A DNA stretch of 49,373 bases from IMG/VR virus record IMGVR_UViG_3300017613_000725, positions 1 through 49,373 of that record, one strand, 5' to 3'. The first letter of the stretch is position 1. Each line of letters starts with the position of its first letter. Below, piece by piece: positions 1 through 49,373 of the stretch. A program made the translations under genes and the position numbers. The notes under the pieces are model-generated. The model saw only the letters and a program-made list of their open reading frames with translations. It was not told where the DNA came from and searched no databases. This stretch comes from a virus.

Positions 1-77
1 GCCCTTTAATACAGATATGCTTTCATCAACAGGCAAAAGGATAAAGTTAGACGGTTCGGAATTTCCGTTTACGTCAA
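1..77. repeat. 77-bp terminal direct repeat, identical to 49297..49373; overlap that closes a circular or terminally redundant genome of 49,296 bp
   Basis: gccctttaatacagatatgctttcatcaac...ccgtttacgtcaa occurs at both window ends, base for base. Confidence 0.95.
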
Positions 78-346
78 AATGGAGTGTTCTACAGAGATTC
101 GCAGAGAGTAAAGCAGCCCCTACGGCTGGGTTGATAATAAACTTTTTGAAAAACGAAACATTTATGGGCGAAGATTTAACTGCTGGCAATGTTGCCAACG
201 ATTTACTAATGCCCTTATATTTAGATGATTTATACGAGGCTTACAAAATAGACGGTATGGAAGGTGCTATGATAACCGCACCCGGATTCTTTGGTGTAGG
301 CGTACAAACTTATAAAGCTAAAAAAGGAACAACTAAATTACCATAA
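1..346 (+). CDS. 3' end of the giant internal-virion-like protein gene that starts at 44861 and wraps through the terminal repeat
   Basis: The frame with codon starts at 2,5,8... is the same frame as 44861 after mapping 49297 to 1. Track ORF 17..346 is only the part after an internal Met. Stop at 344-346. Confidence 0.85.
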   Translation, partial: PFNTDMLSSTGKRIKLDGSEFPFTSKWSVLQRFAESKAAPTAGLIINFLKNETFMGEDLTAGNVANDLLMPLYLDDLYEAYKIDGMEGAMITAPGFFGVGVQTYKAKKGTTKLP

Positions 347-387
347 ATAGAAATTCAACAACAAGGGAAACAATAGAGAGGTAAGCA

Positions 388-864
388 ATGAAAAAGCTAA
401 TTTTATTAGTATTACTAATGGCAGGATTCACGCTTGGGCAATCAAGCGGTGAACCCTTTTTCAATGGTAAGCAAATAGGCGGTGGGACGGTGTGGAGCGA
501 TACGCTCAGTTATAACAACGGAGCCGGGACAAGCGATTCTGTGCTAATATTCAATGTGAATTTCAGCCACGATTGGTACAGATTTATAGCAGAGGGGGAC
601 ACCAACACCCTCGCGGATTCGTTTTATGTTGAGCACGGGTCTGTGAGATACGATATAGGCGGTTCGGCGGTGGACACTATTTGGGGGAGCTGGGCTACTG
701 TTAAAGATTCTGTTTGGGGTGATATAAACACAATGATAAACAATACGGTGGGGAAAGATTTCCTTCTGTTTAGTCCCGTGGCACAACTACTCAGGTTCAC
801 ACTATTAAACCATAGGGGTAGTTCGCCTAATAGAAGTGTTCGTCTCACGATACAAGGCATATAG
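388..864 (+). CDS. secreted protein (Sec signal peptide, Gln at +1)
   Basis: SD-like GAGAGG upstream; N-terminus MKKLILLVLLMAGFTLG|QSS. Confidence 0.7.
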   Translation: MKKLILLVLLMAGFTLGQSSGEPFFNGKQIGGGTVWSDTLSYNNGAGTSDSVLIFNVNFSHDWYRFIAEGDTNTLADSFYVEHGSVRYDIGGSAVDTIWGSWATVKDSVWGDINTMINNTVGKDFLLFSPVAQLLRFTLLNHRGSSPNRSVRLTIQGI

Positions 865-866
865 GG

Positions 867-3401
867 ATGAAATATTTATTATTCTTAATATTTTGTTTCC
901 CTTTATTCGCACAAGAATATATTTCTGTAAGCGTGATGGGGGGAGATAAGACCAATCTTGATTTCCCCGTGACTACGGATTACACTGCTCACGAAATACA
1001 GTTTGTAGTAAAGGGCAGCCCCGGCGGGGGTAGATTATTACAAAGAGATAACGATCAAGTATCAGGCGGGGATTCTTCACAGGTTTATGTTACAGCTACG
1101 AATATACGAGTAATCCTTGACGCCACGAATACAGATAACTGGACTGCCAGAAACTATTATTACGATATAGAGCAAAGAGGCACAGATACCACGACTATCT
1201 TTATAGGAAATTTTACGGTTTTACAAGATATATCTTCCCCAACTGATGGGACATACCCTGCGTTCCCTCTTTATGTTGTCGCATTAGATACGCCCACCTA
1301 TTCACCCTCTTTCTTAATAGGGCAGGATGCAGATAACGGGTGGGATGTTGTTGGTAAGGGTGCGTTTACGGATTCGCTTTTGGGGATAAAAACATTAAAT
1401 GGCTATACGGGTACAAATGACTCTATTAAATTAGCTGCTGCTTTAACTGCTTTGGGCACGGGGGCAAGTTTGTATTTCCCGCCAGGGACTACTTATGACG
1501 TTGGTACTCATACGATTGACCTGAATGTAATGATTCCGAAAGGAGCTATATTAGACGGTAATTTAACCTTTGCGAGAACAAGCAGTATAATGGCGGGAGA
1601 ATATCAAATATTTGCTGATTCTTGTGTCGCCGAGAGAGAATATTTTGCACATATAGAATGGTTCGGTGATAATGATTCACTTGATACTGGCTACAACGAT
1701 GAATTACGCAGGGCTGTTGAGTTCCTTAAATTTGGGGGTACGTTAGATTTAACGGACTCTATTGCGTTAAATAAAGACCTTCATTTATTTATTGCTGATA
1801 ATACTACTTTACAAAATGGAAGTTTTGTTTCTAACTATCCCGATTATGATGATTATACACACTTGAAAGTATTATCAAGATCGTATAGAGACCAAGAAGA
1901 TGATATACTCTCAAGCCCAAGCGTTCTTAATCATAAAGAGGGGTTGAACTTGTCTGCGGTAGCAACGAAGGGAGATTATTATGTTTTAGTTGATAGTGCC
2001 TCTAACGCTACGGCAGGTGATATAATATTTATCACAAATACTGAAAGCACCTATGGTTCTGATGGAGAAATGAATAGAGTTTATCGAGTAAACGGAGACA
2101 CGCTTTTCTTAAATACTTTAATAGCAAGAACACACAATGCAGATGATTCTATTTATGTGTTTTATGCCTTAAAGAATTTTACCGTTAGAAACATAACTTT
2201 TCATCTTAAGGGGCAGGGAATAGCTTGTGTATATACTTACTTTTCAGAGAACACGCATTATGATAATTTAATATTATATAATGATGGGCTTACGAGAACT
2301 GCTAATGGGGGGTCTAATGGCTATGGGTTAAGGTTAGATTATTCTTATGCTGGGAAGATGGAAAACTGTGAGAGCTATGAACACACTTATGGGTTTTATA
2401 CTGATAACTCTCGCTTGGTAGATATAATTGACTGTAAGGGGTTTGATGGTTGGCACGCTTTTGAGGGGACTAACGGTAATTGGGATATTCTTTACCAAAG
2501 TTGCGTAGCGACAAATGACCATTACGGCTTTAAGGCACATTCGGGCGGCAGTTATCAATATAATGATTGCAAGGTTATAAACGGATTAGGCGCACAGTTT
2601 ACAGGGCATAAAGTAATAGTTAATAACTTTGTTGTTACGGGCGAGATGGATGCTACGCAAAACAGAAATGCTTGGAATCAAACAATCGCAAGTATCACTT
2701 ATGATGCAGCAGAATTTTATTGGGATGGCGGTATAGTAGAGGTAGACACATTTAGGACTATTCTGGCTGGCGGTGGTGGTGTTGGCTCAAGTCATATTTC
2801 CGAGATAAAGAATGTAACGTTCAAAATAGGTGGCAATTCAGTAATGAGGGTAGGCTGGAAAGATAGTCTTTCTAACTTTGAGAATAATACTGTAATATTG
2901 AAAGATAATGTAACAACCGGAGCTGCTATTGAATTCTTAACAGATACGGCGGCTATACAAATTATAAAAGGAAATGAATTTAGAAATTTTATTACAAGAA
3001 GCTTAGACCTCTATGCCTACGGTAAGACATACTTTATAAACAATTTATTAACTGGGAGAGTCTTAAATATAGACAATAGCAATTATATCCAGAATGGATT
3101 AGTGAGTGTAAATAATGTTTCGGGTTATCCGTCTGATTTTGAAGATTATACGGGGAACTTCTATTTCAATAATAATACAATAAATGTTGAGGACACAGAT
3201 TCGGTTTATTATGTGCTTTACGGAGACAACTGTGAACCAGCATCTATATCAAGAAATGATTTTTACGGTTCAGATTATTTAAGAAGCATAGTTGGGGTAG
3301 CTGACACAATCGAAGTAGCGGCTTATAATTACATAGAGGGAAGTGCTACTATGTGGTATGCTTCAGTAGCGACAATAGATTCATTAAATATAAATGATTG
3401 A
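867..3401 (+). CDS. beta-helix (pectate-lyase-like) polysaccharide depolymerase / tailspike candidate with an N-terminal signal peptide
   Basis: 844 aa; MKYLLFLIFCFPLFA|QEY; SLYFPPGTTYDVG motif typical of pectate_lyase_3-type beta-helices; N/G/T-rich repetitive body. Confidence 0.6.
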   Translation: MKYLLFLIFCFPLFAQEYISVSVMGGDKTNLDFPVTTDYTAHEIQFVVKGSPGGGRLLQRDNDQVSGGDSSQVYVTATNIRVILDATNTDNWTARNYYYDIEQRGTDTTTIFIGNFTVLQDISSPTDGTYPAFPLYVVALDTPTYSPSFLIGQDADNGWDVVGKGAFTDSLLGIKTLNGYTGTNDSIKLAAALTALGTGASLYFPPGTTYDVGTHTIDLNVMIPKGAILDGNLTFARTSSIMAGEYQIFADSCVAEREYFAHIEWFGDNDSLDTGYNDELRRAVEFLKFGGTLDLTDSIALNKDLHLFIADNTTLQNGSFVSNYPDYDDYTHLKVLSRSYRDQEDDILSSPSVLNHKEGLNLSAVATKGDYYVLVDSASNATAGDIIFITNTESTYGSDGEMNRVYRVNGDTLFLNTLIARTHNADDSIYVFYALKNFTVRNITFHLKGQGIACVYTYFSENTHYDNLILYNDGLTRTANGGSNGYGLRLDYSYAGKMENCESYEHTYGFYTDNSRLVDIIDCKGFDGWHAFEGTNGNWDILYQSCVATNDHYGFKAHSGGSYQYNDCKVINGLGAQFTGHKVIVNNFVVTGEMDATQNRNAWNQTIASITYDAAEFYWDGGIVEVDTFRTILAGGGGVGSSHISEIKNVTFKIGGNSVMRVGWKDSLSNFENNTVILKDNVTTGAAIEFLTDTAAIQIIKGNEFRNFITRSLDLYAYGKTYFINNLLTGRVLNIDNSNYIQNGLVSVNNVSGYPSDFEDYTGNFYFNNNTINVEDTDSVYYVLYGDNCEPASISRNDFYGSDYLRSIVGVADTIEVAAYNYIEGSATMWYASVATIDSLNIND

Positions 3402-3408
3402 GGTAACA

Positions 3409-4251
3409 ATGAAAATTATTTTAATAGTGTTATTTTCTTTTATAACGCTTAATGCACAGAACTTGCTTTTGTTTTATGATGATGCGGGAGTTACAGTTGA
3501 TGCAGAAGCACAAGCATATTTCGATGCACTTTCCACGCCACTATCTGAAAACAGACAAGATACCATAAATCAATTTGTATTGATGTTAAAAGATTCTCTT
3601 TCAATAACAAACTTATCTGATTTCTTTTTACGATTAAATTTAGACGCTAACGAAACAGAAGAATCAAGTTTGACTGGGTTGGTTTATCCTGATTCAGCGA
3701 CAACAGAAGGCGGCTCATTAGCTTGGGCTGTTGACGTAGGATGGACTGGTTCAACAAATGTAGCGAATCATTTGAACAGTCATTTTAATCCCGCCACAGA
3801 TGCAATAATAGGTGGGCAAGATGATATTAGTTATGGCATTACATTGGCTACAAATTTAAATGGTGTAGGATATGCACTTGGTGCAGTAGGAACTCAATAT
3901 GTTTTGTTCAGACCAAGAAATAGCGGAAGTAGTGCTACTTATATAAATAATAAGAATCTAAGTGCTCAAGCTGGTATTACAACCTCAATAGGGCATCATA
4001 TTATAACTCGTACTGGTGCAAGTACGGGGGCAGGTTATGTCAATGGAACCGTCTCAACTACAATATCCACCACATCTGTAGCTGCTTCTGATATAGATAT
4101 TTATTTCTTAGCGAGTAATGGTATCGGTGGGCTTGCTTGGGTTGAAAGAGCAAGATTTATTTCCATAGGAGTTACACAAGAACAAGCAAGGAAAATAACA
4201 AATTGCATTGAATGGTATTTAGATGCCATTGGTGCAGGGATTATACCGTGA
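3409..4251 (+). CDS. secreted protein (signal peptide, Gln at +1)
   Basis: Start moved to the ATG after GAGG; MKIILIVLFSFITLNA|QNL. Confidence 0.65.
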   Translation: MKIILIVLFSFITLNAQNLLLFYDDAGVTVDAEAQAYFDALSTPLSENRQDTINQFVLMLKDSLSITNLSDFFLRLNLDANETEESSLTGLVYPDSATTEGGSLAWAVDVGWTGSTNVANHLNSHFNPATDAIIGGQDDISYGITLATNLNGVGYALGAVGTQYVLFRPRNSGSSATYINNKNLSAQAGITTSIGHHIITRTGASTGAGYVNGTVSTTISTTSVAASDIDIYFLASNGIGGLAWVERARFISIGVTQEQARKITNCIEWYLDAIGAGIIP

Positions 4252-4438
4252 TAAAACTTTAATGAGAAAGCGGAAATACATCAAAAAGTTATTAAGACGG
4301 CTTCAATATGATATGGGCAATATTATAACGAAGTCATTTGAAGCAGAAGAAAAACCAATTACAGAAGGATATGTAATGTCTGTGAGGTATAAAAATGCGA
4401 AGTTTACTACAAACCCTGATTCATTTTGTAAGGAGTAA
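4223..4438 (+). CDS. small basic hypothetical protein (alternative start 4262)
   Basis: Track ORF fills the gap between neighbouring genes; no clear RBS. Confidence 0.35.
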   Translation: MPLVQGLYRDKTLMRKRKYIKKLLRRLQYDMGNIITKSFEAEEKPITEGYVMSVRYKNAKFTTNPDSFCKE

Positions 4439-4442
4439 AATT

Positions 4443-4859
4443 ATGAAACGAATATTAGTATCGATTATTTTTTTAATGGTTGCTGTAATGTGTAACGGAC
4501 AGCCAAACACTTCAACTACTATTGAGGTGGGGATAGTTGATCCGCAACCAGATAAACATTATGAGGTATTTTTAGAAGTTAAAAGCGATAGCTTAACTTC
4601 GCAACTAATTGACGGGGTGGATTACTTAGACCCAGACGTATCTGCTTTAATTGTTACGCTTACAAACATTCACACAGTTGCAGATACTTTGCTTGGCGAA
4701 GTTACTTATCAAGATTTAACTTATGAAAGATTTGTAAAGGGCGGGCTTGTGCAGGTAGATAATTCAACAATGAAATACTCTGCAATGCGGGTAAGCTATT
4801 GGACTTGGTTAGATATGGTTGAGCCGAATAATGCTGGATTTTTTATAAGGAGAAAATAA
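4443..4859 (+). CDS. secreted protein (signal peptide, Gln at +1)
   Basis: AAGGAG SD then ATG; MKRILVSIIFLMVAVMCNG|QPN. Confidence 0.65.
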   Translation: MKRILVSIIFLMVAVMCNGQPNTSTTIEVGIVDPQPDKHYEVFLEVKSDSLTSQLIDGVDYLDPDVSALIVTLTNIHTVADTLLGEVTYQDLTYERFVKGGLVQVDNSTMKYSAMRVSYWTWLDMVEPNNAGFFIRRK

Positions 4860-4866
4860 AAGCTTT

Positions 4867-5241
4867 ATGTACAAAAGTATATATATATATACAATATTAC
4901 TTAGTTCGTTTGCTTTAGCACAGGATACTCTTTATTCGCATAGGATATTGCTGACCTTTAATGAGCCGATGCAAAGAGTCGAGTTGTTTAACGAAGCAAA
5001 TTATACTGTCTTTGATAGCTCGCTTAATGAAATAGAAATATATCTTGTGGGGATAGTAGAGGGCGATACCGCAGTAGTTATTTACACTGAGTTTCTTAAT
5101 TATAAAACTGATTATGCGGTTAGAGTTTTTAATGTGAGAGATACTTCTGATAATATAATCAATTTAGAAAAGAATACAGCCTGGACTTATTTTGGAGGGT
5201 TTGACCCCAATGAACAACAACCATATTTGATAATCAGATGA
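4867..5241 (+). CDS. secreted protein (signal peptide, Gln at +1)
   Basis: MYKSIYIYTILLSSFALA|QDT; carries a (TA)7 tract in codons 4-9. Confidence 0.6.
   Translation: MYKSIYIYTILLSSFALAQDTLYSHRILLTFNEPMQRVELFNEANYTVFDSSLNEIEIYLVGIVEGDTAVVIYTEFLNYKTDYAVRVFNVRDTSDNIINLEKNTAWTYFGGFDPNEQQPYLIIR
4878..4891. repeat. (TA)7 dinucleotide microsatellite at the 5' end of CDS 4867..5241
   Basis: tatatatatatata read directly from the sequence. Confidence 0.9.
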
Positions 5242-5591
5242 ATTATTTTTTAATAATATTGTTAATAGTGATTGCAAGCTGGCGTGAAGTTCAGATACTT
5301 ATTGATAGGGATAGCTGGAAGGGTACAAGCAGAATCCCTTTGTGGTATATAGACCAGAATAGCAAAGAGAAAATATTATGGTTGTTCCCGAAAAAGAACC
5401 TTGATTCGTTTCACGTTTCGAATGGTTTATTTACGTTGATTTTGATACATATATTATATACGAATAACATTCTACCTGAACTTTTATATGTGTTTTGTGA
5501 TACCCTAACTCACATTTTACATATAATAGCTTATTGGCTTATATGGATGCAAATACGAAACATAGTTATGAAGGTAAATTACCGGAGATAA
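5238..5591 (+). CDS. multi-pass membrane protein
   Basis: ATGA overlap with the upstream stop; several hydrophobic segments. Confidence 0.55.
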   Translation: MNYFLIILLIVIASWREVQILIDRDSWKGTSRIPLWYIDQNSKEKILWLFPKKNLDSFHVSNGLFTLILIHILYTNNILPELLYVFCDTLTHILHIIAYWLIWMQIRNIVMKVNYRR

Positions 5592-5594
5592 AGG

Positions 5595-5990
5595 ATGAAT
5601 AATTTAACCATTTTAAGAGAATTAACAAACTCTTTGCCTTTGCTTGAAGACACTATAAAGAAGAAGAAAAACAATTATATAGATTACGATGCAATGGATG
5701 GGAAGGAATATCAGGGCAGGGGTATTTACAAAAGCGAACAGGTGGCGATTCAAAGGGTGGTTATGGAGAGGGGAACTGAAATCCCAGAACATAATCACAA
5801 AGAAATGGAATATATTATTGTGGTGAGTGGGAAGTTTGAATTACAATGCGAAGGTAAGCCTGATAGAATATGTCAGCATCAAGATTGTATGGTATTTGAC
5901 CCCATGGTTAAACACTCTGGTTTAATGTTGGAAGATACAGAAATAATTGCTGTGGTTATACCCGCAGGGGAAGGTTATCCAGATGCCTGA
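5595..5990 (+). CDS. cupin-domain protein
   Basis: GTEIPEHNHKEMEYIIVVSG fits cupin motif 1, G(x)5HxH(x)3E(x)6G. Confidence 0.7.
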   Translation: MNNLTILRELTNSLPLLEDTIKKKKNNYIDYDAMDGKEYQGRGIYKSEQVAIQRVVMERGTEIPEHNHKEMEYIIVVSGKFELQCEGKPDRICQHQDCMVFDPMVKHSGLMLEDTEIIAVVIPAGEGYPDA

Positions 5991-6195
5991 AAGTCCTAAT
6001 GGTTGGAACGAGTGGTCTAAATACGTTCTAAAAGAACTTGAAAGATTAAACGGCTGTTACGAACAAATTGATAAAAAAGTAGATAAGATTGAGCAGGAAA
6101 TAGCAATGTTAAAGGTTAAGTCTGGTGTGTGGGGTTTGGTCGGCGGGCTTATACCTGTTGTGATAGCTTTAATATTTATATTCTTAAAACAATAA
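5983..6195 (+). CDS. coiled-coil protein with a C-terminal membrane anchor (XhlA-like topology; lysis-associated candidate)
   Basis: Start at ATG 5983, overlapping the cupin stop; KELERLNGCYEQIDKKVDKIEQEIAMLK followed by GVWGLVGGLIPVVIALIFIFL. Confidence 0.45.
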   Translation: MPESPNGWNEWSKYVLKELERLNGCYEQIDKKVDKIEQEIAMLKVKSGVWGLVGGLIPVVIALIFIFLKQ

Positions 6196-6196
6196 A

Positions 6197-6454
6197 ATGT
6201 TTAAGTGGACAAAAGAAATACTGCTCACCTTGGCGAAGAAATGTAACCCAAAACAAGCATTTCTTTTATTGGGTATGGTAATATTTTTCACAGGTGGCTA
6301 CTTTATATTGGATAGAATTTTAGATTACAGCGTAGTCGCAGAAGCAAGTGAAGTGCCTGACAGCGTTGTAGTGCCCAAGACAAGAATAATAGCTGACGCA
6401 GAATATCATAGAAACATTTACGAACCTGGATTAAAAGTTGAACAAGCAAAATAG
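6197..6454 (+). CDS. small membrane protein
   Basis: Hydrophobic segment FLLLGMVIFFTGGYFIL; tiles with its neighbours. Confidence 0.55.
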   Translation: MFKWTKEILLTLAKKCNPKQAFLLLGMVIFFTGGYFILDRILDYSVVAEASEVPDSVVVPKTRIIADAEYHRNIYEPGLKVEQAK

Positions 6455-6463
6455 GAGAACAAA

Positions 6464-6586
6464 ATGACACAAAAAACAAAAAAGATTTGGATAGGAGTAA
6501 TATGGTTTGTTTTAGGCAATTTAGCTATGTACTTCTTACATTCACCAGCACAAAAATTAGTTAAACTAATAGAAGGGATATTCTAA
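6464..6586 (+). CDS. 40-aa single-TM protein (holin-like size)
   Basis: GGAGAA SD then ATG 6464; IWIGVIWFVLGNLAMYFL; below the track cutoff. Confidence 0.45.
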   Translation: MTQKTKKIWIGVIWFVLGNLAMYFLHSPAQKLVKLIEGIF

Positions 6587-6750
6587 TGATCGGATGGAGA
6601 AAACTTATAGCGTTTATATTAACGCTGGCATCTTATACAGGGTTATTGTTCGCAAGAGACTTTGACCCGTTTGCACTTGGCACAGGACTTGTGCTATTAG
6701 CTGGCACATTTTTTGCTACGAATGTTGCGGAGCATTTAGCAAAAAAATAA
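6586..6750 (+). CDS. 54-aa two-TM protein (holin candidate)
   Basis: TAATG overlap with the upstream gene; two hydrophobic helices. Confidence 0.45.
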   Translation: MIGWRKLIAFILTLASYTGLLFARDFDPFALGTGLVLLAGTFFATNVAEHLAKK

Positions 6751-6752
6751 AT

Positions 6753-6780
6753 TTGACATTACCAATATTTTTATTATATT
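6753..6780 (+). promoter_or_regulatory. sigma70-type promoter candidate, TTGACA-N16-TATATT
   Basis: TTGACA at 6753-6758 and TATATT at 6775-6780, directly after the stop of the preceding operon. Confidence 0.4.
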
Positions 6781-6787
6781 GGTGTTA

Positions 6788-6932
6788 TGAATAACTCTGA
6801 CAAGTATCATTATTTAATATCGTGTCTGCCGAGTCGCTTCTGCGTCTTGGGTAGCAAGCCAGACACTTTAGTTGCCCTCATAATTATAAAGGTTTCAGTC
6901 AGAGTTTCCTTTAATTTGTGAGGGCTTTTTTT
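6788..6932 (+). ncRNA. candidate ~145-nt structured small RNA lying between the promoter candidate and an intrinsic terminator
   Basis: Stem-loop GTGTCTG(6822-28)/CAGACAC(6860-66), then a long terminator hairpin. No credible ORF: only a 9-codon ATG ORF, and the track ORF 6810..7001(-) lacks context. Confidence 0.3.
6874..6932 (+). terminator. intrinsic terminator
   Basis: GCCCTCA(6874-80)...TGAGGGC(6919-25) with inner AAAGG/CCTTT pairing, followed by T7 (6926-32). Confidence 0.6.
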
Positions 6933-6947
6933 ATGTGGCGAAACAAA

Positions 6948-7022
6948 AAATAACTGGCGGCGAATGATATGTCTGTAACCATAGGCGATCTCTCCCAACA
7001 CAAGATGGTCAGTTTGTTATTT
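6948..7022 (+). repeat. possible outlying copy of the junction unit (AAATAAC...GTTATTT)
   Basis: 7-bp inverted repeat AAATAAC(6948-54)/GTTATTT(7016-22); GGTCAGTTTGTTAT resembles the 3' box; lies 33 nt upstream of ATG 7055. Confidence 0.3.
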
Positions 7023-7054
7023 CTGACTCGCCACTAAATATTAAGAGGTAAGAT

Positions 7055-7420
7055 ATGAACTGGGATTTAATCAAGCAAAAATATCCGAAGGCGTGGGATA
7101 ACTTGTTTGAAATGTTTAACGATGGAATTTTAGAAAGCGAAATAACCTTTGAAAATGAACCGACTTATATCTCAGATATTATCCAGTATGAGAAGCAAAT
7201 ACCATTATTGTTTGGCAGAATCCTCTACGACTTCTTTGATGAGCGGGGGATAATAATAAACGTAGAATATACCGATAAAGATTTGTGGGCTGGGATTCTT
7301 TACAATAAAGATGCTGTTTGTATTTTAGACGATGTTTATACGGAGGGGGCAGAAACCCGCACCGAAGCAGAAACCGCAGCATTTACAAAAGCATTTGAAT
7401 TATTAGAGGAAAGATTATGA
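7055..7420 (+). CDS. hypothetical protein
   Basis: GAGG SD; ORF tiles with the downstream ATGA overlap. Confidence 0.65.
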   Translation: MNWDLIKQKYPKAWDNLFEMFNDGILESEITFENEPTYISDIIQYEKQIPLLFGRILYDFFDERGIIINVEYTDKDLWAGILYNKDAVCILDDVYTEGAETRTEAETAAFTKAFELLEERL

Positions 7421-7770
7421 AAAGCGATTTAACAAAGTTTATGCTTATACTGATAATCGGAGTATTCGCAGGGCTATTTGTAGGCAAATCTTGCCAAGAA
7501 GACCCGAACAAAGCGATTTTAGATATGATGGACAAACATAGACAAACGATTCTCGATTCGCTTATTGCAAATCGGGAGTTTTACGTGGCGAGGGCGGATA
7601 GTGGAAACTTAGAAAGAACTATTATCAAGAATTATTACAACGAGACATATTACAAAATTGATTCGCTTTACAATCTTGATTCATTACTTATACGGGCTAT
7701 CGTTAGATTCTGGGCTGATAGTGCTTCTAAGGTTTTAGAAATTAAACCAGATTGGAAAGGAGAATGGTAA
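7417..7770 (+). CDS. membrane-anchored hypothetical protein
   Basis: N-terminal TM segment FMLILIIGVFAGLFVG. Confidence 0.6.
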   Translation: MKSDLTKFMLILIIGVFAGLFVGKSCQEDPNKAILDMMDKHRQTILDSLIANREFYVARADSGNLERTIIKNYYNETYYKIDSLYNLDSLLIRAIVRFWADSASKVLEIKPDWKGEW

Positions 7771-7973
7771 TGACGGAATTAGAAGTTAAAGATTATATTG
7801 GTGAAGAAAATTGGGATAGTTTCTGTGAATGGATGCGGGGGCAAACAGTAGGGGCGAAGTCTAAGCCAGGAGGAGGTTATGAGGCAGACTACTATGAGTG
7901 GGATGTGAAAGCCTTTAAAGATAAGATTGATACTGGTTATGACAGGCAAGAAAATCCACTAACTTGGGATTGA
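7770..7973 (+). CDS. hypothetical protein
   Basis: Start moved to the ATG overlapping the upstream TAA (TAATG). Confidence 0.55.
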   Translation: MTELEVKDYIGEENWDSFCEWMRGQTVGAKSKPGGGYEADYYEWDVKAFKDKIDTGYDRQENPLTWD

Positions 7974-7974
7974 T

Positions 7975-8319
7975 ATGAAAACTTTAATATTTCTTATAAT
8001 TTTATCTGGGTTGACGTTCAGCCAAGACTACTCTAAATATTCCAAATCACCCCTAACATTGGGGGAGCTAAAAACAATCGCCTTAATCCTACCAAGAGTA
8101 TTAGAGCAGCAGGAAATTATAGCATCATACGAGCAAGAGAACATAGCCCTAAGAAAAGTCATTGAATTGGATAACAATTCCATCGACATATTAAACTTAC
8201 GTGTCGAAGGACTTGAAGCAATAGCCGAAGCGAACAAACCGGACTTCCTGCAAGAATATACAATGATTGCCATTTATATAGTTGTCTCGTTCTTAGTGGG
8301 GCTGGCTGTGGCATTATGA
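7975..8319 (+). CDS. signal peptide + coiled coil + C-terminal TM protein (unimolecular-spanin-like topology)
   Basis: MKTLIFLIILSGLTFS|QDY; central heptad-like region; C-terminus IAIYIVVSFLVGLAVAL. Confidence 0.55.
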   Translation: MKTLIFLIILSGLTFSQDYSKYSKSPLTLGELKTIALILPRVLEQQEIIASYEQENIALRKVIELDNNSIDILNLRVEGLEAIAEANKPDFLQEYTMIAIYIVVSFLVGLAVAL

Positions 8320-8555
8320 ACCAACCAGAATACATTTGCTTTGATTGTGCTAAAGGGCTAAGGTTACTTGATGTGGCGACTATGCACGTAGGACATTGCG
8401 ATGTGTGTGGTGAGGATGGCAAAGAGGTAGCACCCGGAAGAAAGTATGGCTATCCAGCTATTTGTAAGAAAGACGGACTTGTTAAACCAATTCGTAAGAT
8501 GGGCGGGCTGGTTTGCCCTAAATGCAGGGTTGTGTTAATTGCGTCAACCCATTGA
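8316..8555 (+). CDS. zinc-ribbon protein
   Basis: CFDC...HCDVCG...CPKC cysteine pairs. Confidence 0.55.
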   Translation: MNQPEYICFDCAKGLRLLDVATMHVGHCDVCGEDGKEVAPGRKYGYPAICKKDGLVKPIRKMGGLVCPKCRVVLIASTH

Positions 8556-8584
8556 CTGTTTTATTAACAACCAACGAGGAAGTT

Positions 8585-9421
8585 ATGAACATTAAAAATA
8601 TAGTCGTAATCTCTGACACACATTTTGGATGCCAACTTGGTGTTTGTAAAAAAATAAGATTAGATCACGGCGGGCATTATACCCCATCAAGGTTACAAAA
8701 GACTTTAGGCGTTTGGTGGGACATATTTTGGAGTGAATGGATACCACAAGCAACCAGGGGCAATGATTTTATTTTAGTCCACAATGGGGATATCATCGAT
8801 GGCATTCATCATAAAGCAACCACCCAAATATCCCACAATATAAATGACCAAAAGAACCTTGCTTTAGAAATGTTACAACCAGTTATAGATTTACCACACT
8901 GCAAAGGATACTATCAAATAAGAGGGACAGAAGCACACGCAGGGCAAGCACAGGAATATGAAGAAAATATAGCTCAACAATTAGGGGCTATAAAAAATGA
9001 GGACGGGCAGTATTCAAGATATGATTTGTGGTTAAAGTTTGGGGAGCATAAATTACTTGCTCACTTTGCACATCATATCGGGACAACTAATTCTGCAAGT
9101 TATGAGTCAACGGCAGTGCATAAAGAATATATTGAAGCTTGTGTTGAAGCAGGAAGGTGGGGGTTAAGCCCGCCAGATTGTGTTGTTCGTTCTCATAGGC
9201 ATAGATTTTACAAAACAGAGCTACCCTCTAAGAATGATAATGCAATTTCAGTGGTGACTCCAAGCTGGCAATTAAAAACACCCTTTGTTTGGAAGTTAGG
9301 GATGGGCAGAAGCTCAACTCCACAGATAGGCGGCATTGTAATTCGGGAGGGCACAGAAGTTAATATTTATTGCCGTCAAAAGGTTTGGAGCATTGAACGA
9401 TCTAAAGAGGTGCTGGTATAA
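8585..9421 (+). CDS. calcineurin-like metallophosphoesterase
   Basis: Start at ATG 8585 after GAGGA; motifs ISDTHFG, NGDIIDG, GTEAH, SHRH. Confidence 0.6.
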   Translation: MNIKNIVVISDTHFGCQLGVCKKIRLDHGGHYTPSRLQKTLGVWWDIFWSEWIPQATRGNDFILVHNGDIIDGIHHKATTQISHNINDQKNLALEMLQPVIDLPHCKGYYQIRGTEAHAGQAQEYEENIAQQLGAIKNEDGQYSRYDLWLKFGEHKLLAHFAHHIGTTNSASYESTAVHKEYIEACVEAGRWGLSPPDCVVRSHRHRFYKTELPSKNDNAISVVTPSWQLKTPFVWKLGMGRSSTPQIGGIVIREGTEVNIYCRQKVWSIERSKEVLV

Positions 9422-10173
9422 CTCGATTTGAAAAGAAAATAGAGAAAGCAATAAAAGCGTTAGAGTCATTTGAGCCGAAAGATGGTTATTATGTAGCGTT
9501 CTCAGGTGGGAAGGATAGTATAGTAATTTACGATTTGGTTAAAAGGGCGGGCGTGAAGTATGATGTTCACCATCACGTTACCACAATAGACCCGCCTGAG
9601 TTAATGAGGTTTATTAAAAAAGAATACTCAGAGGTAGATAGACATAAACCTGATTTGTCAATGTTTGAATTAGTTACTAAGAAAAAATCTTTGCCAACAA
9701 GGATAGGGCGTTTTTGCTGCGAATACTTAAAAGAGAGTGGCGGGAATAATAGGGTTATCATTTTAGGGATAAGATCAGAAGAAAGCAATAGTCGTAAAGA
9801 CAGAAAATTATTTGAATGGAATACAAAGCAAAATAAATTGATGTTTAATATTATTGTAGATTGGACAGAGAAAGATGTTTGGGAGTATATAGATTCAAAC
9901 AAATTAAAATACCCAGCAAGTTATGATACTGGCAAAAATAGACTTGGTTGTATCGGATGCCCCTTTAAAGGCGGCAAAAGAATGAAGAAAGAATTTGCAG
10001 AATATCCTAATATTAAGAAGGGATATATAAAAGCAATCCAGAAAGCACAAAATAATGGCGGATTTTCTTCTTTCAACGGGCATAATGCGGAACAAATATT
10101 TGATTGGTGGACTTCTGGTTTATCAGTAAAAGATTATCTACAAACATTAAAACAAGAGACGTTAAAATTATGA
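9406..10173 (+). CDS. PAPS-reductase-like PP-loop ATP pyrophosphatase; start codon unresolved
   Basis: SGGKDS P-loop at 9502-9519, then CCEYLK and GCIGCP motifs. Frame is open from 9406. The first ATG/GTG/TTG in frame is TTG 9535, downstream of the P-loop. Confidence 0.8.
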   Translation, partial: RGAGITRFEKKIEKAIKALESFEPKDGYYVAFSGGKDSIVIYDLVKRAGVKYDVHHHVTTIDPPELMRFIKKEYSEVDRHKPDLSMFELVTKKKSLPTRIGRFCCEYLKESGGNNRVIILGIRSEESNSRKDRKLFEWNTKQNKLMFNIIVDWTEKDVWEYIDSNKLKYPASYDTGKNRLGCIGCPFKGGKRMKKEFAEYPNIKKGYIKAIQKAQNNGGFSSFNGHNAEQIFDWWTSGLSVKDYLQTLKQETLKL

Positions 10174-10415
10174 AAGAGCCGAAAATAACCTATGCACAAT
10201 TTATGAAAGAGACAGACAAATACCGAAAGAATATTACTAATCGAGAAATTAAACTCACAAAAGAACAAAGAAAATTTATACTCAAATGCCGTGACCACGA
10301 AGAACCCGTTGCTTTTATAAAAATGGCAATACTGTGGGAACAATTCGGCTGGGGGAAAGTTTCCAGAACCGCTATTCAGGTACGTTGGAATAAAATTCAA
10401 AAAGGAGAACTATAA
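10170..10415 (+). CDS. small HTH-like hypothetical protein
   Basis: ATGA overlap with the upstream stop; GKVSRTAIQVRWNKI helix-like segment. Confidence 0.5.
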   Translation: MKEPKITYAQFMKETDKYRKNITNREIKLTKEQRKFILKCRDHEEPVAFIKMAILWEQFGWGKVSRTAIQVRWNKIQKGEL

Positions 10416-10425
10416 AGGAGAACAA

Positions 10426-10578
10426 ATGATAATCTGTGTATGCGGTAACGCAAAAAAAGATGAAGAAGAAATTTGTAAAGTATGCGGGCTGGTTTATACA
10501 TTACGCACACCAAAAGCACAACTTGAGATAGAAGAAGAACCACCTGAAAGTTTATATGTAGAGGTTATGGTGGAATGA
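10426..10578 (+). CDS. 50-aa zinc-ribbon protein
   Basis: AAGGAG SD; CVCG...CKVCG; ATGA overlap with the next gene. Confidence 0.5.
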   Translation: MIICVCGNAKKDEEEICKVCGLVYTLRTPKAQLEIEEEPPESLYVEVMVE

Positions 10579-10940
10579 AATACCTAAACCTTGCAGAAAG
10601 ATATTATAAGTTCCAAACCTATGTAGATATTTCCTGGGGGGAACTGTCTTGGTTCTCAGATTCCCTTGTCGAACTGATGGCAATTTTATATATACTCGAA
10701 AAGATAGGTATAGTAGTTGTTGGTGGTGTTATAATCTATGCCCTGATGGGTGCTTATATATTTTTCTTTTTCTTCGGGTTGATATTGAAGCGGACAGGTA
10801 TATATGATAAGTCGCAGTTTGTTGATGCTGAAATTGATCCGGTGTCTAAAGAAAACTTAGAAGCGTCAAGAAAGATTAACGAGTCATTATCCAAAATATT
10901 AGAAGCTGCGGAAATAATAATCAAGAAGGATAAATTATGA
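10575..10940 (+). CDS. membrane protein
   Basis: Two hydrophobic helices (VELMAILYILEKIGIVVVGGVIIYALMGAYIFFFFFGLIL). Confidence 0.6.
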   Translation: MKYLNLAERYYKFQTYVDISWGELSWFSDSLVELMAILYILEKIGIVVVGGVIIYALMGAYIFFFFFGLILKRTGIYDKSQFVDAEIDPVSKENLEASRKINESLSKILEAAEIIIKKDKL

Positions 10941-11074
10941 TACCTCAAAAAACACTTAAAAATATTTTCAAACTATTAAGAAAGATGCTGAAGTCTTATC
11001 GCCAACACAGAGACGAAAGAACCTACGATTCTATGCAGGCGGTGATAGATGACGCATTAGAACAGTTAAAATAA
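10937..11074 (+). CDS. 45-aa hypothetical protein
   Basis: ATGA overlap with the upstream stop; below the track cutoff. Confidence 0.4.
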   Translation: MIPQKTLKNIFKLLRKMLKSYRQHRDERTYDSMQAVIDDALEQLK

Positions 11075-11211
11075 TCACTCCCTTTAATTTATTTTCTGCA
11101 AAAACACGCCAAAAACAGCACATCTAAAAATAATTACAGAAAAGATTTGACTTTAAACAAAAAATTGTTAAATTAAAGTAACGATTATAATAAATTATTT
11201 GTAAAAACAAT

Positions 11212-12270
11212 ATGTCAAACAATAAAACGTGCCTTGTGACAGAGTGTAATAGGGAAAAACACGTTAGAGGATTTTGTAGAACACATTATAACTGCTACCT
11301 CAAAGGCATCGACCCTTATGGCTATGAAATTGGGGAATTTTTATACGATGGGGCAGAAAGAACCGGAGAAAAATATAATTACTGGACAATTATAAATTAT
11401 ATAGATACTAAACACTATGGCAAAAAGAAAGTTGCCACAAGGAGATATTTATGTGAATGTAGGTGTGGCAATAAAAAAATTATTCCAATAAATAATTTAG
11501 TTTCTGGTAAATCAGCTTCTTGCGGGTGTAAGGAATATAAATTATACAAGGACTATTCTATACGAGTTGCTGAGAGTCCACTATATAATATGTGGGCGGG
11601 TATGATGGATAGATGTTATAATAACAAATCTGGTGCTTATAAAAATTATGGTGGCAGGGGGATAACAGTTTATAGTTTGTGGCACAACGCAGAAAATTTT
11701 ATAAAAGATATTACAAAGCTTTTAGGCAAGAAACCGTCTAAAAAACACTCCTTAGATAGAGTAAGAAATAATGAGGGCTACTTTCCTGATAATGTTAGGT
11801 GGGCTACACAGAAACAGCAAATGAATAATACAAGATACTCAGATAAATTAACTGCTGGCAGGGTTGCTGAAAAGACAGGATATTCAAGAGAACGGATAAG
11901 ACAGCTTACTTATTATACATCATCTTCGCCAAGCAACGAATTCCCCCTAAATAAATATATACAAGAAATTTGCCGACCAGAGGGCGACAAAAAAACACAC
12001 TTTATATATAAACCAGAAGTTATACAATATTTAATAGATAGGAGAAATGGCAAAATGGAAAAGACGTTATTATTTGTGCCCTTTGAGTACGGTAAATTTA
12101 TGAGTGACTATGTTATAACCCTTCCGCAGCTTGCTCAAATTCTTGATACCACGGAAACATCACTAAGGTCTCATATCAATAGAGACAAGATACGGAAAGA
12201 ACATTATCACCTGTTAAAAACCAGGGGCTACGTTGTTGAAAAATATCTTCAATCCACATTAAAAAATTAG
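11212..12270 (+). CDS. multi-domain DNA-binding protein: N-terminal Cys/His cluster, AP2/HNH-associated-type middle region, sigma70-region-4-like HTH and a second HTH
   Basis: CLVTECNREKHVRGFCRTHY; YNMWAGMMDRCYN...YGGRGITV...LDRVRNNEGYFPDNVRWAT; AEKTGYSRERIRQL; LPQLAQILDTTETSLRSHI. Preceded by a 137-bp AT-rich gap. Confidence 0.55.
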   Translation: MSNNKTCLVTECNREKHVRGFCRTHYNCYLKGIDPYGYEIGEFLYDGAERTGEKYNYWTIINYIDTKHYGKKKVATRRYLCECRCGNKKIIPINNLVSGKSASCGCKEYKLYKDYSIRVAESPLYNMWAGMMDRCYNNKSGAYKNYGGRGITVYSLWHNAENFIKDITKLLGKKPSKKHSLDRVRNNEGYFPDNVRWATQKQQMNNTRYSDKLTAGRVAEKTGYSRERIRQLTYYTSSSPSNEFPLNKYIQEICRPEGDKKTHFIYKPEVIQYLIDRRNGKMEKTLLFVPFEYGKFMSDYVITLPQLAQILDTTETSLRSHINRDKIRKEHYHLLKTRGYVVEKYLQSTLKN

Positions 12271-12292
12271 AAACAAAGGCAGGTTTATTAAA

Positions 12293-12535
12293 ATGAAAAA
12301 ATTCAAACATAATTACGATACATCAACAGACGTTGAGCGCATAGCAGGGTTTAGTGATTGTCTAAATGAACTTTATAACGTTATTCAAAGACTTACTCAA
12401 AAAAACCCAGCCAAAAGATTTATAGACGCAGTTGAATTACTCAATAGAATAAGGGGCACTAACGATGATTTCGCAAAAATCTTCAAAGAGCTGAGAGGAG
12501 AATTAACCATTGAATCTTTTACAACACGCAATTAA
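12293..12535 (+). CDS. hypothetical protein
   Basis: Track ORF in tiling context. Confidence 0.6.
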   Translation: MKKFKHNYDTSTDVERIAGFSDCLNELYNVIQRLTQKNPAKRFIDAVELLNRIRGTNDDFAKIFKELRGELTIESFTTRN

Positions 12536-12554
12536 AAAATCAAGGAGAAGGGCT

Positions 12555-12785
12555 ATGAACGAAGCACCAAAAGAAGATGAGGTTAGTTTTTTTAACGACT
12601 TCTATGGCGAAAAAATAAATGACAACTACAACGCATTTGGCAGACACGAAGTAACTGTGTTTTATGATGACAAGATAAATAAAATTCTGGTTTGTGGTGA
12701 AGAGTGGGATGAGAATGTGCCCTTCCAGAGTAATAATGTCTATCAAAAAGCAGAACAATATCTAACGGAGAAAGGATTACTTTGA
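12555..12785 (+). CDS. hypothetical protein
   Basis: Start moved to the ATG after AAGGAGAAGG. Confidence 0.55.
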   Translation: MNEAPKEDEVSFFNDFYGEKINDNYNAFGRHEVTVFYDDKINKILVCGEEWDENVPFQSNNVYQKAEQYLTEKGLL

Positions 12786-13510
12786 AATTCTACGAGTTCA
12801 AAGAAGACGAGAAAAAAGTTGACATCTTTTCGGAAAGGTGGTATAAAATAGAAGATAAATTCTACCGGAATGTAACTACCATCTTGGGCATAATAGACAA
12901 AGGCTATAACTATGCCGAGTGGCTGAAACAAACTGGTTTCAATTCTGAGATTATAGTTGACCGGGCAGGGAAGTTCGGTACTGCTTTTCATCAGCTTGTA
13001 GAAAGATACCTATTAGAAGAAACTGTAAAGTACCACGACTTCGCTTATTTGGGAGAACAAACATCTACTGCTTTATGGGAACGCTTTATGCTATGGCTGG
13101 ACTTCTGGAAAGAATTGAATGGAAAGCACAAAGTAACCTACAAACCAGAGGGTGTTGAGTTTATTTGCCATTCAAGCAAGTATGAATATGCGGGGACGGT
13201 TGACCTTATAGCAAGGGTTGACGATATACTCACTTTATTCGATTGGAAAACGGGTAACTATGTTGGTGAAAAAGAAAAATTACAATTGACTGCTTATATG
13301 TACGCTACAAATATTGGCGAACCCCAAGCCAAAATAATTCACATACCTGCTAAGAAACCAAATAAAAAGGGGTATAGAACAATAGACGTACCTTTTGATA
13401 AAGATATGTTCGATTTGTTCTTAGCATCTAAAAAGTTATTTGATAGTCAAAACAAGGATGAGCCGAAAGTGCTTACCTTGCCACTTGAAGTAAATATAAA
13501 GGAGAAATAA
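12782..13510 (+). CDS. PD-(D/E)XK (RecB/Cas4-like) exonuclease
   Basis: GTVDLI ... DWKTG ... QLTAYMY matches RecB-family motifs II, III and QhxxY; TTG start overlapping the upstream stop. Confidence 0.65.
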   Translation: MKFYEFKEDEKKVDIFSERWYKIEDKFYRNVTTILGIIDKGYNYAEWLKQTGFNSEIIVDRAGKFGTAFHQLVERYLLEETVKYHDFAYLGEQTSTALWERFMLWLDFWKELNGKHKVTYKPEGVEFICHSSKYEYAGTVDLIARVDDILTLFDWKTGNYVGEKEKLQLTAYMYATNIGEPQAKIIHIPAKKPNKKGYRTIDVPFDKDMFDLFLASKKLFDSQNKDEPKVLTLPLEVNIKEK

Positions 13511-13511
13511 A

Positions 13512-13883
13512 ATGAGTTATCAAGAAACAAAAGTAGAAGATGCAATATCTTTAACCGATTATGAAAACAGACCAATGGAAGCTTACTACATTGAGAGTAA
13601 AATGGTCAATACAAAGTTTGGCGAGCAGATGATACATAGTTTCCAAAAACCAGAAGACGGAAAGAAAGTCTCTGTGTGGGGGTTTGCATCTCTTAACAGG
13701 AAGCTTGAGCATACACCGAAAGGAATACTTACTAAGGTTACTTATACGGGTAAGTCCACAGAAGCTAATAAATACGGAAATCTTTCTCATACTTGTTCAG
13801 TTTTTTTCGATACTGACAAGAAGCTGGAAGGGTTTAAGGAAGTAGAGCCAGAAATTGAAGATAATTCAGATCTTCCTTTCTGA
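13512..13883 (+). CDS. hypothetical protein in the recombination module (possible ssDNA-binding partner)
   Basis: Position directly after the nuclease; acidic C-terminal tail ending DLPF. Confidence 0.4.
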   Translation: MSYQETKVEDAISLTDYENRPMEAYYIESKMVNTKFGEQMIHSFQKPEDGKKVSVWGFASLNRKLEHTPKGILTKVTYTGKSTEANKYGNLSHTCSVFFDTDKKLEGFKEVEPEIEDNSDLPF

Positions 13884-14290
13884 TGAAAATATTTTGTAAA
13901 AATACTTCTGCTGGGCTTGTACCTCTTTATGACAGTGACTACGAAGAAAAACATAAGTTAAAAATTGGCGAGGTCTATTATTGTGATATTAAAAAACCAC
14001 GCAACTATGAATTCTTGAAAAAATTCTTTGCACTCATTAGGTTGGGGACTGAGAATAGCCCCCTTAATATGCCACAAGAAGCATACAGGGCTTATGTAAC
14101 AATGAAAGCTGGATATGCAGAAGTATATGAAACAGAAAGAGGAATGATGGTTTTACCCAAAAGTATATCTTTTTCTAATATGGGTGAAGATGAATTTGAC
14201 AAGCTATATTTTGGTGTGTTAAACGTGATCGCCAAAGACATTGGCACAGATAAGGAAACTATTTTAGAAGAAATAACAAATTTTATGTAA
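13883..14290 (+). CDS. DUF1367-like phage protein
   Basis: SAGLVPLYDSDYEE...KKPRNYEFLKKFFALIRLG resembles the DUF1367 N-terminal signature, recalled from memory. Confidence 0.45.
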   Translation: MKIFCKNTSAGLVPLYDSDYEEKHKLKIGEVYYCDIKKPRNYEFLKKFFALIRLGTENSPLNMPQEAYRAYVTMKAGYAEVYETERGMMVLPKSISFSNMGEDEFDKLYFGVLNVIAKDIGTDKETILEEITNFM

Positions 14291-14291
14291 T

Positions 14292-14651
14292 ATGAGAATA
14301 ATCAGAATTTTAATAATAGTAAACACTTTAATATTGTTTTTTGGAGGTTGTGAATATAAGCAACCAGAGAAAGCACAGATTTACCCATTCACGGGGCAAA
14401 GTATTATTGTGAGAACCGTTAATGGGATAGATACTATCGGTGCTGTCGGATATGTCCACGACCATAAAGGAAGATTAACTATCCATACGTTGGCATATAC
14501 AATGCGGATAGAACCGGCAGACACTTTGGTTTATAATAATTTTGGAAGAGATTGGTCTGATTCTCTGGATTGTATGATTTATTTTATCACAAAGCCAAGA
14601 AAGAAAATATGGTATTATAAATCAGCCTTAATAAGTTGGGGTGTAGAATGA
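14292..14651 (+). CDS. putative lipoprotein
   Basis: MRIIRILIIVNTLILFFGGC lipobox-like sequence. Confidence 0.5.
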   Translation: MRIIRILIIVNTLILFFGGCEYKQPEKAQIYPFTGQSIIVRTVNGIDTIGAVGYVHDHKGRLTIHTLAYTMRIEPADTLVYNNFGRDWSDSLDCMIYFITKPRKKIWYYKSALISWGVE

Positions 14652-14896
14652 GAACTTACAGCGAACAAAACTTTTTCAAAGGCAAGGCAAGTAGCTTCGA
14701 GAATCAAGGTAAGCCAGTTAGTGCCTTAGCACAGCTTTACCTTACAGAGATTAACGAAAACGGCGACTTTGAATTCTCACAGGGCTTTAGCGATATGCCT
14801 GGTGAGATTAAAAAAGAAGCAATCGATTTATACATTAACCGCTTTGATTATTTATCAAGGCATAAAATCTATGAACATTTGGAGAAGGAGAAATGA
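14648..14896 (+). CDS. hypothetical protein
   Basis: Start moved to the ATGA overlap at 14648. Confidence 0.55.
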   Translation: MRTYSEQNFFKGKASSFENQGKPVSALAQLYLTEINENGDFEFSQGFSDMPGEIKKEAIDLYINRFDYLSRHKIYEHLEKEK

Positions 14897-15036
14897 GACA
14901 GCTTCTTTTGGGTTTGCTATTCTTGGCCGTAGCTCGTTACTTTACAGATTTGGAGATGGACGAGAATTACAAAATACTTGCGATGATAGGATTGGCAGGA
15001 TTTTTATATTTAACAATATATTTTATAAGAATATAA
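14893..15036 (+). CDS. 47-aa membrane protein
   Basis: GGAGAAGGAG SD; ATGA overlap; two hydrophobic segments. Preferred over track ORF 14769..15086. Confidence 0.45.
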   Translation: MRQLLLGLLFLAVARYFTDLEMDENYKILAMIGLAGFLYLTIYFIRI

Positions 15037-15037
15037 G

Positions 15038-15072
15038 TAGCCAAACCCCGATGGAATTTAGTAGTTTTGGCT
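15038..15072 (+). terminator. stem-loop, TAGCCAAA/TTTGGCTA with a 19-nt loop
   Basis: 8-bp perfect stem immediately after the stop; no strong T-tract. Confidence 0.3.
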
Positions 15073-15101
15073 ATCTACAACAATAATTTAAGGAGATAGA
15101 A

Positions 15102-15350
15102 ATGACCAGAATATTTAATGTAGAATTTGAATTTAACTTGCTGTGGGACGGTGAAGACTTGGGGCAAGAAAAGGACAATCTAAATGTTGTAGGTGATGAT
15201 GGGAGAATAGCGATAACGGAAGCCGTGAAACAACTGTTTACGCCCCACGAGGAAGAAATAGAAGATGAAGATACGGGCGATATGAAAAAAGTGAAGGTTG
15301 ATTATAATAGCATACGCCTTCTTGAAGTGAAACTTTTGGCAGAAGCATAG
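15102..15350 (+). CDS. acidic hypothetical protein
   Basis: AAGGAG SD; D/E-rich. Confidence 0.6.
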   Translation: MTRIFNVEFEFNLLWDGEDLGQEKDNLNVVGDDGRIAITEAVKQLFTPHEEEIEDEDTGDMKKVKVDYNSIRLLEVKLLAEA

Positions 15351-15420
15351 ACCCAATAAATTTATCAAATAATGAAACTACTAATAATATTATTCCCGGT
15401 TAAGAAAGGTGCGAAATACG

Positions 15421-16179
15421 ATGCCTAAAGACCCAGCATTCTTATTTTATTACCAAGATTTTTTAGTAGGCACGTCATTTTTAACAAACGAAGAAACTGG
15501 GGCATATATTAGAATATTAGCACACTTAGCCGATAAAGAGGTGTTGGACGAAGAACATATGATAAACATATGTATAACACAGAATATATGGGATTCTATT
15601 AAAAGTAAATTTGTAGTAGATAATGAAGGCAATTTTTATAATGAAAGATTAAGAGAAGAGTCTATTAAACGCAGGGAATACGCAGAAAGTAGAAGAAAAA
15701 ACAGGTTAGGGAAATCAAAATCATATGATAAACATATGGAAAATGGAAATGGAAATGAAGATAGAATTAAAGAATTAAAGAATGATAAGAATAAACACAG
15801 GGGGGAGTTTTTTGAAAATCTTTTTAATCTCTATCTGTTAGAATTTGTTAATAAACTTTCTTTAGAGACTTGGAAAGAGTGGGTAAGTTACCGGCGGGAG
15901 ATAAAAAAGAAGCTAACTAAATCTATGGCTGAAAAACAATTAAAGTTTTTAGTGCTACAAGGCGACCCCACTGGGTGTATAAACGAATCAATAAAGAATG
16001 GCTGGGCTGGCTTGTTCGAGTTAAAAAACAACCAATCAGTGAAACCGAAGATTGAGGGGACGGGCAGACGGGTGGCTTCGTATGAACAAACACAGAAGTT
16101 ATTTAGGGAAAATGAAGAAGCATTAAAAAAACAAGGCAAGTGGGACGGGGCAATAAAAACAGAAAATAAAGAAAGCTAA
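15421..16179 (+). CDS. DUF1376-like replication-associated protein
   Basis: PKDPAFLFYYQDFLVGTSFLTNEETGAYIRIL matches the DUF1376 N-terminal signature; start set at ATG 15421. Confidence 0.55.
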   Translation: MPKDPAFLFYYQDFLVGTSFLTNEETGAYIRILAHLADKEVLDEEHMINICITQNIWDSIKSKFVVDNEGNFYNERLREESIKRREYAESRRKNRLGKSKSYDKHMENGNGNEDRIKELKNDKNKHRGEFFENLFNLYLLEFVNKLSLETWKEWVSYRREIKKKLTKSMAEKQLKFLVLQGDPTGCINESIKNGWAGLFELKNNQSVKPKIEGTGRRVASYEQTQKLFRENEEALKKQGKWDGAIKTENKES

Positions 16180-16264
16180 AACATTTTAAGGAGATTAGCA
16201 GTGTGGCAAATAAACCGCACTGAAATTATGAACTTAAATAAATATTTTAATAACAAAAATGCCG

Positions 16265-16307
16265 AATCAAATAACTTGTCAGCTTTGAGTTGCTGGTTAG
16301 TTTGATT
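16265..16307 (+). repeat. junction hairpin with 3' box (copy E1)
   Basis: AATCAAATAAC...CAGC-N8-GCTG-GTTAGTTTGATT; 3' box TTGTCAGCTTTGAGTTGCTGGTTAG (16276-16300). Preceded by hairpin CAGTGTGG-caaataaa-CCGCACTG (16199-16222). Confidence 0.6.
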
Positions 16308-16325
16308 TTTGGCGGGAGAAATAAA

Positions 16326-16430
16326 ATGCTACACTTAACAGCTTTAGAATTAAATTCTTTAGGGTTCAAACAAAAGATTATAGATGGTTGGGTTAAAATA
16401 AAATCATTAATTGACGAAGCGTCCTGCTAA
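16326..16430 (+). CDS. 34-aa hypothetical protein
   Basis: GGGAGAA SD; the TAA stop forms part of the CTAACGG 5' box. Confidence 0.35.
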   Translation: MLHLTALELNSLGFKQKIIDGWVKIKSLIDEASC

Positions 16431-16551
16431 CGGTAGGGGCTTAAAGCGCAACGAGAAATCAGAGTAAATATTGAATTATGAATAACACTAAAAACATAAA
16501 AACCAAAACAAAGGAGACAACGAAAGTTGTCGACTTTGAAGCCTTTGTTAG
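16427..16551 (+). repeat. junction unit A (CTAAC...GTTAG, 125 nt)
   Basis: 5' CTAACGGTAGGGGCTTAA (16427-44); 3' box TTGTCGACTTTGAAGCCTTTGTTAG (16527-51) inside the 5' end of CDS 16478. Confidence 0.55.
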
Positions 16552-16774
16552 AATTTTTTGGGCGATAATAAACCCAGTAATTTGGAGATTAGGTAGAAAG
16601 CATAAGTGGGTGAGAGACAAATATAGAAGGATAAGAAAAGGTAAGTATTTATGGGGCATTATGGGGGCTATTGTTGATTATGAATCATCAGATAATGCCG
16701 AGTGTAAACCAGACCCAGAATTTGAAAAGTATATGAAAAGAATTTTTGAATATAAAAGCCCAAAACAATTATAA
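16478..16774 (+). CDS. hypothetical protein
   Basis: Track ORF; stop TAA embedded in TATAACGG. Confidence 0.6.
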   Translation: MNNTKNIKTKTKETTKVVDFEAFVRIFWAIINPVIWRLGRKHKWVRDKYRRIRKGKYLWGIMGAIVDYESSDNAECKPDPEFEKYMKRIFEYKSPKQL

Positions 16775-16859
16775 CGGTTGGCAAATAATGCGCAGCGAAG
16801 TAATTAAAATACCAAATCGGGAGACAGCTTTAGCTGTCGCTTTGATTTGATGGTTATAA
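16769..16859 (+). repeat. junction unit B (TTATAAC...GTTATAA, 91 nt)
   Basis: Perfect 7-bp terminal inverted repeat; inner hairpin CAAATC..GACAGC-ttta-GCTGTC..GATTTG; contains GGCAAATAA. Confidence 0.65.
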
Positions 16860-16881
16860 AATTATTAGATGGAATAATAAA

Positions 16882-17061
16882 ATGAATTGCCCAGAATGTG
16901 AAAAAGAAATGGAACAGATAGATACTACTTATTCTAATGTTAATACAGAGAGAGCGAAAAAAGAACAACACACTGGTAATATTTATAGATGCGATGACTG
17001 TGATTTACTTTGGTTAGAAAACTTATTAAATAATGGAATATTAGAAGCGTGGGCTTACTAA
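16882..17061 (+). CDS. 59-aa zinc-ribbon protein
   Basis: CPECEK...CDDCD; below the track cutoff. Confidence 0.55.
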   Translation: MNCPECEKEMEQIDTTYSNVNTERAKKEQHTGNIYRCDDCDLLWLENLLNNGILEAWAY

Positions 17062-17066
17062 TAATT

Positions 17067-17195
17067 TTATAACGGCTATCATCACTTGCCGCCGAACTTC
17101 AAAAATAAGGAAAACTAAAATGGAAAGCAAAACATCTTCCTCTAATTCAGAAGCGCAGACTGCTATAGGCGGTCAAGTGGATGAATTGGTTATAC
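17067..17195 (+). repeat. junction unit C (TTATAAC...GTTATAC, 129 nt)
   Basis: 5' TATAACGGC + CGGC-N11-GCCG hairpin; 3' box GGTCAAGTGGATGAATTGGTTATAC falls in codons 18-26 of CDS 17120. Confidence 0.55.
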
Positions 17196-17398
17196 TGCGG
17201 AAAGGAAAATGGAATGATAAATTATTAAATAAATTAATAGAAGATTGGAAAAGTTTTGGATGGAGATTAAGACTTTTAAACCAAGATCCTGGTGATGAAA
17301 ATTATCACCTTGCCAATATTGTCTTAAATCATTTAATACAGCACGAACCAGAAAAGTTTAAAGATATAAGAAAAAAACATTGTCTTACATTTAAATAA
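17120..17398 (+). CDS. hypothetical protein whose N-terminal leader is homologous to that of CDS 20330
   Basis: AAGGAA SD; MESKTSSSNSEAQTAIGGQVDELVILRKG compared with MSDKNENNNSELTEPTGEGQVELLVMLRP. Confidence 0.6.
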   Translation: MESKTSSSNSEAQTAIGGQVDELVILRKGKWNDKLLNKLIEDWKSFGWRLRLLNQDPGDENYHLANIVLNHLIQHEPEKFKDIRKKHCLTFK

Positions 17399-17404
17399 AG
17401 AGCA

Positions 17405-17462
17405 GTATAACGGCTAACATAAGCGGTGCGCTGTTTGCATCCGCTTGATGTATTTGTTATAC
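17405..17462 (+). repeat. junction unit D (GTATAAC...GTTATAC, 58 nt compound hairpin)
   Basis: Outer 7-bp stem; inner ACATAAGCGG / CCGCTT(g)ATGT stem around a 14-nt loop. Confidence 0.7.
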
Positions 17463-17483
17463 ACCGAAACGAAAGGATTGGAC

Positions 17484-17720
17484 ATGAAGCCATTAGACTT
17501 TATAAGAGTCAAAGAAACTGGTAGTATAGGTATGATAACAGAAGTTTCAACAACACAAGGGATTTATTCTGCATCCGTTGAATTTCTAAATTGTTTTACA
17601 GGAGAAAAAACTGCTTGGTGGAATGATGATGAATTTGAAATTATTGATAACTTACCAGATTTATTGGCAAGAGAATTAAAACATCCATTTGGAAATGATT
17701 CTTTACAACCATTCAAATAG
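17484..17720 (+). CDS. hypothetical protein
   Basis: Start moved to the ATG after AAAGGA; the track TTG start lies inside unit D. Confidence 0.55.
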   Translation: MKPLDFIRVKETGSIGMITEVSTTQGIYSASVEFLNCFTGEKTAWWNDDEFEIIDNLPDLLARELKHPFGNDSLQPFK

Positions 17721-17722
17721 GT

Positions 17723-17843
17723 GTATAACGGCAGGGGCTTAACCGGTTGTGAAAATAGAAAGGGATAAAATGATAATAACAATTAAAGACGAATTACCAG
17801 AAGATGAAATTAAACGTATTGAACAGGTTGAACTTAGTTATAT
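17723..17843 (+). repeat. junction unit E (GTATAAC...GTTATAT, 121 nt)
   Basis: 5' GTATAACGGCAGGGGCTTAAC, a 21-nt sequence identical to 19912-19932; 3' box CAGGTTGAACTTAGTTATAT inside the 5' end of the methyltransferase CDS. Confidence 0.55.
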
Positions 17844-18564
17844 GTACGGTGGAGAAAAAATGGGAGTTACTTATAATAATTTCAATATTAACAGTCCGGT
17901 TGAAGCCTTGGTTAGTTTGCCATACTATGAAGAAGATGGGATAACTATATACAACGCAGATTGCCGAATAATGATGCAAGCATTACGCCCAAGTTGGATT
18001 ATTACCGATCCGCCTTATGGAATAAACTATGATGGCTCTGGATATAAAAAGTGGAGTGGGCAGAAACAGACTTGGGATAAAATTAAGAACGATGATGGAT
18101 GTTATGATTTAGAATTTCTATTTAAGGCGGAAGGGAATAAGGTGGTTTTTGGGGCGGACAATTTTATAAACTTTATAACAAGTAAAGGAAGTTGGATAAT
18201 TTGGGATAAACGGGTTAATGATAAAAACGATAAAATGTTTGGCAATCCGATTGAAATGGCTTGGAATAGTTTGGAGGGATTACACAAGATTTATAGGATA
18301 CAGCACGGCGGAGTAGTTAACGCTGATTCGATTTATGGGAATAATGAAAAAAGAGTACACCCGACACAAAAACCAGTGAGGCTATTTTATAAAGTTATTG
18401 AAGATTTTACAGAGCAGAATGATTTTATACTTGACCCGTTTATGGGAAGTGGAACGACTTTAATAGCCGCACGTAAACTTGGGCGTAAGGCAACGGGAAT
18501 TGAAATTAATAAAAAATATTGTGATATAGCAATAAGACGATTAAGCCAAATGGAAATGTTTTGA
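17770..18564 (+). CDS. DNA methyltransferase, N6_N4_Mtase family (DPPY type, probably m6A)
   Basis: ITDPPYG (motif IV), HPTQKP, DPFMGSGTT (motif I) in beta-class order. Confidence 0.9.
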   Translation: MIITIKDELPEDEIKRIEQVELSYMYGGEKMGVTYNNFNINSPVEALVSLPYYEEDGITIYNADCRIMMQALRPSWIITDPPYGINYDGSGYKKWSGQKQTWDKIKNDDGCYDLEFLFKAEGNKVVFGADNFINFITSKGSWIIWDKRVNDKNDKMFGNPIEMAWNSLEGLHKIYRIQHGGVVNADSIYGNNEKRVHPTQKPVRLFYKVIEDFTEQNDFILDPFMGSGTTLIAARKLGRKATGIEINKKYCDIAIRRLSQMEMF

Positions 18565-18576
18565 GAATAGGACAAA

Positions 18577-18630
18577 CTAACAATAAGCTCACCTGCATCG
18601 CCTTGCGATGTCTGGTGGAGCGATAGTTAG
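18577..18630 (+). repeat. junction unit J (CTAAC...GTTAG, 54-nt compound hairpin)
   Basis: CTAAC/GTTAG, CTCACC/GGTG(G)AG and CATCGC-ctt-GCGATG nested stems. Confidence 0.65.
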
Positions 18631-18652
18631 AAACTATTTTAAGGAGTAAATA

Positions 18653-18877
18653 ATGACAGGGAAAGAAATGTTAAAAATGTGGCTCATTGGGAATGCGGGG
18701 ATAGAGCTTACCGAAGGGCTGATTGAAACCAAAGTCTATCAAGACCAGTGGAAATTCGGGCTTCATTATGAACCAGGTACTCTTTCTCGTTATTTCAGAG
18801 ATGTTAGAGATAATTTAGGGAAGTTCACTTGTAGGGAAGTTGAAAACCGAAAATATAAAACCTGGATTGTGGTGTGA
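18653..18877 (+). CDS. hypothetical protein
   Basis: AAGGAG SD. Confidence 0.6.
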   Translation: MTGKEMLKMWLIGNAGIELTEGLIETKVYQDQWKFGLHYEPGTLSRYFRDVRDNLGKFTCREVENRKYKTWIVV

Positions 18878-19266
18878 AAGAGAAAACTCACAAACAACTC
18901 ATTAAGGACTTAGATGCGATTTACTCAAAGTACATTCGCAAGCAAGCCGTTTACAATAGTGAGGGATTGGCTAAGTGTTACACCTGCGATCAAGTCAAGA
19001 GCTGGAAGTCAATGGATTGCGGGCATTATGTTTCCAGGAGGATTTTATCAACGAGATTTTTCGAGAAGAATACAAAAATTCAGTGTAAAAAATGTAATGT
19101 TTTCAGTGAAGGCAATAAACCACGCTTTGCTATTGAACTCCAGAAAGAATACGGCAAGGGGGTGCTTGAAGAACTTGATAGCTTATCCCGAATATTGGTT
19201 AAGTATGATAGAAACAAATTACAAAATATGATATTTTACTATAAAAAGAAGTTTGAGGCAATATGA
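18874..19266 (+). CDS. NinG-like recombination-associated protein
   Basis: CYTCDQ...CGHYVSRR...RFFEKNTKIQCKKCNVFSEGN resembles the lambda NinG family pattern; GTG start overlaps the upstream stop. Confidence 0.5.
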   Translation: MKEKTHKQLIKDLDAIYSKYIRKQAVYNSEGLAKCYTCDQVKSWKSMDCGHYVSRRILSTRFFEKNTKIQCKKCNVFSEGNKPRFAIELQKEYGKGVLEELDSLSRILVKYDRNKLQNMIFYYKKKFEAI

Positions 19267-19508
19267 AAACAGCAGATTTAGATTACTATAAAAATGTAGC
19301 GGAGACTCAACAATGTATTTCAGTATTGATACCGGAATTGCTTGATTTGATTGATGATGTAGAAGCTGAGCGCAAGGAATTGCTTGGTTTGATTGATAAG
19401 ATGATAGAAGAAGCTAAACCATATTTAAGAACAGGCAGAAAATTAGAAGCACAAATCCAGATAAATGTACTAACCGAACTTAAAAAGGAGATAAAAAATG
19501 TGGAATAA
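19263..19508 (+). CDS. hypothetical coiled-coil protein
   Basis: ATGA overlap with the upstream gene. Confidence 0.6.
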   Translation: MKTADLDYYKNVAETQQCISVLIPELLDLIDDVEAERKELLGLIDKMIEEAKPYLRTGRKLEAQIQINVLTELKKEIKNVE

Positions 19509-19590
19509 CGCTAAAATAAAAAAATTGACCATACTTATTGCTGTTTTTGTAGTCTGTGTAATTTTAACAGTTATATTTTGGATATTGTAA
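19498..19590 (+). CDS. 30-aa single-TM peptide
   Basis: AAGGAG SD; LTILIAVFVVCVILTVIFWIL. Confidence 0.35.
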   Translation: MWNNAKIKKLTILIAVFVVCVILTVIFWIL

Positions 19591-19620
19591 AAGATTATTA
19601 CAGAGTTAATAAAACCGACA

Positions 19621-19917
19621 ATGCACGAAATAATAAATATAAGATGTGAGTTTTGTGGTAAACCAAGACAGAGCGATGGCTACCACGGTTTGATGGTTTG
19701 TTGTAAAAATCCTAAATTGACCGAAGCTGCAAGCGAGGTCAATGTTGATTTGCTGGTTAGACCTAAAATTGCGGAATGGATTGATAATAAAATAAGAAAA
19801 AATTTAGAATTTGAAGTATATGCCAGATTAGATGAACGTGATTGGGGAAGATTTAGAGGGAAGCAGGAATTATTGGATGAACTTAAAGAGATGATTGAAA
19901 GCAATTTTACGGTATAA
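19621..19917 (+). CDS. hypothetical protein, paralogue of 19961..20278
   Basis: Shares LTEAASEVNVD at the same offset from the start; stop TAA lies inside TATAACGG. Confidence 0.6.
   Translation: MHEIINIRCEFCGKPRQSDGYHGLMVCCKNPKLTEAASEVNVDLLVRPKIAEWIDNKIRKNLEFEVYARLDERDWGRFRGKQELLDELKEMIESNFTV
19716..19775 (+). repeat. R1: intragenic repeat with hairpin TTGACC-N14-GGTCAA and 3' box
   Basis: 35 nt (19716-19750) identical to 20056-20090; similarity continues for about 60 nt. Confidence 0.9.
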
Positions 19918-19938
19918 CGGCAGGGGCTTAACTTGCCG
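19912..19938 (+). repeat. 5' box GTATAACGGCAGGGGCTTAAC with CGGCA/TGCCG hairpin
   Basis: 21-nt exact copy of 17723-17743. Confidence 0.85.
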
Positions 19939-19960
19939 AGCATAAACATAGGAGATTAGA

Positions 19961-20278
19961 ATGGATATAGAAAAAATAAGAGAAGAATTTTATAATGATT
20001 TTGGTGATTTGAAAGGTTTTAGTAAAAGCATTATGTGGAATTGGATAAAAACCAGATTGACCGAAGCTGCAAGCGAGGTCAATGTTGATTCGCAAGTTAG
20101 CCCTAAAATTGTGGACTTTGGACATTCTGATTTACCAAAAGAAGAACGTAATAGAATTATTCTACTTGCTATTGATAATACCATTAACCCCAAAAGAAAG
20201 ATAACCTTTGAACAAGCAGATTGGTTACGGTTTATATCTGTATTAAGAAAAGAAGGCTGGAAAATTGTGAAGTGTTAG
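19961..20278 (+). CDS. hypothetical protein, paralogue of 19621..19917
   Basis: GGAG SD; conserved LTEAASEVNVD segment. Confidence 0.6.
   Translation: MDIEKIREEFYNDFGDLKGFSKSIMWNWIKTRLTEAASEVNVDSQVSPKIVDFGHSDLPKEERNRIILLAIDNTINPKRKITFEQADWLRFISVLRKEGWKIVKC
20056..20115 (+). repeat. R2: second copy of the intragenic repeat
   Basis: Exactly 340 bp from R1; both copies begin 95 nt after their own ATG. Confidence 0.9.
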
Positions 20279-20284
20279 CAATTA

Positions 20285-20316
20285 AACCTAACGGTTAGGC
20301 AAATAACCTGCCTACC
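20285..20316 (+). repeat. junction element ACCTAAC-G-GTTAGGC plus hairpin with GGCAAATAA loop
   Basis: CCTAAC/GTTAGG palindrome; GGT(T)AGGCA-aataacc-TGCCTACC stem. Confidence 0.6.
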
Positions 20317-20329
20317 AAAATAAGAAGAT

Positions 20330-21142
20330 ATGTCTGATAAAAATGAAAATAATAATTCAGAACTGACCGAGCCAACAGGCGAAGGTCAGGTTGAGTTGCT
20401 TGTTATGTTGCGCCCGCTTCTTTACAAAATACACAATGAAGATTGTAGAGAAACTTTAGCAAAGCTACCGGCAGAGAGTATTGATTTAATAGTAACAAGC
20501 CCGCCTTATAATAAAAAGAGTGTGAACAGGAAATGTGGGAAAACTGATAGCTGGATGAAGGCGAATATAAATTATGGAACTTATAATGATGATTTACCAG
20601 AGAATGAATACCAAGAATGGCAAAAGAAAGTATTGAGGGAAATGGTGCGGGTGATAAAGCCCGAAGGAAGTATTTTTTATAACCATAAAGTTAGGATAAT
20701 AAACCACAGAGCAATAATACCAACAGAGTGGTTAAATGAATTTAATATACGGCAAGTTTTGATTTGGGATAGGGGTAATTCGCCACAGATAGCACCTATC
20801 CGATGGCTACCAACGACAGAATATATTTACTGGATTACAAAAACAAATACACAGCCTAAATTTTATAAACGTTCAAAGCATTTAGCGGAAGTATTGAGAA
20901 TATCTGCGAAACCCACAAATGACCATCCCGCACCGTTCCCTGAAGAATTGGTAGAAACGTTAATATTAAACACAACAGATGGAAGCGATGTAGTCTATGA
21001 CCCATTTAGTGGAAGTGGGACAGCCTGTAGAGTCGCAGACAGATTGGGGCGGGCTTGGTTTGGGAGTGAAATATCAGAGAGGTATTGCTCGGTAGCTTTG
21101 CGGAATATAAAAAGTGATTTATTTACTAAGGCGACAACATAA
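20330..21142 (+). CDS. DNA methyltransferase, N6_N4_Mtase family (SPPY type, possibly m4C); alternative start 20405
   Basis: VTSPPYN, HPAPFPEEL, DPFSGSGT. The 25-codon N-terminal extension consists of the repeat element. Confidence 0.9.
   Translation: MSDKNENNNSELTEPTGEGQVELLVMLRPLLYKIHNEDCRETLAKLPAESIDLIVTSPPYNKKSVNRKCGKTDSWMKANINYGTYNDDLPENEYQEWQKKVLREMVRVIKPEGSIFYNHKVRIINHRAIIPTEWLNEFNIRQVLIWDRGNSPQIAPIRWLPTTEYIYWITKTNTQPKFYKRSKHLAEVLRISAKPTNDHPAPFPEELVETLILNTTDGSDVVYDPFSGSGTACRVADRLGRAWFGSEISERYCSVALRNIKSDLFTKATT
20353..20407 (+). repeat. M2: repeat element inside the 5' end of the methyltransferase ORF
   Basis: TAATTCAGAA + CTGACC-N15-GGTCAG + TTGAGTTGCTTGTTATG. The stem differs from R1/R2 by a compensatory T:A to C:G change. 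Confidence 0.7.
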
Positions 21143-21213
21143 CGTACAAGCTAAACTGCAACGAAGCGAAAATCGAGGACACAGTAAGTTGTCAGATTTG
21201 AGCGGTTGGTTAG
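21137..21213 (+). repeat. junction unit H (ACATAAC...GTTAG)
   Basis: Stop TAA lies in the ATAACG box; hairpin AAATC..GACA-N8-TGTC..GATTT; 3' box GAGCGGTTGGTTAG. Confidence 0.55.
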
Positions 21214-21227
21214 AAAGGAGATTAACA

Positions 21228-21590
21228 ATGACTAAGAAAGAAGAGATAAATGGTAAGCTAAACAGTATTTTGTTTTCCGCCTATATCACAGGTAAAGAAA
21301 ATGGGGATAACAGAACCTTTCACAAATGGGAGGAAGAAAACCAAGTATGCAAACTATTTCTTAAAGAGGTTGGACAATACGGTAGAGATGAAAGGGTGGA
21401 TGAGTTGGATAAGATAGCAGAAGATTGTCCTAATTGTCCGAATCAAGGATGGTATGAAGTAACTGGCACATATATAAATCCCAATAATGGTGAACCAGAA
21501 CCGCAACAAGAACAAGAACAATGCCAATTTTGTTATGAACAGAAAAATTCACGTTTTAATATTGAAAACAGAATAAAAGAATTAGAATGA
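21228..21590 (+). CDS. Cys-rich hypothetical protein
   Basis: Start at the ATG after AAAGGAG; CPNCPN...CQFC. Confidence 0.6.
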   Translation: MTKKEEINGKLNSILFSAYITGKENGDNRTFHKWEEENQVCKLFLKEVGQYGRDERVDELDKIAEDCPNCPNQGWYEVTGTYINPNNGEPEPQQEQEQCQFCYEQKNSRFNIENRIKELE

Positions 21591-21706
21591 TAATGATAAT
21601 AGCAATTAGCATATTCACAGCGATAGGTATTTGCACTTGTGTGTTGTTATTCTTTGGTGCTGTTGGTGAAATTGAATCAAAAGACTTAGAAAGGAAACAT
21701 AAATGA
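21587..21706 (+). CDS. 39-aa membrane peptide
   Basis: ATGA overlaps at both ends; IMIIAISIFTAIGICTCVLLFFGAV. Confidence 0.4.
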   Translation: MIMIIAISIFTAIGICTCVLLFFGAVGEIESKDLERKHK

Positions 21707-21801
21707 GCATAAGAAAAATGGAAACTGAATTTGCTGTCATTTTTACGATTATCTGTTTAAGTGGATTGTTAGGACTGCTAATGTTCTTTGGTGTATTATG
21801 A
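21703..21801 (+). CDS. 32-aa membrane peptide
   Basis: ATGA overlaps at both ends; FAVIFTIICLSGLLGLLMFFGVL. Confidence 0.4.
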   Translation: MSIRKMETEFAVIFTIICLSGLLGLLMFFGVL

Positions 21802-22055
21802 AAACTTACCCTAAAATTGACACATATAGAGGGGAAGCGTGGACGGATGTTGTTACGAGATGGGGGGATATATTCGGCTGTAAAATTGAATTTGCTGTTA
21901 AGTGCTGCCCTGGTTGCGGAGAGAGTTGGCAGCCGATAGGAACGAGAAACAAAGGACACAAAAAGTATGATAAATTTGGGAAGGGCTGGGGTTTTGGCTT
22001 GGGGTTAAGAAAGGAGGTTTGTCCTGAGTGTGAAGAAAAAAGAAGCGAAATATAA
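21798..22055 (+). CDS. zinc-ribbon protein
   Basis: CCPGCG...CPECE. Confidence 0.55.
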   Translation: MKTYPKIDTYRGEAWTDVVTRWGDIFGCKIEFAVKCCPGCGESWQPIGTRNKGHKKYDKFGKGWGFGLGLRKEVCPECEEKRSEI

Positions 22056-22209
22056 AACAGGTACGATTTACACAATAACTGCAAAACGTTACGTTGACGG
22101 CAAAGACAAGGTTATGATCCGAGACATCAAGGGCGAAGATATCCAGAACTTCATAAAAGAGAAATTACAAAGAGCCAGACTTTTTTGGGTACACGAGAAA
22201 GATGGGTAA
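22030..22209 (+). CDS. 59-aa hypothetical protein (GTG start)
   Basis: GAAAGGAGG upstream; last rightward ORF before the convergent terminator. Confidence 0.35.
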   Translation: MKKKEAKYKTGTIYTITAKRYVDGKDKVMIRDIKGEDIQNFIKEKLQRARLFWVHEKDG

Positions 22210-22240
22210 CTTACACGCATACCCTTTTAACGAGCATAGA

Positions 22241-22265
22241 GGGGTGCTGACAGCACGAACACCCC
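22241..22265. terminator. hairpin at the convergent gene boundary
   Basis: GGGGTG...CACCCC with alternative inner GTGCTG-a-CAGCAC pairing, between the + stop at 22209 and the - stop at 22266. Confidence 0.4.
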
Positions 22266-22457
22266 CTACCCCCACTTGGCAGCTCTTAAATTTAACAGAT
22301 TTTTCAAAGTCGCAAAATTAAGATTGCCCGATTCAGTAACGATTGACACCCCATTATAGAGCTTATCTGCCTTTTCACACGCTTCTTTAGGCGTTTTAGC
22401 TTCTTGAGGTGCTTTAATACACCCTGTTTTAGTTATAGTATGGACTGTGTATATCAT
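22266..22457 (-). CDS. hypothetical protein
   Basis: Track ORF at the distal end of the leftward operon. Confidence 0.55.
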   Translation of the reverse strand: MIYTVHTITKTGCIKAPQEAKTPKEACEKADKLYNGVSIVTESGNLNFATLKNLLNLRAAKWG

Positions 22458-22465
22458 TTCTTCAC

Positions 22466-22630
22466 CTAATTTTTATTTATATGTTTAGACTCTTCTGCCC
22501 AATCCTTATGCGTGTAGTATTCGTGAGTAGATTCCATATTCTCTTTCGCTTTTTCAACAGCTACCCTCGCGACCCAGCCGACTAAGAAACCGGCAAAAGC
22601 CACACCTGCTAATATTATAATCAGTTCCAT
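22466..22630 (-). CDS. 54-aa N-terminally anchored membrane protein
   Basis: GGAG SD; MELIIILAGVAFAGFLVGWV; below the track cutoff. Confidence 0.45.
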   Translation of the reverse strand: MELIIILAGVAFAGFLVGWVARVAVEKAKENMESTHEYYTHKDWAEESKHINKN

Positions 22631-22631
22631 T

Positions 22632-22883
22632 TTATTCTCCTTTCGTTTTGTTGATGGTTTCTCTTAATCTTCTCATTGTAAAGCTATCTTCTTCATCTTC
22701 TCTCTTCCAGCTTTCTAATTGGTCTAACGCTTCCTCACACGCTTCTAACAGATCAGCGTTGATGCTTTCAAGCTCTTCAATATATTCTTGAGGTTCTTCA
22801 TACCTTTTATGGTGGTATTCTTGTGCTTCTAATGAATGGAAGCTTTTGGCGCAACTATTTCTGCCACAAATTTTACAACTCAT
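22632..22883 (-). CDS. highly acidic small protein with an N-terminal Cys cluster
   Basis: About one third D/E; CKICGRNSC. Confidence 0.6.
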   Translation of the reverse strand: MSCKICGRNSCAKSFHSLEAQEYHHKRYEEPQEYIEELESINADLLEACEEALDQLESWKREDEEDSFTMRRLRETINKTKGE

Positions 22884-22947
22884 CTCTTCCTCCTATATAA
22901 AATAGTTAATAAAAATATAAAATAAGGTATATCGAATTTAAGATGTT

Positions 22948-23241
22948 TCATTCATTCACATCTATTGTAAAGTGACCGTTATCTGAATTATCCCCATCCA
23001 TTTCGTCTTTACCAAGATAATAATTACTATCGACACTATCTAAACCTTTGGTTAATTCTCTGATGAAATCAACCATTATAGTCTCTGGCTCAAGTCTGCT
23101 AAGTGGTGTGCTATAGGATTGTTTTATCCCCCCAAGATGTCTTTTAGCGTCTTTTACTAAGTCATAGCCGTCCCAGTGGCTAAATAAAACAACGCTTTCA
23201 TCCAGGTTGTTTTTGAAGCTGATTGATATTCGATTTCCCAT
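22948..23241 (-). CDS. hypothetical protein
   Basis: Track ORF in operon context. Confidence 0.6.
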   Translation of the reverse strand: MGNRISISFKNNLDESVVLFSHWDGYDLVKDAKRHLGGIKQSYSTPLSRLEPETIMVDFIRELTKGLDSVDSNYYLGKDEMDGDNSDNGHFTIDVNE

Positions 23242-23265
23242 TTTGTTACCTCTTTAGTTAGTTGT

Positions 23266-23553
23266 TTACTTATCAATTATTACTTTTCTTTTGCCATCTT
23301 CCCAAAAAACCGCACACGCCTTTATATCTTTTGGCTTTGGTTTATAGTCTCTAATTATTTTTGATATCTCAAGTTTTTGTAAAATCTTTTCGGCTTCTGC
23401 ACGACCTAAAAAGTAATAGGTAGTTATTTCCTTTAGTCCCTTCTTCCGCCACTTTTTATCTTTGTGGTGGTAAATTTCTCCCTTTTCGTTTACTATATAA
23501 TAATAAGTGAAACAGGGCTTAAAGCCAGCTTGATTGTTTCTAATTGAAAACAC
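23266..23553 (-). CDS. hypothetical protein
   Basis: Track ORF in operon context. Confidence 0.6.
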   Translation of the reverse strand: MFSIRNNQAGFKPCFTYYYIVNEKGEIYHHKDKKWRKKGLKEITTYYFLGRAEAEKILQKLEISKIIRDYKPKPKDIKACAVFWEDGKRKVIIDK

Positions 23554-23588
23554 TTCACACCTCTTTTAGTTGTTAAAGAAAAATTGTT

Positions 23589-24026
23589 TTAATTCCATTT
23601 AGCGTTTTCATATTCCGGTAAATTGTTTATGATTTTGGAAGTGATTTGCTCAATCAGCCGATCTAAGTCCTGTACCCTGCTATCCTGTTCTAATATTTCC
23701 CCTTCTATTTGGTATCTTAGGCACTCAAGACTTTTTAACAGTTGATAAATGTTTGTTGGCTTACCCTTGTTGAAGTCGATTATATTGGTCTCAAGCGGTT
23801 CATTTTCGTTGTACCGTTCATTCCAGGAAATTATGTTTATTTCATAAAGCTTTTTTAACAAGCTTCTTATCCGGTTTGTATCGTTCCCGTTTTCATCAGG
23901 GAAGAAATAGCCATATTCTAAATAAGAATAAAGCATATTTTTGCTACCGTTTGTAAAATAATCGCCAGACTCTAAAGTTCTGCAAATATTCTCAATGGTT
24001 TTTGGCTCAATTATAAAAACACTCAT
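23589..24026 (-). CDS. hypothetical protein (145 aa)
   Basis: Track ORF; ATGA-type overlap with the next gene. Confidence 0.6.
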   Translation of the reverse strand: MSVFIIEPKTIENICRTLESGDYFTNGSKNMLYSYLEYGYFFPDENGNDTNRIRSLLKKLYEINIISWNERYNENEPLETNIIDFNKGKPTNIYQLLKSLECLRYQIEGEILEQDSRVQDLDRLIEQITSKIINNLPEYENAKWN

Positions 24027-24241
24027 TTTATTACCCCCCTGTCCCAGAACGGATCATACGCAAAAGGAATTTCAAAGTACATCCCCTCGCCTTCGATTTG
24101 TGAATGAAATTTAGTAACATTGTTTTTATATTTATAGCCATTTATTATTTTTTGGCTTTCTGGTGTTACTTTTACATACAGGTCTGATTCGTGGTTACTC
24201 AAATCAAAACCAGCTTTTTTTAATTGTTCGTAAATAGTCAT
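24023..24241 (-). CDS. hypothetical protein
   Basis: Start moved to the ATG after AAGGAG. Confidence 0.55.
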   Translation of the reverse strand: MTIYEQLKKAGFDLSNHESDLYVKVTPESQKIINGYKYKNNVTKFHSQIEGEGMYFEIPFAYDPFWDRGVIK

Positions 24242-24242
24242 A

Positions 24243-24419
24243 TTATTCTCCTTCACATTCTATATATTGCTCCATATCGTGATAAGCAGTTCGGCAATAT
24301 ATTACGCTGTTTAGAGATTCGGCATTATAGCCGTTTATTTTAGTAATCAAAATCAGTTCCTCTTTTGTTGCGAACCCCATTTCGATTATCCAATCCCAAA
24401 TTTCGTCTAAGTTTTCCAT
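24243..24419 (-). CDS. 58-aa hypothetical protein
   Basis: GGAGAAAAGGAA upstream; tiles between neighbours; below the track cutoff. Confidence 0.45.
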   Translation of the reverse strand: MENLDEIWDWIIEMGFATKEELILITKINGYNAESLNSVIYCRTAYHDMEQYIECEGE

Positions 24420-24547
24420 TTCCTTTTCTCCTTTATTATTAAAAAATTATATCTTATAAGCCCAATAAATAAGCAGTCCAGCCAGAACAAAAAGGGCTGG
24501 AATAATAATTGTGAGTAACATAATGCACCCTTATATTTAATGAATGG

Positions 24548-24817
24548 TTAATGGTTTTCAATTTCGTTTATTCTGTTTCTTGTATAATTAAGATAATATG
24601 AAAAATAATCCTCTAATTCATAAAGTGCGTCAATTTCTGTTAAAAAAACAACATCAGTTCCGAAAGTTAAATGTCTTCTGTCTTTTTGCACATCTAAAAG
24701 AGGGAAAAATTCATCTTCTCTTTTTTCTTCGAGCTTTATTACTTTGCGAATTGTATCTATATTGAGCCAATAATAACACATTCCGCTTTTCATATTTTTG
24801 ACCCTAATCGTTTTCAT
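24548..24817 (-). CDS. hypothetical protein
   Basis: Start moved to MKTIRV, adjacent to the upstream stop. Confidence 0.55.
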   Translation of the reverse strand: MKTIRVKNMKSGMCYYWLNIDTIRKVIKLEEKREDEFFPLLDVQKDRRHLTFGTDVVFLTEIDALYELEDYFSYYLNYTRNRINEIENH

Positions 24818-24818
24818 T

Positions 24819-24995
24819 TTATACCTTTTCGTGATAATCAAAGGTGAGTAGTAAGAAATAAGCCAAATTTCCGTAAGTTGTATTTAGCTTAAACGATGCC
24901 TTTTCCCAAGCTACCGGCAAGTTGTTGCAGACAACACTAAATTGATTTATTATAGTATTGTCACCGTTGCGAACATTGAAAAAATACCGTTTCAT
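24819..24995 (-). CDS. 58-aa hypothetical protein
   Basis: Leader TTATTTAATAGGCAGTAAAATG is paralogous to that of 25022..25165. Confidence 0.4.
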   Translation of the reverse strand: MKRYFFNVRNGDNTIINQFSVVCNNLPVAWEKASFKLNTTYGNLAYFLLLTFDYHEKV

Positions 24996-25021
24996 TTTAC
25001 TGCCTATTAAATAATGAATAA

Positions 25022-25165
25022 TTAATGAAGTTTTTTAAGTCTAATTAAATCTGCGGTTATGCGAGCTTTAAGAAAAATTCTTTCTAATTTCTTTCTGTTT
25101 TTCTTTCTCCAAAGTCTTTCTTCTGCTAAATCTCTTTGTTTTTGTAAATTATATGCGTTTTTCAT
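25022..25165 (-). CDS. 47-aa basic protein
   Basis: Leader TTATTTAATAGGTGATAAAATG; first gene of the leftward operon. Confidence 0.4.
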   Translation of the reverse strand: MKNAYNLQKQRDLAEERLWRKKNRKKLERIFLKARITADLIRLKKLH

Positions 25166-25370
25166 TTTATCACCTATTAAATAATAATTTATAAAAGTAT
25201 TACAAGCTTAATGCCAAAGCATAAAACAGCGAAAACAGAACGGAAACAAAGTATAAAAACCGTGCCAGAGATTGGCAGGTAAATGTTACTAAAAAAACTT
25301 ACCGATATGAGTAAAATTAACCGAAATAAAAGGGAGCAAAAAGAAAAACGAAAAAAAAGACGCTTGAGGG

Positions 25371-25401
25371 TTGACTCTTAAATTTATTATGCTTATGTTT
25401 G
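25371..25401 (+). promoter_or_regulatory. promoter candidate, TTGACT-N17-TATGTT(TG)
   Basis: TTGACT at 25371-76 and TATGTT at 25394-99. TATGTTTG also fits the Bacteroidota -7 motif TAnnTTTG. Confidence 0.35.
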
Positions 25402-25597
25402 CAACCGTAAATAAAAAGGTATCTTGATCTACTCAGACTTAAAAGAAATATCTAAAATCGATAGTTTCGCATTTCTGCAACGCAACCAGCGAATTGATGA
25501 GCAATTTCCAGAGCTGCCACTTTTTACAATCACGCATCCCTCCAAAACAACTAAGCAAGATAAATTAAAAATAGATAGAATAATTAAAGAATTTTGT

Positions 25598-25632
25598 AAA
25601 AAACAAAAAAATAGCCGGCTATAAAACCGGCT
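25598..25632 (-). terminator. intrinsic terminator of the monocistronic leftward gene 25656..25898
   Basis: Minus strand reads AGCCGG-ttttatag-CCGGCT followed by ATTTTTTTGTTTTTT. Confidence 0.65.
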
Positions 25633-25655
25633 GAATGTTCTTTTAAATAATGGTT

Positions 25656-25898
25656 TCACCAAGTTTTAACAAAAAACTGTGTGATTTTAAAGTCATTAGG
25701 GGAAACATTAAATAAACGAGTTTCTCCCATTGTACCGTTAACCATTAAGCGAAGTTGCTTTTGTGGTTCAAGGTACATAACAGAAGTTACTTCATAAGTT
25801 TTACCGTCATATTCAACTTTTGAAATAACTGGAGTGTCCAAGTTCCGCATTTCAACTTGTAGATTGTAAAATGATCTGTAGTCTATTGATATTTGCAT
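25656..25898 (-). CDS. hypothetical protein (80 aa) with its own terminator
   Basis: AAGGAG SD; terminator begins 24 nt after the stop. Confidence 0.6.
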   Translation of the reverse strand: MQISIDYRSFYNLQVEMRNLDTPVISKVEYDGKTYEVTSVMYLEPQKQLRLMVNGTMGETRLFNVSPNDFKITQFFVKTW

Positions 25899-26120
25899 TT
25901 TATTAACTCCTTATTAAATGGATGGATTAAGAAAGTTTTTTATAATTAGCATAAACAATAAACCTTGCAGATTGATTATTATCTAAACATTGCCGAATAA
26001 GAATGTTTTTAAGCTTTTTAGATAATTTCATTCTATTAACAGTATTTATAATTATAAACAAACTGCAAAAACATACAAATTAAACTAAATTACAATAAAA
26101 TAAAACTATGCCAAATAAAC

Positions 26121-26165
26121 AAGTAAAAATTACAAGTAATAACTACAATCTAAGTAATAATTACA
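26121..26165. repeat. three tandem AAGTAA(A/T)AA(T/C)TACA repeats (iteron/operator-like) in the divergent intergenic region
   Basis: Copies at 26121-34, 26134-47 and 26152-65; a partial AAATTACA at 26087-94. Confidence 0.6.
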
Positions 26166-26294
26166 TTAAGCAGTTACACTAACAATGCCAGCACATAAAA
26201 ACAATAAATATGCAAGCTTTAACAACTTAGAACGGTTTAAAAAAAAAGAGACTTAGTAAAAAAAGAGCTAAACTCATTCAGGGGTAAACGCTTG

Positions 26295-26762
26295 ATGGCT
26301 CAATTCAACCAGTTAAGAATATTAAATCAATCGGATATACTTACTAAAGATCAATGGAAACAAATTGCAACAACATACAGACCTAAATTGAATACAGGAA
26401 TAGCAGTAAATAAAGCTAAAAACTTCCTAAAAAAGGATGAAGTTAAAACTCTGGTTGATGGAGACCTCAGACAGATTATGGAGGTTAATGGAATCAATTT
26501 GCCCTTTATTGTGAAAGAACAGAAGGAATTGCTTGAATTAACGAAAGAAAACAAACAATATGCAGTAACACAAAGAGTAATTGAAGGGCTAAAGAACGAC
26601 TTAGGGCTCAACACTAAGGTAAAAGTAACAGAAACACGCACACAAAACAGCAATTTAGCGGATAACTACCAGAAAGCAGTAAAACAAACCAAAAAAGTAA
26701 CAATAGAGACAGAGCAGAGCACGGCAAACACAGAAACGCAGGACAATACCACAAATGAATAG
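26295..26762 (+). CDS. hypothetical protein; weak small-terminase candidate by size and position only
   Basis: First rightward gene after the divergent region; 155 aa, charged and helical. Confidence 0.55.
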   Translation: MAQFNQLRILNQSDILTKDQWKQIATTYRPKLNTGIAVNKAKNFLKKDEVKTLVDGDLRQIMEVNGINLPFIVKEQKELLELTKENKQYAVTQRVIEGLKNDLGLNTKVKVTETRTQNSNLADNYQKAVKQTKKVTIETEQSTANTETQDNTTNE

Positions 26763-26925
26763 TGCTAAAACTATCAAAAAACACGGCAGAATAGAAAAAA
26801 TACTGTATTTTAAGACTGTATTGACAGAGTGTGAGTGGTTAGAGGCACAACAGCGAGCTAAACAGCAGTTAAAAGAGGGTGTTGAGTGGCTAAATAGTGC
26901 GATTAGTAAGAGTTTTCACGGGTAA
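26755..26925 (+). CDS. 56-aa hypothetical protein
   Basis: Overlaps the upstream stop; below the track cutoff. Confidence 0.4.
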   Translation: MNSAKTIKKHGRIEKILYFKTVLTECEWLEAQQRAKQQLKEGVEWLNSAISKSFHG

Positions 26926-26930
26926 ATAGA

Positions 26931-27485
26931 ATGATGGACGAGAGGATGATGAAAGTTTTCAACGAAAAGAGATGGGTAGGCACCCCGAATGAAGGCACCG
27001 GCATAAGCTGTGAGAGAGAGGCATAAACTATACAACTATTTTCAGAATCATATAAAACAGCACGTTTAATACAGGGTATTTCTCCTGAGAGGTGGGTTCA
27101 GATAGAAGGTCACCCAAATTACAGCGTAAGTAACTACGGAAGAATTCGCAGTTCAAAAAATATTTTTAAAAAAATTTCCATAAGAGAGGGCTACCCACAC
27201 GTAAGTCTTTCACGGGATGGCAAGAGAAGGCGCATCCCTGTCCATCGGTTAGTCGCACAAGCGTTTATTGACAACCCGGAAAATTTAGCGACAGTCAACC
27301 ACAAAAATTTTGACAAAGAGAATAATTGGGCTTACAATTTAGAGTGGATGAGCATAAAAGACAACGTACTACATTCTTATAATGCCGGCAGGGGGAGGGC
27401 GATTAAAATCACTAACGGTTGTCGTATTTGCACGAAATGTAAAGAAATGAAAAAATTGGAGTTATTTTCGAAGACTTCTACATAA
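26931..27485 (+). pseudogene. HNH homing endonuclease (NUMOD4 + HNH_3 type) lacking a usable start: an in-frame TAA at 27024-27026 separates a 31-codon ATG ORF from the endonuclease body
   Basis: ERWVQIEGHPNYSVSNYGRIRS ... PVHRLVAQAFIDNPENLATVNHKNFDKENNWAYNLEWMSIKDNVLH. There is no ATG/GTG/TTG between 27027 and the domain. Confidence 0.75.
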
Positions 27486-27500
27486 ACAAACCAAAGAGGA

Positions 27501-27719
27501 ATGAAGATGAAAGACAGGGAACTTATAAAAAAATTACAGGAAGAGATCAGGGAGCTTAAAAAACAATTACCGCTAAAAACTTATGTTGTAAAATTGCAAA
27601 ACGAAGATGAAATAGAAATACAGGCACACGGGTTTAATTGGGCAGACCATAAGGTAACTTTCTGGGTTCACCCTTTCGAGGAGATAGCTTTTTTTAACAA
27701 CCCCGTATTTGTAAAATGA
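27501..27719 (+). CDS. hypothetical protein
   Basis: AGAGGA SD; track ORF. Confidence 0.6.
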   Translation: MKMKDRELIKKLQEEIRELKKQLPLKTYVVKLQNEDEIEIQAHGFNWADHKVTFWVHPFEEIAFFNNPVFVK

Positions 27720-27934
27720 ACATAACGGCGATAGAGAGAAAAATATATAATAAGGTCAAGTATCTTCAAATACCCGAAGACGAGCTTACTTCTGTAAATT
27801 TTGGAGAAGCGGCGTTCCGGGCGGGTCAGTTAGATATGGCGAAGCTTCTGATGAGTTTACGTAATGGCGAGTTATCAGAAGAACAGGTAAGGATAGAGTT
27901 AGCGAAGCTGGACAGTGTAGAGGCGGTAAATTGA
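27716..27934 (+). CDS. hypothetical protein
   Basis: ATGA overlap with the upstream gene. Confidence 0.6.
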   Translation: MNITAIERKIYNKVKYLQIPEDELTSVNFGEAAFRAGQLDMAKLLMSLRNGELSEEQVRIELAKLDSVEAVN

Positions 27935-27936
27935 CT

Positions 27937-28092
27937 ATGCCGATTTATGAATACATCTGTGAGCAGTGCGGGCACAAATTTTCTCTAATGTTCTATGGGA
28001 GACGTTTAAAACCCAAGTGTCCTATTTGCAGGGGTAAAGTTAAGCAACTATTTTCAACCTTTAATACTAAGCCGAGTCAGGTACAGAGTTGA
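27937..28092 (+). CDS. FmdB-family zinc-ribbon protein
   Basis: MPIYEYICEQCGHKF...CPICRG is the canonical FmdB signature. Confidence 0.65.
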   Translation: MPIYEYICEQCGHKFSLMFYGRRLKPKCPICRGKVKQLFSTFNTKPSQVQS

Positions 28093-28304
28093 ACTACATA
28101 ATAGAGAGTAAATTCTCAATAGGAGACATAGTAACTCCAAAGTTGAATACCGAGGACAAGTATTACATAATAGGATACGAGATATTAAGTGCGGACAAGG
28201 CAGGGAATGTGAGTAATTTTGTAGCAAAATGTTCCAGTGGCACGGGGAATGTGATAAATATGTACGAATACGAATTAGAATTAAGAGAACCAGTTGAAAA
28301 TTGA
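28089..28304 (+). CDS. hypothetical protein (TTG start)
   Basis: Track ORF; overlaps the upstream stop. Confidence 0.5.
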   Translation: MNYIIESKFSIGDIVTPKLNTEDKYYIIGYEILSADKAGNVSNFVAKCSSGTGNVINMYEYELELREPVEN

Positions 28305-28540
28305 CCAAAGATGAAGGTATGGATTTCAAAAAAATAAACGATTCGAAATTTTTATATAAGTTTAAATTCCAATTTATAGACAAAGAAATGGGTTTCAGAA
28401 ACATATATTCAAACAAATATAACGTAATTGCGAATAATTTTAACGAGGCACTGGATAAGGTTGTATTTAGAGAAGGCGACAGCGAAGTTCTTGACATTAA
28501 AAGCGTAACTAAGGAATACTTGAATAACTTTGAAAATTAG
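28301..28540 (+). CDS. hypothetical protein (TTG start; alternative ATG 28319)
   Basis: Track ORF. Confidence 0.5.
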   Translation: MTKDEGMDFKKINDSKFLYKFKFQFIDKEMGFRNIYSNKYNVIANNFNEALDKVVFREGDSEVLDIKSVTKEYLNNFEN

Positions 28541-28541
28541 A

Positions 28542-28706
28542 ATGATAGCACCTTCGGGTGAAGAATACACATTCACAGAACCTAAATACGTCAAAATTGT
28601 CGTTGAGGAGGGAGATAGGGAAGTAATCTATTGGTTTAAGCACGCAAGGAAGCGCAGAGACCCAGTAGAAGGGTGGTATATGAATAAAGAACCGGAGAAA
28701 TTATAA
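28542..28706 (+). CDS. 54-aa hypothetical protein
   Basis: Tiles exactly between neighbours (TAATG overlap at 28706). Confidence 0.45.
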   Translation: MIAPSGEEYTFTEPKYVKIVVEEGDREVIYWFKHARKRRDPVEGWYMNKEPEKL

Positions 28707-28888
28707 TGGCGAAACCAGCAAGAAAACGAAAGAAATTACCAGATTGGGTTATTGACCCTGATTTCGTCCAACCCACGAAGTCAACCAGAACTTTTAAGAA
28801 AAAACGAGTTACGGGTACTAAAAAGAGTCAAACCAAGTGGTCTGGTCGAACAAAGAATAAGGCGAAAAGGGATGTGTTAGGGCAATGA
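28706..28888 (+). CDS. very basic small protein (nucleic-acid-binding candidate)
   Basis: K/R-rich throughout. Confidence 0.55.
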   Translation: MAKPARKRKKLPDWVIDPDFVQPTKSTRTFKKKRVTGTKKSQTKWSGRTKNKAKRDVLGQ

Positions 28889-29004
28889 CACTAACTAAAG
28901 AAAATTTGGCGGAAGCGTTTTTCGGGGGAATAAACAGCATTCACCACGAAAGACAATTTTTTGCAGAAACAGAAATAGGAATATTAGAGTTTATACTTAA
29001 TTAA
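28885..29004 (+). CDS. 39-aa hypothetical protein
   Basis: ATGA overlap with the upstream gene. Confidence 0.35.
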   Translation: MTLTKENLAEAFFGGINSIHHERQFFAETEIGILEFILN

Positions 29005-29010
29005 GAAGAA

Positions 29011-29208
29011 ATGAAGCCCAGGATAAAGATAAGGCGGACAGACCCCATTAAGAGTCCATTTCGGTTTCTTGATATGGACGGGGAATATTTAGATTTTGAT
29101 TTTTTGTCAGAGGAGGAACAATTAAAAAAATTAACTGAGTGTCTGGGATTTTTAGAATGCAAAACCCTAACAAGGAAAGAACTTAAAGAACAATATAATA
29201 TAGAATAA
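29011..29208 (+). CDS. hypothetical protein
   Basis: Track ORF. Confidence 0.5.
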   Translation: MKPRIKIRRTDPIKSPFRFLDMDGEYLDFDFLSEEEQLKKLTECLGFLECKTLTRKELKEQYNIE

Positions 29209-29235
29209 CTTTTAATTAAAATACATAGCAAGGAA

Positions 29236-29252
29236 GTTCCCAATTTGGGAAC
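29236..29252. repeat. 17-bp palindrome, GTTCCCAA-t-TTGGGAAC
   Basis: Read directly; lies 65 nt upstream of the terL start. Confidence 0.8.
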
Positions 29253-29261
29253 TATTAACCA

Positions 29262-29305
29262 AGCAGAAACCCAGAGTCATAGGACTTTAAGTTTCTGCTT
29301 TTTTT
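29262..29305 (+). terminator. intrinsic terminator immediately upstream of terL
   Basis: AGCAGAAAC-N20-GTTTCTGCT followed by T6. Confidence 0.6.
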
Positions 29306-29316
29306 ATGACAGACAA

Positions 29317-30852
29317 ATGCAATTAAGCCCAGAAGAAATAAAACGGGAATTAAAGAACGATTTACTATTGTTCGGGAGAACGATAAGCCCCGCAGCTTTC
29401 GGGCTACCTTCCCCCGAATTCCATTGTGAATTAGCCGACTTATTTATGGACAGGGCTGAAACAAGAATAGCGATAGAAGCTCCTCGTGGATATGCGAAAA
29501 GTACGCTTTGTATTTTTACTGTTCTACATCATCTGATGTTTGACGAGGGGAGTAAGTATGTTGTTATCCAGTCTAAAACACAAAGGGAAGCTAAAAAACG
29601 TCTTGGGGCGATAAAAAATATAATAGAATATTCGGGAGCATTTAGAGAGTTATTCGGATATATGGGTATGCAGGTGGCAAAGACTTGGAGAGAAGATTCC
29701 ATTGTGCTTCCTGATGGCAATACGATTGAAGCTAAGGGATACGGACAGCCCGTAAGAGGTGGTTTGAGTGAGGATTGGGCGAGAGTTACACTTTATTATC
29801 TGGATGACCCCGAAGATGAGGATAACACCAAGACTAAAGACGCTATGGAGGACAATCTCAAGAAATTCTTATCAGCAATCCCTGGTTTGGAAAAGAAAAC
29901 AGGCAGGTGCATAGTAGTAGGAACTCCGATAAATCAAAGTTGTCTTGTGGAGAAATTAAGAAAGATGGGCGGTTGGGTTTTCAAACACTATCAAGCCGTT
30001 AACGAAAAAACCAAAGAAGTCTTGTGGGAAGAAATGGAAACCTACGAGGAGTTAATGCGGGAAAAAGAAGACCACATTTCTATCGGCAAGGTTTCGATGT
30101 GGTATTCTGAAAAGCAATGTATTATCACCGGGGACGAAGATGCTTTATTTGAAGAGCAGGACATAAGATGGTGGGACGGATACCTTAAAACTGAAGGCGA
30201 AGATTCATTCCTTCACATCACTCACCAGAACAGACGTAAAAACGCAAATAATATTTGGGAAATGATATTGTTAGAGAACGAGCGGGTTATTCCCGTTAAT
30301 ACATTTATCGGCGTTGACCCTGCTTCATCTGAAAGAAGGGGTGCTGATTTTTCTACCACCGTTCCGATAGCTTATGATGAACACAAGAATATTTATGCGC
30401 TTCCTTATTATGAAAAGAGAGTGCGCCCTACCGTACACGCAAGGCAGATACAGGATAAATTTTTAGAAATAAGACCCAAAAAAACTTACATAGAATCAGT
30501 TGCTTACCAGGAATCATTAAGAGCTATGATGAGAGAGTGGATGGAAGATACTGATGAATATATACCGGGCATAGAGAAAAGATGGCAGCCGAGGCAGGAG
30601 AAGAACGAGAGGTTAAGCGAACTTCAGAGATTTACAAAGAGCAAGAGATTGCATCTCCAGCCGGGTATGAACCGGTTATTAGATGAGATGCTGCTGTTCC
30701 CAAGGGGTAATAAGAACCTGTTAGATGGTTTGTGGTATGCCACAAGGTCTTTAAGAGTGCCTGACCACAGTACAGCAGGCGAAGAAGATGACGATAAATA
30801 TATGGCAATACAATACTACCAAACTCAGGAATCACGCTGGATGGCAAAATGA
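29317..30852 (+). CDS. terL: terminase large subunit
   Basis: Walker A-like PRGYAKST; 511 aa; directly upstream of the portal. Start set at ATG 29317 because the track TTG start lies inside the palindrome/terminator. Confidence 0.85.
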   Translation: MQLSPEEIKRELKNDLLLFGRTISPAAFGLPSPEFHCELADLFMDRAETRIAIEAPRGYAKSTLCIFTVLHHLMFDEGSKYVVIQSKTQREAKKRLGAIKNIIEYSGAFRELFGYMGMQVAKTWREDSIVLPDGNTIEAKGYGQPVRGGLSEDWARVTLYYLDDPEDEDNTKTKDAMEDNLKKFLSAIPGLEKKTGRCIVVGTPINQSCLVEKLRKMGGWVFKHYQAVNEKTKEVLWEEMETYEELMREKEDHISIGKVSMWYSEKQCIITGDEDALFEEQDIRWWDGYLKTEGEDSFLHITHQNRRKNANNIWEMILLENERVIPVNTFIGVDPASSERRGADFSTTVPIAYDEHKNIYALPYYEKRVRPTVHARQIQDKFLEIRPKKTYIESVAYQESLRAMMREWMEDTDEYIPGIEKRWQPRQEKNERLSELQRFTKSKRLHLQPGMNRLLDEMLLFPRGNKNLLDGLWYATRSLRVPDHSTAGEEDDDKYMAIQYYQTQESRWMAK

Positions 30853-31037
30853 AAACAACATATTGTCCAGATTGTAAGAAAGACGTAATCACAAGATACA
30901 GATTTTTAACGAACTGGTGTTCTGTTTGTGACAACCCCCTGACAGAACCGATAAAACTAAATCTCCGTTTTATCAAGGAAGCGGGGAAAGACGAGAGACA
31001 CGCAAAAATGGCGAAAGAATTTGAAAGGTTCGAGTGA
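30849..31037 (+). CDS. zinc-ribbon protein
   Basis: CPDCKK...CSVCDN; ATGA overlap. Confidence 0.55.
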   Translation: MKTTYCPDCKKDVITRYRFLTNWCSVCDNPLTEPIKLNLRFIKEAGKDERHAKMAKEFERFE

Positions 31038-33181
31038 TGGCTAAAACGCAAGTAAAAAGCAAAGAAGTCCAGAAATCAGAAGATATACTCGCAAGGTATA
31101 ACCAAAACGACAGGTCTGAATGGGCTGACCAGGCAGTTGAAGACCGTGATTACAAAATGAATTGTTCGTGGGAAAAGGCTGATGCGAAGTCTATAAGGGC
31201 AGCCGACCAGATGGTTACTAAGGATAATGAGATTTTACCTGCTATTGATTTGATGGTGGCTATGATAACCGAGAACAACCCAAGGTGGGTATTTTCAGGC
31301 GCAGAACCTTCTGATAGCGGGGTAGCTTCTGCTATTTCGGATTTACACGCACATATATGGAAAGAATCTAACGGGACGTATATAAATGAAAGAACCGTCA
31401 CCGATAACGAAGACACAGGCACGGGTGCTTTCCAGGTATATATAGACCCTTACGCAGATTTCGGCAAGGGGGAGATTAAAGTAGCGGCTCTTGACCCTCT
31501 TGATATATATATAGACCCTAATTCTAAATTGCCCGACTCAAGCGATGCGTCACATATTATAGTAAAAAAAATCCTCACAGAAGAACAACTTGAAGAGGAC
31601 GGTATCAGCAAAGAAGGGATGGAGATGATGGGCGGAGACGACCACCCCACCTCTACGTTAGAAAAAGCAGACGGACAGGTACAGTATCCTGAATTAACCG
31701 AGATCAATACCTACGAGGCGATAGACAGATATACAAAAATTAAAACAAAAAGATTCCACGTTTTCGACCCTATAAGTGGATATGAAAATACATTCACAGA
31801 AGATGAATATAAAAACTATGCACAAGAACCCGCAGTTATAATCGTAAGGGCGGGAGTGGAAAACTATGAAACCAGACCTTTCAAGGTCAAGGAACTTATC
31901 CAGTTGGCACAGCAATTTAATGGACTTTTCCATCAAATAGTTGACCCGACAACAGGGGAGATAGTTCCTATGGCTGGAGCGGAACACGGGGGGAGTTCCG
32001 TTGCCGGCTCTACCACGCAGCTTATTGTAACGACCAAGACCGAGTTGATAGGCAGCGTTATAAAGGTTGACTTCCCGAAGATTCCGAGGATTAAAAGAGT
32101 TTATTCGATAGGGGGTAAAGAGATAGTAAATGATATAATGCCTATCGAGGATTACCCTATTGTCACGTTTATGCTTCACCACCAGCGTAATCCATACCCG
32201 ATGAGCGATATACGATTAGTGAAGTCGAAACAACAGCAACTTTGTAAAATATCTTCATTGATTATAGCTTATAACCAGAACATAACTAACGTAAAGGGTT
32301 TCTACCCCGAAGGCGGGAAGTTAGGCAAGGAACTTGAAAAACGTGGAGGTAAGGCGGGGGCACAATGGTTTGGGTATGATGCAGACGTGGAGAAGCCGCC
32401 GTTTATAATCCAATTAACGCAGATGTCAACTGCTTTGTATGAGGAGAAAAGACAACTACAAGAAGAGATAAGACATATTATAGGAGCATACTCAACCCTC
32501 CAGGGTGATAATCAGAATGCTCCGAGGACAAAGGGCGGTACTCAGCTAATTGATGAGTTCGGACAACGCAGAGTAGCATTAAAGAGGAAGAGATTAGAAA
32601 GTGCTTTAAACCAAACAGCTAAAGTTATATCTCAAATGATACCAAAAACTTACACTGAAGAGAAGGTGATAAGGATAGTAGCACCGAACCATAAATCAAG
32701 GTCTGTTGCTTTCAATCAAAGGCATCCTGAGAACGCTTCACAGATTATAAATGACCTTTCAGTAAGGTATGATGTTGAATGTATCTCAAGCTCTACCTTA
32801 CCGACTAATAAAATGCAACGCTTTGATATGATGAACACCGCATTCCAAACTGGTGTGATAAGAGACAACACCGCAGTTATACAATATATGGACGTACCTG
32901 ATGTTGAGTCTTTGATTGAAAGAGAAGATAAGATAAGACAATTCGAGCAGGCACTTCAGCAGGCACGGGAAGAGATTAAGAAACTTCAAGGCGACCTTCA
33001 GACAGCAAACAGAGCCGAAGTACAGTCACGTAAGAAAGTAGAGGTTGAGAAATTCAAAGGTGGCTTAGACCAGCAGAAGAACAGAGTCGAAAGAGATGTT
33101 ATGGTGACATCACAGAGGTTAACAGACGAAGTGAAAAAAGCAAAAGAAGACAACAACAGCGATAAAAATAAGGGGAAATAA
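31037..33181 (+). CDS. portal protein
   Basis: 714 aa, follows terL; C-terminal coiled-coil/basic tail. Call rests on position and size. Confidence 0.7.
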   Translation: MAKTQVKSKEVQKSEDILARYNQNDRSEWADQAVEDRDYKMNCSWEKADAKSIRAADQMVTKDNEILPAIDLMVAMITENNPRWVFSGAEPSDSGVASAISDLHAHIWKESNGTYINERTVTDNEDTGTGAFQVYIDPYADFGKGEIKVAALDPLDIYIDPNSKLPDSSDASHIIVKKILTEEQLEEDGISKEGMEMMGGDDHPTSTLEKADGQVQYPELTEINTYEAIDRYTKIKTKRFHVFDPISGYENTFTEDEYKNYAQEPAVIIVRAGVENYETRPFKVKELIQLAQQFNGLFHQIVDPTTGEIVPMAGAEHGGSSVAGSTTQLIVTTKTELIGSVIKVDFPKIPRIKRVYSIGGKEIVNDIMPIEDYPIVTFMLHHQRNPYPMSDIRLVKSKQQQLCKISSLIIAYNQNITNVKGFYPEGGKLGKELEKRGGKAGAQWFGYDADVEKPPFIIQLTQMSTALYEEKRQLQEEIRHIIGAYSTLQGDNQNAPRTKGGTQLIDEFGQRRVALKRKRLESALNQTAKVISQMIPKTYTEEKVIRIVAPNHKSRSVAFNQRHPENASQIINDLSVRYDVECISSSTLPTNKMQRFDMMNTAFQTGVIRDNTAVIQYMDVPDVESLIEREDKIRQFEQALQQAREEIKKLQGDLQTANRAEVQSRKKVEVEKFKGGLDQQKNRVERDVMVTSQRLTDEVKKAKEDNNSDKNKGK

Positions 33182-33184
33182 ATA

Positions 33185-33919
33185 ATGGCAACAACAACTT
33201 TTGATGCGTTGAAAGCCGCATTAGACAGAACAAACGTGGGTTACGAAACAAGTTTGGGAAAATCAACCGTAGTCTCAACTGATTATTGTGTTTTAATGGA
33301 TACCAACAACCAAGTTAAATTAGGATTGGTAACTGATGTGGTAGGCGACCCTGACCATAATCTGGCGGGTGCTACGACATTAACTGGTGCTGTCACAATG
33401 GTCGGGGCTTTAACCCACGATGTTGATCTTGGAACAACTTGGGGAGCAGGTCTTATTGGTACTGGCGTTGCGCCTAAAGCATACCGTAGAACAGAAAACG
33501 GTGTGATTATCACTACATATAAGATTGATCTTACTGGTCTTACAGCAAAGGGAACTGACGATGATTGTATTGGTCTTAAGGTTGGCGCCGCTGATTCTTA
33601 CTTTGATCAATATACTATTGCTACTCATGGTGTTCTTTTCAAAACTGAGATGATCTGTGTAGAGACTCTTGCGGGTGCAGCTACTGTTGAGGTTGATTTA
33701 TCGGCTGCTGCTGCTGCAAAGGAATATGATGAGGCTGTTGGAGATAAGTTCCTTGATTCTGGAATTACTGCTGCTGGTCAGAGTGCTGTCGATCTTGTAA
33801 ATACTCCTACTGCGGATCATTATTTACATATTGTTGAGAGTGATGATGTTGGTGATGACAGCGTATTTACCGCTGGTCAGTTGATAATTATACTTTATGG
33901 ACACCCCGTATTAACATAG
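33185..33919 (+). CDS. virion structural protein (Ala/Gly/Thr-rich; decoration or head-associated candidate)
   Basis: Sits between portal and scaffold; composition typical of abundant structural proteins. Confidence 0.5.
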   Translation: MATTTFDALKAALDRTNVGYETSLGKSTVVSTDYCVLMDTNNQVKLGLVTDVVGDPDHNLAGATTLTGAVTMVGALTHDVDLGTTWGAGLIGTGVAPKAYRRTENGVIITTYKIDLTGLTAKGTDDDCIGLKVGAADSYFDQYTIATHGVLFKTEMICVETLAGAATVEVDLSAAAAAKEYDEAVGDKFLDSGITAAGQSAVDLVNTPTADHYLHIVESDDVGDDSVFTAGQLIIILYGHPVLT

Positions 33920-33976
33920 GGGTTTTTAACAATAAATAGTGGTTAACCCGCAAGGAAATCACGAAAGGGGAAAATT

Positions 33977-34810
33977 ATGGAAAATCAAGATGTGAACTCG
34001 ATTGATGATACATCAAACGAAAACAACACGTTACCTGATGACCTGTTTGAAGAAGTTTCTCTCGAAGAAAACCAGCAACCGACTCCTGAGAGTCATATAG
34101 CTGATTCTTCACCAGAGAACACAACGATAGAAGAGACCCAGCCACCGGCTGGGCAGGAAGAGGATATTCCAGATAAGGAAAATCCCGATTCTTATAAATA
34201 TTGGCAGGGAGAGGCTGATAAACGGAAAGCCGAGTTAGAGTCTTTCAAAAACCAATACGCCCAAGATAAACAAGCTTGGGATAACGCACAGAGGGAGATT
34301 GCTTCTGTAAAAGAGCAATTAAACCCGCCAGTCGAACCTGTGCTACCGCCTGAATTAAGGGACTCATACGATGATCCCTTAGACGAGGTGAAAGACCTGA
34401 AGGAGAATTTAAGATACGTTCTTAAAGAAACCCAAGGGATGAGACAGGAGTCGGCACAAGAAAAACAAGTAAGGAAAAATCAAGAGGAAGCTGCGAGATT
34501 CAAGGCTTACTCTCTTGGTGAACTCCAAAAACAACCGGGGTATGACTTAGAGAAAGCTAACAGGGCTTTGGAGTGGTACGGTAAATCACGAACAAGCCCA
34601 GAGGAATACTATAAAGATATAGCAATGGTTTATAGTATTATCGAAGGTCAGGCTCCAAATAACAGAGAACAAGAAATCCAGCAAAGGGTTAACCGGCAGG
34701 GTGAAACTCTCCCCTTGGGGGTAAAGACATCTGAAACCGAAACCAAAAAGAAAAGTGACGATATCGAGTTCTTTGATGATATGAATACAGAAAATTTTGG
34801 AAATTATTAA
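33977..34810 (+). CDS. scaffolding protein candidate
   Basis: Acidic, Q/E-rich and helical; immediately upstream of the major capsid gene. Confidence 0.5.
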   Translation: MENQDVNSIDDTSNENNTLPDDLFEEVSLEENQQPTPESHIADSSPENTTIEETQPPAGQEEDIPDKENPDSYKYWQGEADKRKAELESFKNQYAQDKQAWDNAQREIASVKEQLNPPVEPVLPPELRDSYDDPLDEVKDLKENLRYVLKETQGMRQESAQEKQVRKNQEEAARFKAYSLGELQKQPGYDLEKANRALEWYGKSRTSPEEYYKDIAMVYSIIEGQAPNNREQEIQQRVNRQGETLPLGVKTSETETKKKSDDIEFFDDMNTENFGNY

Positions 34811-34821
34811 AGGATTAAAAA

Positions 34822-36153
34822 ATGGCTTCAGCAACAGCCGCAGTTCGTAATTTATATACGGGGACAACTTCGGGGGTTCTCTACACGGACAGGCGAAATT
34901 TCTACTTAAAGCCAAGTAAGTATGCGGAATTATTTCCTAATGTAACACCGTTCTTAACTTTCACTATGAGAGCTAATTTCAGGACAGGATTACAAGACCC
35001 AGTATTTAAGCTCTTCGAACACAGAGCACCATTCGAAAGAAGGGTGATGTCGAATAACGGCTCAACCGTTACTATCGCAGCCGCCGCAACAGGCGCCGCA
35101 GCAGAATCATCCGCCGTAACAGTTGATGGTTTCACAGGTCTTAATCCCTCCACAGTGGATGCAAGTTGGGAAGGGTATCAATTTGAAGTTTGGGATTCAA
35201 CTGGGACAACCTTTAGGGGCTTATGTATAGTCTCTGAAGGTACTGGTACGAATACACTTAAATTCAAGAACCTTGGCAAAACTGCGATAGCGACAGTCGA
35301 TAATGACTTGTTTATCCAGAAAGGTCAAGCAACCGAGGAAGGTGTTGTATCACCGGCTGCTAACTCAGATGAATTAGTAGTTGTGTTCAACCAGGCTCAA
35401 ATCTTCAGAACACCATTAGAAATAACAGGCACGTTGGCACAAGCATCCTTGAGGGGTGCAAACAAAGACTTAGCGAGACTAAGACGAAACAAAATGCAAC
35501 TACATAAAGTTAACCAGGAAGGTGCGTTCTTGTGGGGCGAATCTCCATTAGGGACAAACTTAGATGCCTCATCTGATACGTTCAGCGACTTGGATAAGCT
35601 GGTAAGAACATCAGGTGGGAAACCTGTCAGGACTACCACGGGGGCAGCTTCGGCGGTAAGATTATACGGTGCTTCTACGGGAGATATGAAATCTTATTGG
35701 GCAGGTATCAGCAAGGCAACTGATACCTATGATGACTTCGTTGATAGAATGGAAATTGCATTCCAGTATGTACCTAACAGTGGCAGGAAACCCTGCTTTG
35801 TGGGTGGTGGTGTTATGTCGCATCTTGCTAAGAAGGCAATGGAAAAGAATTCCGGTTGGGCTATAAATGTGTCCGACAGCCGTAAGAGTGATAGTGGGTT
35901 CGATATTAGAGAACTTATAACACCTCACGGTTCGTTAGATTTAATTTATACTCATTCATTCAAGTACGAGCATAAAAATGATATGCTTTTAATTGACCCG
36001 GCTAATATTGAGTACGTCCAGTACAGACCAAGTGCATTCAGAGCCAATATCAAAACTGATGATGGCTATGATGGTATCAAAGATGAATATTTCTCTGATG
36101 CCGGGCTTGGTATAACTAACATCAAATCTCATCAACTAATGATATACAAATAG
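34822..36153 (+). CDS. major capsid protein candidate
   Basis: 443 aa after the scaffold, with an AAGGA SD; call rests on position and size. Confidence 0.65.
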   Translation: MASATAAVRNLYTGTTSGVLYTDRRNFYLKPSKYAELFPNVTPFLTFTMRANFRTGLQDPVFKLFEHRAPFERRVMSNNGSTVTIAAAATGAAAESSAVTVDGFTGLNPSTVDASWEGYQFEVWDSTGTTFRGLCIVSEGTGTNTLKFKNLGKTAIATVDNDLFIQKGQATEEGVVSPAANSDELVVVFNQAQIFRTPLEITGTLAQASLRGANKDLARLRRNKMQLHKVNQEGAFLWGESPLGTNLDASSDTFSDLDKLVRTSGGKPVRTTTGAASAVRLYGASTGDMKSYWAGISKATDTYDDFVDRMEIAFQYVPNSGRKPCFVGGGVMSHLAKKAMEKNSGWAINVSDSRKSDSGFDIRELITPHGSLDLIYTHSFKYEHKNDMLLIDPANIEYVQYRPSAFRANIKTDDGYDGIKDEYFSDAGLGITNIKSHQLMIYK

Positions 36154-36165
36154 GAGGGTGAGAAT

Positions 36166-36633
36166 ATGGCTTGGAAATTAGACCCGAAAGGGGCAGTAGC
36201 GGGTACTTTCAACGAAAGTGACAACTACCCAACGATGACAGAAACTGTTACATTGGGCGGGACAGCAGACTCGGTAAGATATAGTTCTGCTTTTGCAGTC
36301 CCCCCAGGTAGGGGATACAGTGTTATAAGTAACACATCAGCTACGGATACATCTGATTCAATATCTGATTGGTTATATGTTAGTTGGGATAATACTACTT
36401 TCGTACAGCATAGGAAACTAAGGGACTGTAATTATGCAGATGACACAGCCCAAGGGACTTCTTATGTAGATTGTGACGCAACCAAACGAGTAAGGTATGT
36501 AGACCCTGCTCATTGTGGTCCATTCCCTTATATGAAGATTGGTTTGATACAGGGTGGTATTGAATCAACAGGTATGACGATAGGTTTAGCCGTTACATTA
36601 GGCGAACGACCAAAGGGAAGTTTCAACGAATAG
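36166..36633 (+). CDS. capsid-associated protein
   Basis: AGGAGGG SD; followed by a terminator hairpin. Confidence 0.55.
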   Translation: MAWKLDPKGAVAGTFNESDNYPTMTETVTLGGTADSVRYSSAFAVPPGRGYSVISNTSATDTSDSISDWLYVSWDNTTFVQHRKLRDCNYADDTAQGTSYVDCDATKRVRYVDPAHCGPFPYMKIGLIQGGIESTGMTIGLAVTLGERPKGSFNE

Positions 36634-36968
36634 TGCTAAACGGGGAGGTTAAAGCCCTCCCCCTTTATATGGAAAAAATATTTTGGATAGATAAAAAAGG
36701 CAGGATTATCTCAGGTGACACGCATACTAACCTTGTGTTACAGAGAGGACACCCCGATATGCTGGGACTAACTGCAAGAGAATACGCTATCGAAAGTTGG
36801 GATTGGATAAGATGCAGAAAAGAACCTAACGCAAGGGGTGGTTACGTGGTAGAGGTATGGGAGCATACCCCATCTACGAGAAGAAGATTAGAGAACGTGT
36901 TCAAAGTAGGGCAGGTTGTGGAGTTGGAAAGTTTGAAAAACAAAAAGATGAAGACGGTTGTATTATAA
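36633..36968 (+). CDS. hypothetical protein (GTG 36633 or ATG 36669)
   Basis: Track ORF. The first 12 codons coincide with the terminator hairpin, so ATG 36669 is plausible. Confidence 0.5.
   Translation: MLNGEVKALPLYMEKIFWIDKKGRIISGDTHTNLVLQRGHPDMLGLTAREYAIESWDWIRCRKEPNARGGYVVEVWEHTPSTRRRLENVFKVGQVVELESLKNKKMKTVVL
36642..36667 (+). terminator. intrinsic terminator after the capsid genes
   Basis: GGGGAGG-ttaaagc-CCTCCCC then CTTTAT. Confidence 0.5.
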
Positions 36969-36978
36969 CGAAAAACAA

Positions 36979-37452
36979 ATGATAAAGGTTAATCACTTAT
37001 CACAATATTATCCATTATTTAAGGATAAGACGGTAGTTGATATAGGATGCAACGCAGGGGTGATAACAGAAAGAATAGCAGAATACGCAGAAAAAGTTTA
37101 CGGTGTAGAAAAAGACATTAAATGGGTAAGAGAAACACCCAAAGACAACATAGAGTATGTGAACCTTCCGATAGGAGAGTTCCTTATGAGAGGGTGCGAT
37201 TATAATGCGGCTTATGCGTCTTGTGTTTTATACTATCTAACGAATGCAGAAATAAATTTAATAGAAAAAATATTATTCCCTAAGTGTGATTTGATAATGT
37301 TTGTTAGTTACGAAGTCAAGCCAGACTTAGGAAATAATGGTTTATTCCTTAGTAAGTGGCAGAATATAAATAACTGGTTACAGAAAAACGGATTCAAAAC
37401 AGAAGTAAAGGACGATCATCTTAAATGGGCGACAATAATAGGGACGAAATAG
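36979..37452 (+). CDS. class I SAM-dependent methyltransferase (FkbM-like motif I)
   Basis: VVDIGCNAGVITERIA...VYGVEKD. Confidence 0.6.
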   Translation: MIKVNHLSQYYPLFKDKTVVDIGCNAGVITERIAEYAEKVYGVEKDIKWVRETPKDNIEYVNLPIGEFLMRGCDYNAAYASCVLYYLTNAEINLIEKILFPKCDLIMFVSYEVKPDLGNNGLFLSKWQNINNWLQKNGFKTEVKDDHLKWATIIGTK

Positions 37453-38870
37453 AACTAAAAATTAGTTTTGTAGTCGTGGATTCACGTTCAGACAAACACC
37501 CCGAATGGGTGAGTGTTTGTATTGAGTCGATCCGAAAGCAAAATATACCGGTAGAGCTTATAATAGTTAATAACGTAGGCAGGAAGAAATCCATAGGCGA
37601 GTGTTATAATCGGGGAGTTCGAGAGGCTAAGTGTGATCTGGTAGTCTTCGTAGGAGATGATGATTATGTGAGTTTCGATTACGCTGAGATTTTATGGCGA
37701 TGGTTTAATGATGAAGAAGTTAAAAAGAATAATGTAGTCAGGGTATCGACTTGTATGACTGCTTTCGATGAAGAAACGGGGAACAGTTTCCCCTTACAAA
37801 GAGAATCTACGGGTTGCTGGAAGCGTGACTATTTGTTAGAACATCCTTTTAATGAAGAATTGGAAAGCGGAGTTGACAGGGAGCTTGTAGAGGAAACGCA
37901 GAAGCGAAACGATATGATGGTGTCTATAAATTATTATCACGGATATTTTTATAGAAAACACGAAGATTATTCTTGTGCGGGTGATTTGATATTCAAGTTA
38001 CCAGATGAGCCACCCGACTATTACTTTGTTTCCTCCAACAGGATATTCTTAAAACCCATTACCGATAGGTTAGAGAATGTATTTGTTGATGGGGGCTTCA
38101 ATCCGAAGTTCGCCGAGAAAGCGAAGGTAGTTTGGGTTGAGTGGGCTAATAAGAAAGCCATTGATGTATCACACGCCAAATTAGATGCGGTTAAGATTTT
38201 AAGAGCACACGCATTTGAAGCGTTTACAGAATACGCACACGAAATAAACTGGAACGGATTTGATTATGTGATATTTATAGACGATTACATCAAAGATTAT
38301 GTGGAAAGACAATTCGGCAAAGTAAATGGTGCAGTGGTTATGCCTAATGGGGTTGACTTAGAAAAGTTTACGCTTCCGAATGATTTCCGAAAAAACAACA
38401 AAATAGCATACGCAGGTTATCTAACGAGAAAGAAGGGCATAGGAGAACTTCTTTTATTAGCTAAATCATTCCCTGAGTATGAATTTCATTTAGCGGGGAA
38501 GTATCAGGAGAACGATATAGCAGATTGGTTTAATCATAAGAAACCCGACAATGTATTTATCTACCCGTGGCAATACGAGGAAGCTATGAATGAGTTCTAC
38601 CAAGACAAGACATTCATCTTAAACACCTCAATGAGAGAATCGCAAGCTATGACGTTGATGGAAGGAATGGCTTGCGGATTAAAACCTTTGGTGGCAGATT
38701 GGATAGGAGCTAAAGAAATATATAACGGTGGGGTGTACCAGAATATACAAGAGTTCGGGGAACTTTTAGAAGGTTCATATGAGCCAGAAAAGTATAGAGA
38801 GTTCGTGAAAGAAAATTACGACTTTGAAAACACATATAAAGAAATTGAAAAATTATTAGAGGCTAAATAA
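37425..38870 (+). CDS. two-domain glycosyltransferase (N-terminal GT2-like, C-terminal GT4/GT1-like)
   Basis: ISFVVVDSRSD...IIVNN...VFVGDDDY (GT-A with a DxD motif); YAGYLTRKKGIGELL...ESQAMTLMEGMACGLKPLV (GT-B with an E-x7-E region). Confidence 0.75.
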   Translation: MGDNNRDEIELKISFVVVDSRSDKHPEWVSVCIESIRKQNIPVELIIVNNVGRKKSIGECYNRGVREAKCDLVVFVGDDDYVSFDYAEILWRWFNDEEVKKNNVVRVSTCMTAFDEETGNSFPLQRESTGCWKRDYLLEHPFNEELESGVDRELVEETQKRNDMMVSINYYHGYFYRKHEDYSCAGDLIFKLPDEPPDYYFVSSNRIFLKPITDRLENVFVDGGFNPKFAEKAKVVWVEWANKKAIDVSHAKLDAVKILRAHAFEAFTEYAHEINWNGFDYVIFIDDYIKDYVERQFGKVNGAVVMPNGVDLEKFTLPNDFRKNNKIAYAGYLTRKKGIGELLLLAKSFPEYEFHLAGKYQENDIADWFNHKKPDNVFIYPWQYEEAMNEFYQDKTFILNTSMRESQAMTLMEGMACGLKPLVADWIGAKEIYNGGVYQNIQEFGELLEGSYEPEKYREFVKENYDFENTYKEIEKLLEAK

Positions 38871-39988
38871 TGGCAACATTTGGAGAGTTAGTGCAGGACA
38901 GAGTTGGGACTTTCTCAAACACCGACTTATTAGACCACGCACTTACCGCAGCCGGGAGGATAGTCATAGACCACCTATTTATGAAGTATGGTGAGAATAA
39001 CTTCAGATTAGAACTCTATTATACTGACAAAACAGATTCAGACGGCTCTACCGGGATAGCTGTAACTGGTGGCAGGGTTATAGGCGCACATAAATCAGGT
39101 TACAAAGCAACTAAAATAGATTATAAAGACAAAGCTCTGTTTAGTCTTGCGACTTCGATTTATAACGCAGTAGCAACAAGCCCTGTATATTATTTAGAGA
39201 AGACCAAGGGTTACGTATTACCGGGTGGTGGTACTTTAAATTGGGTAGCTTACCCCACAGTAGGAAACGGTGATAGTGCAATATCAAATTTCCCACCCGA
39301 AGGTTATCCCGTTGTGGTGTTATATGCCTCTATCCAGGCGCAGATGGCGATTATACAAACATTAGTAGCGACTACAATGAGTGGTATAACGTGGGCGGCT
39401 GTAACTGACGTGGCTACTGTACCCTCGGCGCCCGCATTTACTTGGACAGACGCAGTAATAGGGACTTATACAGCGACTACGTTAGGGACTACGGCAACAG
39501 TACCTACATATACCAAGCCAACGCAAACATTTGATATGACGCAATTCGAGACGTTCCTTGAAACCAGCAAAGACGTTGAGCTTGCCCAGGCGCAATTAGG
39601 AAGATTAAAGAATGAAATAGAAGAATATCAATTAGATATTCAGAATGAGTTGAATGAGTTTAATAAGGAAATGGCTGCTTACCAAGGCGTTATACAACAG
39701 GAAATCGAACAGGCAAGATTAACACAAAACCAAATATTAAAATTAGCTGAAGACACCACTGAATTAAATAAATTCAACGAGTTAAAGACACTTGAAGAGC
39801 AGATAGCAGAATATCAAGGTGATTTAGGAAAATATCAAGGCGATATACAGGATTATTCAGCGAAGGTTAATGAAGAAGCCCAGAGAGTGAACTCGTTAGT
39901 AAGCCAATATTCATCTATGGTACAGCCTTATCTGTCGGTTTTAGAAAGTTTAAGACAAGAATATACAACCTTGCTGGAGACATTATGA
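38870..39988 (+). CDS. virion structural protein with a C-terminal coiled coil
   Basis: Long heptad region (ELAQAQLGRLKNEIEEYQLDIQNELNEF...); position in the structural module. Confidence 0.5.
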   Translation: MATFGELVQDRVGTFSNTDLLDHALTAAGRIVIDHLFMKYGENNFRLELYYTDKTDSDGSTGIAVTGGRVIGAHKSGYKATKIDYKDKALFSLATSIYNAVATSPVYYLEKTKGYVLPGGGTLNWVAYPTVGNGDSAISNFPPEGYPVVVLYASIQAQMAIIQTLVATTMSGITWAAVTDVATVPSAPAFTWTDAVIGTYTATTLGTTATVPTYTKPTQTFDMTQFETFLETSKDVELAQAQLGRLKNEIEEYQLDIQNELNEFNKEMAAYQGVIQQEIEQARLTQNQILKLAEDTTELNKFNELKTLEEQIAEYQGDLGKYQGDIQDYSAKVNEEAQRVNSLVSQYSSMVQPYLSVLESLRQEYTTLLETL

Positions 39989-40704
39989 CAACAATAGAAA
40001 TGATAGATTCTGTTAGACAACTTTTCCCTTCAATAGGGGAGACGCAGATTGTACTTGAAATAGACAGGGCGCAGAAGAAGTTTTGCAGGAAGACTAAAGT
40101 GCTTAAAAAAGTAGGTTCTTTAGCGACCTTAACATCTAAGGCTTATTGGGATTGCCCAAGCGATTTCGTTGAATTATACGAAGTGGAGTTATACGACTCA
40201 GCCTATGCGCCCTTGAATAAAGTAGATGAAGATTTAGATTGGTATATAGACGGACAGACAACTGCGAGCAAGTATATCGGGCAGTTAAGATTTTATTCCA
40301 CTAACGGGACTGAGATAAGCACAATACCTACCTCCATATCATATATTCTCACAAGGTATGCAGTAACCCCTACTACGTTAGCGACAAGGGCAACGGCGTT
40401 AGAAGTAGTAGAAGACGACCAGACTGAGGGGATATTTGCACTTGTGCTGGAAAGTTTTTACGCAAGAACGCCACAACCGTTAGGAGTTGACAGAGGCGGC
40501 AATCCCGTAATGGGTATCAATTTCAACGCAGTTAAATACTGGGCTGCCAAAGCAAAAGAAATAGAAATAGACACTAAAAGATGGGTAAACCAGAAGGACT
40601 CTACACCAAGAGAGGCAACTAATTATCAACACGCAGGTATGTATTCGTTACCCAAAGAACATACAGATGCCGTTTTAGTGGCGGCAGCAACGAGCTGGAC
40701 GTAA
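39985..40704 (+). CDS. head-tail adaptor / tail tubular A-like candidate
   Basis: Position and size only. Confidence 0.35.
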   Translation: MTTIEMIDSVRQLFPSIGETQIVLEIDRAQKKFCRKTKVLKKVGSLATLTSKAYWDCPSDFVELYEVELYDSAYAPLNKVDEDLDWYIDGQTTASKYIGQLRFYSTNGTEISTIPTSISYILTRYAVTPTTLATRATALEVVEDDQTEGIFALVLESFYARTPQPLGVDRGGNPVMGINFNAVKYWAAKAKEIEIDTKRWVNQKDSTPREATNYQHAGMYSLPKEHTDAVLVAAATSWT

Positions 40705-40705
40705 T

Positions 40706-42910
40706 ATGCCAAGAGAGATTATAAGTTTAACAGAATTTGGCGGGATGGTAACAAATCCTCAATCGGAAGACATTCCGCTTCACACGGCTGAATGGTCAGA
40801 GAACACCGACCCGAATTATAAGGGGAAGTTGATAGGGATACCTGCGAATGGGGCTGCATATCAAGCCAGTACAGATGAAAATGGTGATGTTGAAATACCA
40901 GACGTATATGAGGCAAGTTGGATAAAATATAACAGACCGAATGTAACAGAAGGCATAGACGGTGCTACAAACGCCAGCCCTATTGTTATTACAACTTCTT
41001 CTACACATAATTTAGTTACGGGAGATAAGGTTGTTGTAGAAGACGTAGCCGGGAATACTGCTGCCAATGGGACTTGGAGGATAACCGTTGTTAGTTCGAC
41101 AACTTTCTCTTTAGATGGTTCAACTGGTAATGGAGTATACGTGGGGGGTCTTGACACGGCTACTTATACGGGAGGAGAAAAGTGGGATTTAGTTTATATA
41201 GATAAGAGCGATAACGATATTACGGTTATAGAAGATTTTTATAATAGTGGAGAAATATACAGGACTTTCAATGATATGGAAACCACAGGTATAGTCCCTG
41301 AATGTGTAAAAACATTTAATAACCAAGCAAATATAGGTTGTGGGACTGCTGATAGGAGCAGAGTAATCCATAGGTTAATAAGCAATAAGAATTTTTTCAA
41401 TAGCGATAAAACTGCTTTAGCTGGATTAAAGTTAGAGATATACGGCACTCAGAACTTAGGAACTTCGCCGGGTGGCGTTTCGATCGCTATCGCAGGAGGC
41501 GGTTTACAAGCAGAGGGTAGCGGATTTTTCCAAGCCGATATATTATACGCTTGGGCTGTAAGTTATGTATATGACGGAGTGCAGGAAAGCGATTTATATT
41601 TTAACAGCTATGATGTGAACGATTCAGACGCTGCGGCTTCTTCTACTGCGACCTTAACGGTAACGGTTGATGGTGCTGACGCTGACCTTACTGTAATGGA
41701 CAGGCGGATTACGGGGGTGAATGTTTACAGAGCAGAGTCGTCTGATGGTATAAAGCAAAACTTAGGTTTATTCAGGTTTGTAGAGACTATAGATATAAAC
41801 TCAGGCACAAGTGCTGCGAACTGGGTTGGCGGTGGCACGGATTATACTTTAGCCTACACTGACAACGGCGGTTTCCCAGAGGGCGGGCAAACATTTGAAG
41901 AGAACACAGGTTTCTCAGAAACACGGCTTGTTACAGAAATAGCGTATGGTTTAAACGAAGTTGGTGGCGGTTATCATTGGGTAGCCAAGGGCGAACCCTG
42001 GCAGAAAACAGAAGATTGGGAAAGATACATCTTTAGGTCAAAGAAATTCAGACCGAATATGTTCGATTGGGTTAAAGACGCAATGCCGCTTCCTGAAATA
42101 CCAACTGCGTTAGCGTGGTATAATAATAAACTGTATGCCTTTGGATTAAATACGACTTATAGGATAAACCCTGAATTACTGATAATAGAAGATGCTTTTG
42201 AAGGTGCGGGGTGCTCTAACAGACAGGCGGTTACGGTTACTGAATTTGGTATGTTTTTTTGTAATCTTAACGGTGCTTACAGACTTGTGGGGAATAAGTT
42301 AGATGTTATTTCAGACGATATAAAGATAGATGGAGACGTGTTAAGTAACGTAGGTTGGAAAAGTTTCGCTTATGACGCACTTGTAAGCCCTGCAAATTTA
42401 GGTAGGTTAATCACGCTATATGATGCCAATATGCGATGTGTTGTTTTCATAGGGCAGGATGCTTCGGCAGCCAATGTAGATGCGTTATCATTTCATTTAC
42501 CTACGGGCAGTTGGAGAGAGTGGGGTTTCTCAAATGGCATAGCGAATGTAGATAGTAATTCCGGTGCTTTTAGCGGTAAGGATGGGGAGTTATATTTTTC
42601 TAATAACACTGTGTTGTATCCTTTAATGAGTCATTTAACAAATACGCAAGCACTTAATTGGGTCTCTAAACAATTCCATTTGGGGGAGCCTTCGCAGGAA
42701 AAAAGTTTAGCTAAATTAAAGTGGGATGGTACTGCGACTGTGAAGTATAATACAACTGACGGGAGCAACCCGACAAGCGGAACTGCTGCTACCAGCGATA
42801 CTTATATAAATGCGTATAAGAAATTAGTTCAGATTTCTATTACTTGTGCTGCAAATGCCTCGGTAGATTCTATGGATATTATAATGAGGAAGTTAATTGG
42901 GAAGCGTTAG
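40706..42910 (+). CDS. tail tubular B / nozzle-like structural protein
   Basis: 734 aa; inserted small beta domain NASPIVITTSSTHNLVTGDKVVVEDVAGNTAANGTWRITVVSSTTFSL, common in phage tail proteins. Confidence 0.45.
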   Translation: MPREIISLTEFGGMVTNPQSEDIPLHTAEWSENTDPNYKGKLIGIPANGAAYQASTDENGDVEIPDVYEASWIKYNRPNVTEGIDGATNASPIVITTSSTHNLVTGDKVVVEDVAGNTAANGTWRITVVSSTTFSLDGSTGNGVYVGGLDTATYTGGEKWDLVYIDKSDNDITVIEDFYNSGEIYRTFNDMETTGIVPECVKTFNNQANIGCGTADRSRVIHRLISNKNFFNSDKTALAGLKLEIYGTQNLGTSPGGVSIAIAGGGLQAEGSGFFQADILYAWAVSYVYDGVQESDLYFNSYDVNDSDAAASSTATLTVTVDGADADLTVMDRRITGVNVYRAESSDGIKQNLGLFRFVETIDINSGTSAANWVGGGTDYTLAYTDNGGFPEGGQTFEENTGFSETRLVTEIAYGLNEVGGGYHWVAKGEPWQKTEDWERYIFRSKKFRPNMFDWVKDAMPLPEIPTALAWYNNKLYAFGLNTTYRINPELLIIEDAFEGAGCSNRQAVTVTEFGMFFCNLNGAYRLVGNKLDVISDDIKIDGDVLSNVGWKSFAYDALVSPANLGRLITLYDANMRCVVFIGQDASAANVDALSFHLPTGSWREWGFSNGIANVDSNSGAFSGKDGELYFSNNTVLYPLMSHLTNTQALNWVSKQFHLGEPSQEKSLAKLKWDGTATVKYNTTDGSNPTSGTAATSDTYINAYKKLVQISITCAANASVDSMDIIMRKLIGKR

Positions 42911-43082
42911 CGATAACATATTAAAGCAATTAGAGCAGATATTCAAAAATCAACCACTATATCAGGTTAAATCTGATGCTGTGAAAAGGAATTTAGATGC
43001 GGTTAATCCAACGGCGGCTAATAATGCGAAGGTATTGGCTACCTTGATAAACGATTTGAAAAAACAAAAAATATTAAAATAG
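42897..43082 (+). CDS. small hypothetical protein (TTG start)
   Basis: Track ORF; no internal Met. Confidence 0.4.
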   Translation: MGSVSDNILKQLEQIFKNQPLYQVKSDAVKRNLDAVNPTAANNAKVLATLINDLKKQKILK

Positions 43083-43092
43083 GAGAAATAAA

Positions 43093-43866
43093 ATGCCTTA
43101 TACACCACCAGCACACTTAGCACACCATCCTTGGGAGCAATATCGTCAAGAGATGGGTATAGAATCAATCAGTAGCGGGACAAGACCGGGGATTGTGGCG
43201 GGTTTCCAGCAATGGCAAGCCCAGAAACAACTTCAAGAAAGATATAAAGACGTTACTAATTTTGGTTCACCGCTTTATCAACAGTATCGAAGCTTTTTAG
43301 AAAAGGCAACTCCGCAAATAGGCACAAACACTTTGTTGGCTCCCTTAATGGCGGGTGGGGGAAACTTTGGTGCATCTCAGGTGCAGGCGAATGCCTTGCG
43401 AGATGAATTAGGGAAAGAGCGGACTGACGCTATCAACACAGGCACTCAAGGATTCGCTTTGGGTATGCAGGGGCAGGCAGGTGGGTTGCTTGGGCAATTT
43501 CAGCAGGGCGCACAGTTTACAGCAGAGATGGCACAAAGGAAAAAGGAATTTGAGGAATCGAATGAAGCAGGGATTTTTGATTATTTGTCGGCTGGTTTGC
43601 CCATCCTTGGTTCTATTGGTTTAGCCCCATTCACGGGCGGTGCCTCTATGGCAGGTATGGCAACCTCTGACAGACGCTTAAAAGAGAATATAGAGAAAGT
43701 AGGTATATCGCCAAGCGGAGTTAATGTTTATGAATTTAACTATAAGGGTGGCGATACGAGATACAGGGGTGCTATGGCAGACGAAAATCCAGAAGCGTCA
43801 ATAGAGAGAAATGGTATCAAATATTTAGACTACTCTAAAATAGATGTAAACTTTGAGGTGATATAA
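43093..43866 (+). CDS. Gly/Gln-rich protein with a C-terminal peptidase-S74 intramolecular chaperone auto-processing domain
   Basis: TSDRRLKENIEKVGISPSGVNVYEFNYKGGDTRYRGAMADE...IKYLDYSKI matches the S74 SDxRxKxNI...Y.Y...G..A.E signature. Confidence 0.75.
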   Translation: MPYTPPAHLAHHPWEQYRQEMGIESISSGTRPGIVAGFQQWQAQKQLQERYKDVTNFGSPLYQQYRSFLEKATPQIGTNTLLAPLMAGGGNFGASQVQANALRDELGKERTDAINTGTQGFALGMQGQAGGLLGQFQQGAQFTAEMAQRKKEFEESNEAGIFDYLSAGLPILGSIGLAPFTGGASMAGMATSDRRLKENIEKVGISPSGVNVYEFNYKGGDTRYRGAMADENPEASIERNGIKYLDYSKIDVNFEVI

Positions 43867-44855
43867 TGCCAAATAGACAATCAGTACAGCAGTTTGGTGA
43901 AAAGTTCCTTGCGGTTATCCAAAACCTTAAAAGGGAGAAACAGGAGAGGGACGAATTCAACAGAGAAATGCGGTTCAGGTACAGGCAGATGAATTTGTTG
44001 AATACTTACCGAGAAGGTATAATTGAAAATCAACGGGTACAGCAAGAAAGATTACAAAATCAGTTAGACTTTAATGTAGCACAAAATTATACGCCCGTAG
44101 AAAATATAGGTATAACAGGCAGGGTAAATCCGAGGACGGGTAAATATGACACGGAAACAGGCTCTTTACCCATAACCACCAGCAAGGAAACAAAAGAAAC
44201 ATTTGGTGCTGATATAGGTGAGGGTAATTTTATCAAAAACACCCTGATACCAAAAACCCCAGAACCATTCACAGGCGACAGATATGAAACCATAGCGAGT
44301 AATGTTGTGGGCACAGGTGATTATAAAGGTCAAAAAGTTAATAAGGTTTGGGATAAACAAAAACAAGTAGAAACTCAAATACCTGTTTTTAGAGAACCCG
44401 ATAAGAGTCCTGAAGACAAAACCCCTAAAACGCCTTATACAAACCAAATAAAATTAGATGCTTCTGAAGACCGTCTTGCGGAATTGAAAAAAGTTAGAAA
44501 TAGTGGTGGTGAAACTTATTCTTACTATGATGAAAATGGTACACCAGTAAAGAATATTAGCAAAGCAGGAATGGATATAGTAATAAAGCGTGAAGAAGAA
44601 AAGTTGAAGTCTTTATTAGACGACAAAGCAGAATGGTTTAATTCTAAATGGGGGAACTTTGACCAAGTTTACAGGATACTCGTAGATGATGTCGAAGAAG
44701 GATATATAACCTCAAATAATTATGAGAGTCAGATAAACCAGAGGATGCCAAACGCACCACAAGATGGAAAAAACAGGATGAAAGACTTGGTTAAACAGAG
44801 GCTGGGGGTATCTCTAAACCCAGAAGTGCCAACCCGTTTATTATTTAATAAATAA
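43866..44855 (+). CDS. internal virion / ejection protein candidate
   Basis: ATAATG overlap; charged 329-aa protein located between tail genes and the giant gene. Confidence 0.4.
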   Translation: MPNRQSVQQFGEKFLAVIQNLKREKQERDEFNREMRFRYRQMNLLNTYREGIIENQRVQQERLQNQLDFNVAQNYTPVENIGITGRVNPRTGKYDTETGSLPITTSKETKETFGADIGEGNFIKNTLIPKTPEPFTGDRYETIASNVVGTGDYKGQKVNKVWDKQKQVETQIPVFREPDKSPEDKTPKTPYTNQIKLDASEDRLAELKKVRNSGGETYSYYDENGTPVKNISKAGMDIVIKREEEKLKSLLDDKAEWFNSKWGNFDQVYRILVDDVEEGYITSNNYESQINQRMPNAPQDGKNRMKDLVKQRLGVSLNPEVPTRLLFNK

Positions 44856-44860
44856 ATATT

Positions 44861-47800
44861 ATGCCAGAAGATAAAAAATATTCGACAACGCTTGATGTTG
44901 ACCTTTCAAGACGCCTTAGTTTAGAGTTAAGACAACCAAAGGATAAGCCCGAAGAACCCCCTATTATCGAGCAGGCTAAAAACCTTGCTACGGGCATAGA
45001 CCTTTTAACTAATGTCTTAGAAGATAAACCAATAAGATTACAAAATCAAGTAGCCACGCAGGAATCTACCACACAACCACTTGGAGATATATTAAGACCA
45101 GATATAAATAGGGGTGTGATACAGGAGCAATTAGATAAAAAACCTGAGTGGTATCCGAAAATTAAAGAAATGATGCCGTCTTTAGACAGGGATGTGAGTA
45201 AAGACCTGCCTTTATACGAGTCTCCTAAAAGCGAGATTAAAACAATCGACCCTTTCAAAGGGGGCAAGGATGTGCCATACCAACAGAGGGCTATGAACCA
45301 AATAAACAGCACTCTTTTGAAGATGAACTTGCATAGTTCTGGTATCGGGGACTTATCCAGAGAACTTCTTACCCCAATAATTGCTGGTGGCAAAAGACTC
45401 CAAGAGGGGCAAACACAACTTGCGAAATTACAACCTGAAGGATTAGGCAATATAGCATTAGGTATAGCTGGTTCAGCATTTGGCACATTTATGATGCCGT
45501 TTGGTATAGCAAGAGTTACAGGAACGCAATTAGGCGGTGAAACGGCTGGCAAGATAGCTGAACTAAGTGCGTTGGGAATATCGGGCGGTTTACCTTTAAT
45601 AGCAGGTTATTTCGCTTCTCAAGGGGCAACCGAATTAGCTGATAATTTAATGGAGGGCAAGAATCTTACCCCGAAACAGATAGAAACCGTACAAGAAGTG
45701 GTAGGGTTGTTCGCATTTATCGGTGGTGCTAAAGTTGCTGGTAAGGTTAAGGGTGCGGTATTAAAGAAAGCAGGTATTTCACCTGAATTATACAAAAAAG
45801 TAGTAGATTACACTAAATCCATAGACAAAGTAGTAAGAGAATCTCTCAAACCAGAGAAAGGGCAAGTACAATTAGGTAAAAAACCGAGAGTATCGAGAGA
45901 AGAATTTGAGCAGGAAATAAAGAAAACTAAATCTGAGGTAGCCCAAGAGAAGCCAAGAGATAAGGGTAAATTTCAAAAAACCACAAAAACAAAAGAAAAA
46001 CCACAACCCTTAGTAGAAGGCGAGATTTTTGAGAACATAGGCAAAGACGGTAAAACCAGATATTTCAAAGTTGTTGACGGCAAGAAAAAACCATTTAGCA
46101 AAAAGGAGAGAGAAGATGCCCTGCGGGAAGAAAAGCCCGAAGCCCCAAAAGAAGAAGTAACCCAAAGGGAACAGTTAGCCCAAAAAATTTACGAGTTAGA
46201 GCCGATTGGTATTGAGGAAGCCAGAAAAATTGTTGCGAGGATGGATGATAAAACAGTAGAGGCACAGTTGATGCCGACACCAAAAGTTATCAAACAAGCG
46301 TCTGGGATAGTCGGCGGGATGGATAAATTAACGGAAATGTATAATGAAGCCGTCCTGAAAAAAATAAAAAAAGATGACCCACGTAATATTGACCCCATAC
46401 AAAAAGCAGGCGGGCTTGAGGATTTAGCAAGGAATATAGTGGCTGGGAAATTCCCACAAGGGTTTAAACCAAAAACTGAGAAACCTACCACAGAACCCAT
46501 CAAGGGTGGGGAGAAATTAGAGAGTAGGGTCAACGAATTTCTCAAAGAGAGAAAAATACCCAAAGAACAAGCAGACAAGTTGTCTATTGAAGACAAAACT
46601 AAATTAGCTGAAGAATTTAATAAGTGGTCAGAGAAGAAATACCCCGAAGAAACCCCCAACGCTTTTACGAGAGCATTTCTAAAAGAATTTGGCAAACAAC
46701 CCCCTAAAGGCGAAGGAATAAAAGGCAGAGAACCTGTAAAAACTAAAAAGAAAACAAGTGCTGAATATAAATCTAAATTTGACTTAGAAACACCTTCAAC
46801 TAACGAAAGCGTAAACAAATTAAGAAGAGAAGCATTAGGTGGCGGTAAGGTTACTTCTTTTGCAGACCCCGTACGAATGGCGGCTTCTATAAAATTAGGT
46901 GCTATACACTTAGCTGAACTAATAAGGGCTGGTAGTAAAAAGGCTACTCGTTACGCTGAGTGGTCAAAACAAATGGTTAAGGATTTAGGAGAAAAAGTAA
47001 AACCTAAACTACTTAAAATATGGAGTGAAATAAAGAAACAATTTGGTAAAAAATTAGCACAGATAGTTGAATCTCCGTTATTCCCTATAAAACAGACTAA
47101 AATAATAGAGGGTAAGTTTTTAGATAGGTCGCCATTCGGAAAAGAAGAAAAGCCTAAAGGAGAACCAAAAAAGACTACAAGCATTAAAAATGAGTTTGTT
47201 AATAAAGAGAGAACCAAAAGAGGATTACAGCCCTTAAAGAAGGAATTTGTTAGAGAATGGGGAGATGTTGGGCAAGACGCATTAAGACAAATTGAAACAG
47301 GTAAGGTAAACCCGAATAAATTAGCAGACGACTTAATCAAAAACCCAAGACCGCATACAGATGTAGAAGCGGCAATTTTAAGTTATGAAAAACTAAGAAT
47401 AAAAGAAGTACGCAACGATATAAATAGAAGATTAGCAGATAACCCCAAATTATCTAAAGAAGCATTAGAGTTAGACGAGTTATACCATAAGAACGAATTA
47501 GCTTCTAATCTTTCCGGTACTGAAGTAGCGAGAGCCTTAAATATCAGGAAAATGGAACTACAAGATGATTATAGTATAGCCCCCTTGCTTAACAGGGCGA
47601 GGACTGCTAATGGTGATAAGGTTATCCCACAACAAGTTAGGACTAAATTAGAAACTTCTTCAAGGAATATAGAAAAAACAACTAAGAAGGCTGACAAATT
47701 AGAGAAACAATTAGCCGAAGAATCAGCTAAAGAATATGTAAATGAATTAACTGTAAAAGAAGTTAAAAAACGCAAACAAATAAAAAGAGCAGAATCTAAA

Positions 47801-49373
47801 GAGGCTATTGACCTTAAATATGACGATTTAGTAAAAGAGTTTGCCAAGGCTACACAGTTTAATATTCTACTTGACCCGAAACAAATAAAGATAATGGCGT
47901 TAATGACCAAAAACAGGGTAGAGAAGGGTGTAACTTCTGTTAATGATATAGTAGATGCTATACACGAATCTACTAAACAATATGTAGACGGGTTGACGAA
48001 AAGAGATGTATTAGATGTTATCGGGGGATACGGTAAACATTCTAAGTTAAGCAAAACAGAAATAAATATAAAGCTAAGAGACATAAAAAGACAAGCAAGG
48101 TTACTTTCCGCAATAGACGATGTTAAAACCAAGCAACAGAAACCATTAAAAAGCGGTGTAGAAAGAGATAGACTTAGTGCCCGTGTTAAGGAATTACAAA
48201 GGCAATTAAAAATTGAAATGGAGAAGGCTGGTTTAGAGAGAGGTATGACAGAAGCCTCTTTAAGGAAATCATACGAAACAAGATTAAAGAACAGAAGAGC
48301 CGAACTGCAAAGAATGTTAAGAACTGGCGACTTTACTAAAAAGCCACGCAGGTCTGTTGAAATGGATAAGGATTTACAAAAACTTAAAGACGAAGTTGAT
48401 TTATTAAAGATTGAGGCTGATAAGGAGATTTATTTATTAGAACAGGCTAACAAAAGCAAATATGAAAAAGGCAAAGAATTATTTACTGAGATTATTAATG
48501 TTCCTAAATCTGTTAAATCTGCTTGGGATTTATCCGCACCATTCAGGCAGGGTGCGTTTGCTTTAGCGAACCATCCAATTATAGGTTTTAAAAAAGGCGG
48601 GGCGTTCAGGGAAATGTTCAAATACGCTGTAGGCGATAAGTTTATGAGACAGCTAAAAAGAGAGATTAAAGAACACCCTAATCTACCTTTAATTAAAAAA
48701 TCTGGTTTATATTTAGCGAACTTAGAAAGCACTTTAGGAAGGGTTTTGGGCAAGGAAGAGGCGTTTCAATCTCATATCCCTGAGAAGATACCTGTTATAA
48801 AACACGGTATAAAATTTTCAGAAAGAGGTTATACAGGATTTTTAGATAAACTAAGATTTGATATTTTTAACTACAAAGTAGAGCAACTTCAAAGAGCAGG
48901 GCACACATTCAAGGATAGACCTGACTTATACAAAGCCACAGCTAAGTTAATAAACATTGGAACAGGCAGAGGAACTTTAGGGGGATTTGAAAAGGCGGCG
49001 AGAGTATTAAGTTTAGGGCTTTTTTCACCGAGATTGATTGCGTCAAGATTACAGATACTAACAATGCCTTTAACGGGCTACGCAAGATTACCTAAAGAAC
49101 TGAGGGTGTCTGCTATGCTGGATTTAGTAAGGTTTATGGGCGTAGGGACTACAATAGCAATGTTAGGTAAATTAGCGGGTGCAGATGTTGAGAGTGATGT
49201 AACAAGTTCAGACTTTATGAAAATAAAAATAGGCAACTCACGAATAGACCCGTGGGCTGGTTTACAACAGCCATTTGTGTTGGGGGCAAGATTACAGCCC
49301 TTTAATACAGATATGCTTTCATCAACAGGCAAAAGGATAAAGTTAGACGGTTCGGAATTTCCGTTTACGTCAA
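44861..49373 (+). CDS. giant (1593 aa in total) internal-virion / DNA-ejection-like protein; 5' part, continues into 1..346
   Basis: I checked the frame line by line: there is no stop from ATG 44861 to the window end. Gly/Ala-rich hydrophobic segments near both ends flank a long Lys/Glu-rich helical middle. The gene is missing from the ORF track because it has no in-window stop. Confidence 0.85.
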   Translation, partial: MPEDKKYSTTLDVDLSRRLSLELRQPKDKPEEPPIIEQAKNLATGIDLLTNVLEDKPIRLQNQVATQESTTQPLGDILRPDINRGVIQEQLDKKPEWYPKIKEMMPSLDRDVSKDLPLYESPKSEIKTIDPFKGGKDVPYQQRAMNQINSTLLKMNLHSSGIGDLSRELLTPIIAGGKRLQEGQTQLAKLQPEGLGNIALGIAGSAFGTFMMPFGIARVTGTQLGGETAGKIAELSALGISGGLPLIAGYFASQGATELADNLMEGKNLTPKQIETVQEVVGLFAFIGGAKVAGKVKGAVLKKAGISPELYKKVVDYTKSIDKVVRESLKPEKGQVQLGKKPRVSREEFEQEIKKTKSEVAQEKPRDKGKFQKTTKTKEKPQPLVEGEIFENIGKDGKTRYFKVVDGKKKPFSKKEREDALREEKPEAPKEEVTQREQLAQKIYELEPIGIEEARKIVARMDDKTVEAQLMPTPKVIKQASGIVGGMDKLTEMYNEAVLKKIKKDDPRNIDPIQKAGGLEDLARNIVAGKFPQGFKPKTEKPTTEPIKGGEKLESRVNEFLKERKIPKEQADKLSIEDKTKLAEEFNKWSEKKYPEETPNAFTRAFLKEFGKQPPKGEGIKGREPVKTKKKTSAEYKSKFDLETPSTNESVNKLRREALGGGKVTSFADPVRMAASIKLGAIHLAELIRAGSKKATRYAEWSKQMVKDLGEKVKPKLLKIWSEIKKQFGKKLAQIVESPLFPIKQTKIIEGKFLDRSPFGKEEKPKGEPKKTTSIKNEFVNKERTKRGLQPLKKEFVREWGDVGQDALRQIETGKVNPNKLADDLIKNPRPHTDVEAAILSYEKLRIKEVRNDINRRLADNPKLSKEALELDELYHKNELASNLSGTEVARALNIRKMELQDDYSIAPLLNRARTANGDKVIPQQVRTKLETSSRNIEKTTKKADKLEKQLAEESAKEYVNELTVKEVKKRKQIKRAESKEAIDLKYDDLVKEFAKATQFNILLDPKQIKIMALMTKNRVEKGVTSVNDIVDAIHESTKQYVDGLTKRDVLDVIGGYGKHSKLSKTEINIKLRDIKRQARLLSAIDDVKTKQQKPLKSGVERDRLSARVKELQRQLKIEMEKAGLERGMTEASLRKSYETRLKNRRAELQRMLRTGDFTKKPRRSVEMDKDLQKLKDEVDLLKIEADKEIYLLEQANKSKYEKGKELFTEIINVPKSVKSAWDLSAPFRQGAFALANHPIIGFKKGGAFREMFKYAVGDKFMRQLKREIKEHPNLPLIKKSGLYLANLESTLGRVLGKEEAFQSHIPEKIPVIKHGIKFSERGYTGFLDKLRFDIFNYKVEQLQRAGHTFKDRPDLYKATAKLINIGTGRGTLGGFEKAARVLSLGLFSPRLIASRLQILTMPLTGYARLPKELRVSAMLDLVRFMGVGTTIAMLGKLAGADVESDVTSSDFMKIKIGNSRIDPWAGLQQPFVLGARLQPFNTDMLSSTGKRIKLDGSEFPFTS
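49297..49373. repeat. second copy of the 77-bp terminal repeat
   Basis: Identical to 1..77. Confidence 0.95.

Follow-up and report, generated by a model that had tools for sequence, protein, structure and literature searches.

Among late phage proteins, the Sec-exported and signal-anchor-release endolysins (Lys44 of Oenococcus phage fOg44, P1 Lyz and phage 21 R) are sent across the inner membrane through Sec before lysis, and these are peptidoglycan hydrolases. Envelope morons such as lambda Lom and Bor, T5 Llp and Cor of phi80 and N15 are signal-peptide proteins encoded beside host-recognition genes, often the tail-fibre genes, and are small outer-membrane proteins or lipoproteins that are often lysogenic or early. 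Virion tailspike depolymerases, to our knowledge, have no signal peptide and are assembled onto virions in the cytoplasm, and Sec export of virion proteins is not known to us from any tailed phage. Prophages of Porphyromonas gingivalis encode Q-rule signal-peptide proteins, which have been read as an adaptation to the Sec/glutaminyl-cyclase pathway of the host (Matrishin et al. 2023, PMC10367356); the set consists of five proteins of unknown function, from temperate phages of a classical Bacteroidia host. The Bacteroidota O-glycosylation motif, D-S/T-(A/I/L/V/M/T), is confined to non-cytoplasmic Bacteroidota proteins (PMC8550257, PMC12871550), and a review of this modification makes no mention of phages (PMC12871550).

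The locus described here lies in a sequence of 49,373 nucleotides from an uncultured phage (IMGVR_UViG_3300017613_000725:1-49373), the whole of which is referred to as the window. As in the P. gingivalis prophages, phage-encoded proteins expose Gln on predicted signal-peptidase-I cleavage, whereas here the genes form a conserved late-operon cassette at a receptor-binding locus, which includes a candidate depolymerase of tailspike type, is rich in glycosylation sequons and is carried by a phage that uses Shine-Dalgarno (SD) sites. Unlike the exported endolysins, no cassette member gave a match to a peptidoglycan-hydrolase domain (Pfam, PHROG, NCBIfam), and unlike the morons the members are large, soluble-type signal-peptidase-I substrates of the late operon. 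As candidate substrates, they resemble those of the general O-glycosylation system of Bacteroidota in being non-cytoplasmic-type proteins with sequons well above chance (PMC12871550, PMC8550257).

Signal peptides with Gln at +1

Translation of the window returned the six open reading frames and N-termini of the initial annotation, which had described a block of five consecutive proteins with Sec signal peptides and a sixth further on; all six genes are on the plus strand. The block opens with a 158-aa protein (388-864; MKKLILLVLLMAGFTLG before QSS, site TLG|QSS) and an 844-aa protein (867-3401; MKYLLFLIFCFPLFA before QEY, LFA|QEY), continues with a 280-aa protein (leader ending in MKIILIVLFSFITLNA before QNL, LNA|QNL) and a 138-aa protein (leader ending in MKRILVSIIFLMVAVMCNG before QPN, CNG|QPN), both of which are variable cargo, and ends with a 124-aa protein (4867-5241; MYKSIYIYTILLSSFALA before QDT, ALA|QDT). 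The sixth protein, of 114 aa, lies at 7975-8319 (MKTLIFLIILSGLTFS before QDY, TFS|QDY). The frame of the third gene opens at 3394 and ends at 4251, its most likely start being 3409 (Met6, with GAGG at -9), and that of the fourth opens at 4395 and ends at 4859, with 4443 as the most likely start (Met17, with AAGGAG upstream). The five are consecutive only if a 71-aa open reading frame without a signal peptide, located between the third and fourth genes (4223-4438), is no gene.

The six predicted signal peptides exhibit an n-h-c layout, with K/R close to the beginning, a hydrophobic core spanning 9-13 residues, A, G or S at -1 and mostly a small residue at -3; their length of 15-19 residues is that of a signal peptide, not of a membrane anchor. 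By the heuristic with which cleavage sites were assigned, all six N-termini are of signal-peptidase-I type and have Gln at +1 at the sites first proposed. Across all window proteins the heuristic finds such N-termini only in these six, the other envelope-type N-termini being membrane helices or lipoprotein-like (7417-7770, 14292-14651), and a lipobox Cys at +1 occurs in none of the six. At the Gln content of the window proteome (3.7%), Gln at +1 in six of six proteins has a chance probability of 2.7e-9; the probability is 5e-7 at the Q-value of most Chlorobi (9%) and 0.13 at the Bacteroidetes mean (71%) (PMC5837995). When a predictor blind to +1 was applied to 49 signal-like N-termini from the window and related loci, its top site had Gln in 25, and for most of the remainder a small-residue-Gln site lies 2-5 residues further on. 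The Gln+1 signal-peptide pattern is real and far beyond chance.

In the family of the 158-aa protein, whose gene invariably opens the cassette, the signal peptide and Gln18 are present in all 40 homologues (34-74% identity), as are A/G/S at -1 and the -3/-1 rule. In the family of the N-terminal Ig-like domain of the 844-aa protein, Gln+1 is found by the heuristic in 43 of 44 signal-positive cluster representatives; as family members share ancestry, neither count represents independent events. The one exception (P0113) is probably a false-positive signal call, and P0083 has a truncated N-terminus yet also reads ..NYA|QTS. Nine representatives were scored signal-less. Between the related loci L001 and L002 the Gln codon differs (CAG and CAA) and the signal-peptide codons differ synonymously, which implies that this region is translated and constrained. 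All of the related loci with a homologue of the 158-aa protein (L001-L008) contain three to five exported genes with Gln+1 at the same place, and every exported cassette gene read in them has Gln+1. The Q-rule reading of the initial annotation is thus strengthened, by the invariance of Gln+1 across two protein families and by the enrichment in O-glycosylation sequons described below.

Sequons, cargo and position of the cassette

Sequons, defined as D-[ST]-[AILVMT], number 24 in the window block against 7.3 expected (3.3x, P 7.5e-7), with 13 in the 844-aa protein against 4.4 expected, and 24 exported proteins of the relatives contain 128 against 54.9 expected (2.3x, P 3e-17). The corresponding ratios are 0.67 and 0.94 for non-exported structural proteins and 0.80 for beta-helix homologues without a signal peptide, and six control motifs are flat in this test. 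Ig-domain homologues scored signal-less also exhibit some excess (1.9x), although in at least one of these controls (P0120) an upstream TTG start in fact yields a signal peptide. In the 158-aa family, four D-S/T-x sites are kept in 40 of 40 members. Sequon enrichment is a second, independent mark beside Gln+1.

The 844-aa protein, initially put forward as a beta-helix depolymerase candidate, consists of an Ig-like domain (about residues 20-120), a conserved linker (ALDTPTYSPSFLIGQDADNGWDVV) and a right-handed beta-helix. In its AF2 model the core (360-590) has a pLDDT above 90 and 277 of 844 residues fall below pLDDT 50. The nine best Foldseek matches are phage tailspikes or depolymerases, with K64-1 S2-4 (7e-11), phi297 gp61 and LKA1 gp49 at the top, followed by non-phage beta-helix enzymes. 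It resembles the virion tailspike depolymerases (LKA1 gp49, phi297 gp61, Klebsiella K64-1 S2-4, P560, KP34p57, AP22 gp54) in its right-handed beta-helix (Foldseek E 7e-11 to 4e-5), in the exchange of the catalytic part behind a conserved N-terminal module and in the place of its gene downstream of those for ejection proteins, whereas the TM-scores are only 0.16-0.37. The model and these matches bear out a beta-helix of tailspike/depolymerase type, and identify the protein as a candidate depolymerase behind an Ig-like domain. Among homologues, conservation extends over the N-terminal ~190 aa (about 55% identity) and the C-terminus is swapped; the L005 homologue (P0003) has matches to tail-spike families of PHROG (7.6e-18), and the Ig domain family (PHROG 1084/5774) adjoins Mu gp36-like head-completion genes in other phages. 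An ordinary tailspike, assembled into virions in the cytoplasm with no export signal, was rejected as an identification because of the conserved signal peptide with Gln+1.

For the other cargo, the AF2 model of the 158-aa protein (pLDDT 78) is an all-beta sandwich of jelly-roll type, for which the Foldseek matches are no more than generic, to carbohydrate-binding modules and phage tail accessory proteins (TM 0.6 or less). The 124-aa protein scores above the gathering threshold for the bacterial Ig-like domain Big_5 (PF13205, E 3.5e-5), and the 280-aa protein has no family match. A 117-aa membrane protein (5238..5591, plus strand), conserved in L005 and L007, closes the cassette. Structural genes next to the cassette share 40-50% identity between relatives, and the cargo of the cassette is exchanged wholesale; LamG-type cargo is also found in relatives, and in L004, L006 and L007 the partners that follow the 158-aa protein are without Ig domain and linker. 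Enzymatic and binding parts are freely swapped between related phages. In L008 the cassette, with its N-terminal modules intact, occupies an unrelated phage backbone with a different capsid family, which suggests that it is independent of any single tail architecture.

The ends of the circular contig overlap by 77 bp, and a K/E-rich giant open reading frame of 1,593 aa (44861..49373 continuing 1..346, plus strand) crosses the window end, its C-terminal end being encoded at 1-346. It has no Pfam match, and its size and position point to a putative internal virion (ejection) protein; homologues lie directly upstream of the exported cassette in L001, L002, L004, L005, L006 and L007. After it, at the 3′ end of the late (structural) operon, comes the block with the tailspike-type 844-aa protein. 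This is a podovirus position for receptor-binding proteins, in agreement with the tail-fibre position first assigned to the block. Towards the end of the operon, three small proteins with transmembrane segments (5947-6195, 6197-6454 and 6586-6750) may be holin-like, as judged by size and topology only. A terminator-like hairpin with a T-run (6690-6708) and, in an intergenic gap, a sigma-70-like promoter with an 11/12 match (6753-6780), both consensus matches only and on the plus strand like the three genes, likely mark the end of the late operon. The structural module of the phage also encodes a glycosyltransferase and a methyltransferase.

Host lineage

Strong SD sequences and sigma-70 promoters had been held against a Bacteroidota host. 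SD cores are found upstream of 43% of genes against a background of 9%, with a peak at -12 to -9, and this use is real and argues against the classical SD-poor classes (Bacteroidia type), in which 1-2% of genes have SD sites (PMC10783764). It is not evidence against a Q-rule host, as Ignavibacterium album has a Q-value of 77% (PMC5837995) and SD use in Ignavibacteria is about 32% (PMC10783764); it fits an SD-using Q-rule lineage of this kind. As to the promoters, sigma-70-like matches in 1-9500 are at chance level (38 found, 34 expected), though the intergenic one reaches 11/12. Gln+1, sequons and SD use together point to a host of the Bacteroidota lineage that still uses SD sites, most likely of the Ignavibacteria type; two genome-collection scans for the host found no relative. 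We consider a classical Bacteroidia-class host (Bacteroidales, Flavobacteriales, Cytophagales and similar) improbable. These groups are where the Q-rule and the O-glycosylation system were defined (PMC5837995, PMC12871550), and the G+C of 31-43% is compatible with them, whereas the frequency and correct spacing of SD cores, the background-level SD (11%) of the control phage B40-8 of Bacteroides, which also has no Gln+1 tail proteins, and the lack of enrichment of the Bacteroidia -7 promoter motif TAnnTTTG (42 found, 62 expected) all speak against such a host.

Readings of cassette function

Predicted export and host-type maturation of the cassette proteins are well supported, and the proteins seem built for maturation in the periplasm, not in the cytoplasm where virions assemble. 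Our preferred explanation, that the cassette is Sec-exported, cut before Gln+1, modified by the host and active as free, non-virion factors, is tentative as a whole and close to an even call. The late-operon proteins would be exported through Sec and cut by signal peptidase I before the invariant Gln, and would then acquire the extracytoplasmic modifications of the host, in the form of pyroglutamate at the N-terminus and O-glycans on D-S/T-hydrophobic sites. The cargo would constitute a host-surface toolkit, with the jelly-roll protein, the beta-helix depolymerase behind its Ig-like domain and small Ig-like or unassigned modules. Free factors would gather in the periplasm late in infection, where the depolymerase could cut nascent surface polysaccharide, and lysis would free protease-resistant enzymes and binders that may strip the surroundings of the lysed cell of receptor or matrix glycans. 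Counting against this explanation are the receptor-binding hallmarks of the locus (position, conserved N-terminus with swapped C-terminus, PHROG tail-spike matches) and the fact that no other clearly variable receptor-binding candidate was seen in the structural module. Furthermore, a type IX C-terminal sorting domain (TIGR04183/TIGR04131, PF18962) was not found in the six proteins and four relatives (NCBIfam/Pfam, E up to 0.1), and a periplasmic protein without such a domain or a lipid anchor would be unable to reach the cell surface before lysis, so that a free enzyme would profit from export only through modification or by way of some periplasmic substrate.

The same export and maturation could instead serve the virion's own receptor-binding proteins, made outside the cytoplasm (Sec, pyroglutamate, O-glycans) and joined to capsid-tail particles after holin lesions form and before the outer membrane breaks, which we regard as possible but doubtful. 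The receptor-binding locus in two unrelated backbones, the virion tailspikes as closest structures, the tail-spike match of P0003 together with that of an exported L007 protein to a 'virion structural protein' family (1e-15), the tailspike-like conservation of Ig domain and linker beside a swapped catalytic domain, the outright replacement of cargo among conserved structural neighbours and the association of the Ig domain family with head-completion genes elsewhere are all consistent with it. Docking would, however, be confined to a short lysis window, and no literature case was found of a tailed phage that exports virion proteins via Sec; these N-terminal modules are found with tails of two different types, the L004, L006 and L007 partners are without Ig domain and linker, and a signal-less upstream protein (38870-39988) with a weak tail-fibre match (PHROG 588, E 2e-4) could serve the virion. 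If true, this would imply a two-compartment virion assembly pathway and virions wearing host-type glycans, which the glycosyltransferase and methyltransferase of the structural module might retune. A role in lysis, superinfection exclusion or lysogenic conversion, with exported wall-degrading enzymes or receptor-masking factors of the Llp/Cor/Lom type, is unlikely. In its favour, no endolysin domain was detected among 39 window ORFs scanned against Pfam, holin-like membrane proteins come after the cassette, morons are often found beside tail-fibre genes, and the P. gingivalis Q-rule proteins have been read as envelope modifiers (PMC10367356). Nevertheless, L006 keeps the cassette despite its own holin and muramidase, no member is recognisably muralytic, the large, late, tailspike-type proteins are unlike small early or lysogenic exclusion lipoproteins in size and in their +1 residue, and family libraries gave no integrase match for the ORFs scanned. 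Finally, the uncleaved anchors raised in the initial annotation, i.e. cytoplasmic virion components with hydrophobic leaders and a coincidental or structural Gln, are scarcely credible. Virion assembly is indeed cytoplasmic, but the leaders are too short for anchors, no SD site precedes the internal Met24 (a possible leaderless form), and Gln+1, with its -3/-1 context, and the sequons specific to these proteins both look selected, which would only be sensible if cleavage takes place and the proteins are exposed outside the cytoplasm.

The sixth protein has a Gln+1 site like the five of the block, whereas its place in the next transcription unit, its membrane helix and its lack of sequons set it apart, and it is probably outside the functional set; it has no family match (Pfam, PHROG, NCBIfam). 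Spanins combine an inner-membrane anchor with a periplasmic coiled coil, and unimolecular spanins also have an outer-membrane lipid anchor. Of such features, the sixth protein exhibits the membrane helix, at its C-terminus, and a middle that is coiled-coil-like by reading of the sequence, not by prediction, behind an N-terminus that is of signal-peptidase-I rather than lipobox type.

Signal peptides and Gln+1 in the cassette and its relatives

Leaders (signal peptides) were called over the 83 called genes with a simple heuristic for n-, h- and c-regions and the −3/−1 residues, and the cleavage sites (↓) are thus predicted. By this heuristic, signal peptidase I-type N-termini are restricted to six proteins, i.e. 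the five of the cassette at 388–5241 (158, 844, 280, 138 and 124 aa) and a sixth at 7975–8319, with predicted leaders of 15–19 residues. The six N-termini quoted in the initial annotation, each with Gln directly after the cleavage site (Gln+1), are all confirmed. The third and fourth cassette genes most likely start at 3409 and 4443, positions that each give a good Shine-Dalgarno (SD) site. As Gln accounts for 3.7% of the window proteome, six Gln+1 out of six would arise by chance with P = 2.7e-9, and at a host Q-value of 71% (Q-values from PMC5837995) with P = 0.13; the pattern is ordinary only given a high-Q-value host. The remaining envelope-type N-termini in the window comprise several membrane helices and two lipoprotein-like sequences, at 14292–14651 (MRIIRILIIVNTLILFFGG↓CEYK, with a clear lipobox, FFGG↓C) and at 7417–7770 (...GLFVGKS↓CQEDP). 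The acidic stretch that follows the Cys in the latter resembles the Bacteroidota surface-lipoprotein export signal.

Conservation of the leader and of Gln+1 is the strongest evidence. Public metagenomes hold 40 homologues of the 158-aa protein at 34–74% identity, all 40 with a leader and with Ala, Gly or Ser at position −1, and Gln18 is among just 15 invariant columns of the family. An exhaustive search with the 844-aa protein gave 76 cluster representatives, 53 of which share its N-terminal domain. A leader followed by Gln is present in 43 of these 53, and eight have no leader. The other two are P0083, truncated at the N-terminus and also carrying ..NYA↓QTS, and P0113, flagged by the heuristic with a non-Gln site that is probably a false positive; no convincing case of a leader ending in a residue other than Gln was found among the 53. 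The Gln+1 codon is CAG in the related locus L001 and CAA in L002, and the leader codons differ synonymously, which indicates that the leader is translated and constrained.

A homologue of the 158-aa protein occurs on seven related contigs (L001, L002/L003, L004, L005, L006, L007 and L008). In all but L008, a giant protein precedes an exported protein of ∼155 aa, after which come another two to four exported proteins; Gln+1 is present in every exported one. In L007, as in the window, five Gln+1 exported genes stand in a row, and the gene after them is homologous to that of the membrane protein at 5238–5591. The module appears to be mobile: L008, whose backbone is unrelated, with another capsid family (PHROG 247) and other tail genes, has the homologue of the 158-aa protein and an Ig-domain protein where its structural genes end, and two more Gln+1 exported proteins after them. 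L008 also encodes, directly after the major capsid gene, at the usual site of a decoration protein, a Gln+1 exported protein of 161 aa (1477–1962; ..FMSNA↓QPYRV).

Gene calling conceals some leaders. In L009, gene calling sets the start at an internal Met and misses a TTG further upstream, from which ..LLIC↓QKSD is encoded; P0004 is truncated in the same manner, and TTG starts are found in several cassette genes (L001 4358, L002 3918, L009 9911). Public calls at internal Met codons (P0004, P0120) therefore drop signal peptides, and surveys of called proteins would undercount exported phage proteins. The Ig-domain protein of L011 is truly leaderless, with a strong SD, and follows a Mu gp36-like head-completion gene; after it come two clear Gln+1 exported genes and a third that looks alike by eye. 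The proposal that signal-less relatives prove a cytoplasmic ancestor is weakened by the TTG leader of L009 and by these exported genes after the L011 copy. The leaderless Ig-domain homologues P0114 and P0102 had no match among isolated phages. A dual start, with a leaderless form from the conserved Met24, was rejected: no SD precedes Met24, and other subgroups lack this Met.

O-glycosylation sequons and the probable host

The general O-glycosylation of Bacteroidota acts on the sequon D-(S/T)-(A/I/L/V/M/T) in non-cytoplasmic proteins only, a motif whose enrichment is largely confined to this phylum (PMC8550257, PMC12871550). Four of the invariant Asp residues of the 158-aa family stand directly before a Ser/Thr plus a hydrophobic residue, which constitutes this sequon. 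The strict form is found at D38 in 40/40, D50 in 37/40, D77 in 17/40 and D107 in 35/40 members, and a relaxed form at all four positions in 40/40. Measured against residue shuffles of each protein, the five cassette proteins hold 24 sequons for 7.3 expected (ratio 3.3, Poisson P = 7.5e-7), and 24 exported proteins of relatives hold 128 for 54.9 (2.3, P = 3e-17). No significant deviation is seen for the non-exported structural proteins of the window (13 observed, 19.3 expected, ratio 0.67) or of relatives (28, 29.9, 0.94), nor for beta-helix homologues without a leader (26, 32.7, 0.80). Six control motifs (E-S/T-hydrophobic, N-S/T-hydrophobic, D-S/T-other, D-A/G-hydrophobic, G-S/T-hydrophobic and the reversed motif) are flat in the exported sets. 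Ig-domain homologues scored as leaderless also exhibit a 1.9-fold excess, in a control set that includes at least one hidden leader (P0120).

Export and host-type maturation of the cassette proteins are well supported at the level of sequence, since it is difficult to account for an invariant Gln+1, and for selection towards periplasmic sequons, without cleavage of the proteins and their exposure outside the cytoplasm. The same two features argue against uncleaved anchors, the alternative raised in the initial annotation.

That annotation had also regarded strong SD sequences and near-consensus sigma-70 promoters as counter-evidence to a Bacteroidota host. The SD use is real: of the 83 genes, 43% have a four-base core 5–17 bases before the start, versus 9% of random positions, strong five-base cores are found at 24% versus 1.9%, and positions peak at −12 to −9. 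In published data (PMC10783764), SD use is 1–2% in Bacteroidia, Flavobacteriia, Cytophagia, Chitinophagia and Sphingobacteriia, and Ignavibacteria stand at 32%, Chlorobia at 13%, Fibrobacteria at 37% and Calditrichae at 51%; Q-values of 77% and 55% are given for Ignavibacterium album and Chloroherpeton, respectively (PMC5837995). The paradox is therefore resolvable, since Ignavibacteria combine SD use with a high Q-value (I. album). The Bacteroidia −7 promoter motif is not enriched in the window. In the control Bacteroides phage B40-8, SD cores precede 5 of 46 genes, and none of the tail proteins has Gln+1. From Gln+1, the sequons and the SD use, we infer that the host is an SD-using bacterium of the Bacteroidota lineage, most likely of the Ignavibacteria type. 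Scans of host genome collections with the 158-aa family and the Ig-linker family were both empty; two relatives derive from Loki's Castle deep-sea sediment metagenomes. As for the promoters, one sigma-70-like sequence (6753–6780) matches the consensus at 11 of 12 positions, but overall promoter and terminator counts are at chance level.

Folds and possible roles of the exported proteins

The 158-aa protein is modelled as an all-beta jelly roll (pLDDT 78), with generic structural matches in PDB and BFVD (carbohydrate-binding modules, the gingipain adhesin domain, YomS and small uncharacterised phage proteins; TM ≤0.6). The model of the 844-aa protein consists of an Ig-like domain (∼20–120), a poorly modelled linker and a beta-helix with a core (360–590) at pLDDT >90. 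The best nine Foldseek matches are phage tailspikes or depolymerases, including K64-1 S2-4 (7e-11), phi297 gp61, LKA1 gp49, P560, KP34p57 and AP22 gp54, for a model that is mediocre overall (mean pLDDT 65) and has low TM-scores to its matches. The model is consistent with the beta-helix depolymerase candidate named in the initial annotation. In addition, the L005 homologue P0003 matches PHROG ‘tail spike’ families (7.6e-18), and an exported L007 protein matches a ‘virion structural protein’ family (1e-15). The 844-aa family is modular, in that the first ∼190 residues are ∼55% identical where the remaining 500–1,000 residues are unrelated. Its most conserved stretch is the linker ALDTPxYSPSFxIGQDxDNxWDVV, which in some proteins directly follows the leader without an Ig domain. 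The Ig-domain profile gave nothing significant against PDB sequences. The fifth protein has a Big_5 Ig-like domain; all cassette members lack type IX sorting and muralytic domains, and no NCBIfam family matched.

At somewhat less than an even chance, we tentatively favour the reading that the cassette proteins are free exported enzymes and binders, which pyroglutamate and glycans would stabilise, which would act in the periplasm and which lysis would set free. This reading is suggested by a module that is independent of tail type, by its varying partners, and by an upstream leaderless protein with a weak tail-fibre match (38870–39988; PHROG 588, 2e-4). The position of the cassette, its modularity, the tailspike homology and the failure to find any other variable receptor-binding candidate point to the main rival, virion receptor-binding proteins that would dock once holin lesions open; we know of no precedent for such docking in tailed phages and regard it as rather unlikely. 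A role in lysis or exclusion appears improbable: no endolysin domain is recognisable among the 39 window ORFs scanned against Pfam, which would leave room for such a role, but L006 retains the cassette despite its own GTA-type holin and PF11860 muramidase ∼3.5 kb downstream.

The host-recognition proteins of tailed phages are assumed to be cytoplasmic. In contrast, the tailspike homologues here bear two maturation marks specific to the host lineage, and their export signals are kept in dozens of sequence clusters. Export of the proteins would imply that phages of this lineage use the stabilising modifications of the host (pyroglutamate, O-glycans) for surface-active proteins; if they are also virion parts, textbook assembly would need a second compartment, and virion docking, if shown, would be categorically new. 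The Q-rule was published in 2018, and its occurrence in proteins of Porphyromonas gingivalis prophages in 2023. In the literature searched we found no precedent for exported tail fibres or depolymerases, no conserved exported cassette with tailspike homologues at the receptor-binding locus, no coupling of such a cassette to O-glycosylation sequons, and no joint use of Gln+1, sequons and SD frequency to place the host of an uncultured phage. Gln+1 combined with enriched sequons in phage proteins could predict the hosts of uncultured viruses from sequence alone, with SD use as an added criterion that can separate classes within Bacteroidota, and depolymerases of such phages may require periplasmic expression for activity.

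Genome context of the cassette

Bases 1–77 are identical to 49297–49373, so the contig closes as a circle of 49,296 bp. A K/E-rich ORF of 1,593 aa starts at 44861, crosses the circle junction and stops at 346, and is missed in ORF listings of the linear window. Its size and position suggest a putative internal virion (ejection) protein, and the cassette starts 42 bases past its stop codon. The window is a tailed-phage genome, encoding a large terminase (29245–30852), a portal (31034–33181), an SU10-family capsid protein (34822–36153; Pfam PF17236, 1.4e-16), an adaptor-like protein (39985–40704), a 734-aa nozzle-like protein (40706–42910), and genes for replication, recombination and methylases. 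The window shows no recognisable tail tube, sheath or tape-measure protein, which is compatible with the earlier assignment to a podovirus but falls short of proof. No tRNA genes were found in the window. Isolated phages include no close relative (all large terminase matches ≤31% identity), and their single match to the 844-aa protein is one Vibrio phage beta-helix. IMG/VR scans with the terminase, the 844-aa or the 372-aa protein singly, or a nozzle alignment, returned nothing, and L007 and L008 were retrieved there by the 158-aa family alignment alone. PDB sequence searches with the 372-, 239- and 734-aa tail proteins were uninformative.

A terminator-like hairpin (6690–6708) precedes the 11/12 promoter, both being consensus matches, which suggests that the late operon has at its 3′ end the five cassette proteins, the membrane protein at 5238–5591, a cupin and three small membrane proteins. 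The sixth Gln+1 protein would then fall in the next unit; it has a C-terminal membrane helix and no sequon, and is treated here as separate from the cassette, obeying the same host rule and possibly related to lysis.

Upstream of the giant protein, a 257-aa structural protein (43093–43866) has an endosialidase-chaperone-like C-terminal domain, and its L007 homologue (4361–5227) contains ..SDERLKENI.., pointing to a trimeric needle or fibre that cleaves itself. A methyltransferase-like gene (36958–37452) and a two-domain glycosyltransferase (GT2-like plus GT1; 37425–38870) are located within the structural module, after the capsid and before the tail genes, and could serve capsid modification or retune the host lipid-linked glycan transferred to exported proteins. 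Two DNA methyltransferases, a PAPS-reductase-like protein and an HNH endonuclease (17749–18564, 20330–21142, 9535–10173 and 11212–12270) point to DNA modification or anti-restriction functions. Finally, GC and AT skew both reverse over a minus-strand block of small genes (21600–25900), which is probably an early or regulatory region with divergent transcription.

Follow-up and report, generated by a model that had tools for sequence, protein, structure and literature searches.

The window analysed here (49,373 nucleotides) is a complete circular phage genome of 49.3 kb, and its nin-like early region contains an array of structured repeat units separating small genes. Among the gene products of the phage are an exonuclease, NinB and NinG; no integrase or recombinase domain was found in the complete 49.3-kb genome. 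Its terminase is at most 30% identical to that of any phage in the collection; no close relative and no DNA match were found in the collections.

A preliminary description of this DNA had proposed that nearly every gene junction between 16.2 and 21.3 kb carries a member of one repeat family. The motifs are indeed present and enriched. TATAACGG occurs in five copies on the plus strand between 16770 and 19920 (1.3 expected for the whole window, both strands), TTGA-N6-KGTTAK in eight copies on the plus strand at 16.2-21.3 kb (3.4 expected window-wide), and AGGGGCTTAA three times. A structure-aware scan for TAAC, a spacer, an arm and, opposite it, a complementary arm that has a single G bulge 8 nt ahead of GTTA gave nine hits on the plus strand of the window and none on the minus strand, while 200 dinucleotide shuffles, both strands together, gave 0.8 on average and 4 at most. 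Seven hits had arms of at least 7 bp, against 0.3 in the shuffles. The same scan also detected the attC of aadA1 and two sites in phage TJE1, in each case on the bottom strand only. Three junctions of the NinG block (18877, 19266 and 19508/19498) are overlaps of genes free of any unit. At 6948-7022, the suggested outlier, there is no L box but only an inverted repeat of 7 bp (AAATAAC/GTTATTT), and the segment does not belong to the family.

On the plus strand each unit has the order R' (YTAAC), unpaired spacer, L', variable part of 20-180 nt, L'', spacer and R'' (GTTAK). The preliminary description saw one or two hairpins between a 5' box and a 3' box. Both boxes are real, but the pairing of the boxes themselves and of their flanks had been overlooked: the 5' box is R', the TTGA of the 3' box is L'', and GGCAAATAA, taken for a loop, forms L', the 5' arm paired with TT(G)ATTTG. 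In L'' one extrahelical G lies exactly 16 nt away from the 3' terminus of R''; beyond it come 6 bp of stem and then a T, likewise extrahelical, that falls within the GTCA of the 3' box. All 11 units have the G at position 16 and the T at position 23 or 24, the extrahelical positions named for attC (PMC5027507). The segment 17824-43, listed earlier as a 3' box, has the wrong spacing and is a decayed copy at best; the 17723 unit has its real 3' box at 17897-17917, which that list lacked. Coordinates are collected in Table 1.

Table 1. Putative attC sites and inferred cassettes of the array, in window positions
Feature	Position	Strand	Length and boxes	Extrahelical bases	Other details
attC U2	16425..16553	+	129 nt; R' TGCTAAC, L' GGCTTAAAG, R'' GTTAGAA	G16 (16538), A21, T24 (16530)	ATG 16478 in variable part
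attC U3	16769..16859	+	91 nt; R' TTATAAC, L' CAAATAA pairing with TT(G)ATTTG, R'' GTTATAA	G16 (16844), T23 (16837)	
attC U4	17067..17195	+	129 nt; R' TTATAAC, L' TCATCACTTGCC, L'' GG(T)CAAGTG(G)ATGA, R'' GTTATAC		Shine-Dalgarno sequence and ATG 17120 in variable part
attC U5	17405..17462	+	58 nt; R' GTATAAC, R'' GTTATAC	G16 (17447), T23 (17440)	most compact copy
attC U6	17723..17917	+	195 nt; R' GTATAAC, L' GGCTTAACCGG, L'' CCGG-TT(G)AAGCC, R'' GTTAGTT	T23 (17895)	long variable part with methylase 1 ATG 17770/17861 and decayed box 17824-43
attC U7	18575..18632	+	58 nt; R' AACTAAC, L' GCTCACC pairing with GGTG(G)AGC, R'' GTTAGAA		
attC U10	20286..20408	+	123 nt; R' ACCTAAC, L' CAAATAACCTGCC, L'' GG(T)CAGGTT(G)AGTTG, R'' GTTATGT		ATG 20330 in variable part; ATG 20405 directly after GTT, the start in methylase 2 homologs
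attC U11	21137..21215	+	79 nt; R' ACATAAC, R'' GTTAGAA	G16, A20, T24	
Partial U1	16193..16302	+	R' degenerate (GATTAGC)	G16, T24	array left end; 3' arm intact
Partial/atypical U8	19503..19762	+	260 nt; R' GAATAAC		R' at stop of gene 19263-19508; 3' arm intact
Chimeric U9	19912..20102	+			5' half identical to U6 5' half (GTATAACGGCAGGGGCTTAAC)
Nine inferred cassettes	16431..21142	+			attC and downstream gene(s); from cross-gene inverted repeats, gene calls, Pfam
Cassette 1	16431-16774	+			
Cassette 2	16775-17072	+			
Cassette 3	17073-17410	+			
Cassette 4	17411-17728	+			
Cassette with methylase 1	17729-18580	+			
Cassette with three genes including NinG	18581-19508	+			
Cassette 7	19509-19917	+			
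Cassette 8	19918-20291	+			
Cassette with methylase 2	20292-21142	+			

Eight of the sites are complete and all eleven share a single orientation. U1, U8 and U9 are present as proposed, but only as partial or chimeric copies. In U1, L' is CAAATAA with 6/7 bases paired, and the unit may be a hybrid end site. Inside U8 lie a membrane ORF of 30 aa and the N-terminal zinc ribbon of ORF 19621-19917. The 3' half of U9 copies that of U8 (a 75-nt repeat, 19701-19775 and 20041-20115, 85% identical), and the L arms of U9 are mutually mismatched.

The L boxes vary in sequence among the sites and keep their complementarity. Over the eight complete sites there are six distinct L arms (GGCTTAA and CAAATAA twice each, TCATCAC, ACATAA, GCTCACC, GCTAAA), each with a complementary partner, and the mean arm alignment score is 15.9 for cognate against 5.7 for non-cognate pairs. 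For example, the TGGA variant in L'' of U4 is compensated by a change in the partner arm. When arm was aligned to arm, the 3' arm gave g, 6-bp stem, t in U3, U4, U5, U6, U7 and U10, as did the aadA1 attC of R100 on its bottom strand with the same script (g-6-t). The exceptions are U2 (g-4-a-2-t) and U11 (g-3-a-3-t); three extrahelical bases, as in U11, are the pattern of attC_oxa2 (PMC5027507). Folded as single-stranded DNA, U4, U5, U7 and U10 have z-scores of -4.5 to -6.1, and U5 adopts the shape seen for the aadA1 attC bottom strand; MFE folding did not recover the canonical fold of U2 and U11. The plus strand folds better than the minus strand by 1.3 kcal/mol on average and is purine-rich in 7/8 sites. 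The plus strand, on which the genes are encoded, shows the properties of a recombinogenic bottom strand.

The genes between the units provide a second kind of evidence. For every gene, the GTTA box in front of it and the TAAC box behind it are complementary over 9-16 nt (ungapped 16/16, 10/10, 10/10, 9/9 and 9/9 nt; gapped 14/16 and 13/16), while non-cognate boxes match over 4-7 nt only, except for one 9-nt run from two boxes that both contain GTTAGTTTG. Such gene-specific complementarity is the footprint of a circular cassette. With the boundaries set by inference between TAA and C, the attC precedes the gene in each cassette, since the sense strand is here the bottom strand, and the TAA stop of the gene often lies at the cassette end. 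A tenth cassette begins at 21143, and its end was not found. Six ORFs begin within the variable part of a hairpin and read through the L''/R'' arm; to our knowledge no ORF starting inside an attC variable part has been described. The cassette methylases in the CALINs (attC clusters without an integron integrase) of TJE1 and P12002L are homologs of methylase 1, with 29-31% identity. At nine loci on other contigs with homologs of the 78-aa cassette protein, no flanking attC-like sites were found, which weighs against the cassette reading.

If these units are integron sites, then we can ask: How closely do they follow the classical ones? Likeness was tested against the aadA1 attC of plasmid R100 and the definitions in PMC5027507. 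The units share with the class 1 integron sites attC_aadA1/aadA7 and attC_oxa2 and with Vibrio cholerae VCRs the invariant AAC/GTT in R'/R'', the unpaired central spacer and variable terminal structure, the extrahelical G16 and T23/24 of the L box with a 6-bp stem between them, and a purine-rich, more stable bottom strand. As in integron cassettes, the first bases are complementary to the cassette's own inverse core, and the stop codon often lies in the TAAC box. Several features count against an attC identity: three units are incomplete or chimeric, beyond AAC/GTT the R boxes fit RYYYAAC/GTTRRRY only loosely, U6, U8 and U9 are longer than the usual attC range of 57-141 nt (some sites reach 190-260 nt), and the genes are inverted, with the bottom strand as coding strand. 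The window also differs from canonical cassettes in its ORFs beginning in the variable part, and from integrons in being a replicon without IntI, attI and Pc.

Phage CALINs were already described in 2023, and at least TJE1_attC2, the query that located the TJE1 locus, was assayed with IntI1 (Qi et al. 2023). Like the window, they are integrase-free attC clusters in phage genomes, their cassettes include N6_N4 DNA methyltransferases, and R' has a similar flavour (GTATAACG / TGCTAACGG); in PH101 and P12002L_attC1 the bottom strand is also on the coding strand. In contrast, they have 2-4 predicted sites, they belong to unrelated phages, and the window's cargo of typical nin-region genes is unlike theirs. 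The only larger reported phage array (16 sites, Vibrio anguillarum prophage) is a piece of the host's own chromosomal integron. The present array is unusual in its size, in having the attC bottom strand as coding strand and in ORFs starting inside the hairpin.

The attC sub-family of the window, CACTTGCC...GGtCAAGTGgA, also forms arrays in four other uncultivated viral contigs: L261 (IMGVR_UViG_3300024432_000061), L163 (IMGVR_UViG_3300028835_001459), L255 and L265. The five sites of L261 adjoin capsid, protease and portal genes of a genuine phage fragment. The arms in L261 and L163, GCT-CACTTG-CC / GG-t-CAAGTG-g-AGC, closely match U4, with the same bulge pattern (g, 6 bp, t) and the same kind of cassette-specific R complementarity (GTTATAAAT / ATTTATAAC). 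Unlike in the window, their genes lie opposite the bottom strand, in canonical orientation, on a different phage backbone and with no cassette protein in common.

Taken together, the bottom-strand architecture with G16 and T23/24 and the cross-gene R'/R'' complementarity strongly support one of the earlier proposals, that of attC-like sites folded from single-stranded DNA. The junction units are very probably attC recombination sites of the integron type; with eight complete and three partial copies they would form a co-oriented CALIN. As the complete genome lacks an integrase, the array would rely on a host IntI.

The same lack of an integrase could mean that the attC sites are genuine but a dead relic, put together or acquired a single time and no longer mobilised, with hairpins that persist only because they are recent or now serve expression. 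In agreement with this, 3/11 units are partial or chimeric, the 75-nt duplication shows that they have undergone homologous recombination, and no variant arrays were found in the collections. However, although their sequences differ, none of the 8/8 complete sites has lost either extrahelical base, the 6-bp spacing or the compensation between its L arms, so the structure appears to be under continued selection, and five cassettes still show perfect complementarity, over 9-16 nt, between their own R boxes. We consider a relic unlikely.

An RNA-level role, in which the units would be processed in the manner of RNase III sites or would act as translational operators between early genes, is suggested by the folded strand being the mRNA-sense strand and by several start codons within the variable part. 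This leaves unexplained both the match of boxes before and after the same gene and the bulges at the exact attC positions, nor does it account for this architecture in L261, L163 and TJE1, where it lies on the non-coding strand. An Rfam search of the window reported no family. As the main function it is very improbable, and the RNase III processing proposed earlier is at most a possible side effect of the sense-strand fold.

Shuffling by homologous recombination at repeated boundary sequences, without a site-specific recombinase, would resemble PeSLs of T4-type phages and lambdoid boundaries. These too are repeated structured elements between small early genes in a hyperplastic region, with proposed modular shuffling and circle generation. 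PeSLs, as Arbiol et al. are said to have described in 2010, are direct repeats that combine an early promoter of the sigma-70 type with a terminator-like hairpin and act via homologous recombination. In favour of this, the phage has genes for an exonuclease, NinB and NinG, and two 5' halves have an identical 21-mer in common. Yet most units share only blocks of 4-9 nt, too short for efficient homologous recombination, and their conservation is in structure, with attC bulges, rather than in sequence. Inverted complementarity brackets each gene, which is unexpected from direct-repeat exchange. Neither sigma-70-like promoters (24 against 25.7 expected) nor terminator-like sites (3 against 3.8) are enriched, and the earlier proposal of terminator-type regulatory elements finds no support here. 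Boundary sequences of this kind account at most for the 75-nt duplication and the chimeric U9, not for the other units, and we regard them as a most doubtful explanation of the array.

It is hardly credible that the 3' box encodes a conserved N-terminal peptide (phi-D/E-x-L/F-V), such as a targeting or cleavage signal of early proteins: 7/10 box copies are in frame with a long downstream ORF and a similar peptide, NMEMVV, is retained in a homolog of the 92-aa protein, but three copies are out of frame or non-coding, the position of GTCA shifts by one base with respect to TTGA, and GTT is invariant while the next codon is S, R, I or M, so that conservation is at the DNA level. The peptide is a by-product of ORFs reading through the L''/R'' arm, and at GTTAG-type boxes these must use one frame because only that frame is stop-free.

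For the phage CALIN, then, we infer recombination activity by analogy with the integron mechanism. A host-supplied IntI tyrosine recombinase would bind the folded single strand and cut between A and C of TAAC; the cassette would leave as a circle and re-insert at another attC site. In this way small accessory genes, anti-restriction methylases included, might be gained, lost and reordered by the phage. If this reading is true, about ten small genes become swappable cassettes, and these include two DNA methylases.

The junction units at 16.2-21.3 kb, U1 to U11 from 5' to 3', are very probably the attC sites of a phage-borne CALIN, i.e. a cluster of attC sites without an integron integrase. According to Nivina et al. 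2016 (PMC5027507), the bottom strand of attC reads R' (5'-RYYYAAC-3'), an unpaired central spacer, L', a variable terminal structure, L'' with an extrahelical G at position 16 and a conserved extrahelical T at 23 or 24, a second spacer and R'' (5'-GTTRRRY-3'). A 6-bp stem lies between the G and the T, occasionally with a third extrahelical base at position 20, and the cut falls between A and C of the AAC in R' (PMC5027507).

In the window, the stretch that begins a few bases behind TAAC is reverse-complementary to the one that precedes GTTA, save for one extra G in the 3' arm, 8 nt before GTTA, which is the G of the TTGA/TGGA element singled out in the preliminary description. The paired arms vary among the units and keep their complementarity: GGCTTAA/TT(G)AAGCC, CAAATAA/TT(G)ATTTG, TCATCAC/GTG(G)ATGA, ACATAA/TT(G)ATGT, GCTCACC/GGTG(G)AGC and GCTAAA/TTT(G)AGC. 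With positions numbered from the 3' end of the 7-nt GTTAKNN box, a G occupies position 16 in all eleven units and is unpaired between compensated arms in all eight complete sites. Alignment of each 5' arm with the reverse complement of its own 3' arm gave the second bulge, an unpaired T exactly six base pairs beyond the G; a T occupies position 23 or 24 in 11/11 units. The pattern g, 6 bp, t is found in U3, U4, U5, U6, U7 and U10, with one mismatch each in U3 and U7, and a third unpaired base, A, stands between G and T in U2 (g-4-a-2-t) and U11 (g-3-a-3-t). Cognate arms have a mean alignment score of 15.9 versus 5.7 for non-cognate arms. A scan of both strands of the window for this two-arm geometry yielded nine matches, all of them + strand, against a mean of 0.8 in dinucleotide shuffles.

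TAAC and GTTA are present in 8/8 complete sites, and the R stems measure 4-7 bp within the junction and 9-16 bp when the cassette's own partner box is used. The degenerate R-box positions fit RYYYAAC/GTTRRRY loosely (e.g. GTATAAC, GTTATAC); PMC9892861 includes GTATAAC/GTTATAC boxes among phage attC sites recombined by IntI1. The spacers are 4-7 nt in the 5' arm and 3-5 nt in the 3' arm, the attC definition having about 5-6 unpaired nt per arm. Seven complete sites (58, 58, 79, 91, 123, 129 and 129 nt) are inside the 57-141 bp range of attC; U6, U8 and U9 (195, 260 and 191 nt) exceed it. The + strand has a folding energy lower by 1.3 kcal/mol than the - strand (mean of the eight complete sites) and a purine fraction of 0.53-0.64 in seven of these eight; this stabler, purine-rich strand thus has bottom-strand properties. 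With R box, L box and extrahelical G and T in place, the suggestion in the preliminary description of attC-like folded single-stranded sites is strongly supported.

Positions of the junction units, cassette box pairs and related features
Feature	Record	Position	Remark
U2	window	16425..16553	complete
U3	window	16769..16859	complete
U4	window	17067..17195	complete
U5	window	17405..17462	complete
U6	window	17723..17917	complete
U7	window	18575..18632	complete
U8	window	19503..19762	partial or chimeric
U9	window	19912..20102	partial or chimeric
U10	window	20286..20408	complete
U11	window	21137..21215	complete
Left array flank	window	15409-16179	O-like replication protein
Right array flank	window	21228-21590	120-aa protein, no function assigned
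75-nt direct repeat	window	19701-19775 and 20041-20115	85% identity
Cassette box pair GTTATAAAATTATTAG/CTAATAATTTTATAAC	window		16/16 nt complementary, ungapped
Cassette box pair GTTATACTGC/GCAGTATAAC	window		10/10 nt complementary
Cassette box pair GTTATACACC/GGTGTATAAC	window		10/10 nt complementary
Methylase 1 cassette box pair GTTAGTTTG/CAAACTAAC	window		9/9 nt complementary
Methylase 2 cassette box pair GTTATGTTG/CAACATAAC	window		9/9 nt complementary
L261 array	IMGVR_UViG_3300024432_000061	8536-10681	five sites; adjoins capsid, protease and portal genes; reaches contig end
L163 array	IMGVR_UViG_3300028835_001459	1767-2396	three sites; cassette-specific R complementarity as in window
L255 array	L255	2183-3835	attC sites of CACTTGCC...GGTCAAGTGGA type
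L265 array	L265	10607-13539	attC sites of CACTTGCC...GGTCAAGTGGA type
PH101_attC1	L125 (Pseudoalteromonas phage H101/PH101)	3001-3058
P12002L_attC1	L047 (Polaribacter phage P12002L)	30005-30059

The family of repeat units is also real by motif counts: TATAACGG occurs five times on the + strand at 16770-19920 (1.3 expected in the whole window on both strands), and TTGA-N6-KGTTAK eight times on the + strand at 16.2-21.3 kb (3.4 expected window-wide). A repeat search of the window recovered the same box families. Three details of the earlier list needed correction: the 3' box of the unit at 17723 is 17897-17917 and not 17824-43, the units are not uniform, U1, U8 and U9 being partial or chimeric, and the outlier proposed at 6948-7022, a 7-bp AAATAAC/GTTATTT inverted repeat, does not belong to the family. 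The candidates 6951/7016 and 12504/12582 are not supported. The long intergenic stretch at 6750-7050 looks like an operon boundary rather than an attC site; it carries a near-consensus promoter at about 6753-6780 (TTGACA, 16 nt, TATATT), a long hairpin at about 6824-6867 (GTGTCTG...CAGACAC) and a terminator-like hairpin with a T-run at about 6876-6933 (CCCTCA...TGAGGGCTTTTTTT).

The geometry scan was derived from the window and served as a surrogate for a curated attC covariance model (IntegronFinder attc_4.cm, HattCI); Rfam at the gathering threshold gave no family in the window. As a control, the aadA1 attC of plasmid R100, which immediately follows aadA1 on that gene's coding strand, was matched on the bottom strand only, opposite the coding strand. 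Its arm alignment is g, 6 bp, t, and its single-stranded fold has the same shape as that of U5. In phage TJE1 the scan found two attC sites, both on the bottom strand only; the query that located this locus, TJE1_attC2, is described by Qi et al. 2023 (PMC9892861) as a site assayed with IntI1. The predicted attC sites of phage P12002L were missed by the strict scan; they have no bulged G, and P12002L_attC1 was negative in the recombination assay of PMC9892861.

The start of an integron cassette (TTRRRY...) pairs with the inverse core of its own attC, as the two are one hairpin split by recombination, so that halves of the R box are found at both ends of an integrated cassette. Here, the complementarity between the GTTA... 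box before a gene and the ...TAAC box after that gene extends well past the four conserved bases. Besides the five pairs in the table, one more cassette has 13/16 matches and another, by gapped reading, 14/16, and two have R complementarity of 5 nt only. Non-cognate pairs give 4-7 nt, save one 9-nt run in which GTTAGTTTG is common to two boxes. Complementarity of this kind across a gene is the classical hallmark of an integron cassette.

The extrahelical bases lie on the + strand arm beside GTTA, and therefore the + strand is the bottom strand. All genes of the array, methylases and NinG included, are encoded on this strand as well. The canonical order is a promoterless top-strand ORF followed by attC, as in the aadA1 and TJE1 controls; the cassettes of the window, in contrast, are inverted, with attC upstream of each gene. 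Six predicted ORFs start within the variable part of the hairpin (ATG at 16478, 17120, 17770/17861, 19621, 19961 and 20330), and the homologs of methylase 2 (cassette 20292-21142) start at the ATG immediately following GTT. By analogy with known sites, the crossover would take place at TAA|C, and a cassette would consist of attC followed by its own gene. It fits this arrangement, with the 3' arm and downstream gene as a single unit, that the 75-nt repeat of U8 and U9 runs unbroken through GTTA into the downstream gene.

What could move such cassettes? A 77-nt direct terminal overlap (1-77 and 49297-49373) indicates that the window is a complete circular assembly of 49,296 bp. Its genes include those for a terminase, a P22-like portal, an SU10-like capsid protein, an exonuclease, NinB, an O-like replication protein, NinG and two N6_N4 methylases. 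Among the structural genes there are also a PAPS-reductase-like protein (9535-10173), a 352-aa HNH endonuclease (11212-12270) and a two-domain glycosyltransferase (37425-38870). A giant ORF of >1,500 aa without annotation extends from 44852 to 49373 and on to about 346 across the circle junction, and might encode an internal or ejection-type protein. The ORFs tested of the 49.3-kb genome gave no tyrosine or serine recombinase domain, Phage_integrase included. A complete integron, with intI, attI and Pc beside the array, is not present, no tyrosine recombinase having been found. A CALIN has at least two co-oriented attC sites <4 kb apart and no intI; here there are eleven sites within 5 kb on one strand. 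Since no recombinase was found among the ORFs tested of this complete genome, the array is a CALIN and any activity would need an integrase in trans.

In known integrons IntI is under SOS control. A host IntI would fold out the + strand of attC and cleave at AA|C, so excising or inserting cassettes; the steps of recombination beyond the hairpin structure we infer only from the architecture. According to Loot et al. (bioRxiv 10.1101/2022.09.11.507474), IntI can insert cassettes into genomic positions that are not att sites, a plausible route for seeding an array in a phage genome. The 75-nt repeat occupies one and the same codon offset (codon 33) in two neighbouring ORFs that have no other similarity, encodes LTEAASEVNVD in both, and records a recent exchange in which two attC 3' arms took part. 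That the array is a relic, in which mobilisation has ceased, we consider unlikely.

Because the hairpins lie in the mRNA, they may well influence translation or processing in addition to serving recombination. A primarily RNA-level role is nevertheless very improbable, as the complementarity across genes is not predicted by an RNA-processing or promoter model. The 3' box was also tried as a promoter (sigma-70, Bacteroidetes -33/-7, sigma-54, MotA box, SPO1 late), and this reading was rejected on spacing, with several boxes inside ORFs and no enrichment.

The early regions of phages are strongly mosaic, which is usually put down to homologous or illegitimate recombination. For the units themselves, a role as boundary sequences for homologous recombination has very little probability. 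The terminator and PeSL-type options of the preliminary description find no support at 15.3-22.3 kb, where promoter-like sites number 24 versus 25.7 expected and terminator-like sites 3 versus 3.8 expected; each PeSL repeat would have a sigma-70-type early promoter plus a terminator-like stem-loop. Chi-like sites, iterons, parS, IS200/IS605 ends, MITE terminal repeats with target duplications, Xer/dif-like sites and ribosomal bypassing were dropped once the two-arm bulged pairing was recognised.

The least probable reading, with hardly any chance, is that the 3' box is a peptide motif: 7/10 copies share the frame of a long ORF that follows and code for phi-D/E-x-L/F-V, and three are out of frame or non-coding. 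Within the box GTT is invariant and the following codon is S, R, I or M, GTCA shifts one base relative to TTGA, and GTTAG-type boxes have one frame only without a stop codon. These facts of frame, codon and shift indicate conservation at the nucleic-acid level and rule against the motif, the peptide being a by-product of ORFs reading through the box.

Returning to the attC reading, no close relative of the window was found by megablast or blastn against phages, terminase tblastn gave a best identity of <=30%, and NinG, methylase 2 and the O-like protein led to no close relatives, the motif being absent from the retrieved loci. Nine loci of other contigs with homologs of the 78-aa cassette protein had no attC-like flanks. 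The pattern TAACGGYAGGGGCTTAA returned only coding coincidences, random matches and one unrelated metagenome repeat from viral, genome and metagenome collections. This repeat, of ~130 nt or more (...TATGCCTAAGTAAACGGGAGGCAGCTAACGGTAGGGGCTTAACTATATCGTGC...), stands at many contig ends (L067-L124, about 30 Ga0302320 contigs) of one metagenome. The 92-aa cassette protein has a single homolog, of 141 aa and with another N-terminus, on contig L127 (JGI 3300033064, 560-1025), where the peptide NMEMVV takes the place of the window's attC 3' arm (QVDELVI). A GTATAAC at this locus coincides in part with the stop codon of the gene before it, but no attC geometry was found; this could be a site that has decayed or the coding sequence in its ancestral form.

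A structure-guided pattern scan of IMG/VR recovered arrays of the window's attC sub-family, with 2-5 canonical sites. L261 is a genuine phage fragment. Gene orientation in L261 and L163 is canonical, unlike that of the window. Qi et al. 2023 (PMC9892861) report 17 CALINs in phage genomes with 2-4 attC sites each, five phage attC sites recombined by IntI1 and five cassette methylases; phage CALINs in metagenomes may outnumber these 17. Methylase 1 of the window (cassette 17729-18580) is homologous to the cassette methylases of TJE1 and P12002L. When the published bottom strands were mapped, PH101_attC1 and P12002L_attC1 proved to lie on the coding strand of their flanking genes, as in the window, a placement on which the accessible part of PMC9892861 apparently has no remark. 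On the minus strand of the P12002L genome, intergenic stretches at 30849-30964, 38016-38117 and 38817-38949, between early genes and methylases, hold more AAC...GTTA hairpin-like elements (e.g. CTAACGGACGAGTATATACGT...ACGTATATACATTGTTAC) with perfect stems and no bulged G, which may be unreported attC-like sites without extrahelical bases.

Phage-borne CALINs as such are already known; what stands out here is the size and quality of the array, its early-gene cargo, the uniformly inverted genes and the start codons within the hairpin. That PH101 and one P12002L site are also inverted hints at a recurrent design and not an accident. It is conceivable, though doubtful, that some phages keep a phage-type pool of cassettes, with attC upstream, the bottom strand as sense strand, a start codon possibly inside the hairpin and the TAA stop closing the cassette. 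In a bacterial integron they would be silent or antisense, and in the early operon of a phage read-through would express them. In that case the nin-like early accessory region would be an integrase-less integron platform, borrowing the SOS-induced IntI of the host and swapping anti-defence and other early genes among co-infecting phages.

The array is a large and well-resolved addition to the few phage CALINs described in the 2023 paper (PMC9892861), and it exposes an orientation rule, bottom strand equal to sense strand, about which the accessible part of that paper is apparently silent. Cassette cargo can thus be ordinary phage genes: methylases, NinG and small early proteins. An entire nin-like region made of integron cassettes, whose attC hairpins are textbook examples and which bear the footprints of circles as intermediates, offers an alternative route to the mosaicism of early regions. 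Should these sites be substrates of a host IntI, gene exchange in phages and in bacterial integrons would use one common currency, which would bear on the spread of anti-defence and defence genes.

Follow-up and report, generated by a model that had tools for sequence, protein, structure and literature searches.

An array of attC-like hairpin units among accessory genes of an uncultured marine phage: a candidate CALIN

Do the imperfect inverted repeats that separate small genes in a marine phage genome represent recombination sites of the kind found in integrons? The question is raised by IMG/VR record IMGVR_UViG_3300017613_000725, a stretch of 49,373 nucleotides (hereafter the window) from an uncultured marine podovirus-like phage, for which a search of the INPHARED collection gave no phage record with sequence similarity. 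Between 16.2 and 21.2 kb, eight well-formed imperfect hairpin units (A, B, C, D, E, F, H and J) and degenerate remnants are sited at ORF boundaries, all on the plus (sense) strand, such that about 10 small accessory genes are interleaved with attC-like folded DNA sites. A previous sequence-only reading had noted the resemblance to attC while allowing that the same pairing could serve RNA-level hairpins. We consider the units to be probable attC-type structure-specific recombination sites that form a CALIN within the nin-like accessory region of the phage.

The features of the locus are given below. Template fits refer to a rigid template of the attC bottom strand, in which a 5-nt 3′ spacer is followed by 3 bp, one bulge, 5-7 bp, an optional second bulge and a final 4 bp. 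R1 is a covariance model that serves as a surrogate for an attC model and was trained on 10 real attC sites, and R2 is a covariance model built from phage units only.

16193..16302, +: U0, degenerate; 5′ box decayed to GCTAAAAC after the stop codon of an O-like replication gene, 3′ arm GTCAGCTTTGAGTTGCTGGTTAG (16278-16300) well formed; member of direct-repeat family D6; 3 template mismatches; R2 17.7 bits, E 0.41
16326-16430, 16478-16774, 16882-17061, 17120-17398 and 17484-17720, +: small cargo ORFs, one per unit interval (ORF list and translations); no PHROG match within 16326..17720
16425..16553, +: unit A, TGCTAAC ... GTTAGAA; 3 template mismatches, 8-nt 5′ spacer; arm duplex -18.2 kcal/mol; R2 38.6 bits, E 5e-6; ORF 16326-16430 stops at the TAA of the 5′ box, ATG 16478 lies within the loop and the 3′ arm is translated (VDFEAFVR)
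16769..16859, +: unit B, TTATAAC ... GTTATAA, non-coding; 1 template mismatch, bulges G and T, 8-nt 5′ spacer; R2 55.4 bits, E 5e-10; ORF 16478-16774 stops at the TAA of the 5′ box, and an SD and ATG 16882 follow downstream
17067..17195, +: unit C, TTATAAC GGCTAT CAT CACTTG CCGC ... GCGG T CAAGTG G ATG AATTG GTTATAC; fully canonical attC bottom-strand geometry; 0 template mismatches, 6-nt 5′ spacer; R2 43.6 bits; the attC shape is the DNA minimum-energy structure; SD and ATG 17120 within the loop
17405..17462, +: unit D, canonical 58-nt site, non-coding, GTATAAC GGCTAA CAT AAGCGG ... T CCGCTT G ATG TATTT GTTATAC; R1 44.7 bits, R2 49.6 bits; DNA fold z-score -4.6
17723..17917, +: unit E, GTATAAC GGCAGGGG CTT AACCGG ... 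T CCGGTT G AAG CCTTG GTTAGTT; 0 template mismatches with partner 17911; arm duplex -22.5 kcal/mol; loop of ~140 nt with an SD and ATG 17770, the start of the N-terminal extension of methyltransferase 1
17770..18564, +: N6/N4 DNA methyltransferase 1 (cargo); PHROG 67, E 9e-45; JGI precomputed Pfam PF01555
18575..18632, +: unit F, 58-nt site, non-coding, AACTAAC AATAAG CTC ACCTG ... T CTGGT G GAG CGATA GTTAGAA; 1 template mismatch; R2 32.9 bits, E 1e-4; R1 16.2 bits, E 0.2; DNA fold z-score -5.5
18874..19266, +: NinG/Rap junction-specific endonuclease, within the array; PHROG 5034, E 7e-25; PF05766
19701..19775, +: copy 1 of the 75-nt direct repeat D1, with solo 3′ arm GTCAATGTTGATTTGCTGGTTAG (19738-19760) in ORF 19621-19917; 85% identical to 20041-20115 and homologous to L036 3891-3924
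19912..19940, +: orphan 5′ half-unit GTATAACGGCAGGGGCTTAAC, repeat D8; identical to the 5′ half of E and homologous to L036 unit 3738-3823
20041..20115, +: copy 2 of D1, with solo 3′ arm GTCAATGTTGATTCGCAAGTTAG (20078-20100) in ORF 19961-20278
20286..20408, +: unit H, ACCTAAC ... GG T CAGGTT G AGT TGCTT GTTATGT; 1 template mismatch; R2 43.8 bits, E 3e-7; ATG 20330 within the loop; the ATG within GTTATG (20405-20407) is the start point of methyltransferase 2 homologues in the alignment
20330..21142, +: N6/N4 DNA methyltransferase 2 (cargo), core from 20405; PF01555, E 2e-39; its homologues (226-246 aa) lack the first 25 residues
21137..21215, +: unit J, last of the array, ACATAAC GTACAA GCT AAA CTG CAAC ... 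GTTG T CAG A TTT G AGC GGTTG GTTAGAA; R2 36.5 bits, E 1.5e-5; TAA is the stop of methyltransferase 2; thermodynamically weak and not stable in DNA folding

On the plus strand, each unit begins with a 5′ box xxxTAAC (the R′ analogue) and a spacer of 6-9 nt, followed by 3 bp, 5-7 bp and a further stem. In the 3′ half, the returning stem carries a bulged T or other base, then 6-7 nt and a bulged G, after which 3 bp and a 5-nt spacer lead to GTTAxxx (the R″ analogue). An attC bottom strand, once folded, has the same anatomy. Across a set of 16 units, comprising the eight of the window and eight from three related metagenomic phages (L035, L036 and L040), the TAAC/GTTA outer boxes are invariant and paired in every case. 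The first bulge is always a G located exactly 8 nt before GTTA, and the second is a T in nine of the 16, usually 6-7 nt above the bulged G. The exact aadA1 attC sequence has the bottom-strand geometry T-6-G-8-GTTAGAC, which units B, C, D and E reproduce and from which F differs in being one base shorter. The template, which sets the 3′ spacer at 5 nt, accommodates all 16 units at 0-3 mismatches. On the 5′ side the spacer varies more: five units (C, D, F, J and L035_1) have 6 nt and the other 11 have 7-9 nt. Conserved bulges and exact spacings of this kind point to a protein that recognizes the folded structure.

Loops span 5 to ~140 nt in the window and reach ~340 nt in the relatives. Measured over 7-nt boxes, the window units are 58, 58, 79, 91, 123, 129, 129 and 195 nt long, which revises the 54-129 nt proposed from sequence inspection. 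Seven of them thus fall between 58 and 129 nt and the longest is E, while those of the relatives extend to 200, 213 and 387 nt, the last crossing a scaffold gap. Known attC sites are usually ~57-141 nt long and vary in their terminal structure. The attC shape is the minimum-energy structure in DNA folding only for C, D and F.

Most of the boxes in the sequence-only reading were placed correctly, namely those of A (CTAAC 16427/GTTAG 16547), B (16769/16853), C (17068/17189), D (17405/17456) and F (18577/18626), and the units do lie at the 3′ ends of co-oriented ORFs as it described. Other assignments required correction. The partner proposed for E, GTTATA 17837, gives four mismatches, which is background, and the true partner is GTTAG 17911 with none. 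The supposed outlier at 6948/7016 is likewise at background on both strands (four mismatches) and is matched by neither model. The junction at 20285-20299, which had been singled out for its exact core sequences, is a 15-nt palindrome rather than a unit, and its left box at 20289 pairs with GTTATG 20402. Unit J, whose outer boxes were described as pairing only through TAAC/GTTA, has complete arms. The box at 19912 had been counted as a unit, yet it is a left box without a fitting right arm, its best template partner giving at least three mismatches.

Chance pairing does not account for these features. When all 497 plus-strand TAAC...GTTA pairs are scored for arm pairing, the top five all lie within 16.4-20.4 kb. 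Six window units fit the template with at most one mismatch and three fit perfectly, compared to 1.85 and 0.05 such fits expected from Markov-1 random sequences. Among the 16 units, seven match with no mismatch, and real attC bottom strands (aadA7, aadA1, dfrA1, TJE1_2 and one Shewanella site) match equally well. The opposite strands, of phage units and real attCs alike, show 2-6 mismatches, with the exception of one Shewanella site with a single mismatch. The proposed analogy to attC therefore gains support, in that the fit depends on the strand and equals that of genuine bottom strands.

The earlier claim that the boxes of each unit co-vary holds for one part of the structure and not for another. 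Strong covariation is present in the inner arms, where 10 of the 13 pairs have compensatory changes on both sides, whereas the coordinated change of the flanking base is weak, with the three outer columns beyond the 4-bp core pairing in only 7-11 of the 16 units. Paired cells amount to 86% versus 69% in shuffles (0 of 500 shuffles as high), cells with double changes number 61 versus 24, and the covariation score is 0.448 versus 0.147 (again 0 of 500), whereas slid controls pair at 27-40%. The alignment used here was fitted to the template, and the chance rate of such fits is the one measured separately above.

Models built from the two kinds of element recognize each other. R1, which scores held-out real attC sites at ~30-42 bits, finds unit D on the plus strand with an E value of 2.5e-8 to 9e-8 and assigns only 14.0 bits to the opposite strand, a difference of about 30 bits. 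In the window, this attC scan returns D strongly and F marginally, with the other six units below threshold. In the reverse direction, R2 detects the aadA1 attC bottom strand (47.3 bits, E 4e-8), two Shewanella integron attCs (28.5 and 22.4 bits) and IntI1-validated phage sites, including all three TJE1 attCs (30.6-36.7 bits) and three PH101 sites (21-24 bits). The same model gives no match in 383 kb of control phage loci.

Relatives were located using NinG/Rap as the anchor gene (70-82% identity). In the three related phages the same units flank other genes, and two modules homologous between the window phage and L036 stand in a different order, in line with the differences in gene order that the earlier reading had proposed to look for. 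In addition, one unit common to these two phages is fused to a different ORF body in each, and short, highly similar segments are common to them at both box positions. The methyltransferase core begins exactly at the ATG of GTTATG, and homologues elsewhere occur without the leader and without units. More distant NinG-bearing phages have mosaic nin regions and no such units. The contig of one relative is binned with an alphaproteobacterial MAG. Because integrons are extremely rare in Alphaproteobacteria (PMC9024848), this assignment weakens the attC reading.

No Phage_integrase or IntI domain is found among the tested ORFs of at least 145 aa, nor in the JGI precomputed Pfam annotations (two 20-kb stretches, covering ~7-29 kb of the window). 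The window thus reveals no tyrosine recombinase, in agreement with the earlier remark that no integron integrase is encoded. A CALIN is defined as at least two clustered attC sites with no intI nearby (PMC9024848), and here there are eight sites in 4.8 kb, provided that they count as attC. A complete integron would have intI, attI and Pc beside its array, whereas this one is preceded by the O-like replication gene.

The strand that resembles an attC bottom strand is the ORF-sense (mRNA-sense) strand in all 16 units, and the canonical antisense orientation of cassettes is absent. This sharpens somewhat the caveat that the hairpins might function in RNA. By that account, which we regard as a rather unlikely competitor, the units would be cis elements of the polycistronic early or middle mRNA, with each hairpin reaching from the stop codon of one gene to the ribosome-binding site or start codon of the next. 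They might then serve as RNase III-like processing sites, 3′-end stabilizers or translational couplers (UAA next to AUG, or GUUAUG), and their resemblance to attC would reflect convergence or exaptation. Consistent with this proposal, the sense strand fits and folds better in 16 of 16 units, the strand-folding comparison suggested earlier favours the plus strand in six of seven units, and G.T pairs in the stems outnumber A.C mismatches by 18 to 6. Furthermore, a stop codon is often found in the 5′ box, a start codon lies in the 3′ box in five cases (H in the window, three in L036 and one in L040), and loops carry an SD and ATG. Since translation starts inside the long loops, the 3′ arm encodes an N-terminal leader, which is read in one fixed frame with GTT as a Val codon in all six window cases. 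Both this single-frame translation and the sense-strand orientation would suit an RNA or coding constraint just as well as attC function. Other observations argue against the RNA account. No Rfam family reaches its gathering score in the window, terminator-like sites are as frequent as expected (4 versus 4.2) with none covering a whole unit, and T-runs do not follow the stems. A generic RNA hairpin needs neither invariant AAC/GTT, nor a G bulged at exactly 8 nt, nor a bulged T, yet these boxes and bulges are what allow models trained on the units to find real DNA attCs and vice versa. The related validated TJE1 phage sites are antisense to their genes, and several long-loop units do not have long-range structure as their minimum-energy fold.

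Two further explanations assign the exchange of genes to the phage itself. A reading that seems improbable makes the units passive linkers or boundary markers, or else selfish palindromes of the MITE/REP type, which would promote or mark mosaic exchange by phage homologous recombination with no site-specific recombinase. Candidate phage functions for such a process, put forward with equally little confidence, are NinG/Rap and the PD-(D/E)XK nuclease encoded at 12782-13510. The nin-like mosaic zone indeed holds NinG/Rap, with the nuclease gene upstream of the array, and half units, hybrid units, the 75-nt repeat common to neighbouring ORFs and the short, highly similar segments at both box positions in L036 would all be compatible with homologous exchange. 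However, homologous recombination needs identity, yet the arms differ between units and co-vary within them, and the conserved bulges and exact spacings suggest recognition of a folded structure. Mobile palindromes are disfavoured, as neither target-site duplications nor a transposase or RAYT-like gene are found in the window, and the mosaic nin regions of more distant NinG phages exist without units. We also hold it to be doubtful that the array is a phage-autonomous cassette system that merely resembles attC, in which coding-strand hairpins with an extended 5′ spacer are cut or resolved by a phage enzyme rather than a host IntI, and in which the units double as portable translation-initiation or leader-peptide modules fused in frame to a captured gene. 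A variant of this proposal has the integrase-less phage entering a host integron as a giant cassette via attC. NinG/Rap, which is embedded in every array, would be the candidate enzyme, possibly together with the nuclease.

If the units are attC-type sites, as we favour, we infer the following route of recombination. The plus strand, once single-stranded, would fold into an attC-like hairpin, and an integron-type tyrosine recombinase supplied by the host would bind the R and L boxes, with the bulged bases choosing the strand. Cleavage would presumably take place inside the 5′ box, between its TAA and C, and would thereby define a mobile module as a unit plus its downstream gene or genes, up to the next TAA. 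This module-ending TAA would often double as a stop codon, and modules would be open to excision, insertion and swapping. Because the cargo consists mainly of orphan DNA methyltransferases and small ORFs, the array would constitute an exchangeable store of accessory genes, and if the mechanism is correct these are probably anti-restriction genes.

Some features sit uneasily with attC function. The half or hybrid units (19912, 19738 and 20078) and the exchanges at the 3′ box are not what one IntI crossover within the 5′ box should yield, and loops of at least 140 nt are above usual attC sizes. Likewise, IntI1 gave no recombination at P12002L_attC1, which is the one phage site with a long 5′ spacer among those tested (PMC9892861).

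Several known systems offer points of comparison. In phage T7, RNase III processing hairpins are located between early genes. These resemble the window units as imperfect, bulged, sense-strand hairpins with an internal loop between co-transcribed genes, but T7 sites lack AAC/GTT boxes and attC-like bulge spacing, whereas the window units are recognized by attC models.

A second comparison is with the attC sites of mobile and sedentary chromosomal integrons (59-base elements such as those of aadA1 and aadA7). Both have AAC/GTT R boxes and, on one strand only, extrahelical G and T at matching distances, and the second stem of the phage units, which follows a 5-nt unpaired 3′ spacer, would correspond to the L stem. 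Both also combine variable sequence with conserved structure, place one site at each gene boundary and are mutually detected by covariance models. Unlike integrons, the window array is without intI, attI and Pc. In a class 1 integron and a Shewanella phage integron, the cassette ORFs have the bottom strand as their antisense strand, whereas in the window the bottom-strand-like strand is sense. Moreover, half of the units have a 5′ spacer of 8-9 nt rather than the 5-6 nt of real attCs, and some sites far exceed the usual attC length. The phage array is unusual in that its bottom-strand-like strand is the coding strand, its 5′ spacers are longer, and its loops and 3′ arms are translated.

The closest counterparts are the CALINs already published for phages. 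Qi et al. 2023 (Front Microbiol, PMC9892861) described 17 phage CALINs, and IntI1 recombined five of the six phage attCs tested. In the window, as in Pseudoalteromonas phage H101/PH101 and Polaribacter phage P12002L, small co-oriented accessory genes are separated by attC-like hairpins and no integron integrase is encoded, and orphan DNA methyltransferases are among the cargo in both the published cassettes and the window. In PH101, the bottom strand that is recombinogenic with IntI1 is the gene-sense strand, which is the same orientation as in the window units. As in the window, units with an 8-nt 5′ spacer (CTAACGG...GTTAGG) occur in the methyltransferase/NinG region of P12002L. The window array differs in having long loops (~140 nt, and ~340 nt in a relative) that contain translation starts. 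It is also larger, with eight well-formed sites plus remnants in 5 kb; the published arrays were required to have at least two predicted sites, and those shown have ~2-3. With no integrase gene found in the phage, the array would be a large new example of the rare phage attC clusters described in 2023.

The contig, complete at 49.4 kb and from JGI sample 3300017527, has a GC content of 37.6% and strong Shine-Dalgarno sites, and its portal (P22-type), capsid protein (SU10-type) and large terminase mark a podovirus-like phage. Its attC-like array comes after an O-like replication gene (15409-16179) and before the late region, in a nin-like run of small, co-oriented ORFs that also carries two N6/N4 DNA methyltransferases. 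This attC-like array is real and statistically solid, and it is a new, unusually large phage member of the CALINs (clusters of attC sites lacking an integrase; PMC9024848) with some unusual features. As the sequence-only reading had stated for integron integrases, no integrase gene was found encoded in the window. The main features of the array region are:

16425-16553, + strand, unit A, attC-like hairpin
16769-16859, + strand, unit B, attC-like hairpin
17067-17195, + strand, unit C, attC-like hairpin
17405-17462, + strand, unit D, attC-like hairpin
17723-17917, + strand, unit E, attC-like hairpin
18575-18632, + strand, unit F, attC-like hairpin
18874-19266, NinG/Rap, inside the array region
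19701-19775 and 20041-20115, 75-nt direct repeat, copies 85% identical, each roughly 100 nt inside one of two adjacent ORFs
20286-20408, + strand, unit H, attC-like hairpin
21137-21215, + strand, unit J, attC-like hairpin

A 105-aa alternative-frame ORF (18914-19231, + strand) is nested in NinG and is open and similar in relatives, with 59% identity to locus L035 and 40% to L034 in an all-against-all blastp comparison; its openness could be explained by conservation of the NinG nucleotide sequence alone. For a small phage of podovirus-like type, two accessory functions elsewhere in the window are unusual: a two-domain glycosyltransferase (GT2 + GT1, 37425-38870) among the structural genes and a PAPS-reductase-family gene (9535-10173) in the early region.

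The boxes listed in the sequence-only reading are present in the window. Because TAAC and GTTA are common 4-mers, the inner sequence was tested with an arm-pairing score applied to each of the 497 TAAC...GTTA pairs of the + strand. The top five scores all come from the interval 16.4-20.4 kb and belong to units C, E, F, A and H. The bottom strand of the aadA1 attC site reads ATCTAAC GCTTGA GTT AAGCCG CGCCGC..GCGGCG T CGGCTT G AAC GAATT GTTAGAC, a sequence that R100 and thousands of plasmids match at 100% identity. A rigid attC bottom-strand template (a 3ˊ spacer of 5 nt, then 3 bp, a single bulge, 5-7 bp, zero or one bulge, 4 bp) fits six units on the + strand with at most one mismatch, three of them (C, D and E) perfectly, compared with 1.85 and 0.05 such fits, respectively, in Markov-1 random sequences. 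In these six best fits the first bulge is always G and the second is T in five. The opposite strands of the same units show 2-6 template mismatches; for real attC sites, bottom strands show 0-4 and top strands mostly 4-6.

Covariation had been proposed for the bases flanking the outer boxes, where it is weak; the strong covariation sits instead in the inner arms. In an alignment of 16 units (eight from the window and eight from relatives L035, L036 and L040), which was fitted to the template so that the chance rate is taken from the template and Markov-1 test instead, the arms differ yet remain complementary, with 86% of cells paired (shuffles: 69%, none of 500 reaching the observed value) and 61 double-change cells versus 24. 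Slid controls give 27-40% pairing. The suggested comparison of top- and bottom-strand folding energies as DNA places the + strand ahead, but by a margin too small to be decisive as a strand test.

Several individual assignments were revised. The partner of E is at 17911 rather than 17837, and J, thought to pair through TAAC/GTTA alone, has full arms. The junction at 20285-20299 is rejected as a unit; H pairs with GTTATG at 20402, and the proposed unit at 19912 has its left box but is an orphan half. The outlier at 6948 is likewise rejected as an attC-like unit. It is preceded by a stretch ending in a T-run (TTCCTTTAATTTGTGAGGGCTTTTTTTAT, 6906-6934), the segment 6906-7022 folds better as RNA on the + strand (-16.1 versus -9.6 kcal/mol), and this may be an ordinary terminator region.

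Two covariance models link the units to established attC sites. A MAFFT alignment of untrimmed attC sites was too gappy in the middle for modelling, and loops were therefore trimmed to GAAA for both models, which are hence surrogates. Ten real attC bottom strands went into R1: aadA7, aadA1, dfrA1, two from TJE1, two from PH101 and three from the Shewanella phage M16-3 integron. Used for the attC scan that had been called for, R1 strongly detects D on the + strand (44.7 bits, E 2.5e-8 to 9e-8), the - strand scoring 14.0 bits; held-out real Shewanella integron sites score approximately 30-42 bits. At 16.2 bits, detection of F is marginal, and the remaining window units are undetected. R2, built from the 16 phage units only, recognises the aadA1 attC bottom strand (47.3 bits, E 4e-8), Shewanella attC sites (28.5 and 22.4 bits), all three TJE1 attC sites (30.6-36.7 bits) and three PH101 sites (21-24 bits), the TJE1 and PH101 matches each lying on the experimentally defined bottom strand. 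There were no R2 matches in the window outside 16.2-21.3 kb, and none in a 383-kb control of 49 loci from more distant NinG phages. Recognition between the units and bona fide attC sites therefore runs both ways, and with template fits exceeding chance, the attC resemblance noted from the sequence holds.

The loops are also distinctive. The loop of E extends to about 140 nt and those of relatives are longer; loops often contain a Shine-Dalgarno site and ATG whose reading frame continues through the 3ˊ arm. All six in-ORF 3ˊ arms of the window (16547, 17189, 17911, 19756, 20096 and 20402) read in one frame, with the box GTT encoding Val and peptides such as VDFEAFVR, QVDELVI, PVEALVS and NVDLLVR. 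Two of three frames are open in these arms, and the frame consistency suggests selection for a translatable arm. Unit H and four units from relatives have GTTATG as the 3ˊ box, and homologues of methyltransferase 2 (62-71% identity, 226-246 aa) start exactly at the ATG at 20405, without the 25-residue leader. The two homologue contexts inspected, those of the closest methyltransferase homologues (L101 and L102), contain no units and hence offer no independent case of the same cassette. Half and hybrid units are present as well: each copy of the 75-nt repeat consists of a solo 3ˊ arm and a conserved downstream CCTAAAATTG (peptide PKI), a module that L036 has too, at 3887-3950 and, joined to another arm, at 4505-4535.

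Nucleotide searches with 15-22 kb and a portal protein search revealed no similarity to the INPHARED phage collection, in which NinG relatives are below 31% identity. NinG relatives at 70-82% identity exist in metagenomes; the close ones came from the protein database only, and NinG-anchored scans of IMG/VR and JGI metagenomes gave mostly relatives at 32-45% identity, which carry no units. Units occur in three relatives:

L035, three units downstream of NinG, genes different from those of the window
L036, four units downstream of NinG, genes different from those of the window
L040, one unit downstream of NinG, genes different from those of the window

In other relatives, including L075, L074 and L039, units are absent and the genes are packed; the NinG of L039 is 88% identical to that of L040. 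In the unit-less relatives L034 (MAG JAAEOX010000222.1, 1208-6335) and L069/L070 (1527-3901), the slot after NinG holds sugar- and methyl-modifying genes (Nucleotid_trans, FdtA, Methyltransf_21/23 and a faint sulfotransferase match); this slot therefore carries quite different accessory cargo by lineage.

Two modules are shared between the window and L036. The unit at 19912-20100 has a homologue at L036 3738-3940, with different ORF bodies beyond the 3ˊ box, and the 3ˊ end of ORF 19621-19917 plus TATAACGG resembles L036 4639-4665 (92.6% over 27 nt), the similarity ending after the box. The order is X-G in the window versus G-other-X in L036. At the protein level, pairwise searches show weak similarity of the shared modules (E 5e-4 and 0.011), and the reordering is thus counted as supporting evidence only. 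The pattern TAACGGYAGGGGCTTAA gave one coding-sequence match in IMG/VR, in an unrelated phage (two contigs) and consistent with chance, and 19 single matches in unrelated taxa among 185,579 genomes, with no array and no clue to the host. At one such chance match, L098 5300-6300 (Thiotrichaceae MAG CAZYYW010000004.1), an approximately 60-nt repeat, GTTTGAAATAAGCGGCGTG...CCGATTAATTGA...GTTATAC, flanks small reverse-oriented ORFs, some of them possibly toxin-antitoxin-like by eye. R2 scored one copy at 23.3 bits, and the locus looks like a chromosomal integron cassette array unrelated to that of the window.

From these features we infer that the units function as recombination sites. On established integron knowledge applied to this array, the folding strand would undergo crossover between TAA and C of the 5ˊ box, and a mobile module would comprise a unit and its downstream gene or genes, ending at TAA, often a stop codon. 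As the phage encodes no integrase, a host IntI would be required. The same hairpins also fit an RNA-level role, as the sequence-only reading had allowed: this would account for the sense-strand bias, the excess of G.T over A.C (18:6) and the placement of units across stop and start codons, but it leaves the attC-specific boxes and bulges unexplained, and the units have no Rfam match at the gathering threshold and no enrichment of terminator or promoter signals. A promoter or terminator explanation was rejected on that same lack of enrichment. The half units suit a homologous-recombination linker or a MITE-like element, whereas the covariation does not. Uptake sequences of Pasteurellaceae or Neisseria, considered as the source of the GC-rich cores, are absent.

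Should the sites prove active, the lineage of this phage would hold anti-restriction methyltransferases and other accessory genes as exchangeable cassettes compatible with bacterial integron machinery, which would provide a direct route for phage-integron gene traffic at sea. The natural variants, with canonical or extended spacers, short or very long loops, and half sites, are ready substrates for examining IntI tolerance. The array also poses the question of why a recombinogenic-looking strand should be coding and translated.

Integrons are rare in Alphaproteobacteria (PMC9024848). Among phages, a screen of 10,705 genomes by Qi et al. (2023) yielded 17 CALINs, with DNA methyltransferases noted among the cassettes; IntI1 recombined five of six tested phage attC sites, and bottom strands outperformed top strands (PMC9892861). 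Unlike in canonical attC sites, the bottom-strand-like strand of the window is the coding strand, and the 5ˊ spacer is 6 nt in only 5 of the 16 units and 7-9 nt in the other 11, where it is partly paired with the 3ˊ spacer. The validated bottom strand of PH101 is likewise the sense strand of the adjoining genes, whereas that of TJE1 is antisense, like those of class 1 and Shewanella integrons. Polaribacter phage P12002L carries CTAACGG...GTTAGG units on the sense strand in a methyltransferase/NinG region. Its attC1, with an 8-nt 5ˊ spacer by our parse, was the sole tested site to fail with IntI1 (PMC9892861). Intergenic gaps of about 80-135 nt in this phage (L038) contain (C/G)TAAC...GTTA(C/G)(C/G) hairpins near methyltransferase, Mom-like and NinG genes:

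29166-29247, gene-sense strand, hairpin gap
29974-30077, gene-sense strand, hairpin gap
30849-30964, gene-sense strand, hairpin gap
37200-37304, gene-sense strand, hairpin gap
38016-38117, gene-sense strand, hairpin gap
38817-38949, gene-sense strand, hairpin gap

These gaps outnumber the sites that Qi et al. assayed (two; PMC9892861), and R2 scored the site at 30005-30059 alone (19.7 bits). The published phage CALINs shown to date are smaller than the array in the window.

Follow-up and report, generated by a model that had tools for sequence, protein, structure and literature searches.

PeSLs (promoter-early stem-loops) of T4-type phages are intergenic elements in which a terminator-like stem-loop is joined to a sigma-70 (or Mot) promoter close to consensus (Arbiol et al., 2010, PMC2839356; Comeau et al., 2014, PMC4122927). 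In cluster K mycobacteriophages, a conserved 13-bp sequence termed SAS lies immediately upstream of translation starts, and the ESAS is formed by 17-bp imperfect inverted repeats with a 4-13 bp spacer, follows a genome-wide consensus and is also placed upstream of the start (Pope et al., 2011, PMC3203893). Phage accessory regions hold many small and fast-evolving genes, and there is little understanding of what organises the expression and shuffling of these genes. At the RNA level, RNase III processes intercistronic hairpins of phage early transcripts, as in the T7 R-sites, SP82 and the lambda N leader, and long-range pairing couples neighbouring cistrons in the MS2 coat-replicase “Min Jou” interaction and in the E. 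coli IF3-L35-L20 operon.

Here we describe a family of foldable units in the accessory region of an uncultivated phage, with their anatomy, the unit-specific complementarity of their arms, their independence of reading frame and the exchange of modules among relatives. The window, that is the whole stretch of DNA analysed, is IMG/VR record IMGVR_UViG_3300017613_000725 (49,373 nt), a 49.3-kb circular phage genome. The phage is not T4-like, and its terminase is at most 25% identical to that of any known phage. The units lie in a co-directional gene string, within a lambda nin-like accessory region that follows an O-like replication gene and contains NinG; a PDDEXK exonuclease and an HNH endonuclease are also encoded by the phage. 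On balance, we favor the reading that each unit is a structured RNA element on a polycistronic transcript, which also marks the boundaries of module exchange.

A 35-nt Repeat in Two Adjacent ORFs

The original prediction concerned a 35-nt perfect repeat embedded in two adjacent ORFs and related to a copy in a neighboring methyltransferase gene. The features involved are as follows.

19621-19917, + strand: ORF1, contains R1
19961-20278, + strand: ORF2, contains R2
19717-19742, + strand: R1 inner hairpin TTGACC-gaagctgcaagcga-GGTCAA, inside ORF1, identical to the R2 hairpin
20057-20082, + strand: R2 inner hairpin, inside ORF2
20363-20389, + strand: hairpin of the methyltransferase 2 copy, CTGACC-N15-GGTCAG

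A sequence search confirmed that ATTGACCGAAGCTGCAAGCGAGGTCAATGTTGATT occurs exactly twice, as R1 (19716-19750) and R2 (20056-20090), both on the + strand, with a spacing of 340 nt and each 95 nt after its own ATG (19621 and 19961), so that both copies are read in the same frame and encode LTEAASEVNVD. Dinucleotide-preserving shuffles (n = 100) gave no match to it even with three mismatches allowed, and the region is 100% identical in L002, another assembly of this phage, thus the repeat is not an assembly artefact. Similarity beyond the core was also correctly predicted, but it reaches slightly further than the claimed 60 nt or so: 75 nt are alike at 85% identity (19701-19775 vs. 20041-20115). 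If the 11 mismatches were placed at random in these 75 nt, a perfect run of at least 35 nt would arise with P = 0.0057, indicating that the 35-nt core is really better preserved than its flanks.

The two ORFs had been taken as diverged paralogues, and this part of the prediction has to be given up, as outside the common element of about 75 nt their identity falls to background. BLASTP aligns only residues 3-52 of ORF1 and ORF2, driven by the repeat, and at offset 340 DNA identity amounts to 0.34 for the N-terminal and 0.27 for the C-terminal part, as against 0.28 ± 0.05 and 0.29 ± 0.03, respectively, at other offsets. The 12 codon differences between R1 and R2 are all non-synonymous, with no synonymous change. 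The in-frame fusion geometry does hold: recombination between R1 and R2 is computed to yield a 105-aa in-frame fusion, with gtttgttgtaaaaatcctaaATTGACCGAAGCTGCAAGCGAGGTCAATGTTGATTcgcaagttagccctaaaatt as the predicted junction of the 340-bp deletion and tggaattggataaaaaccagATTGACC...GTTGATTtgctggttagacctaaaatt as that of the duplication or circle, and relatives show N-terminal modules exchanged at the element (see below). The 340-bp deletion variant was absent from L002, the one other assembly examined. Structure alone leaves the perfect identity of the 35 nt unexplained, as it includes the loop and third codon positions; most likely it represents a recent copy or a gene-conversion tract between the two neighbors.

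Both hairpins were found as predicted, TTGACC-N14-GGTCAA in R1 and R2 and CTGACC-N15-GGTCAG in the methyltransferase copy with its compensatory T:A to C:G change. The small inner stem holds one more compensatory pair (GCT/AGC to GCC/GGC), and elsewhere in the family GACAAC/GTTGTC is replaced by GACAGC/GCTGTC in a hand register of the copies, although the lineages behind such covariation are few, with only two relatives carrying units. RNAalifold on a MAFFT alignment of hairpin plus arm was uninformative because the 5′ strands were misaligned by differing loop lengths, and the hand register and alignment-free comparison of cognate and non-cognate energies were used instead. While the 26-nt hairpin is kept, it turned out to be minor in comparison with a long-range pairing of two arms, which is the main structure: the partner arm sits 100-200 nt away, where the preceding gene ends in its stop codon, and the 3′ part of the 35-nt repeat pairs with it.

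A Family of Units at Gene Boundaries

Nucleotide similarity across the copies was rightly noticed, but the scope of two or three copies was too narrow. The family comprises at least 11-12 related units, all on the + strand, which occupy almost every gene boundary between 16.2 and 21.2 kb. Scanning with a position weight matrix (PWM) built on the 3′ motif yielded 10 sites with scores of 17.5-27.1 against a shuffle maximum of 16.9, spread over 16284-21197 and confined to the + strand; the site at 17899 lay outside the training set and was found de novo. A narrow eleventh unit is located at 18577-18630. The individual units and arms are listed below.

16276-16307, + strand: copy A, a 3′-type arm (PWM 22.8; terminator-like flag; read in another frame by the 34-codon ORF 16202-16306)
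16426-16552, + strand: unit I (5′ arm 16426-16452, ATG 16478, hairpin GACAACgaaaGTTGTC 16516-16531, 3′ arm 16527-16552)
16768-16860, + strand: unit B, narrow and intercistronic (5′ arm 16768-16797, hairpin GACAGCtttaGCTGTC 16823-16838, 3′ arm 16833-16860)
17067-17195, + strand: unit C (5′ arm 17067-17093, ATG 17120, hairpin 17158-17174, 3′ arm 17169-17195)
17405-17462, + strand: unit D, narrow, a continuous 58-nt hairpin GTATAACGG...TTGTTATAC (z = -3.7)
17719-17922, + strand: unit J, before methyltransferase 1 (5′ arm 17719-17751, ATG 17770, 3′ arm 17891-17922)
18577-18630, + strand: unit K, narrow, a hairpin closed by CTAAC...GTTAG (z = -3.8)
19736-19773, + strand: R1 3′-type arm, an orphan that lacks a cognate 5′ arm upstream
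19900-19941, + strand: 5′-type arm F (AGCAATTTTACGGTATAACGGCAGGGGCTTAACTTGCCGAGC), contains the ORF1 stop TAA 19915-19917
20081-20113, + strand: R2 3′ arm (..GTTGATTCGCAAGTTAGCCCTAAAATTG), pairs with 19921-19941 and 19901-19909
20287-20414, + strand: unit G, before methyltransferase 2 (5′ arm 20287-20314, CCTAACGGTTAGGCAAATAACCTGCCTA; hairpin 20363-20389; 3′ arm 20382-20414)
21178-21215, + strand: unit H, weak and non-coding, hairpin GACAcagtaagtTGTC plus 3′ motif TTTGAGCGGTTGGTTAGAA

The 5′ arm (consensus gTATAACGGcaGGGGCTTAAC) starts at the upstream stop codon or at most about 11 nt after it, and the 3′ arm, GTTgAnnnnnTGGTTAkA, is its imperfect reverse complement, usually abutted by a small hairpin (GAC...GTC). 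The arms are 20-28 nt long and enclose unrelated interiors of 0 to about 170 nt; most copies other than R1 and R2 are about 60-80% alike. Conservation is highest in the terminal motifs, (Y)TAAC on the 5′ side and GTTA(R) on the 3′ side, and a bulged G recurs in the 3′ arm. TAACG is found at or just after stops at 16428, 16772, 17070, 17408, 17726, 19506, 19915, 20289 and 21140, and in five of these positions its TAA is the stop codon itself, as in the 5′ arm of unit I. An extended Shine-Dalgarno (SD) block, GGAGATTA, occurs seven times against 2.2 expected, five of them within 16190-21224, and lies directly at starts in only three of the seven (16190, 19951, and 21217).

Two forms can be distinguished. 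Narrow units (B, D, K, H) consist of a single intercistronic hairpin that ends just before the next SD. Unit B (folding z = -3.9) lies upstream of the ATG at 16882, unit D between the stop at 17398 and the ATG at 17484, and unit K, which none of 200 shuffles equaled in stability, between the methyltransferase 1 stop at 18564 and the ATG at 18653. Unit H (PWM 20.9) ends at the SD of the ATG at 21229, and its cognate pairing is weak (-13.5 kcal/mol). In the wide units (I, C, J, R2, G and the units of the relatives L001 and L012), the loop holds the SD, the ATG and the first 19-43 codons; the 3′ arm is then translated, always in one frame, which results in the look-alike peptide V-[DE]-x-[LF]-V. 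The 3′ arm of unit J is the de novo site, scoring 17.5, and its cognate duplex (-27.9 kcal/mol) is the best in its own row and column of the energy matrix. Unit G (folding z = -3.4) has the ATG at 20330 in its loop, and the conserved start of methyltransferase 2, ATG 20405, falls at the end of its arm; homologues of this enzyme start around M26 without the 25-residue extension, indicating that the methyltransferase 2 leader is an add-on.

Copy A pairs weakly upstream, and its stronger partner is the downstream 5′ arm 16420-16455 (-25.6 kcal/mol). The R1 arm has the worst upstream cognate energy in the matrix (-8.9 kcal/mol) and pairs with the downstream arm at 19900-19922 (-28.2 kcal/mol with 19900-19938); keeping it unpaired costs 12.8 kcal/mol. 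Arm F pairs through its left part with R1 and through its right part with R2, or folds into a local hairpin, CGGCAggggcttaactTGCCG. The right part of F pairs with R2 at -22.4 kcal/mol as against -11.8 with R1, a pairing created by five R2-specific substitutions, all of which change the amino acid. The resulting long-range helix of R2 encloses the SD, the ATG and the first 40 codons of ORF2.

Pairing of Cognate Arms

With pre-defined arms, cognate pairs reach a mean of -23.0 kcal/mol and non-cognate pairs -15.7 kcal/mol, and none of 200,000 permutations attained the observed cognate sum. For the wide units alone, the cognate assignment ranks first of 720, and the effect is gone when the 3′ arm is reversed (-15.0 kcal/mol). 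The closing helix also appears in MFE folds computed without constraint, both for units B, C, D, J, and R2 and for the whole 19700-20120 stretch. The predicted arm duplexes comprise 21-28 pairs in I, B, C, D, J, R2, G, and L001, 20 in A and 15 in H.

Thermodynamic support for the units is modest. In a generic scan, a 28-nt arm finds partners of -24 to -28 kcal/mol within 200 nt even in shuffled sequence, so that raw duplex energies are not significant alone and were dropped as evidence. With fixed windows, the junctions of the region have a mean z of -1.3, compared with -0.4 at other genome junctions, a marginal difference (P = 0.07). The + strand duplex is the more stable one in 9 of 10 units, an asymmetry that could come from the G+T-rich + strand. 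In the predicted folds of the wide units, the SD and ATG are unpaired in an A-rich loop, which makes control of initiation by the helix less easily explained.

Nucleotide or Peptide Constraint

PWM scores are as high for copies A, B, D, and H as for the coding copies, although these four lie outside coding sequence or in another frame; it is thus the nucleotide sequence, not the peptide, that is common to the family, and the predicted conservation at the nucleic-acid level overlapping the ORFs is borne out. In the comparison with L001, six of nine arm codons differ non-synonymously as against 8 of 56 in the ORF2 C-module (Fisher P = 0.002), so the arm codons of ORF2 are far less constrained than the adjacent C-module. 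For unit C and its homologue in L012, leader plus arm show five synonymous and six non-synonymous changes, and some peptide-level constraint may act in this leader, judging from the five synonymous substitutions. As to whether peptide or nucleic-acid motif is conserved, the answer is therefore the nucleotides, with room for some constraint on the peptide in unit C. The peptide similarity among the copies is largely a by-product.

We consider it improbable that a constraint at the protein level explains the family, namely a leader or linker peptide (..TE..GQV[DE]xLV..), for example a targeting or processing signal, together with gene conversion between ORF1 and ORF2. It would account for the common frame of all six in-ORF copies, for the likeness of the leaders of I, C, G, and L012, which have a polar N-terminus followed by GGQV[DE]xLV, and for QTAxGGQV being kept through the five synonymous changes mentioned above. 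However, copies A, B, D, H, and K match the motif equally well outside this frame or outside coding sequence, the differences between R1 and R2 are exclusively non-synonymous, the arm codons are less constrained than the C-module, there is no match to a Pfam family, and a peptide signal would need no complementary motif at the upstream stop codon.

Relatives and Module Exchange

The relatives that carry units came only from a NinG scan and a search with the ORF2 protein. Exact and degenerate motif searches in IMG/VR returned nothing related (L003 and L004 were chance matches), and protein-guided searches of IMG/VR, JGI metagenomes and GTDB genomes with ORF1, ORF2, an ORF2 plus P0002 alignment, methyltransferase 2 and the terminase gave no syntenic relative. 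The element was not found in L005-L010, among which the contigs with methyltransferase 2 homologues (L007-L009) are unrelated phages.

In L001, the ORF2 C-module follows an unrelated leader, and homology ends inside the element at about 20084; its arms are entirely different (CACTTTACCTGCCAC / GTGGACAGGTAGAAGTG) and still pair at -27.9 kcal/mol. In L012, the leader of unit C is attached to a different gene, and its arms pair at -25.1 kcal/mol with changes relative to the homologous unit C. In L011, NinG is joined directly to the homologue of gene 21798 without the block of ORF1, ORF2, and methyltransferase 2. Different leader cassettes are thus found on the same gene, and the same cassette on different genes.

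Known Elements Searched for in the Region

Rfam gave no match at the gathering threshold in the whole window and, in permissive mode, only two chance-level matches in 16000-21600 (E = 0.45 and 1.1). Inspection and this result also led to the rejection of a hammerhead-like motif (CUGAnGA...GAAA) and of a K-turn at the tandem G.A internal loop. Promoter-like sites in 15000-22600 number 26 against 27.1 expected, and none recurs at unit positions; a sigma-70 promoter reading (TTGAnn/TATAAC) was also discarded, in view of the wrong spacing, a -10 box without the final T and the chance-level scan. Terminator-like sites in the region likewise stay at chance (4 vs. 3.9 expected), and among the units A and B alone count as such. 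Pfam and PHROG scans of the larger ORFs detected no tyrosine or serine recombinase and no transposase, and none is evident among the small ORFs of the 49-kb genome. Replication iterons do not fit copies that lie about 300 nt apart with one per gene, nor does a MITE or Correia-like transposon fit unrelated unit interiors and the lack of a detected transposase.

Comparison with Described Systems

The units resemble PeSLs in being short composite stem-loop motifs at the boundaries of small accessory ORFs in a plastic region, tied to gene gain, loss and swapping between close relatives (here L001, L011, and L012). As for intergenic stem-loops, B, D, and K are strong intergenic hairpins, and five units overlap ORFs. 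Unlike PeSLs, the units have no promoter consensus, possess two complementary arms up to about 200 nt apart that covary unit by unit, and often hold the start of the next gene inside the structure. With SAS and ESAS they share a single orientation, an association with a subset of translation starts, imperfect inverted repeats with a variable spacer, and a presumed role in translation or expression; an extended SD block also recurs in the phage, as given above. They differ from ESAS in their 20-28 nt arms that co-vary per unit, spacers of 0 to about 170 nt, a 5′ arm tied to the upstream stop and a start codon inside the loop in five units.

RNase III sites are similar in their imperfect helices, about 20-28 bp long and interrupted by internal loops and bulges, in having sequence features in common and in lying between the cistrons of a co-directional string, and as folded in silico the narrow units B, D, and K appear just like them. 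Imperfect duplexes of at least 20 bp are predicted for the arms of the well-paired units, and the units are co-oriented with the genes and start at stops. In the wide units, by contrast, the helix surrounds the ribosome-binding site (RBS) and N-terminal codons, so that cleavage of both strands would split the downstream ORF, and these units are closer to rRNA processing stalks than to T7 R-sites. The Min Jou and IF3-L35-L20 interactions offer another parallel, as sequence in one cistron pairs near the next start and ribosome traffic remodels the initiation region, in the phage by way of a stop codon in or beside the 5′ arm; the SD or start is sequestered in the known cases, whereas the phage units have an A-rich unpaired loop and form a series of about a dozen devices. 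Integron attC sites are alike in being imperfect palindromes of variable length with AAC...GTT ends and bulges, set at cassette boundaries near stops. They differ in that no integrase was detected in the phage, the consensus is matched in part, and gene starts lie within the palindrome: TAAC/GTTA closes nearly all units, the full 7-mer is present in only some (GCTTAAC, ACCTAAC, GTTAGAC; by inspection), and the wide units exceed the attC range of 57-141 nt.

RNA Element, Cassette or DNA Linker?

In the reading that we favor, the units would act on the polycistronic RNA, which may fold either as two local hairpins or as the 21-28-bp long-range helix. A ribosome terminating on the upstream cistron would melt the 5′ arm, since the stop codon is located within or beside it, and the fold could thereby couple translation of that cistron to initiation of the next one, to RNase III-type cleavage or to stability. 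R1 would be an orphan 3′ half sharing the 5′ arm 19900-19941 with R2, and as a side effect the units, being dispersed direct repeats, may serve as breakpoints for swapping leader cassettes and genes. That RNA is the active form, with every functional consequence, we infer. A further, more tentative possibility is that the wide units are portable translation-start cassettes, structured RNAs carrying an RBS, a start codon and a leader peptide. Such modules, bounded by co-varying inverted arms, would be placed in frame before unrelated genes and exchanged; candidates are the two DNA methyltransferases (whose homologues are leaderless), a third methyltransferase type in a relative and several ORFans.

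It is rather unlikely, in our view, that the units are DNA-level recombination linkers in the manner of PeSLs, with the 35-nt identity as a recent conversion or duplication tract and RNA folding incidental. This would agree with the copies being direct repeats of a single strand, with the variable gene content of the region among relatives, with the gap in L011, the leader break of L001 at about 20084 and the L012 leader on another gene, with the phage's own PDDEXK exonuclease, NinG and HNH endonuclease, and with the non-randomly long perfect core. But linkers need identity between units rather than complementarity within a unit, and they do not predict cognate-specific pairing, the compensatory changes of R2 or stop codons in the 5′ arm; copies beyond R1 and R2, at about 60-80%, are a poor substrate for homologous exchange, L002 holds no deletion variant and a PeSL-like sigma-70 component is missing. 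Terminators or attenuators of a nin-like region under antitermination, with the alternative folds as terminator and antiterminator, seem quite improbable: the location is analogous to the lambda nin region (after the replication gene and with NinG), A and B are terminator-like hairpins with T-rich tails, and local and long-range folds do alternate, whereas only 2 of about 12 units have such a tail, the number of sites is at chance, the wide units span 130-200 nt including translated sequence, and neither an N- or Q-like protein nor a nut-like conserved box was identified. We give very little credence to attC-like folded single-stranded DNA sites that a site-specific recombinase would use to move cassettes, even though structure is conserved over sequence, the (Y)TAAC and GTTA(R) ends and the bulged G recur, narrow units measure 54-93 nt and start at stops, and relatives show cassette-like plasticity; no recombinase or transposase was found, full RYYYAAC/GTTRRRY is seen in few units, attC sites do not have gene starts within their palindromes, and homology with L001 is lost where the 3′ arm begins rather than at GTT.

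Implications

The accessory region of this phage is regularly organised: ahead of almost every gene stands a foldable unit of one kind, tied to the preceding stop codon and in half of the cases wrapping the RBS and first codons of the next gene. If the units act as RNA, they would constitute a serial, translation-coupled device of control or processing, and here coding sequence would be shaped mainly by RNA pairing, with look-alike peptides as a by-product. Should they instead work as DNA, modular shuffling of the PeSL type would extend beyond T4-like phages. Under either reading there is a warning for annotation, as the N-terminal extensions of the methyltransferases and the “paralogy” of ORF1 and ORF2 stem from a nucleic-acid element. 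If the wide units are indeed portable cassettes, newly acquired accessory genes would receive a uniform, ribosome-coupled expression switch, and the family would represent a new class of phage element for gene expression and modular evolution, beyond an intergenic repeat.

The repeat and the ORFs that carry it

Two exact copies of the 35-mer ATTGACCGAAGCTGCAAGCGAGGTCAATGTTGATT are present in the window, both on the + strand, at 19716-19750 (R1) and 20056-20090 (R2), and shuffled sequence gave no match even with three mismatches permitted; the repeat is real and non-random. As originally described, the copies are spaced 340 nt apart, each lies 95 nt past the ATG of its ORF, and both encode LTEAASEVNVD in the same frame. 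The originally described hairpin TTGACC-N14-GGTCAA and its counterpart CTGACC-N15-GGTCAG in the related methyltransferase copy (20363-20389) were likewise confirmed, and a further compensatory change (GCT/AGC to GCC/GGC) was found in the small inner stem. A second assembly of the same phage is 100% identical to the window across 9961-30278, which rules out an assembly artefact as the source of the repeat; this one other assembly showed no form with the 340-bp deletion. R1 and R2 resemble each other over 75 nt at 85% identity (19701-19775 in R1), and since a perfect run of 35 among 75 nt with 11 mismatches is improbable (P = 0.0057), the core has been kept better than its flanks.

ORFs containing the repeat
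19621-19917, + strand, ORF1, 98 aa
19961-20278, + strand, ORF2, 105 aa

The two ORFs had been described as paralogous, which was not upheld: the BLASTP alignment is confined to the surroundings of the repeat, and outside 19701-19775 DNA identity at offset 340 is the same as at arbitrary offsets. All 12 codon differences between R1 and R2 alter the amino acid. Homologues of ORF1 were not found among 5.8 billion proteins. The C-terminal module of ORF2, judged by codon comparison, is a real gene: with its one relative, P0002 on Logan contig L001, it shares 27 codons unchanged, while 21 differ synonymously and 8 non-synonymously. In P0002 the first 45 residues are unrelated to ORF2, and the homology weakens across the 3′ part of the repeat, with none upstream of ~20084.

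A family of motifs at gene boundaries

The 3′ part of the repeat, GTCAATGTTGATTTGCTGGTTAG, is found again at 16278 and 21191, and a position weight matrix (PWM) of this 3′ motif picked out ten sites with scores of 17.5-27.1, where shuffled sequence reached at most 16.9. The ten are all on the + strand, from 16284 to 21197, and include site J, which was not part of the training set.

PWM sites of the 3′ motif, named by unit
16284, + strand, A
16535, + strand, I
16841, + strand, B
17177, + strand, C
17444, + strand, D
17899, + strand, J
19744, + strand, R1
20084, + strand, R2
20390, + strand, G
21197, + strand, H

Six copies lie within ORFs, all in the frame giving V-[DE]-x-[LF]-V; B, D and H fall in non-coding sequence, and copy A is in a different frame inside a 34-codon ORF. 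A small hairpin adjoins most copies, its GAC...GTC invariant and its inner pairs co-varying. Another motif, (TA)TAACGG(c/t)aGGGGCTTAAC, is found at the stop codons of upstream genes or at most 11 nt past them, its TAA being the stop codon itself in five cases; stop-linked TAACG sites are essentially limited to 16.4-21.1 kb.

The short ORFs through copies A and B (16202-16306, 34 codons, with a strong Shine-Dalgarno sequence; 16791-16853, 20 codons) end shortly before the next gene's start and could be leader peptides or translational-coupling ORFs. In addition, GGAGATTA occurs 7 times against 2.2 expected (16190, 16584, 17262, 19951 and 21217, also 1971 and 31471); three of these copies are an extended Shine-Dalgarno block, GGAGATTAnnA(A/G)TG, right at the gene starts 16202, 19961 and 21229, like the "start-associated sequences" of mycobacteriophage.

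An exact 77-nt terminal direct repeat (1-77 = 49297-49373) shows that the contig closes into a circle of 49,296 bp, which is apparently the whole genome of the phage. On sequence evidence the phage is tailed and very distant from all known phages: terminase identity to these is ≤25%, and blastn of the window gave 0 matches. No tRNA genes were found in the window. The repeat lies within a co-directional row of small genes, 3′ of an O-like replication gene (15409-16179), and since this row includes NinG and two N6_N4 methyltransferases, it resembles the lambda nin region. Elsewhere, a PAPS-reductase-domain protein (9535-10173), an HNH endonuclease (11212-12270) and a two-domain glycosyltransferase amid structural genes (37425-38870) are unusual accessory content at this genome size. 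A separate 36-nt direct repeat (24990-25025 and 25160-25195; copies 170 nt apart with 81% identity) sits where the genome is richest in A+T (GC 0.31), close to the point at which a minus-strand gene block (22266-25898) gives way to + strand genes; the repeat could belong to an operator, a promoter or an origin.

Pairing between the arms

The 3′ motif is an imperfect reverse complement of the post-stop motif, and the closing helix between these arms was recovered by unconstrained MFE folds in units B, C, D, J and R2. Narrow units are single intercistronic hairpins, whereas in the wide units (I, C, J, R2, G) the loop holds an A-rich Shine-Dalgarno region, the ATG and 19-43 codons.

Narrow units, each with TAAC/GTTA closure
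17405-17462, unit D, single intercistronic hairpin
site at 16841, unit B, single intercistronic hairpin
18577-18630, unit K, single intercistronic hairpin, z = -3.8

Single-helix energies prove nothing, because in a generic scan a 28-nt arm found, no more than 200 nt away, partners pairing at -24 to -28 kcal/mol, even in shuffled sequence. The key test compared cognate with non-cognate pairing in pre-defined windows, one of 49 nt that opens 4 nt ahead of the upstream stop and one of 34 nt that surrounds the PWM match: cognate arms averaged -23.0 against -15.7 kcal/mol for non-cognate ones, and the observed sum was reached in 0 of 200,000 permutations (0 of 20,000 in an earlier test with orphan copies included). 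Among wide units only, the cognate assignment ranked 1 of 720, and the effect was gone when the 3′ arm was reversed. Independent support comes from two relatives, since the arms still pair despite changed sequence: at -27.9 in L001, where they differ greatly, and at -25.1 in the L012 unit homologous to C, which keeps the CTTGCCGCC/GGCGGnCAAG core with altered flanks. Beyond the window, units are carried by these two lineages only. For H and A, pairing with the upstream partner is weak. In fixed 152-nt windows, which truncate the J and R2 3′ arms, junctions in the region showed only marginally more structure than junctions elsewhere (mean z -1.3 vs -0.4, P = 0.07). The + strand duplex was favoured in 9 of 10 cases, but the + strand is G+T-rich.

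Wide units form two classes by the distance separating the in-loop ATG and the 3′ arm, 57-65 nt (I, C, G, L012) and 117-129 nt (R1, R2, J, L001); the equal 95-nt offsets of R1 and R2 fall in the latter class, yet their leader sequences are unrelated. Inside coding sequence of the relatives L011 (1-50) and L040 (783-832) lies GGTTTAAGCGCAACGA, close to the unit I 5′ arm GGGGCTTAAAGCGCAACGAG (16434-16453), which may be a relic or displaced arm. In L001 (385-520), 3′ of the ORF2 homologue, two TAACGG motifs stand at and just past the stop (cgcTAACGGtttttctgcaTAACGG), and after them comes a lipoprotein gene in which the DNA for the signal peptide, TTGTCGTTTTGATTGGCTTGTTGG, is similar to the 3′ motif; these may be chance or a diverged unit.

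R1, without an upstream partner, gave the worst value of the matrix (-8.9), and its arm pairs downstream with 19900-19922, at the end of ORF1, while the R2 arm pairs with the neighbouring segment 19921-19941. The flank common to both copies, CCTAAAATTG, is complementary to CAATTTTACGG at 19902-19912, and the MFE fold of 19700-20120 (-82.2 kcal/mol) holds the R1 and R2 helices adjacent in one fold. The five substitutions by which R2 differs from R1, all non-synonymous, strengthen pairing with the 5′ arm that belongs to R2, giving -22.4 kcal/mol in place of -11.8. As copy A also pairs with the next 5′ arm downstream (-25.6), arms would alternate along the transcript, some having a choice of neighbouring partner. 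For several units, the 5′ arm can fold into a local hairpin (e.g., CGGCAggggcttaactTGCCG) or pair instead with the 3′ strand of the inner hairpin, so two alternative folds are predicted.

RNA, DNA or peptide?

The best-supported reading is that a family of structured units would act on polycistronic RNA. Three features favour it: the stop codon lies within or beside the 5′ arm, compensatory changes are specific to each unit, and the reading frame makes no difference. None of the three would be predicted if the element were a recombination site in DNA or a peptide motif. The nucleotide motif is equally strong in coding and in non-coding or out-of-frame copies, and against L001 6 of 9 arm codons are non-synonymous, while in the C-module next to them 8 of 56 are (Fisher P = 0.002). 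The 25-residue extension bearing the motif in the methyltransferase behind unit G is an add-on, since homologues (2577 matches) begin within a few residues of M26 (ATG 20405). A leader peptide nevertheless has evidence on its side: unit C and its L012 homologue retain QTAxGGQV across five synonymous changes, so that short leaders may be under some peptide-level constraint. Both N6_N4 DNA methyltransferases (20330-21142, 17749-18564) have unit-containing N-terminal extensions, the latter with a possible start, TTG 17917, directly past its arm; the starts as annotated could mislead, or the genes could give rise to two isoforms.

DNA-level PeSL-like linkers, leader peptides, terminators or attenuators, and attC-like sites were weighed, and none is a family under which the element can be filed. 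The grounds are the lack of a sigma-70 promoter part for PeSLs, a geometry that does not fit ESAS, no recombinase found in the genome for attC-like sites, and no match to any Rfam family; searches of the phage genome also found no phage RNA polymerase, integrase or transposase. On the RNA reading, the units would form a ribosome-dependent switch between local and long-range folds, could allow RNase III-type processing or stabilisation at the 21-28-bp imperfect helices, and might modulate downstream initiation.

Module exchange and wider meaning

The leader cassette before the ORF2 C-module differs between the window and L001. The leader of unit C stands before an ORFan in the window and, in L012, before a DPPY-type methyltransferase, and in L011 NinG is followed directly by a homologue of gene 21798, without the block of ORF1, ORF2 and the second methyltransferase. 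The region is thus plastic, and exchange boundaries coincide with the units. Since these are dispersed direct repeats and the phage has an exonuclease and NinG of its own, they probably also serve as recombination breakpoints, which would account for the recent-looking 35-nt identity of neighbours R1 and R2.

The original prediction of a functional nucleic-acid element overlapping the ORFs was thus correct though understated, there being a family of units and not two copies. The element belongs to a known kind, the repeated structured elements at phage gene boundaries; what is unusual here is that genes start inside co-varying long-range stems, and that leader cassettes are common to unrelated genes.
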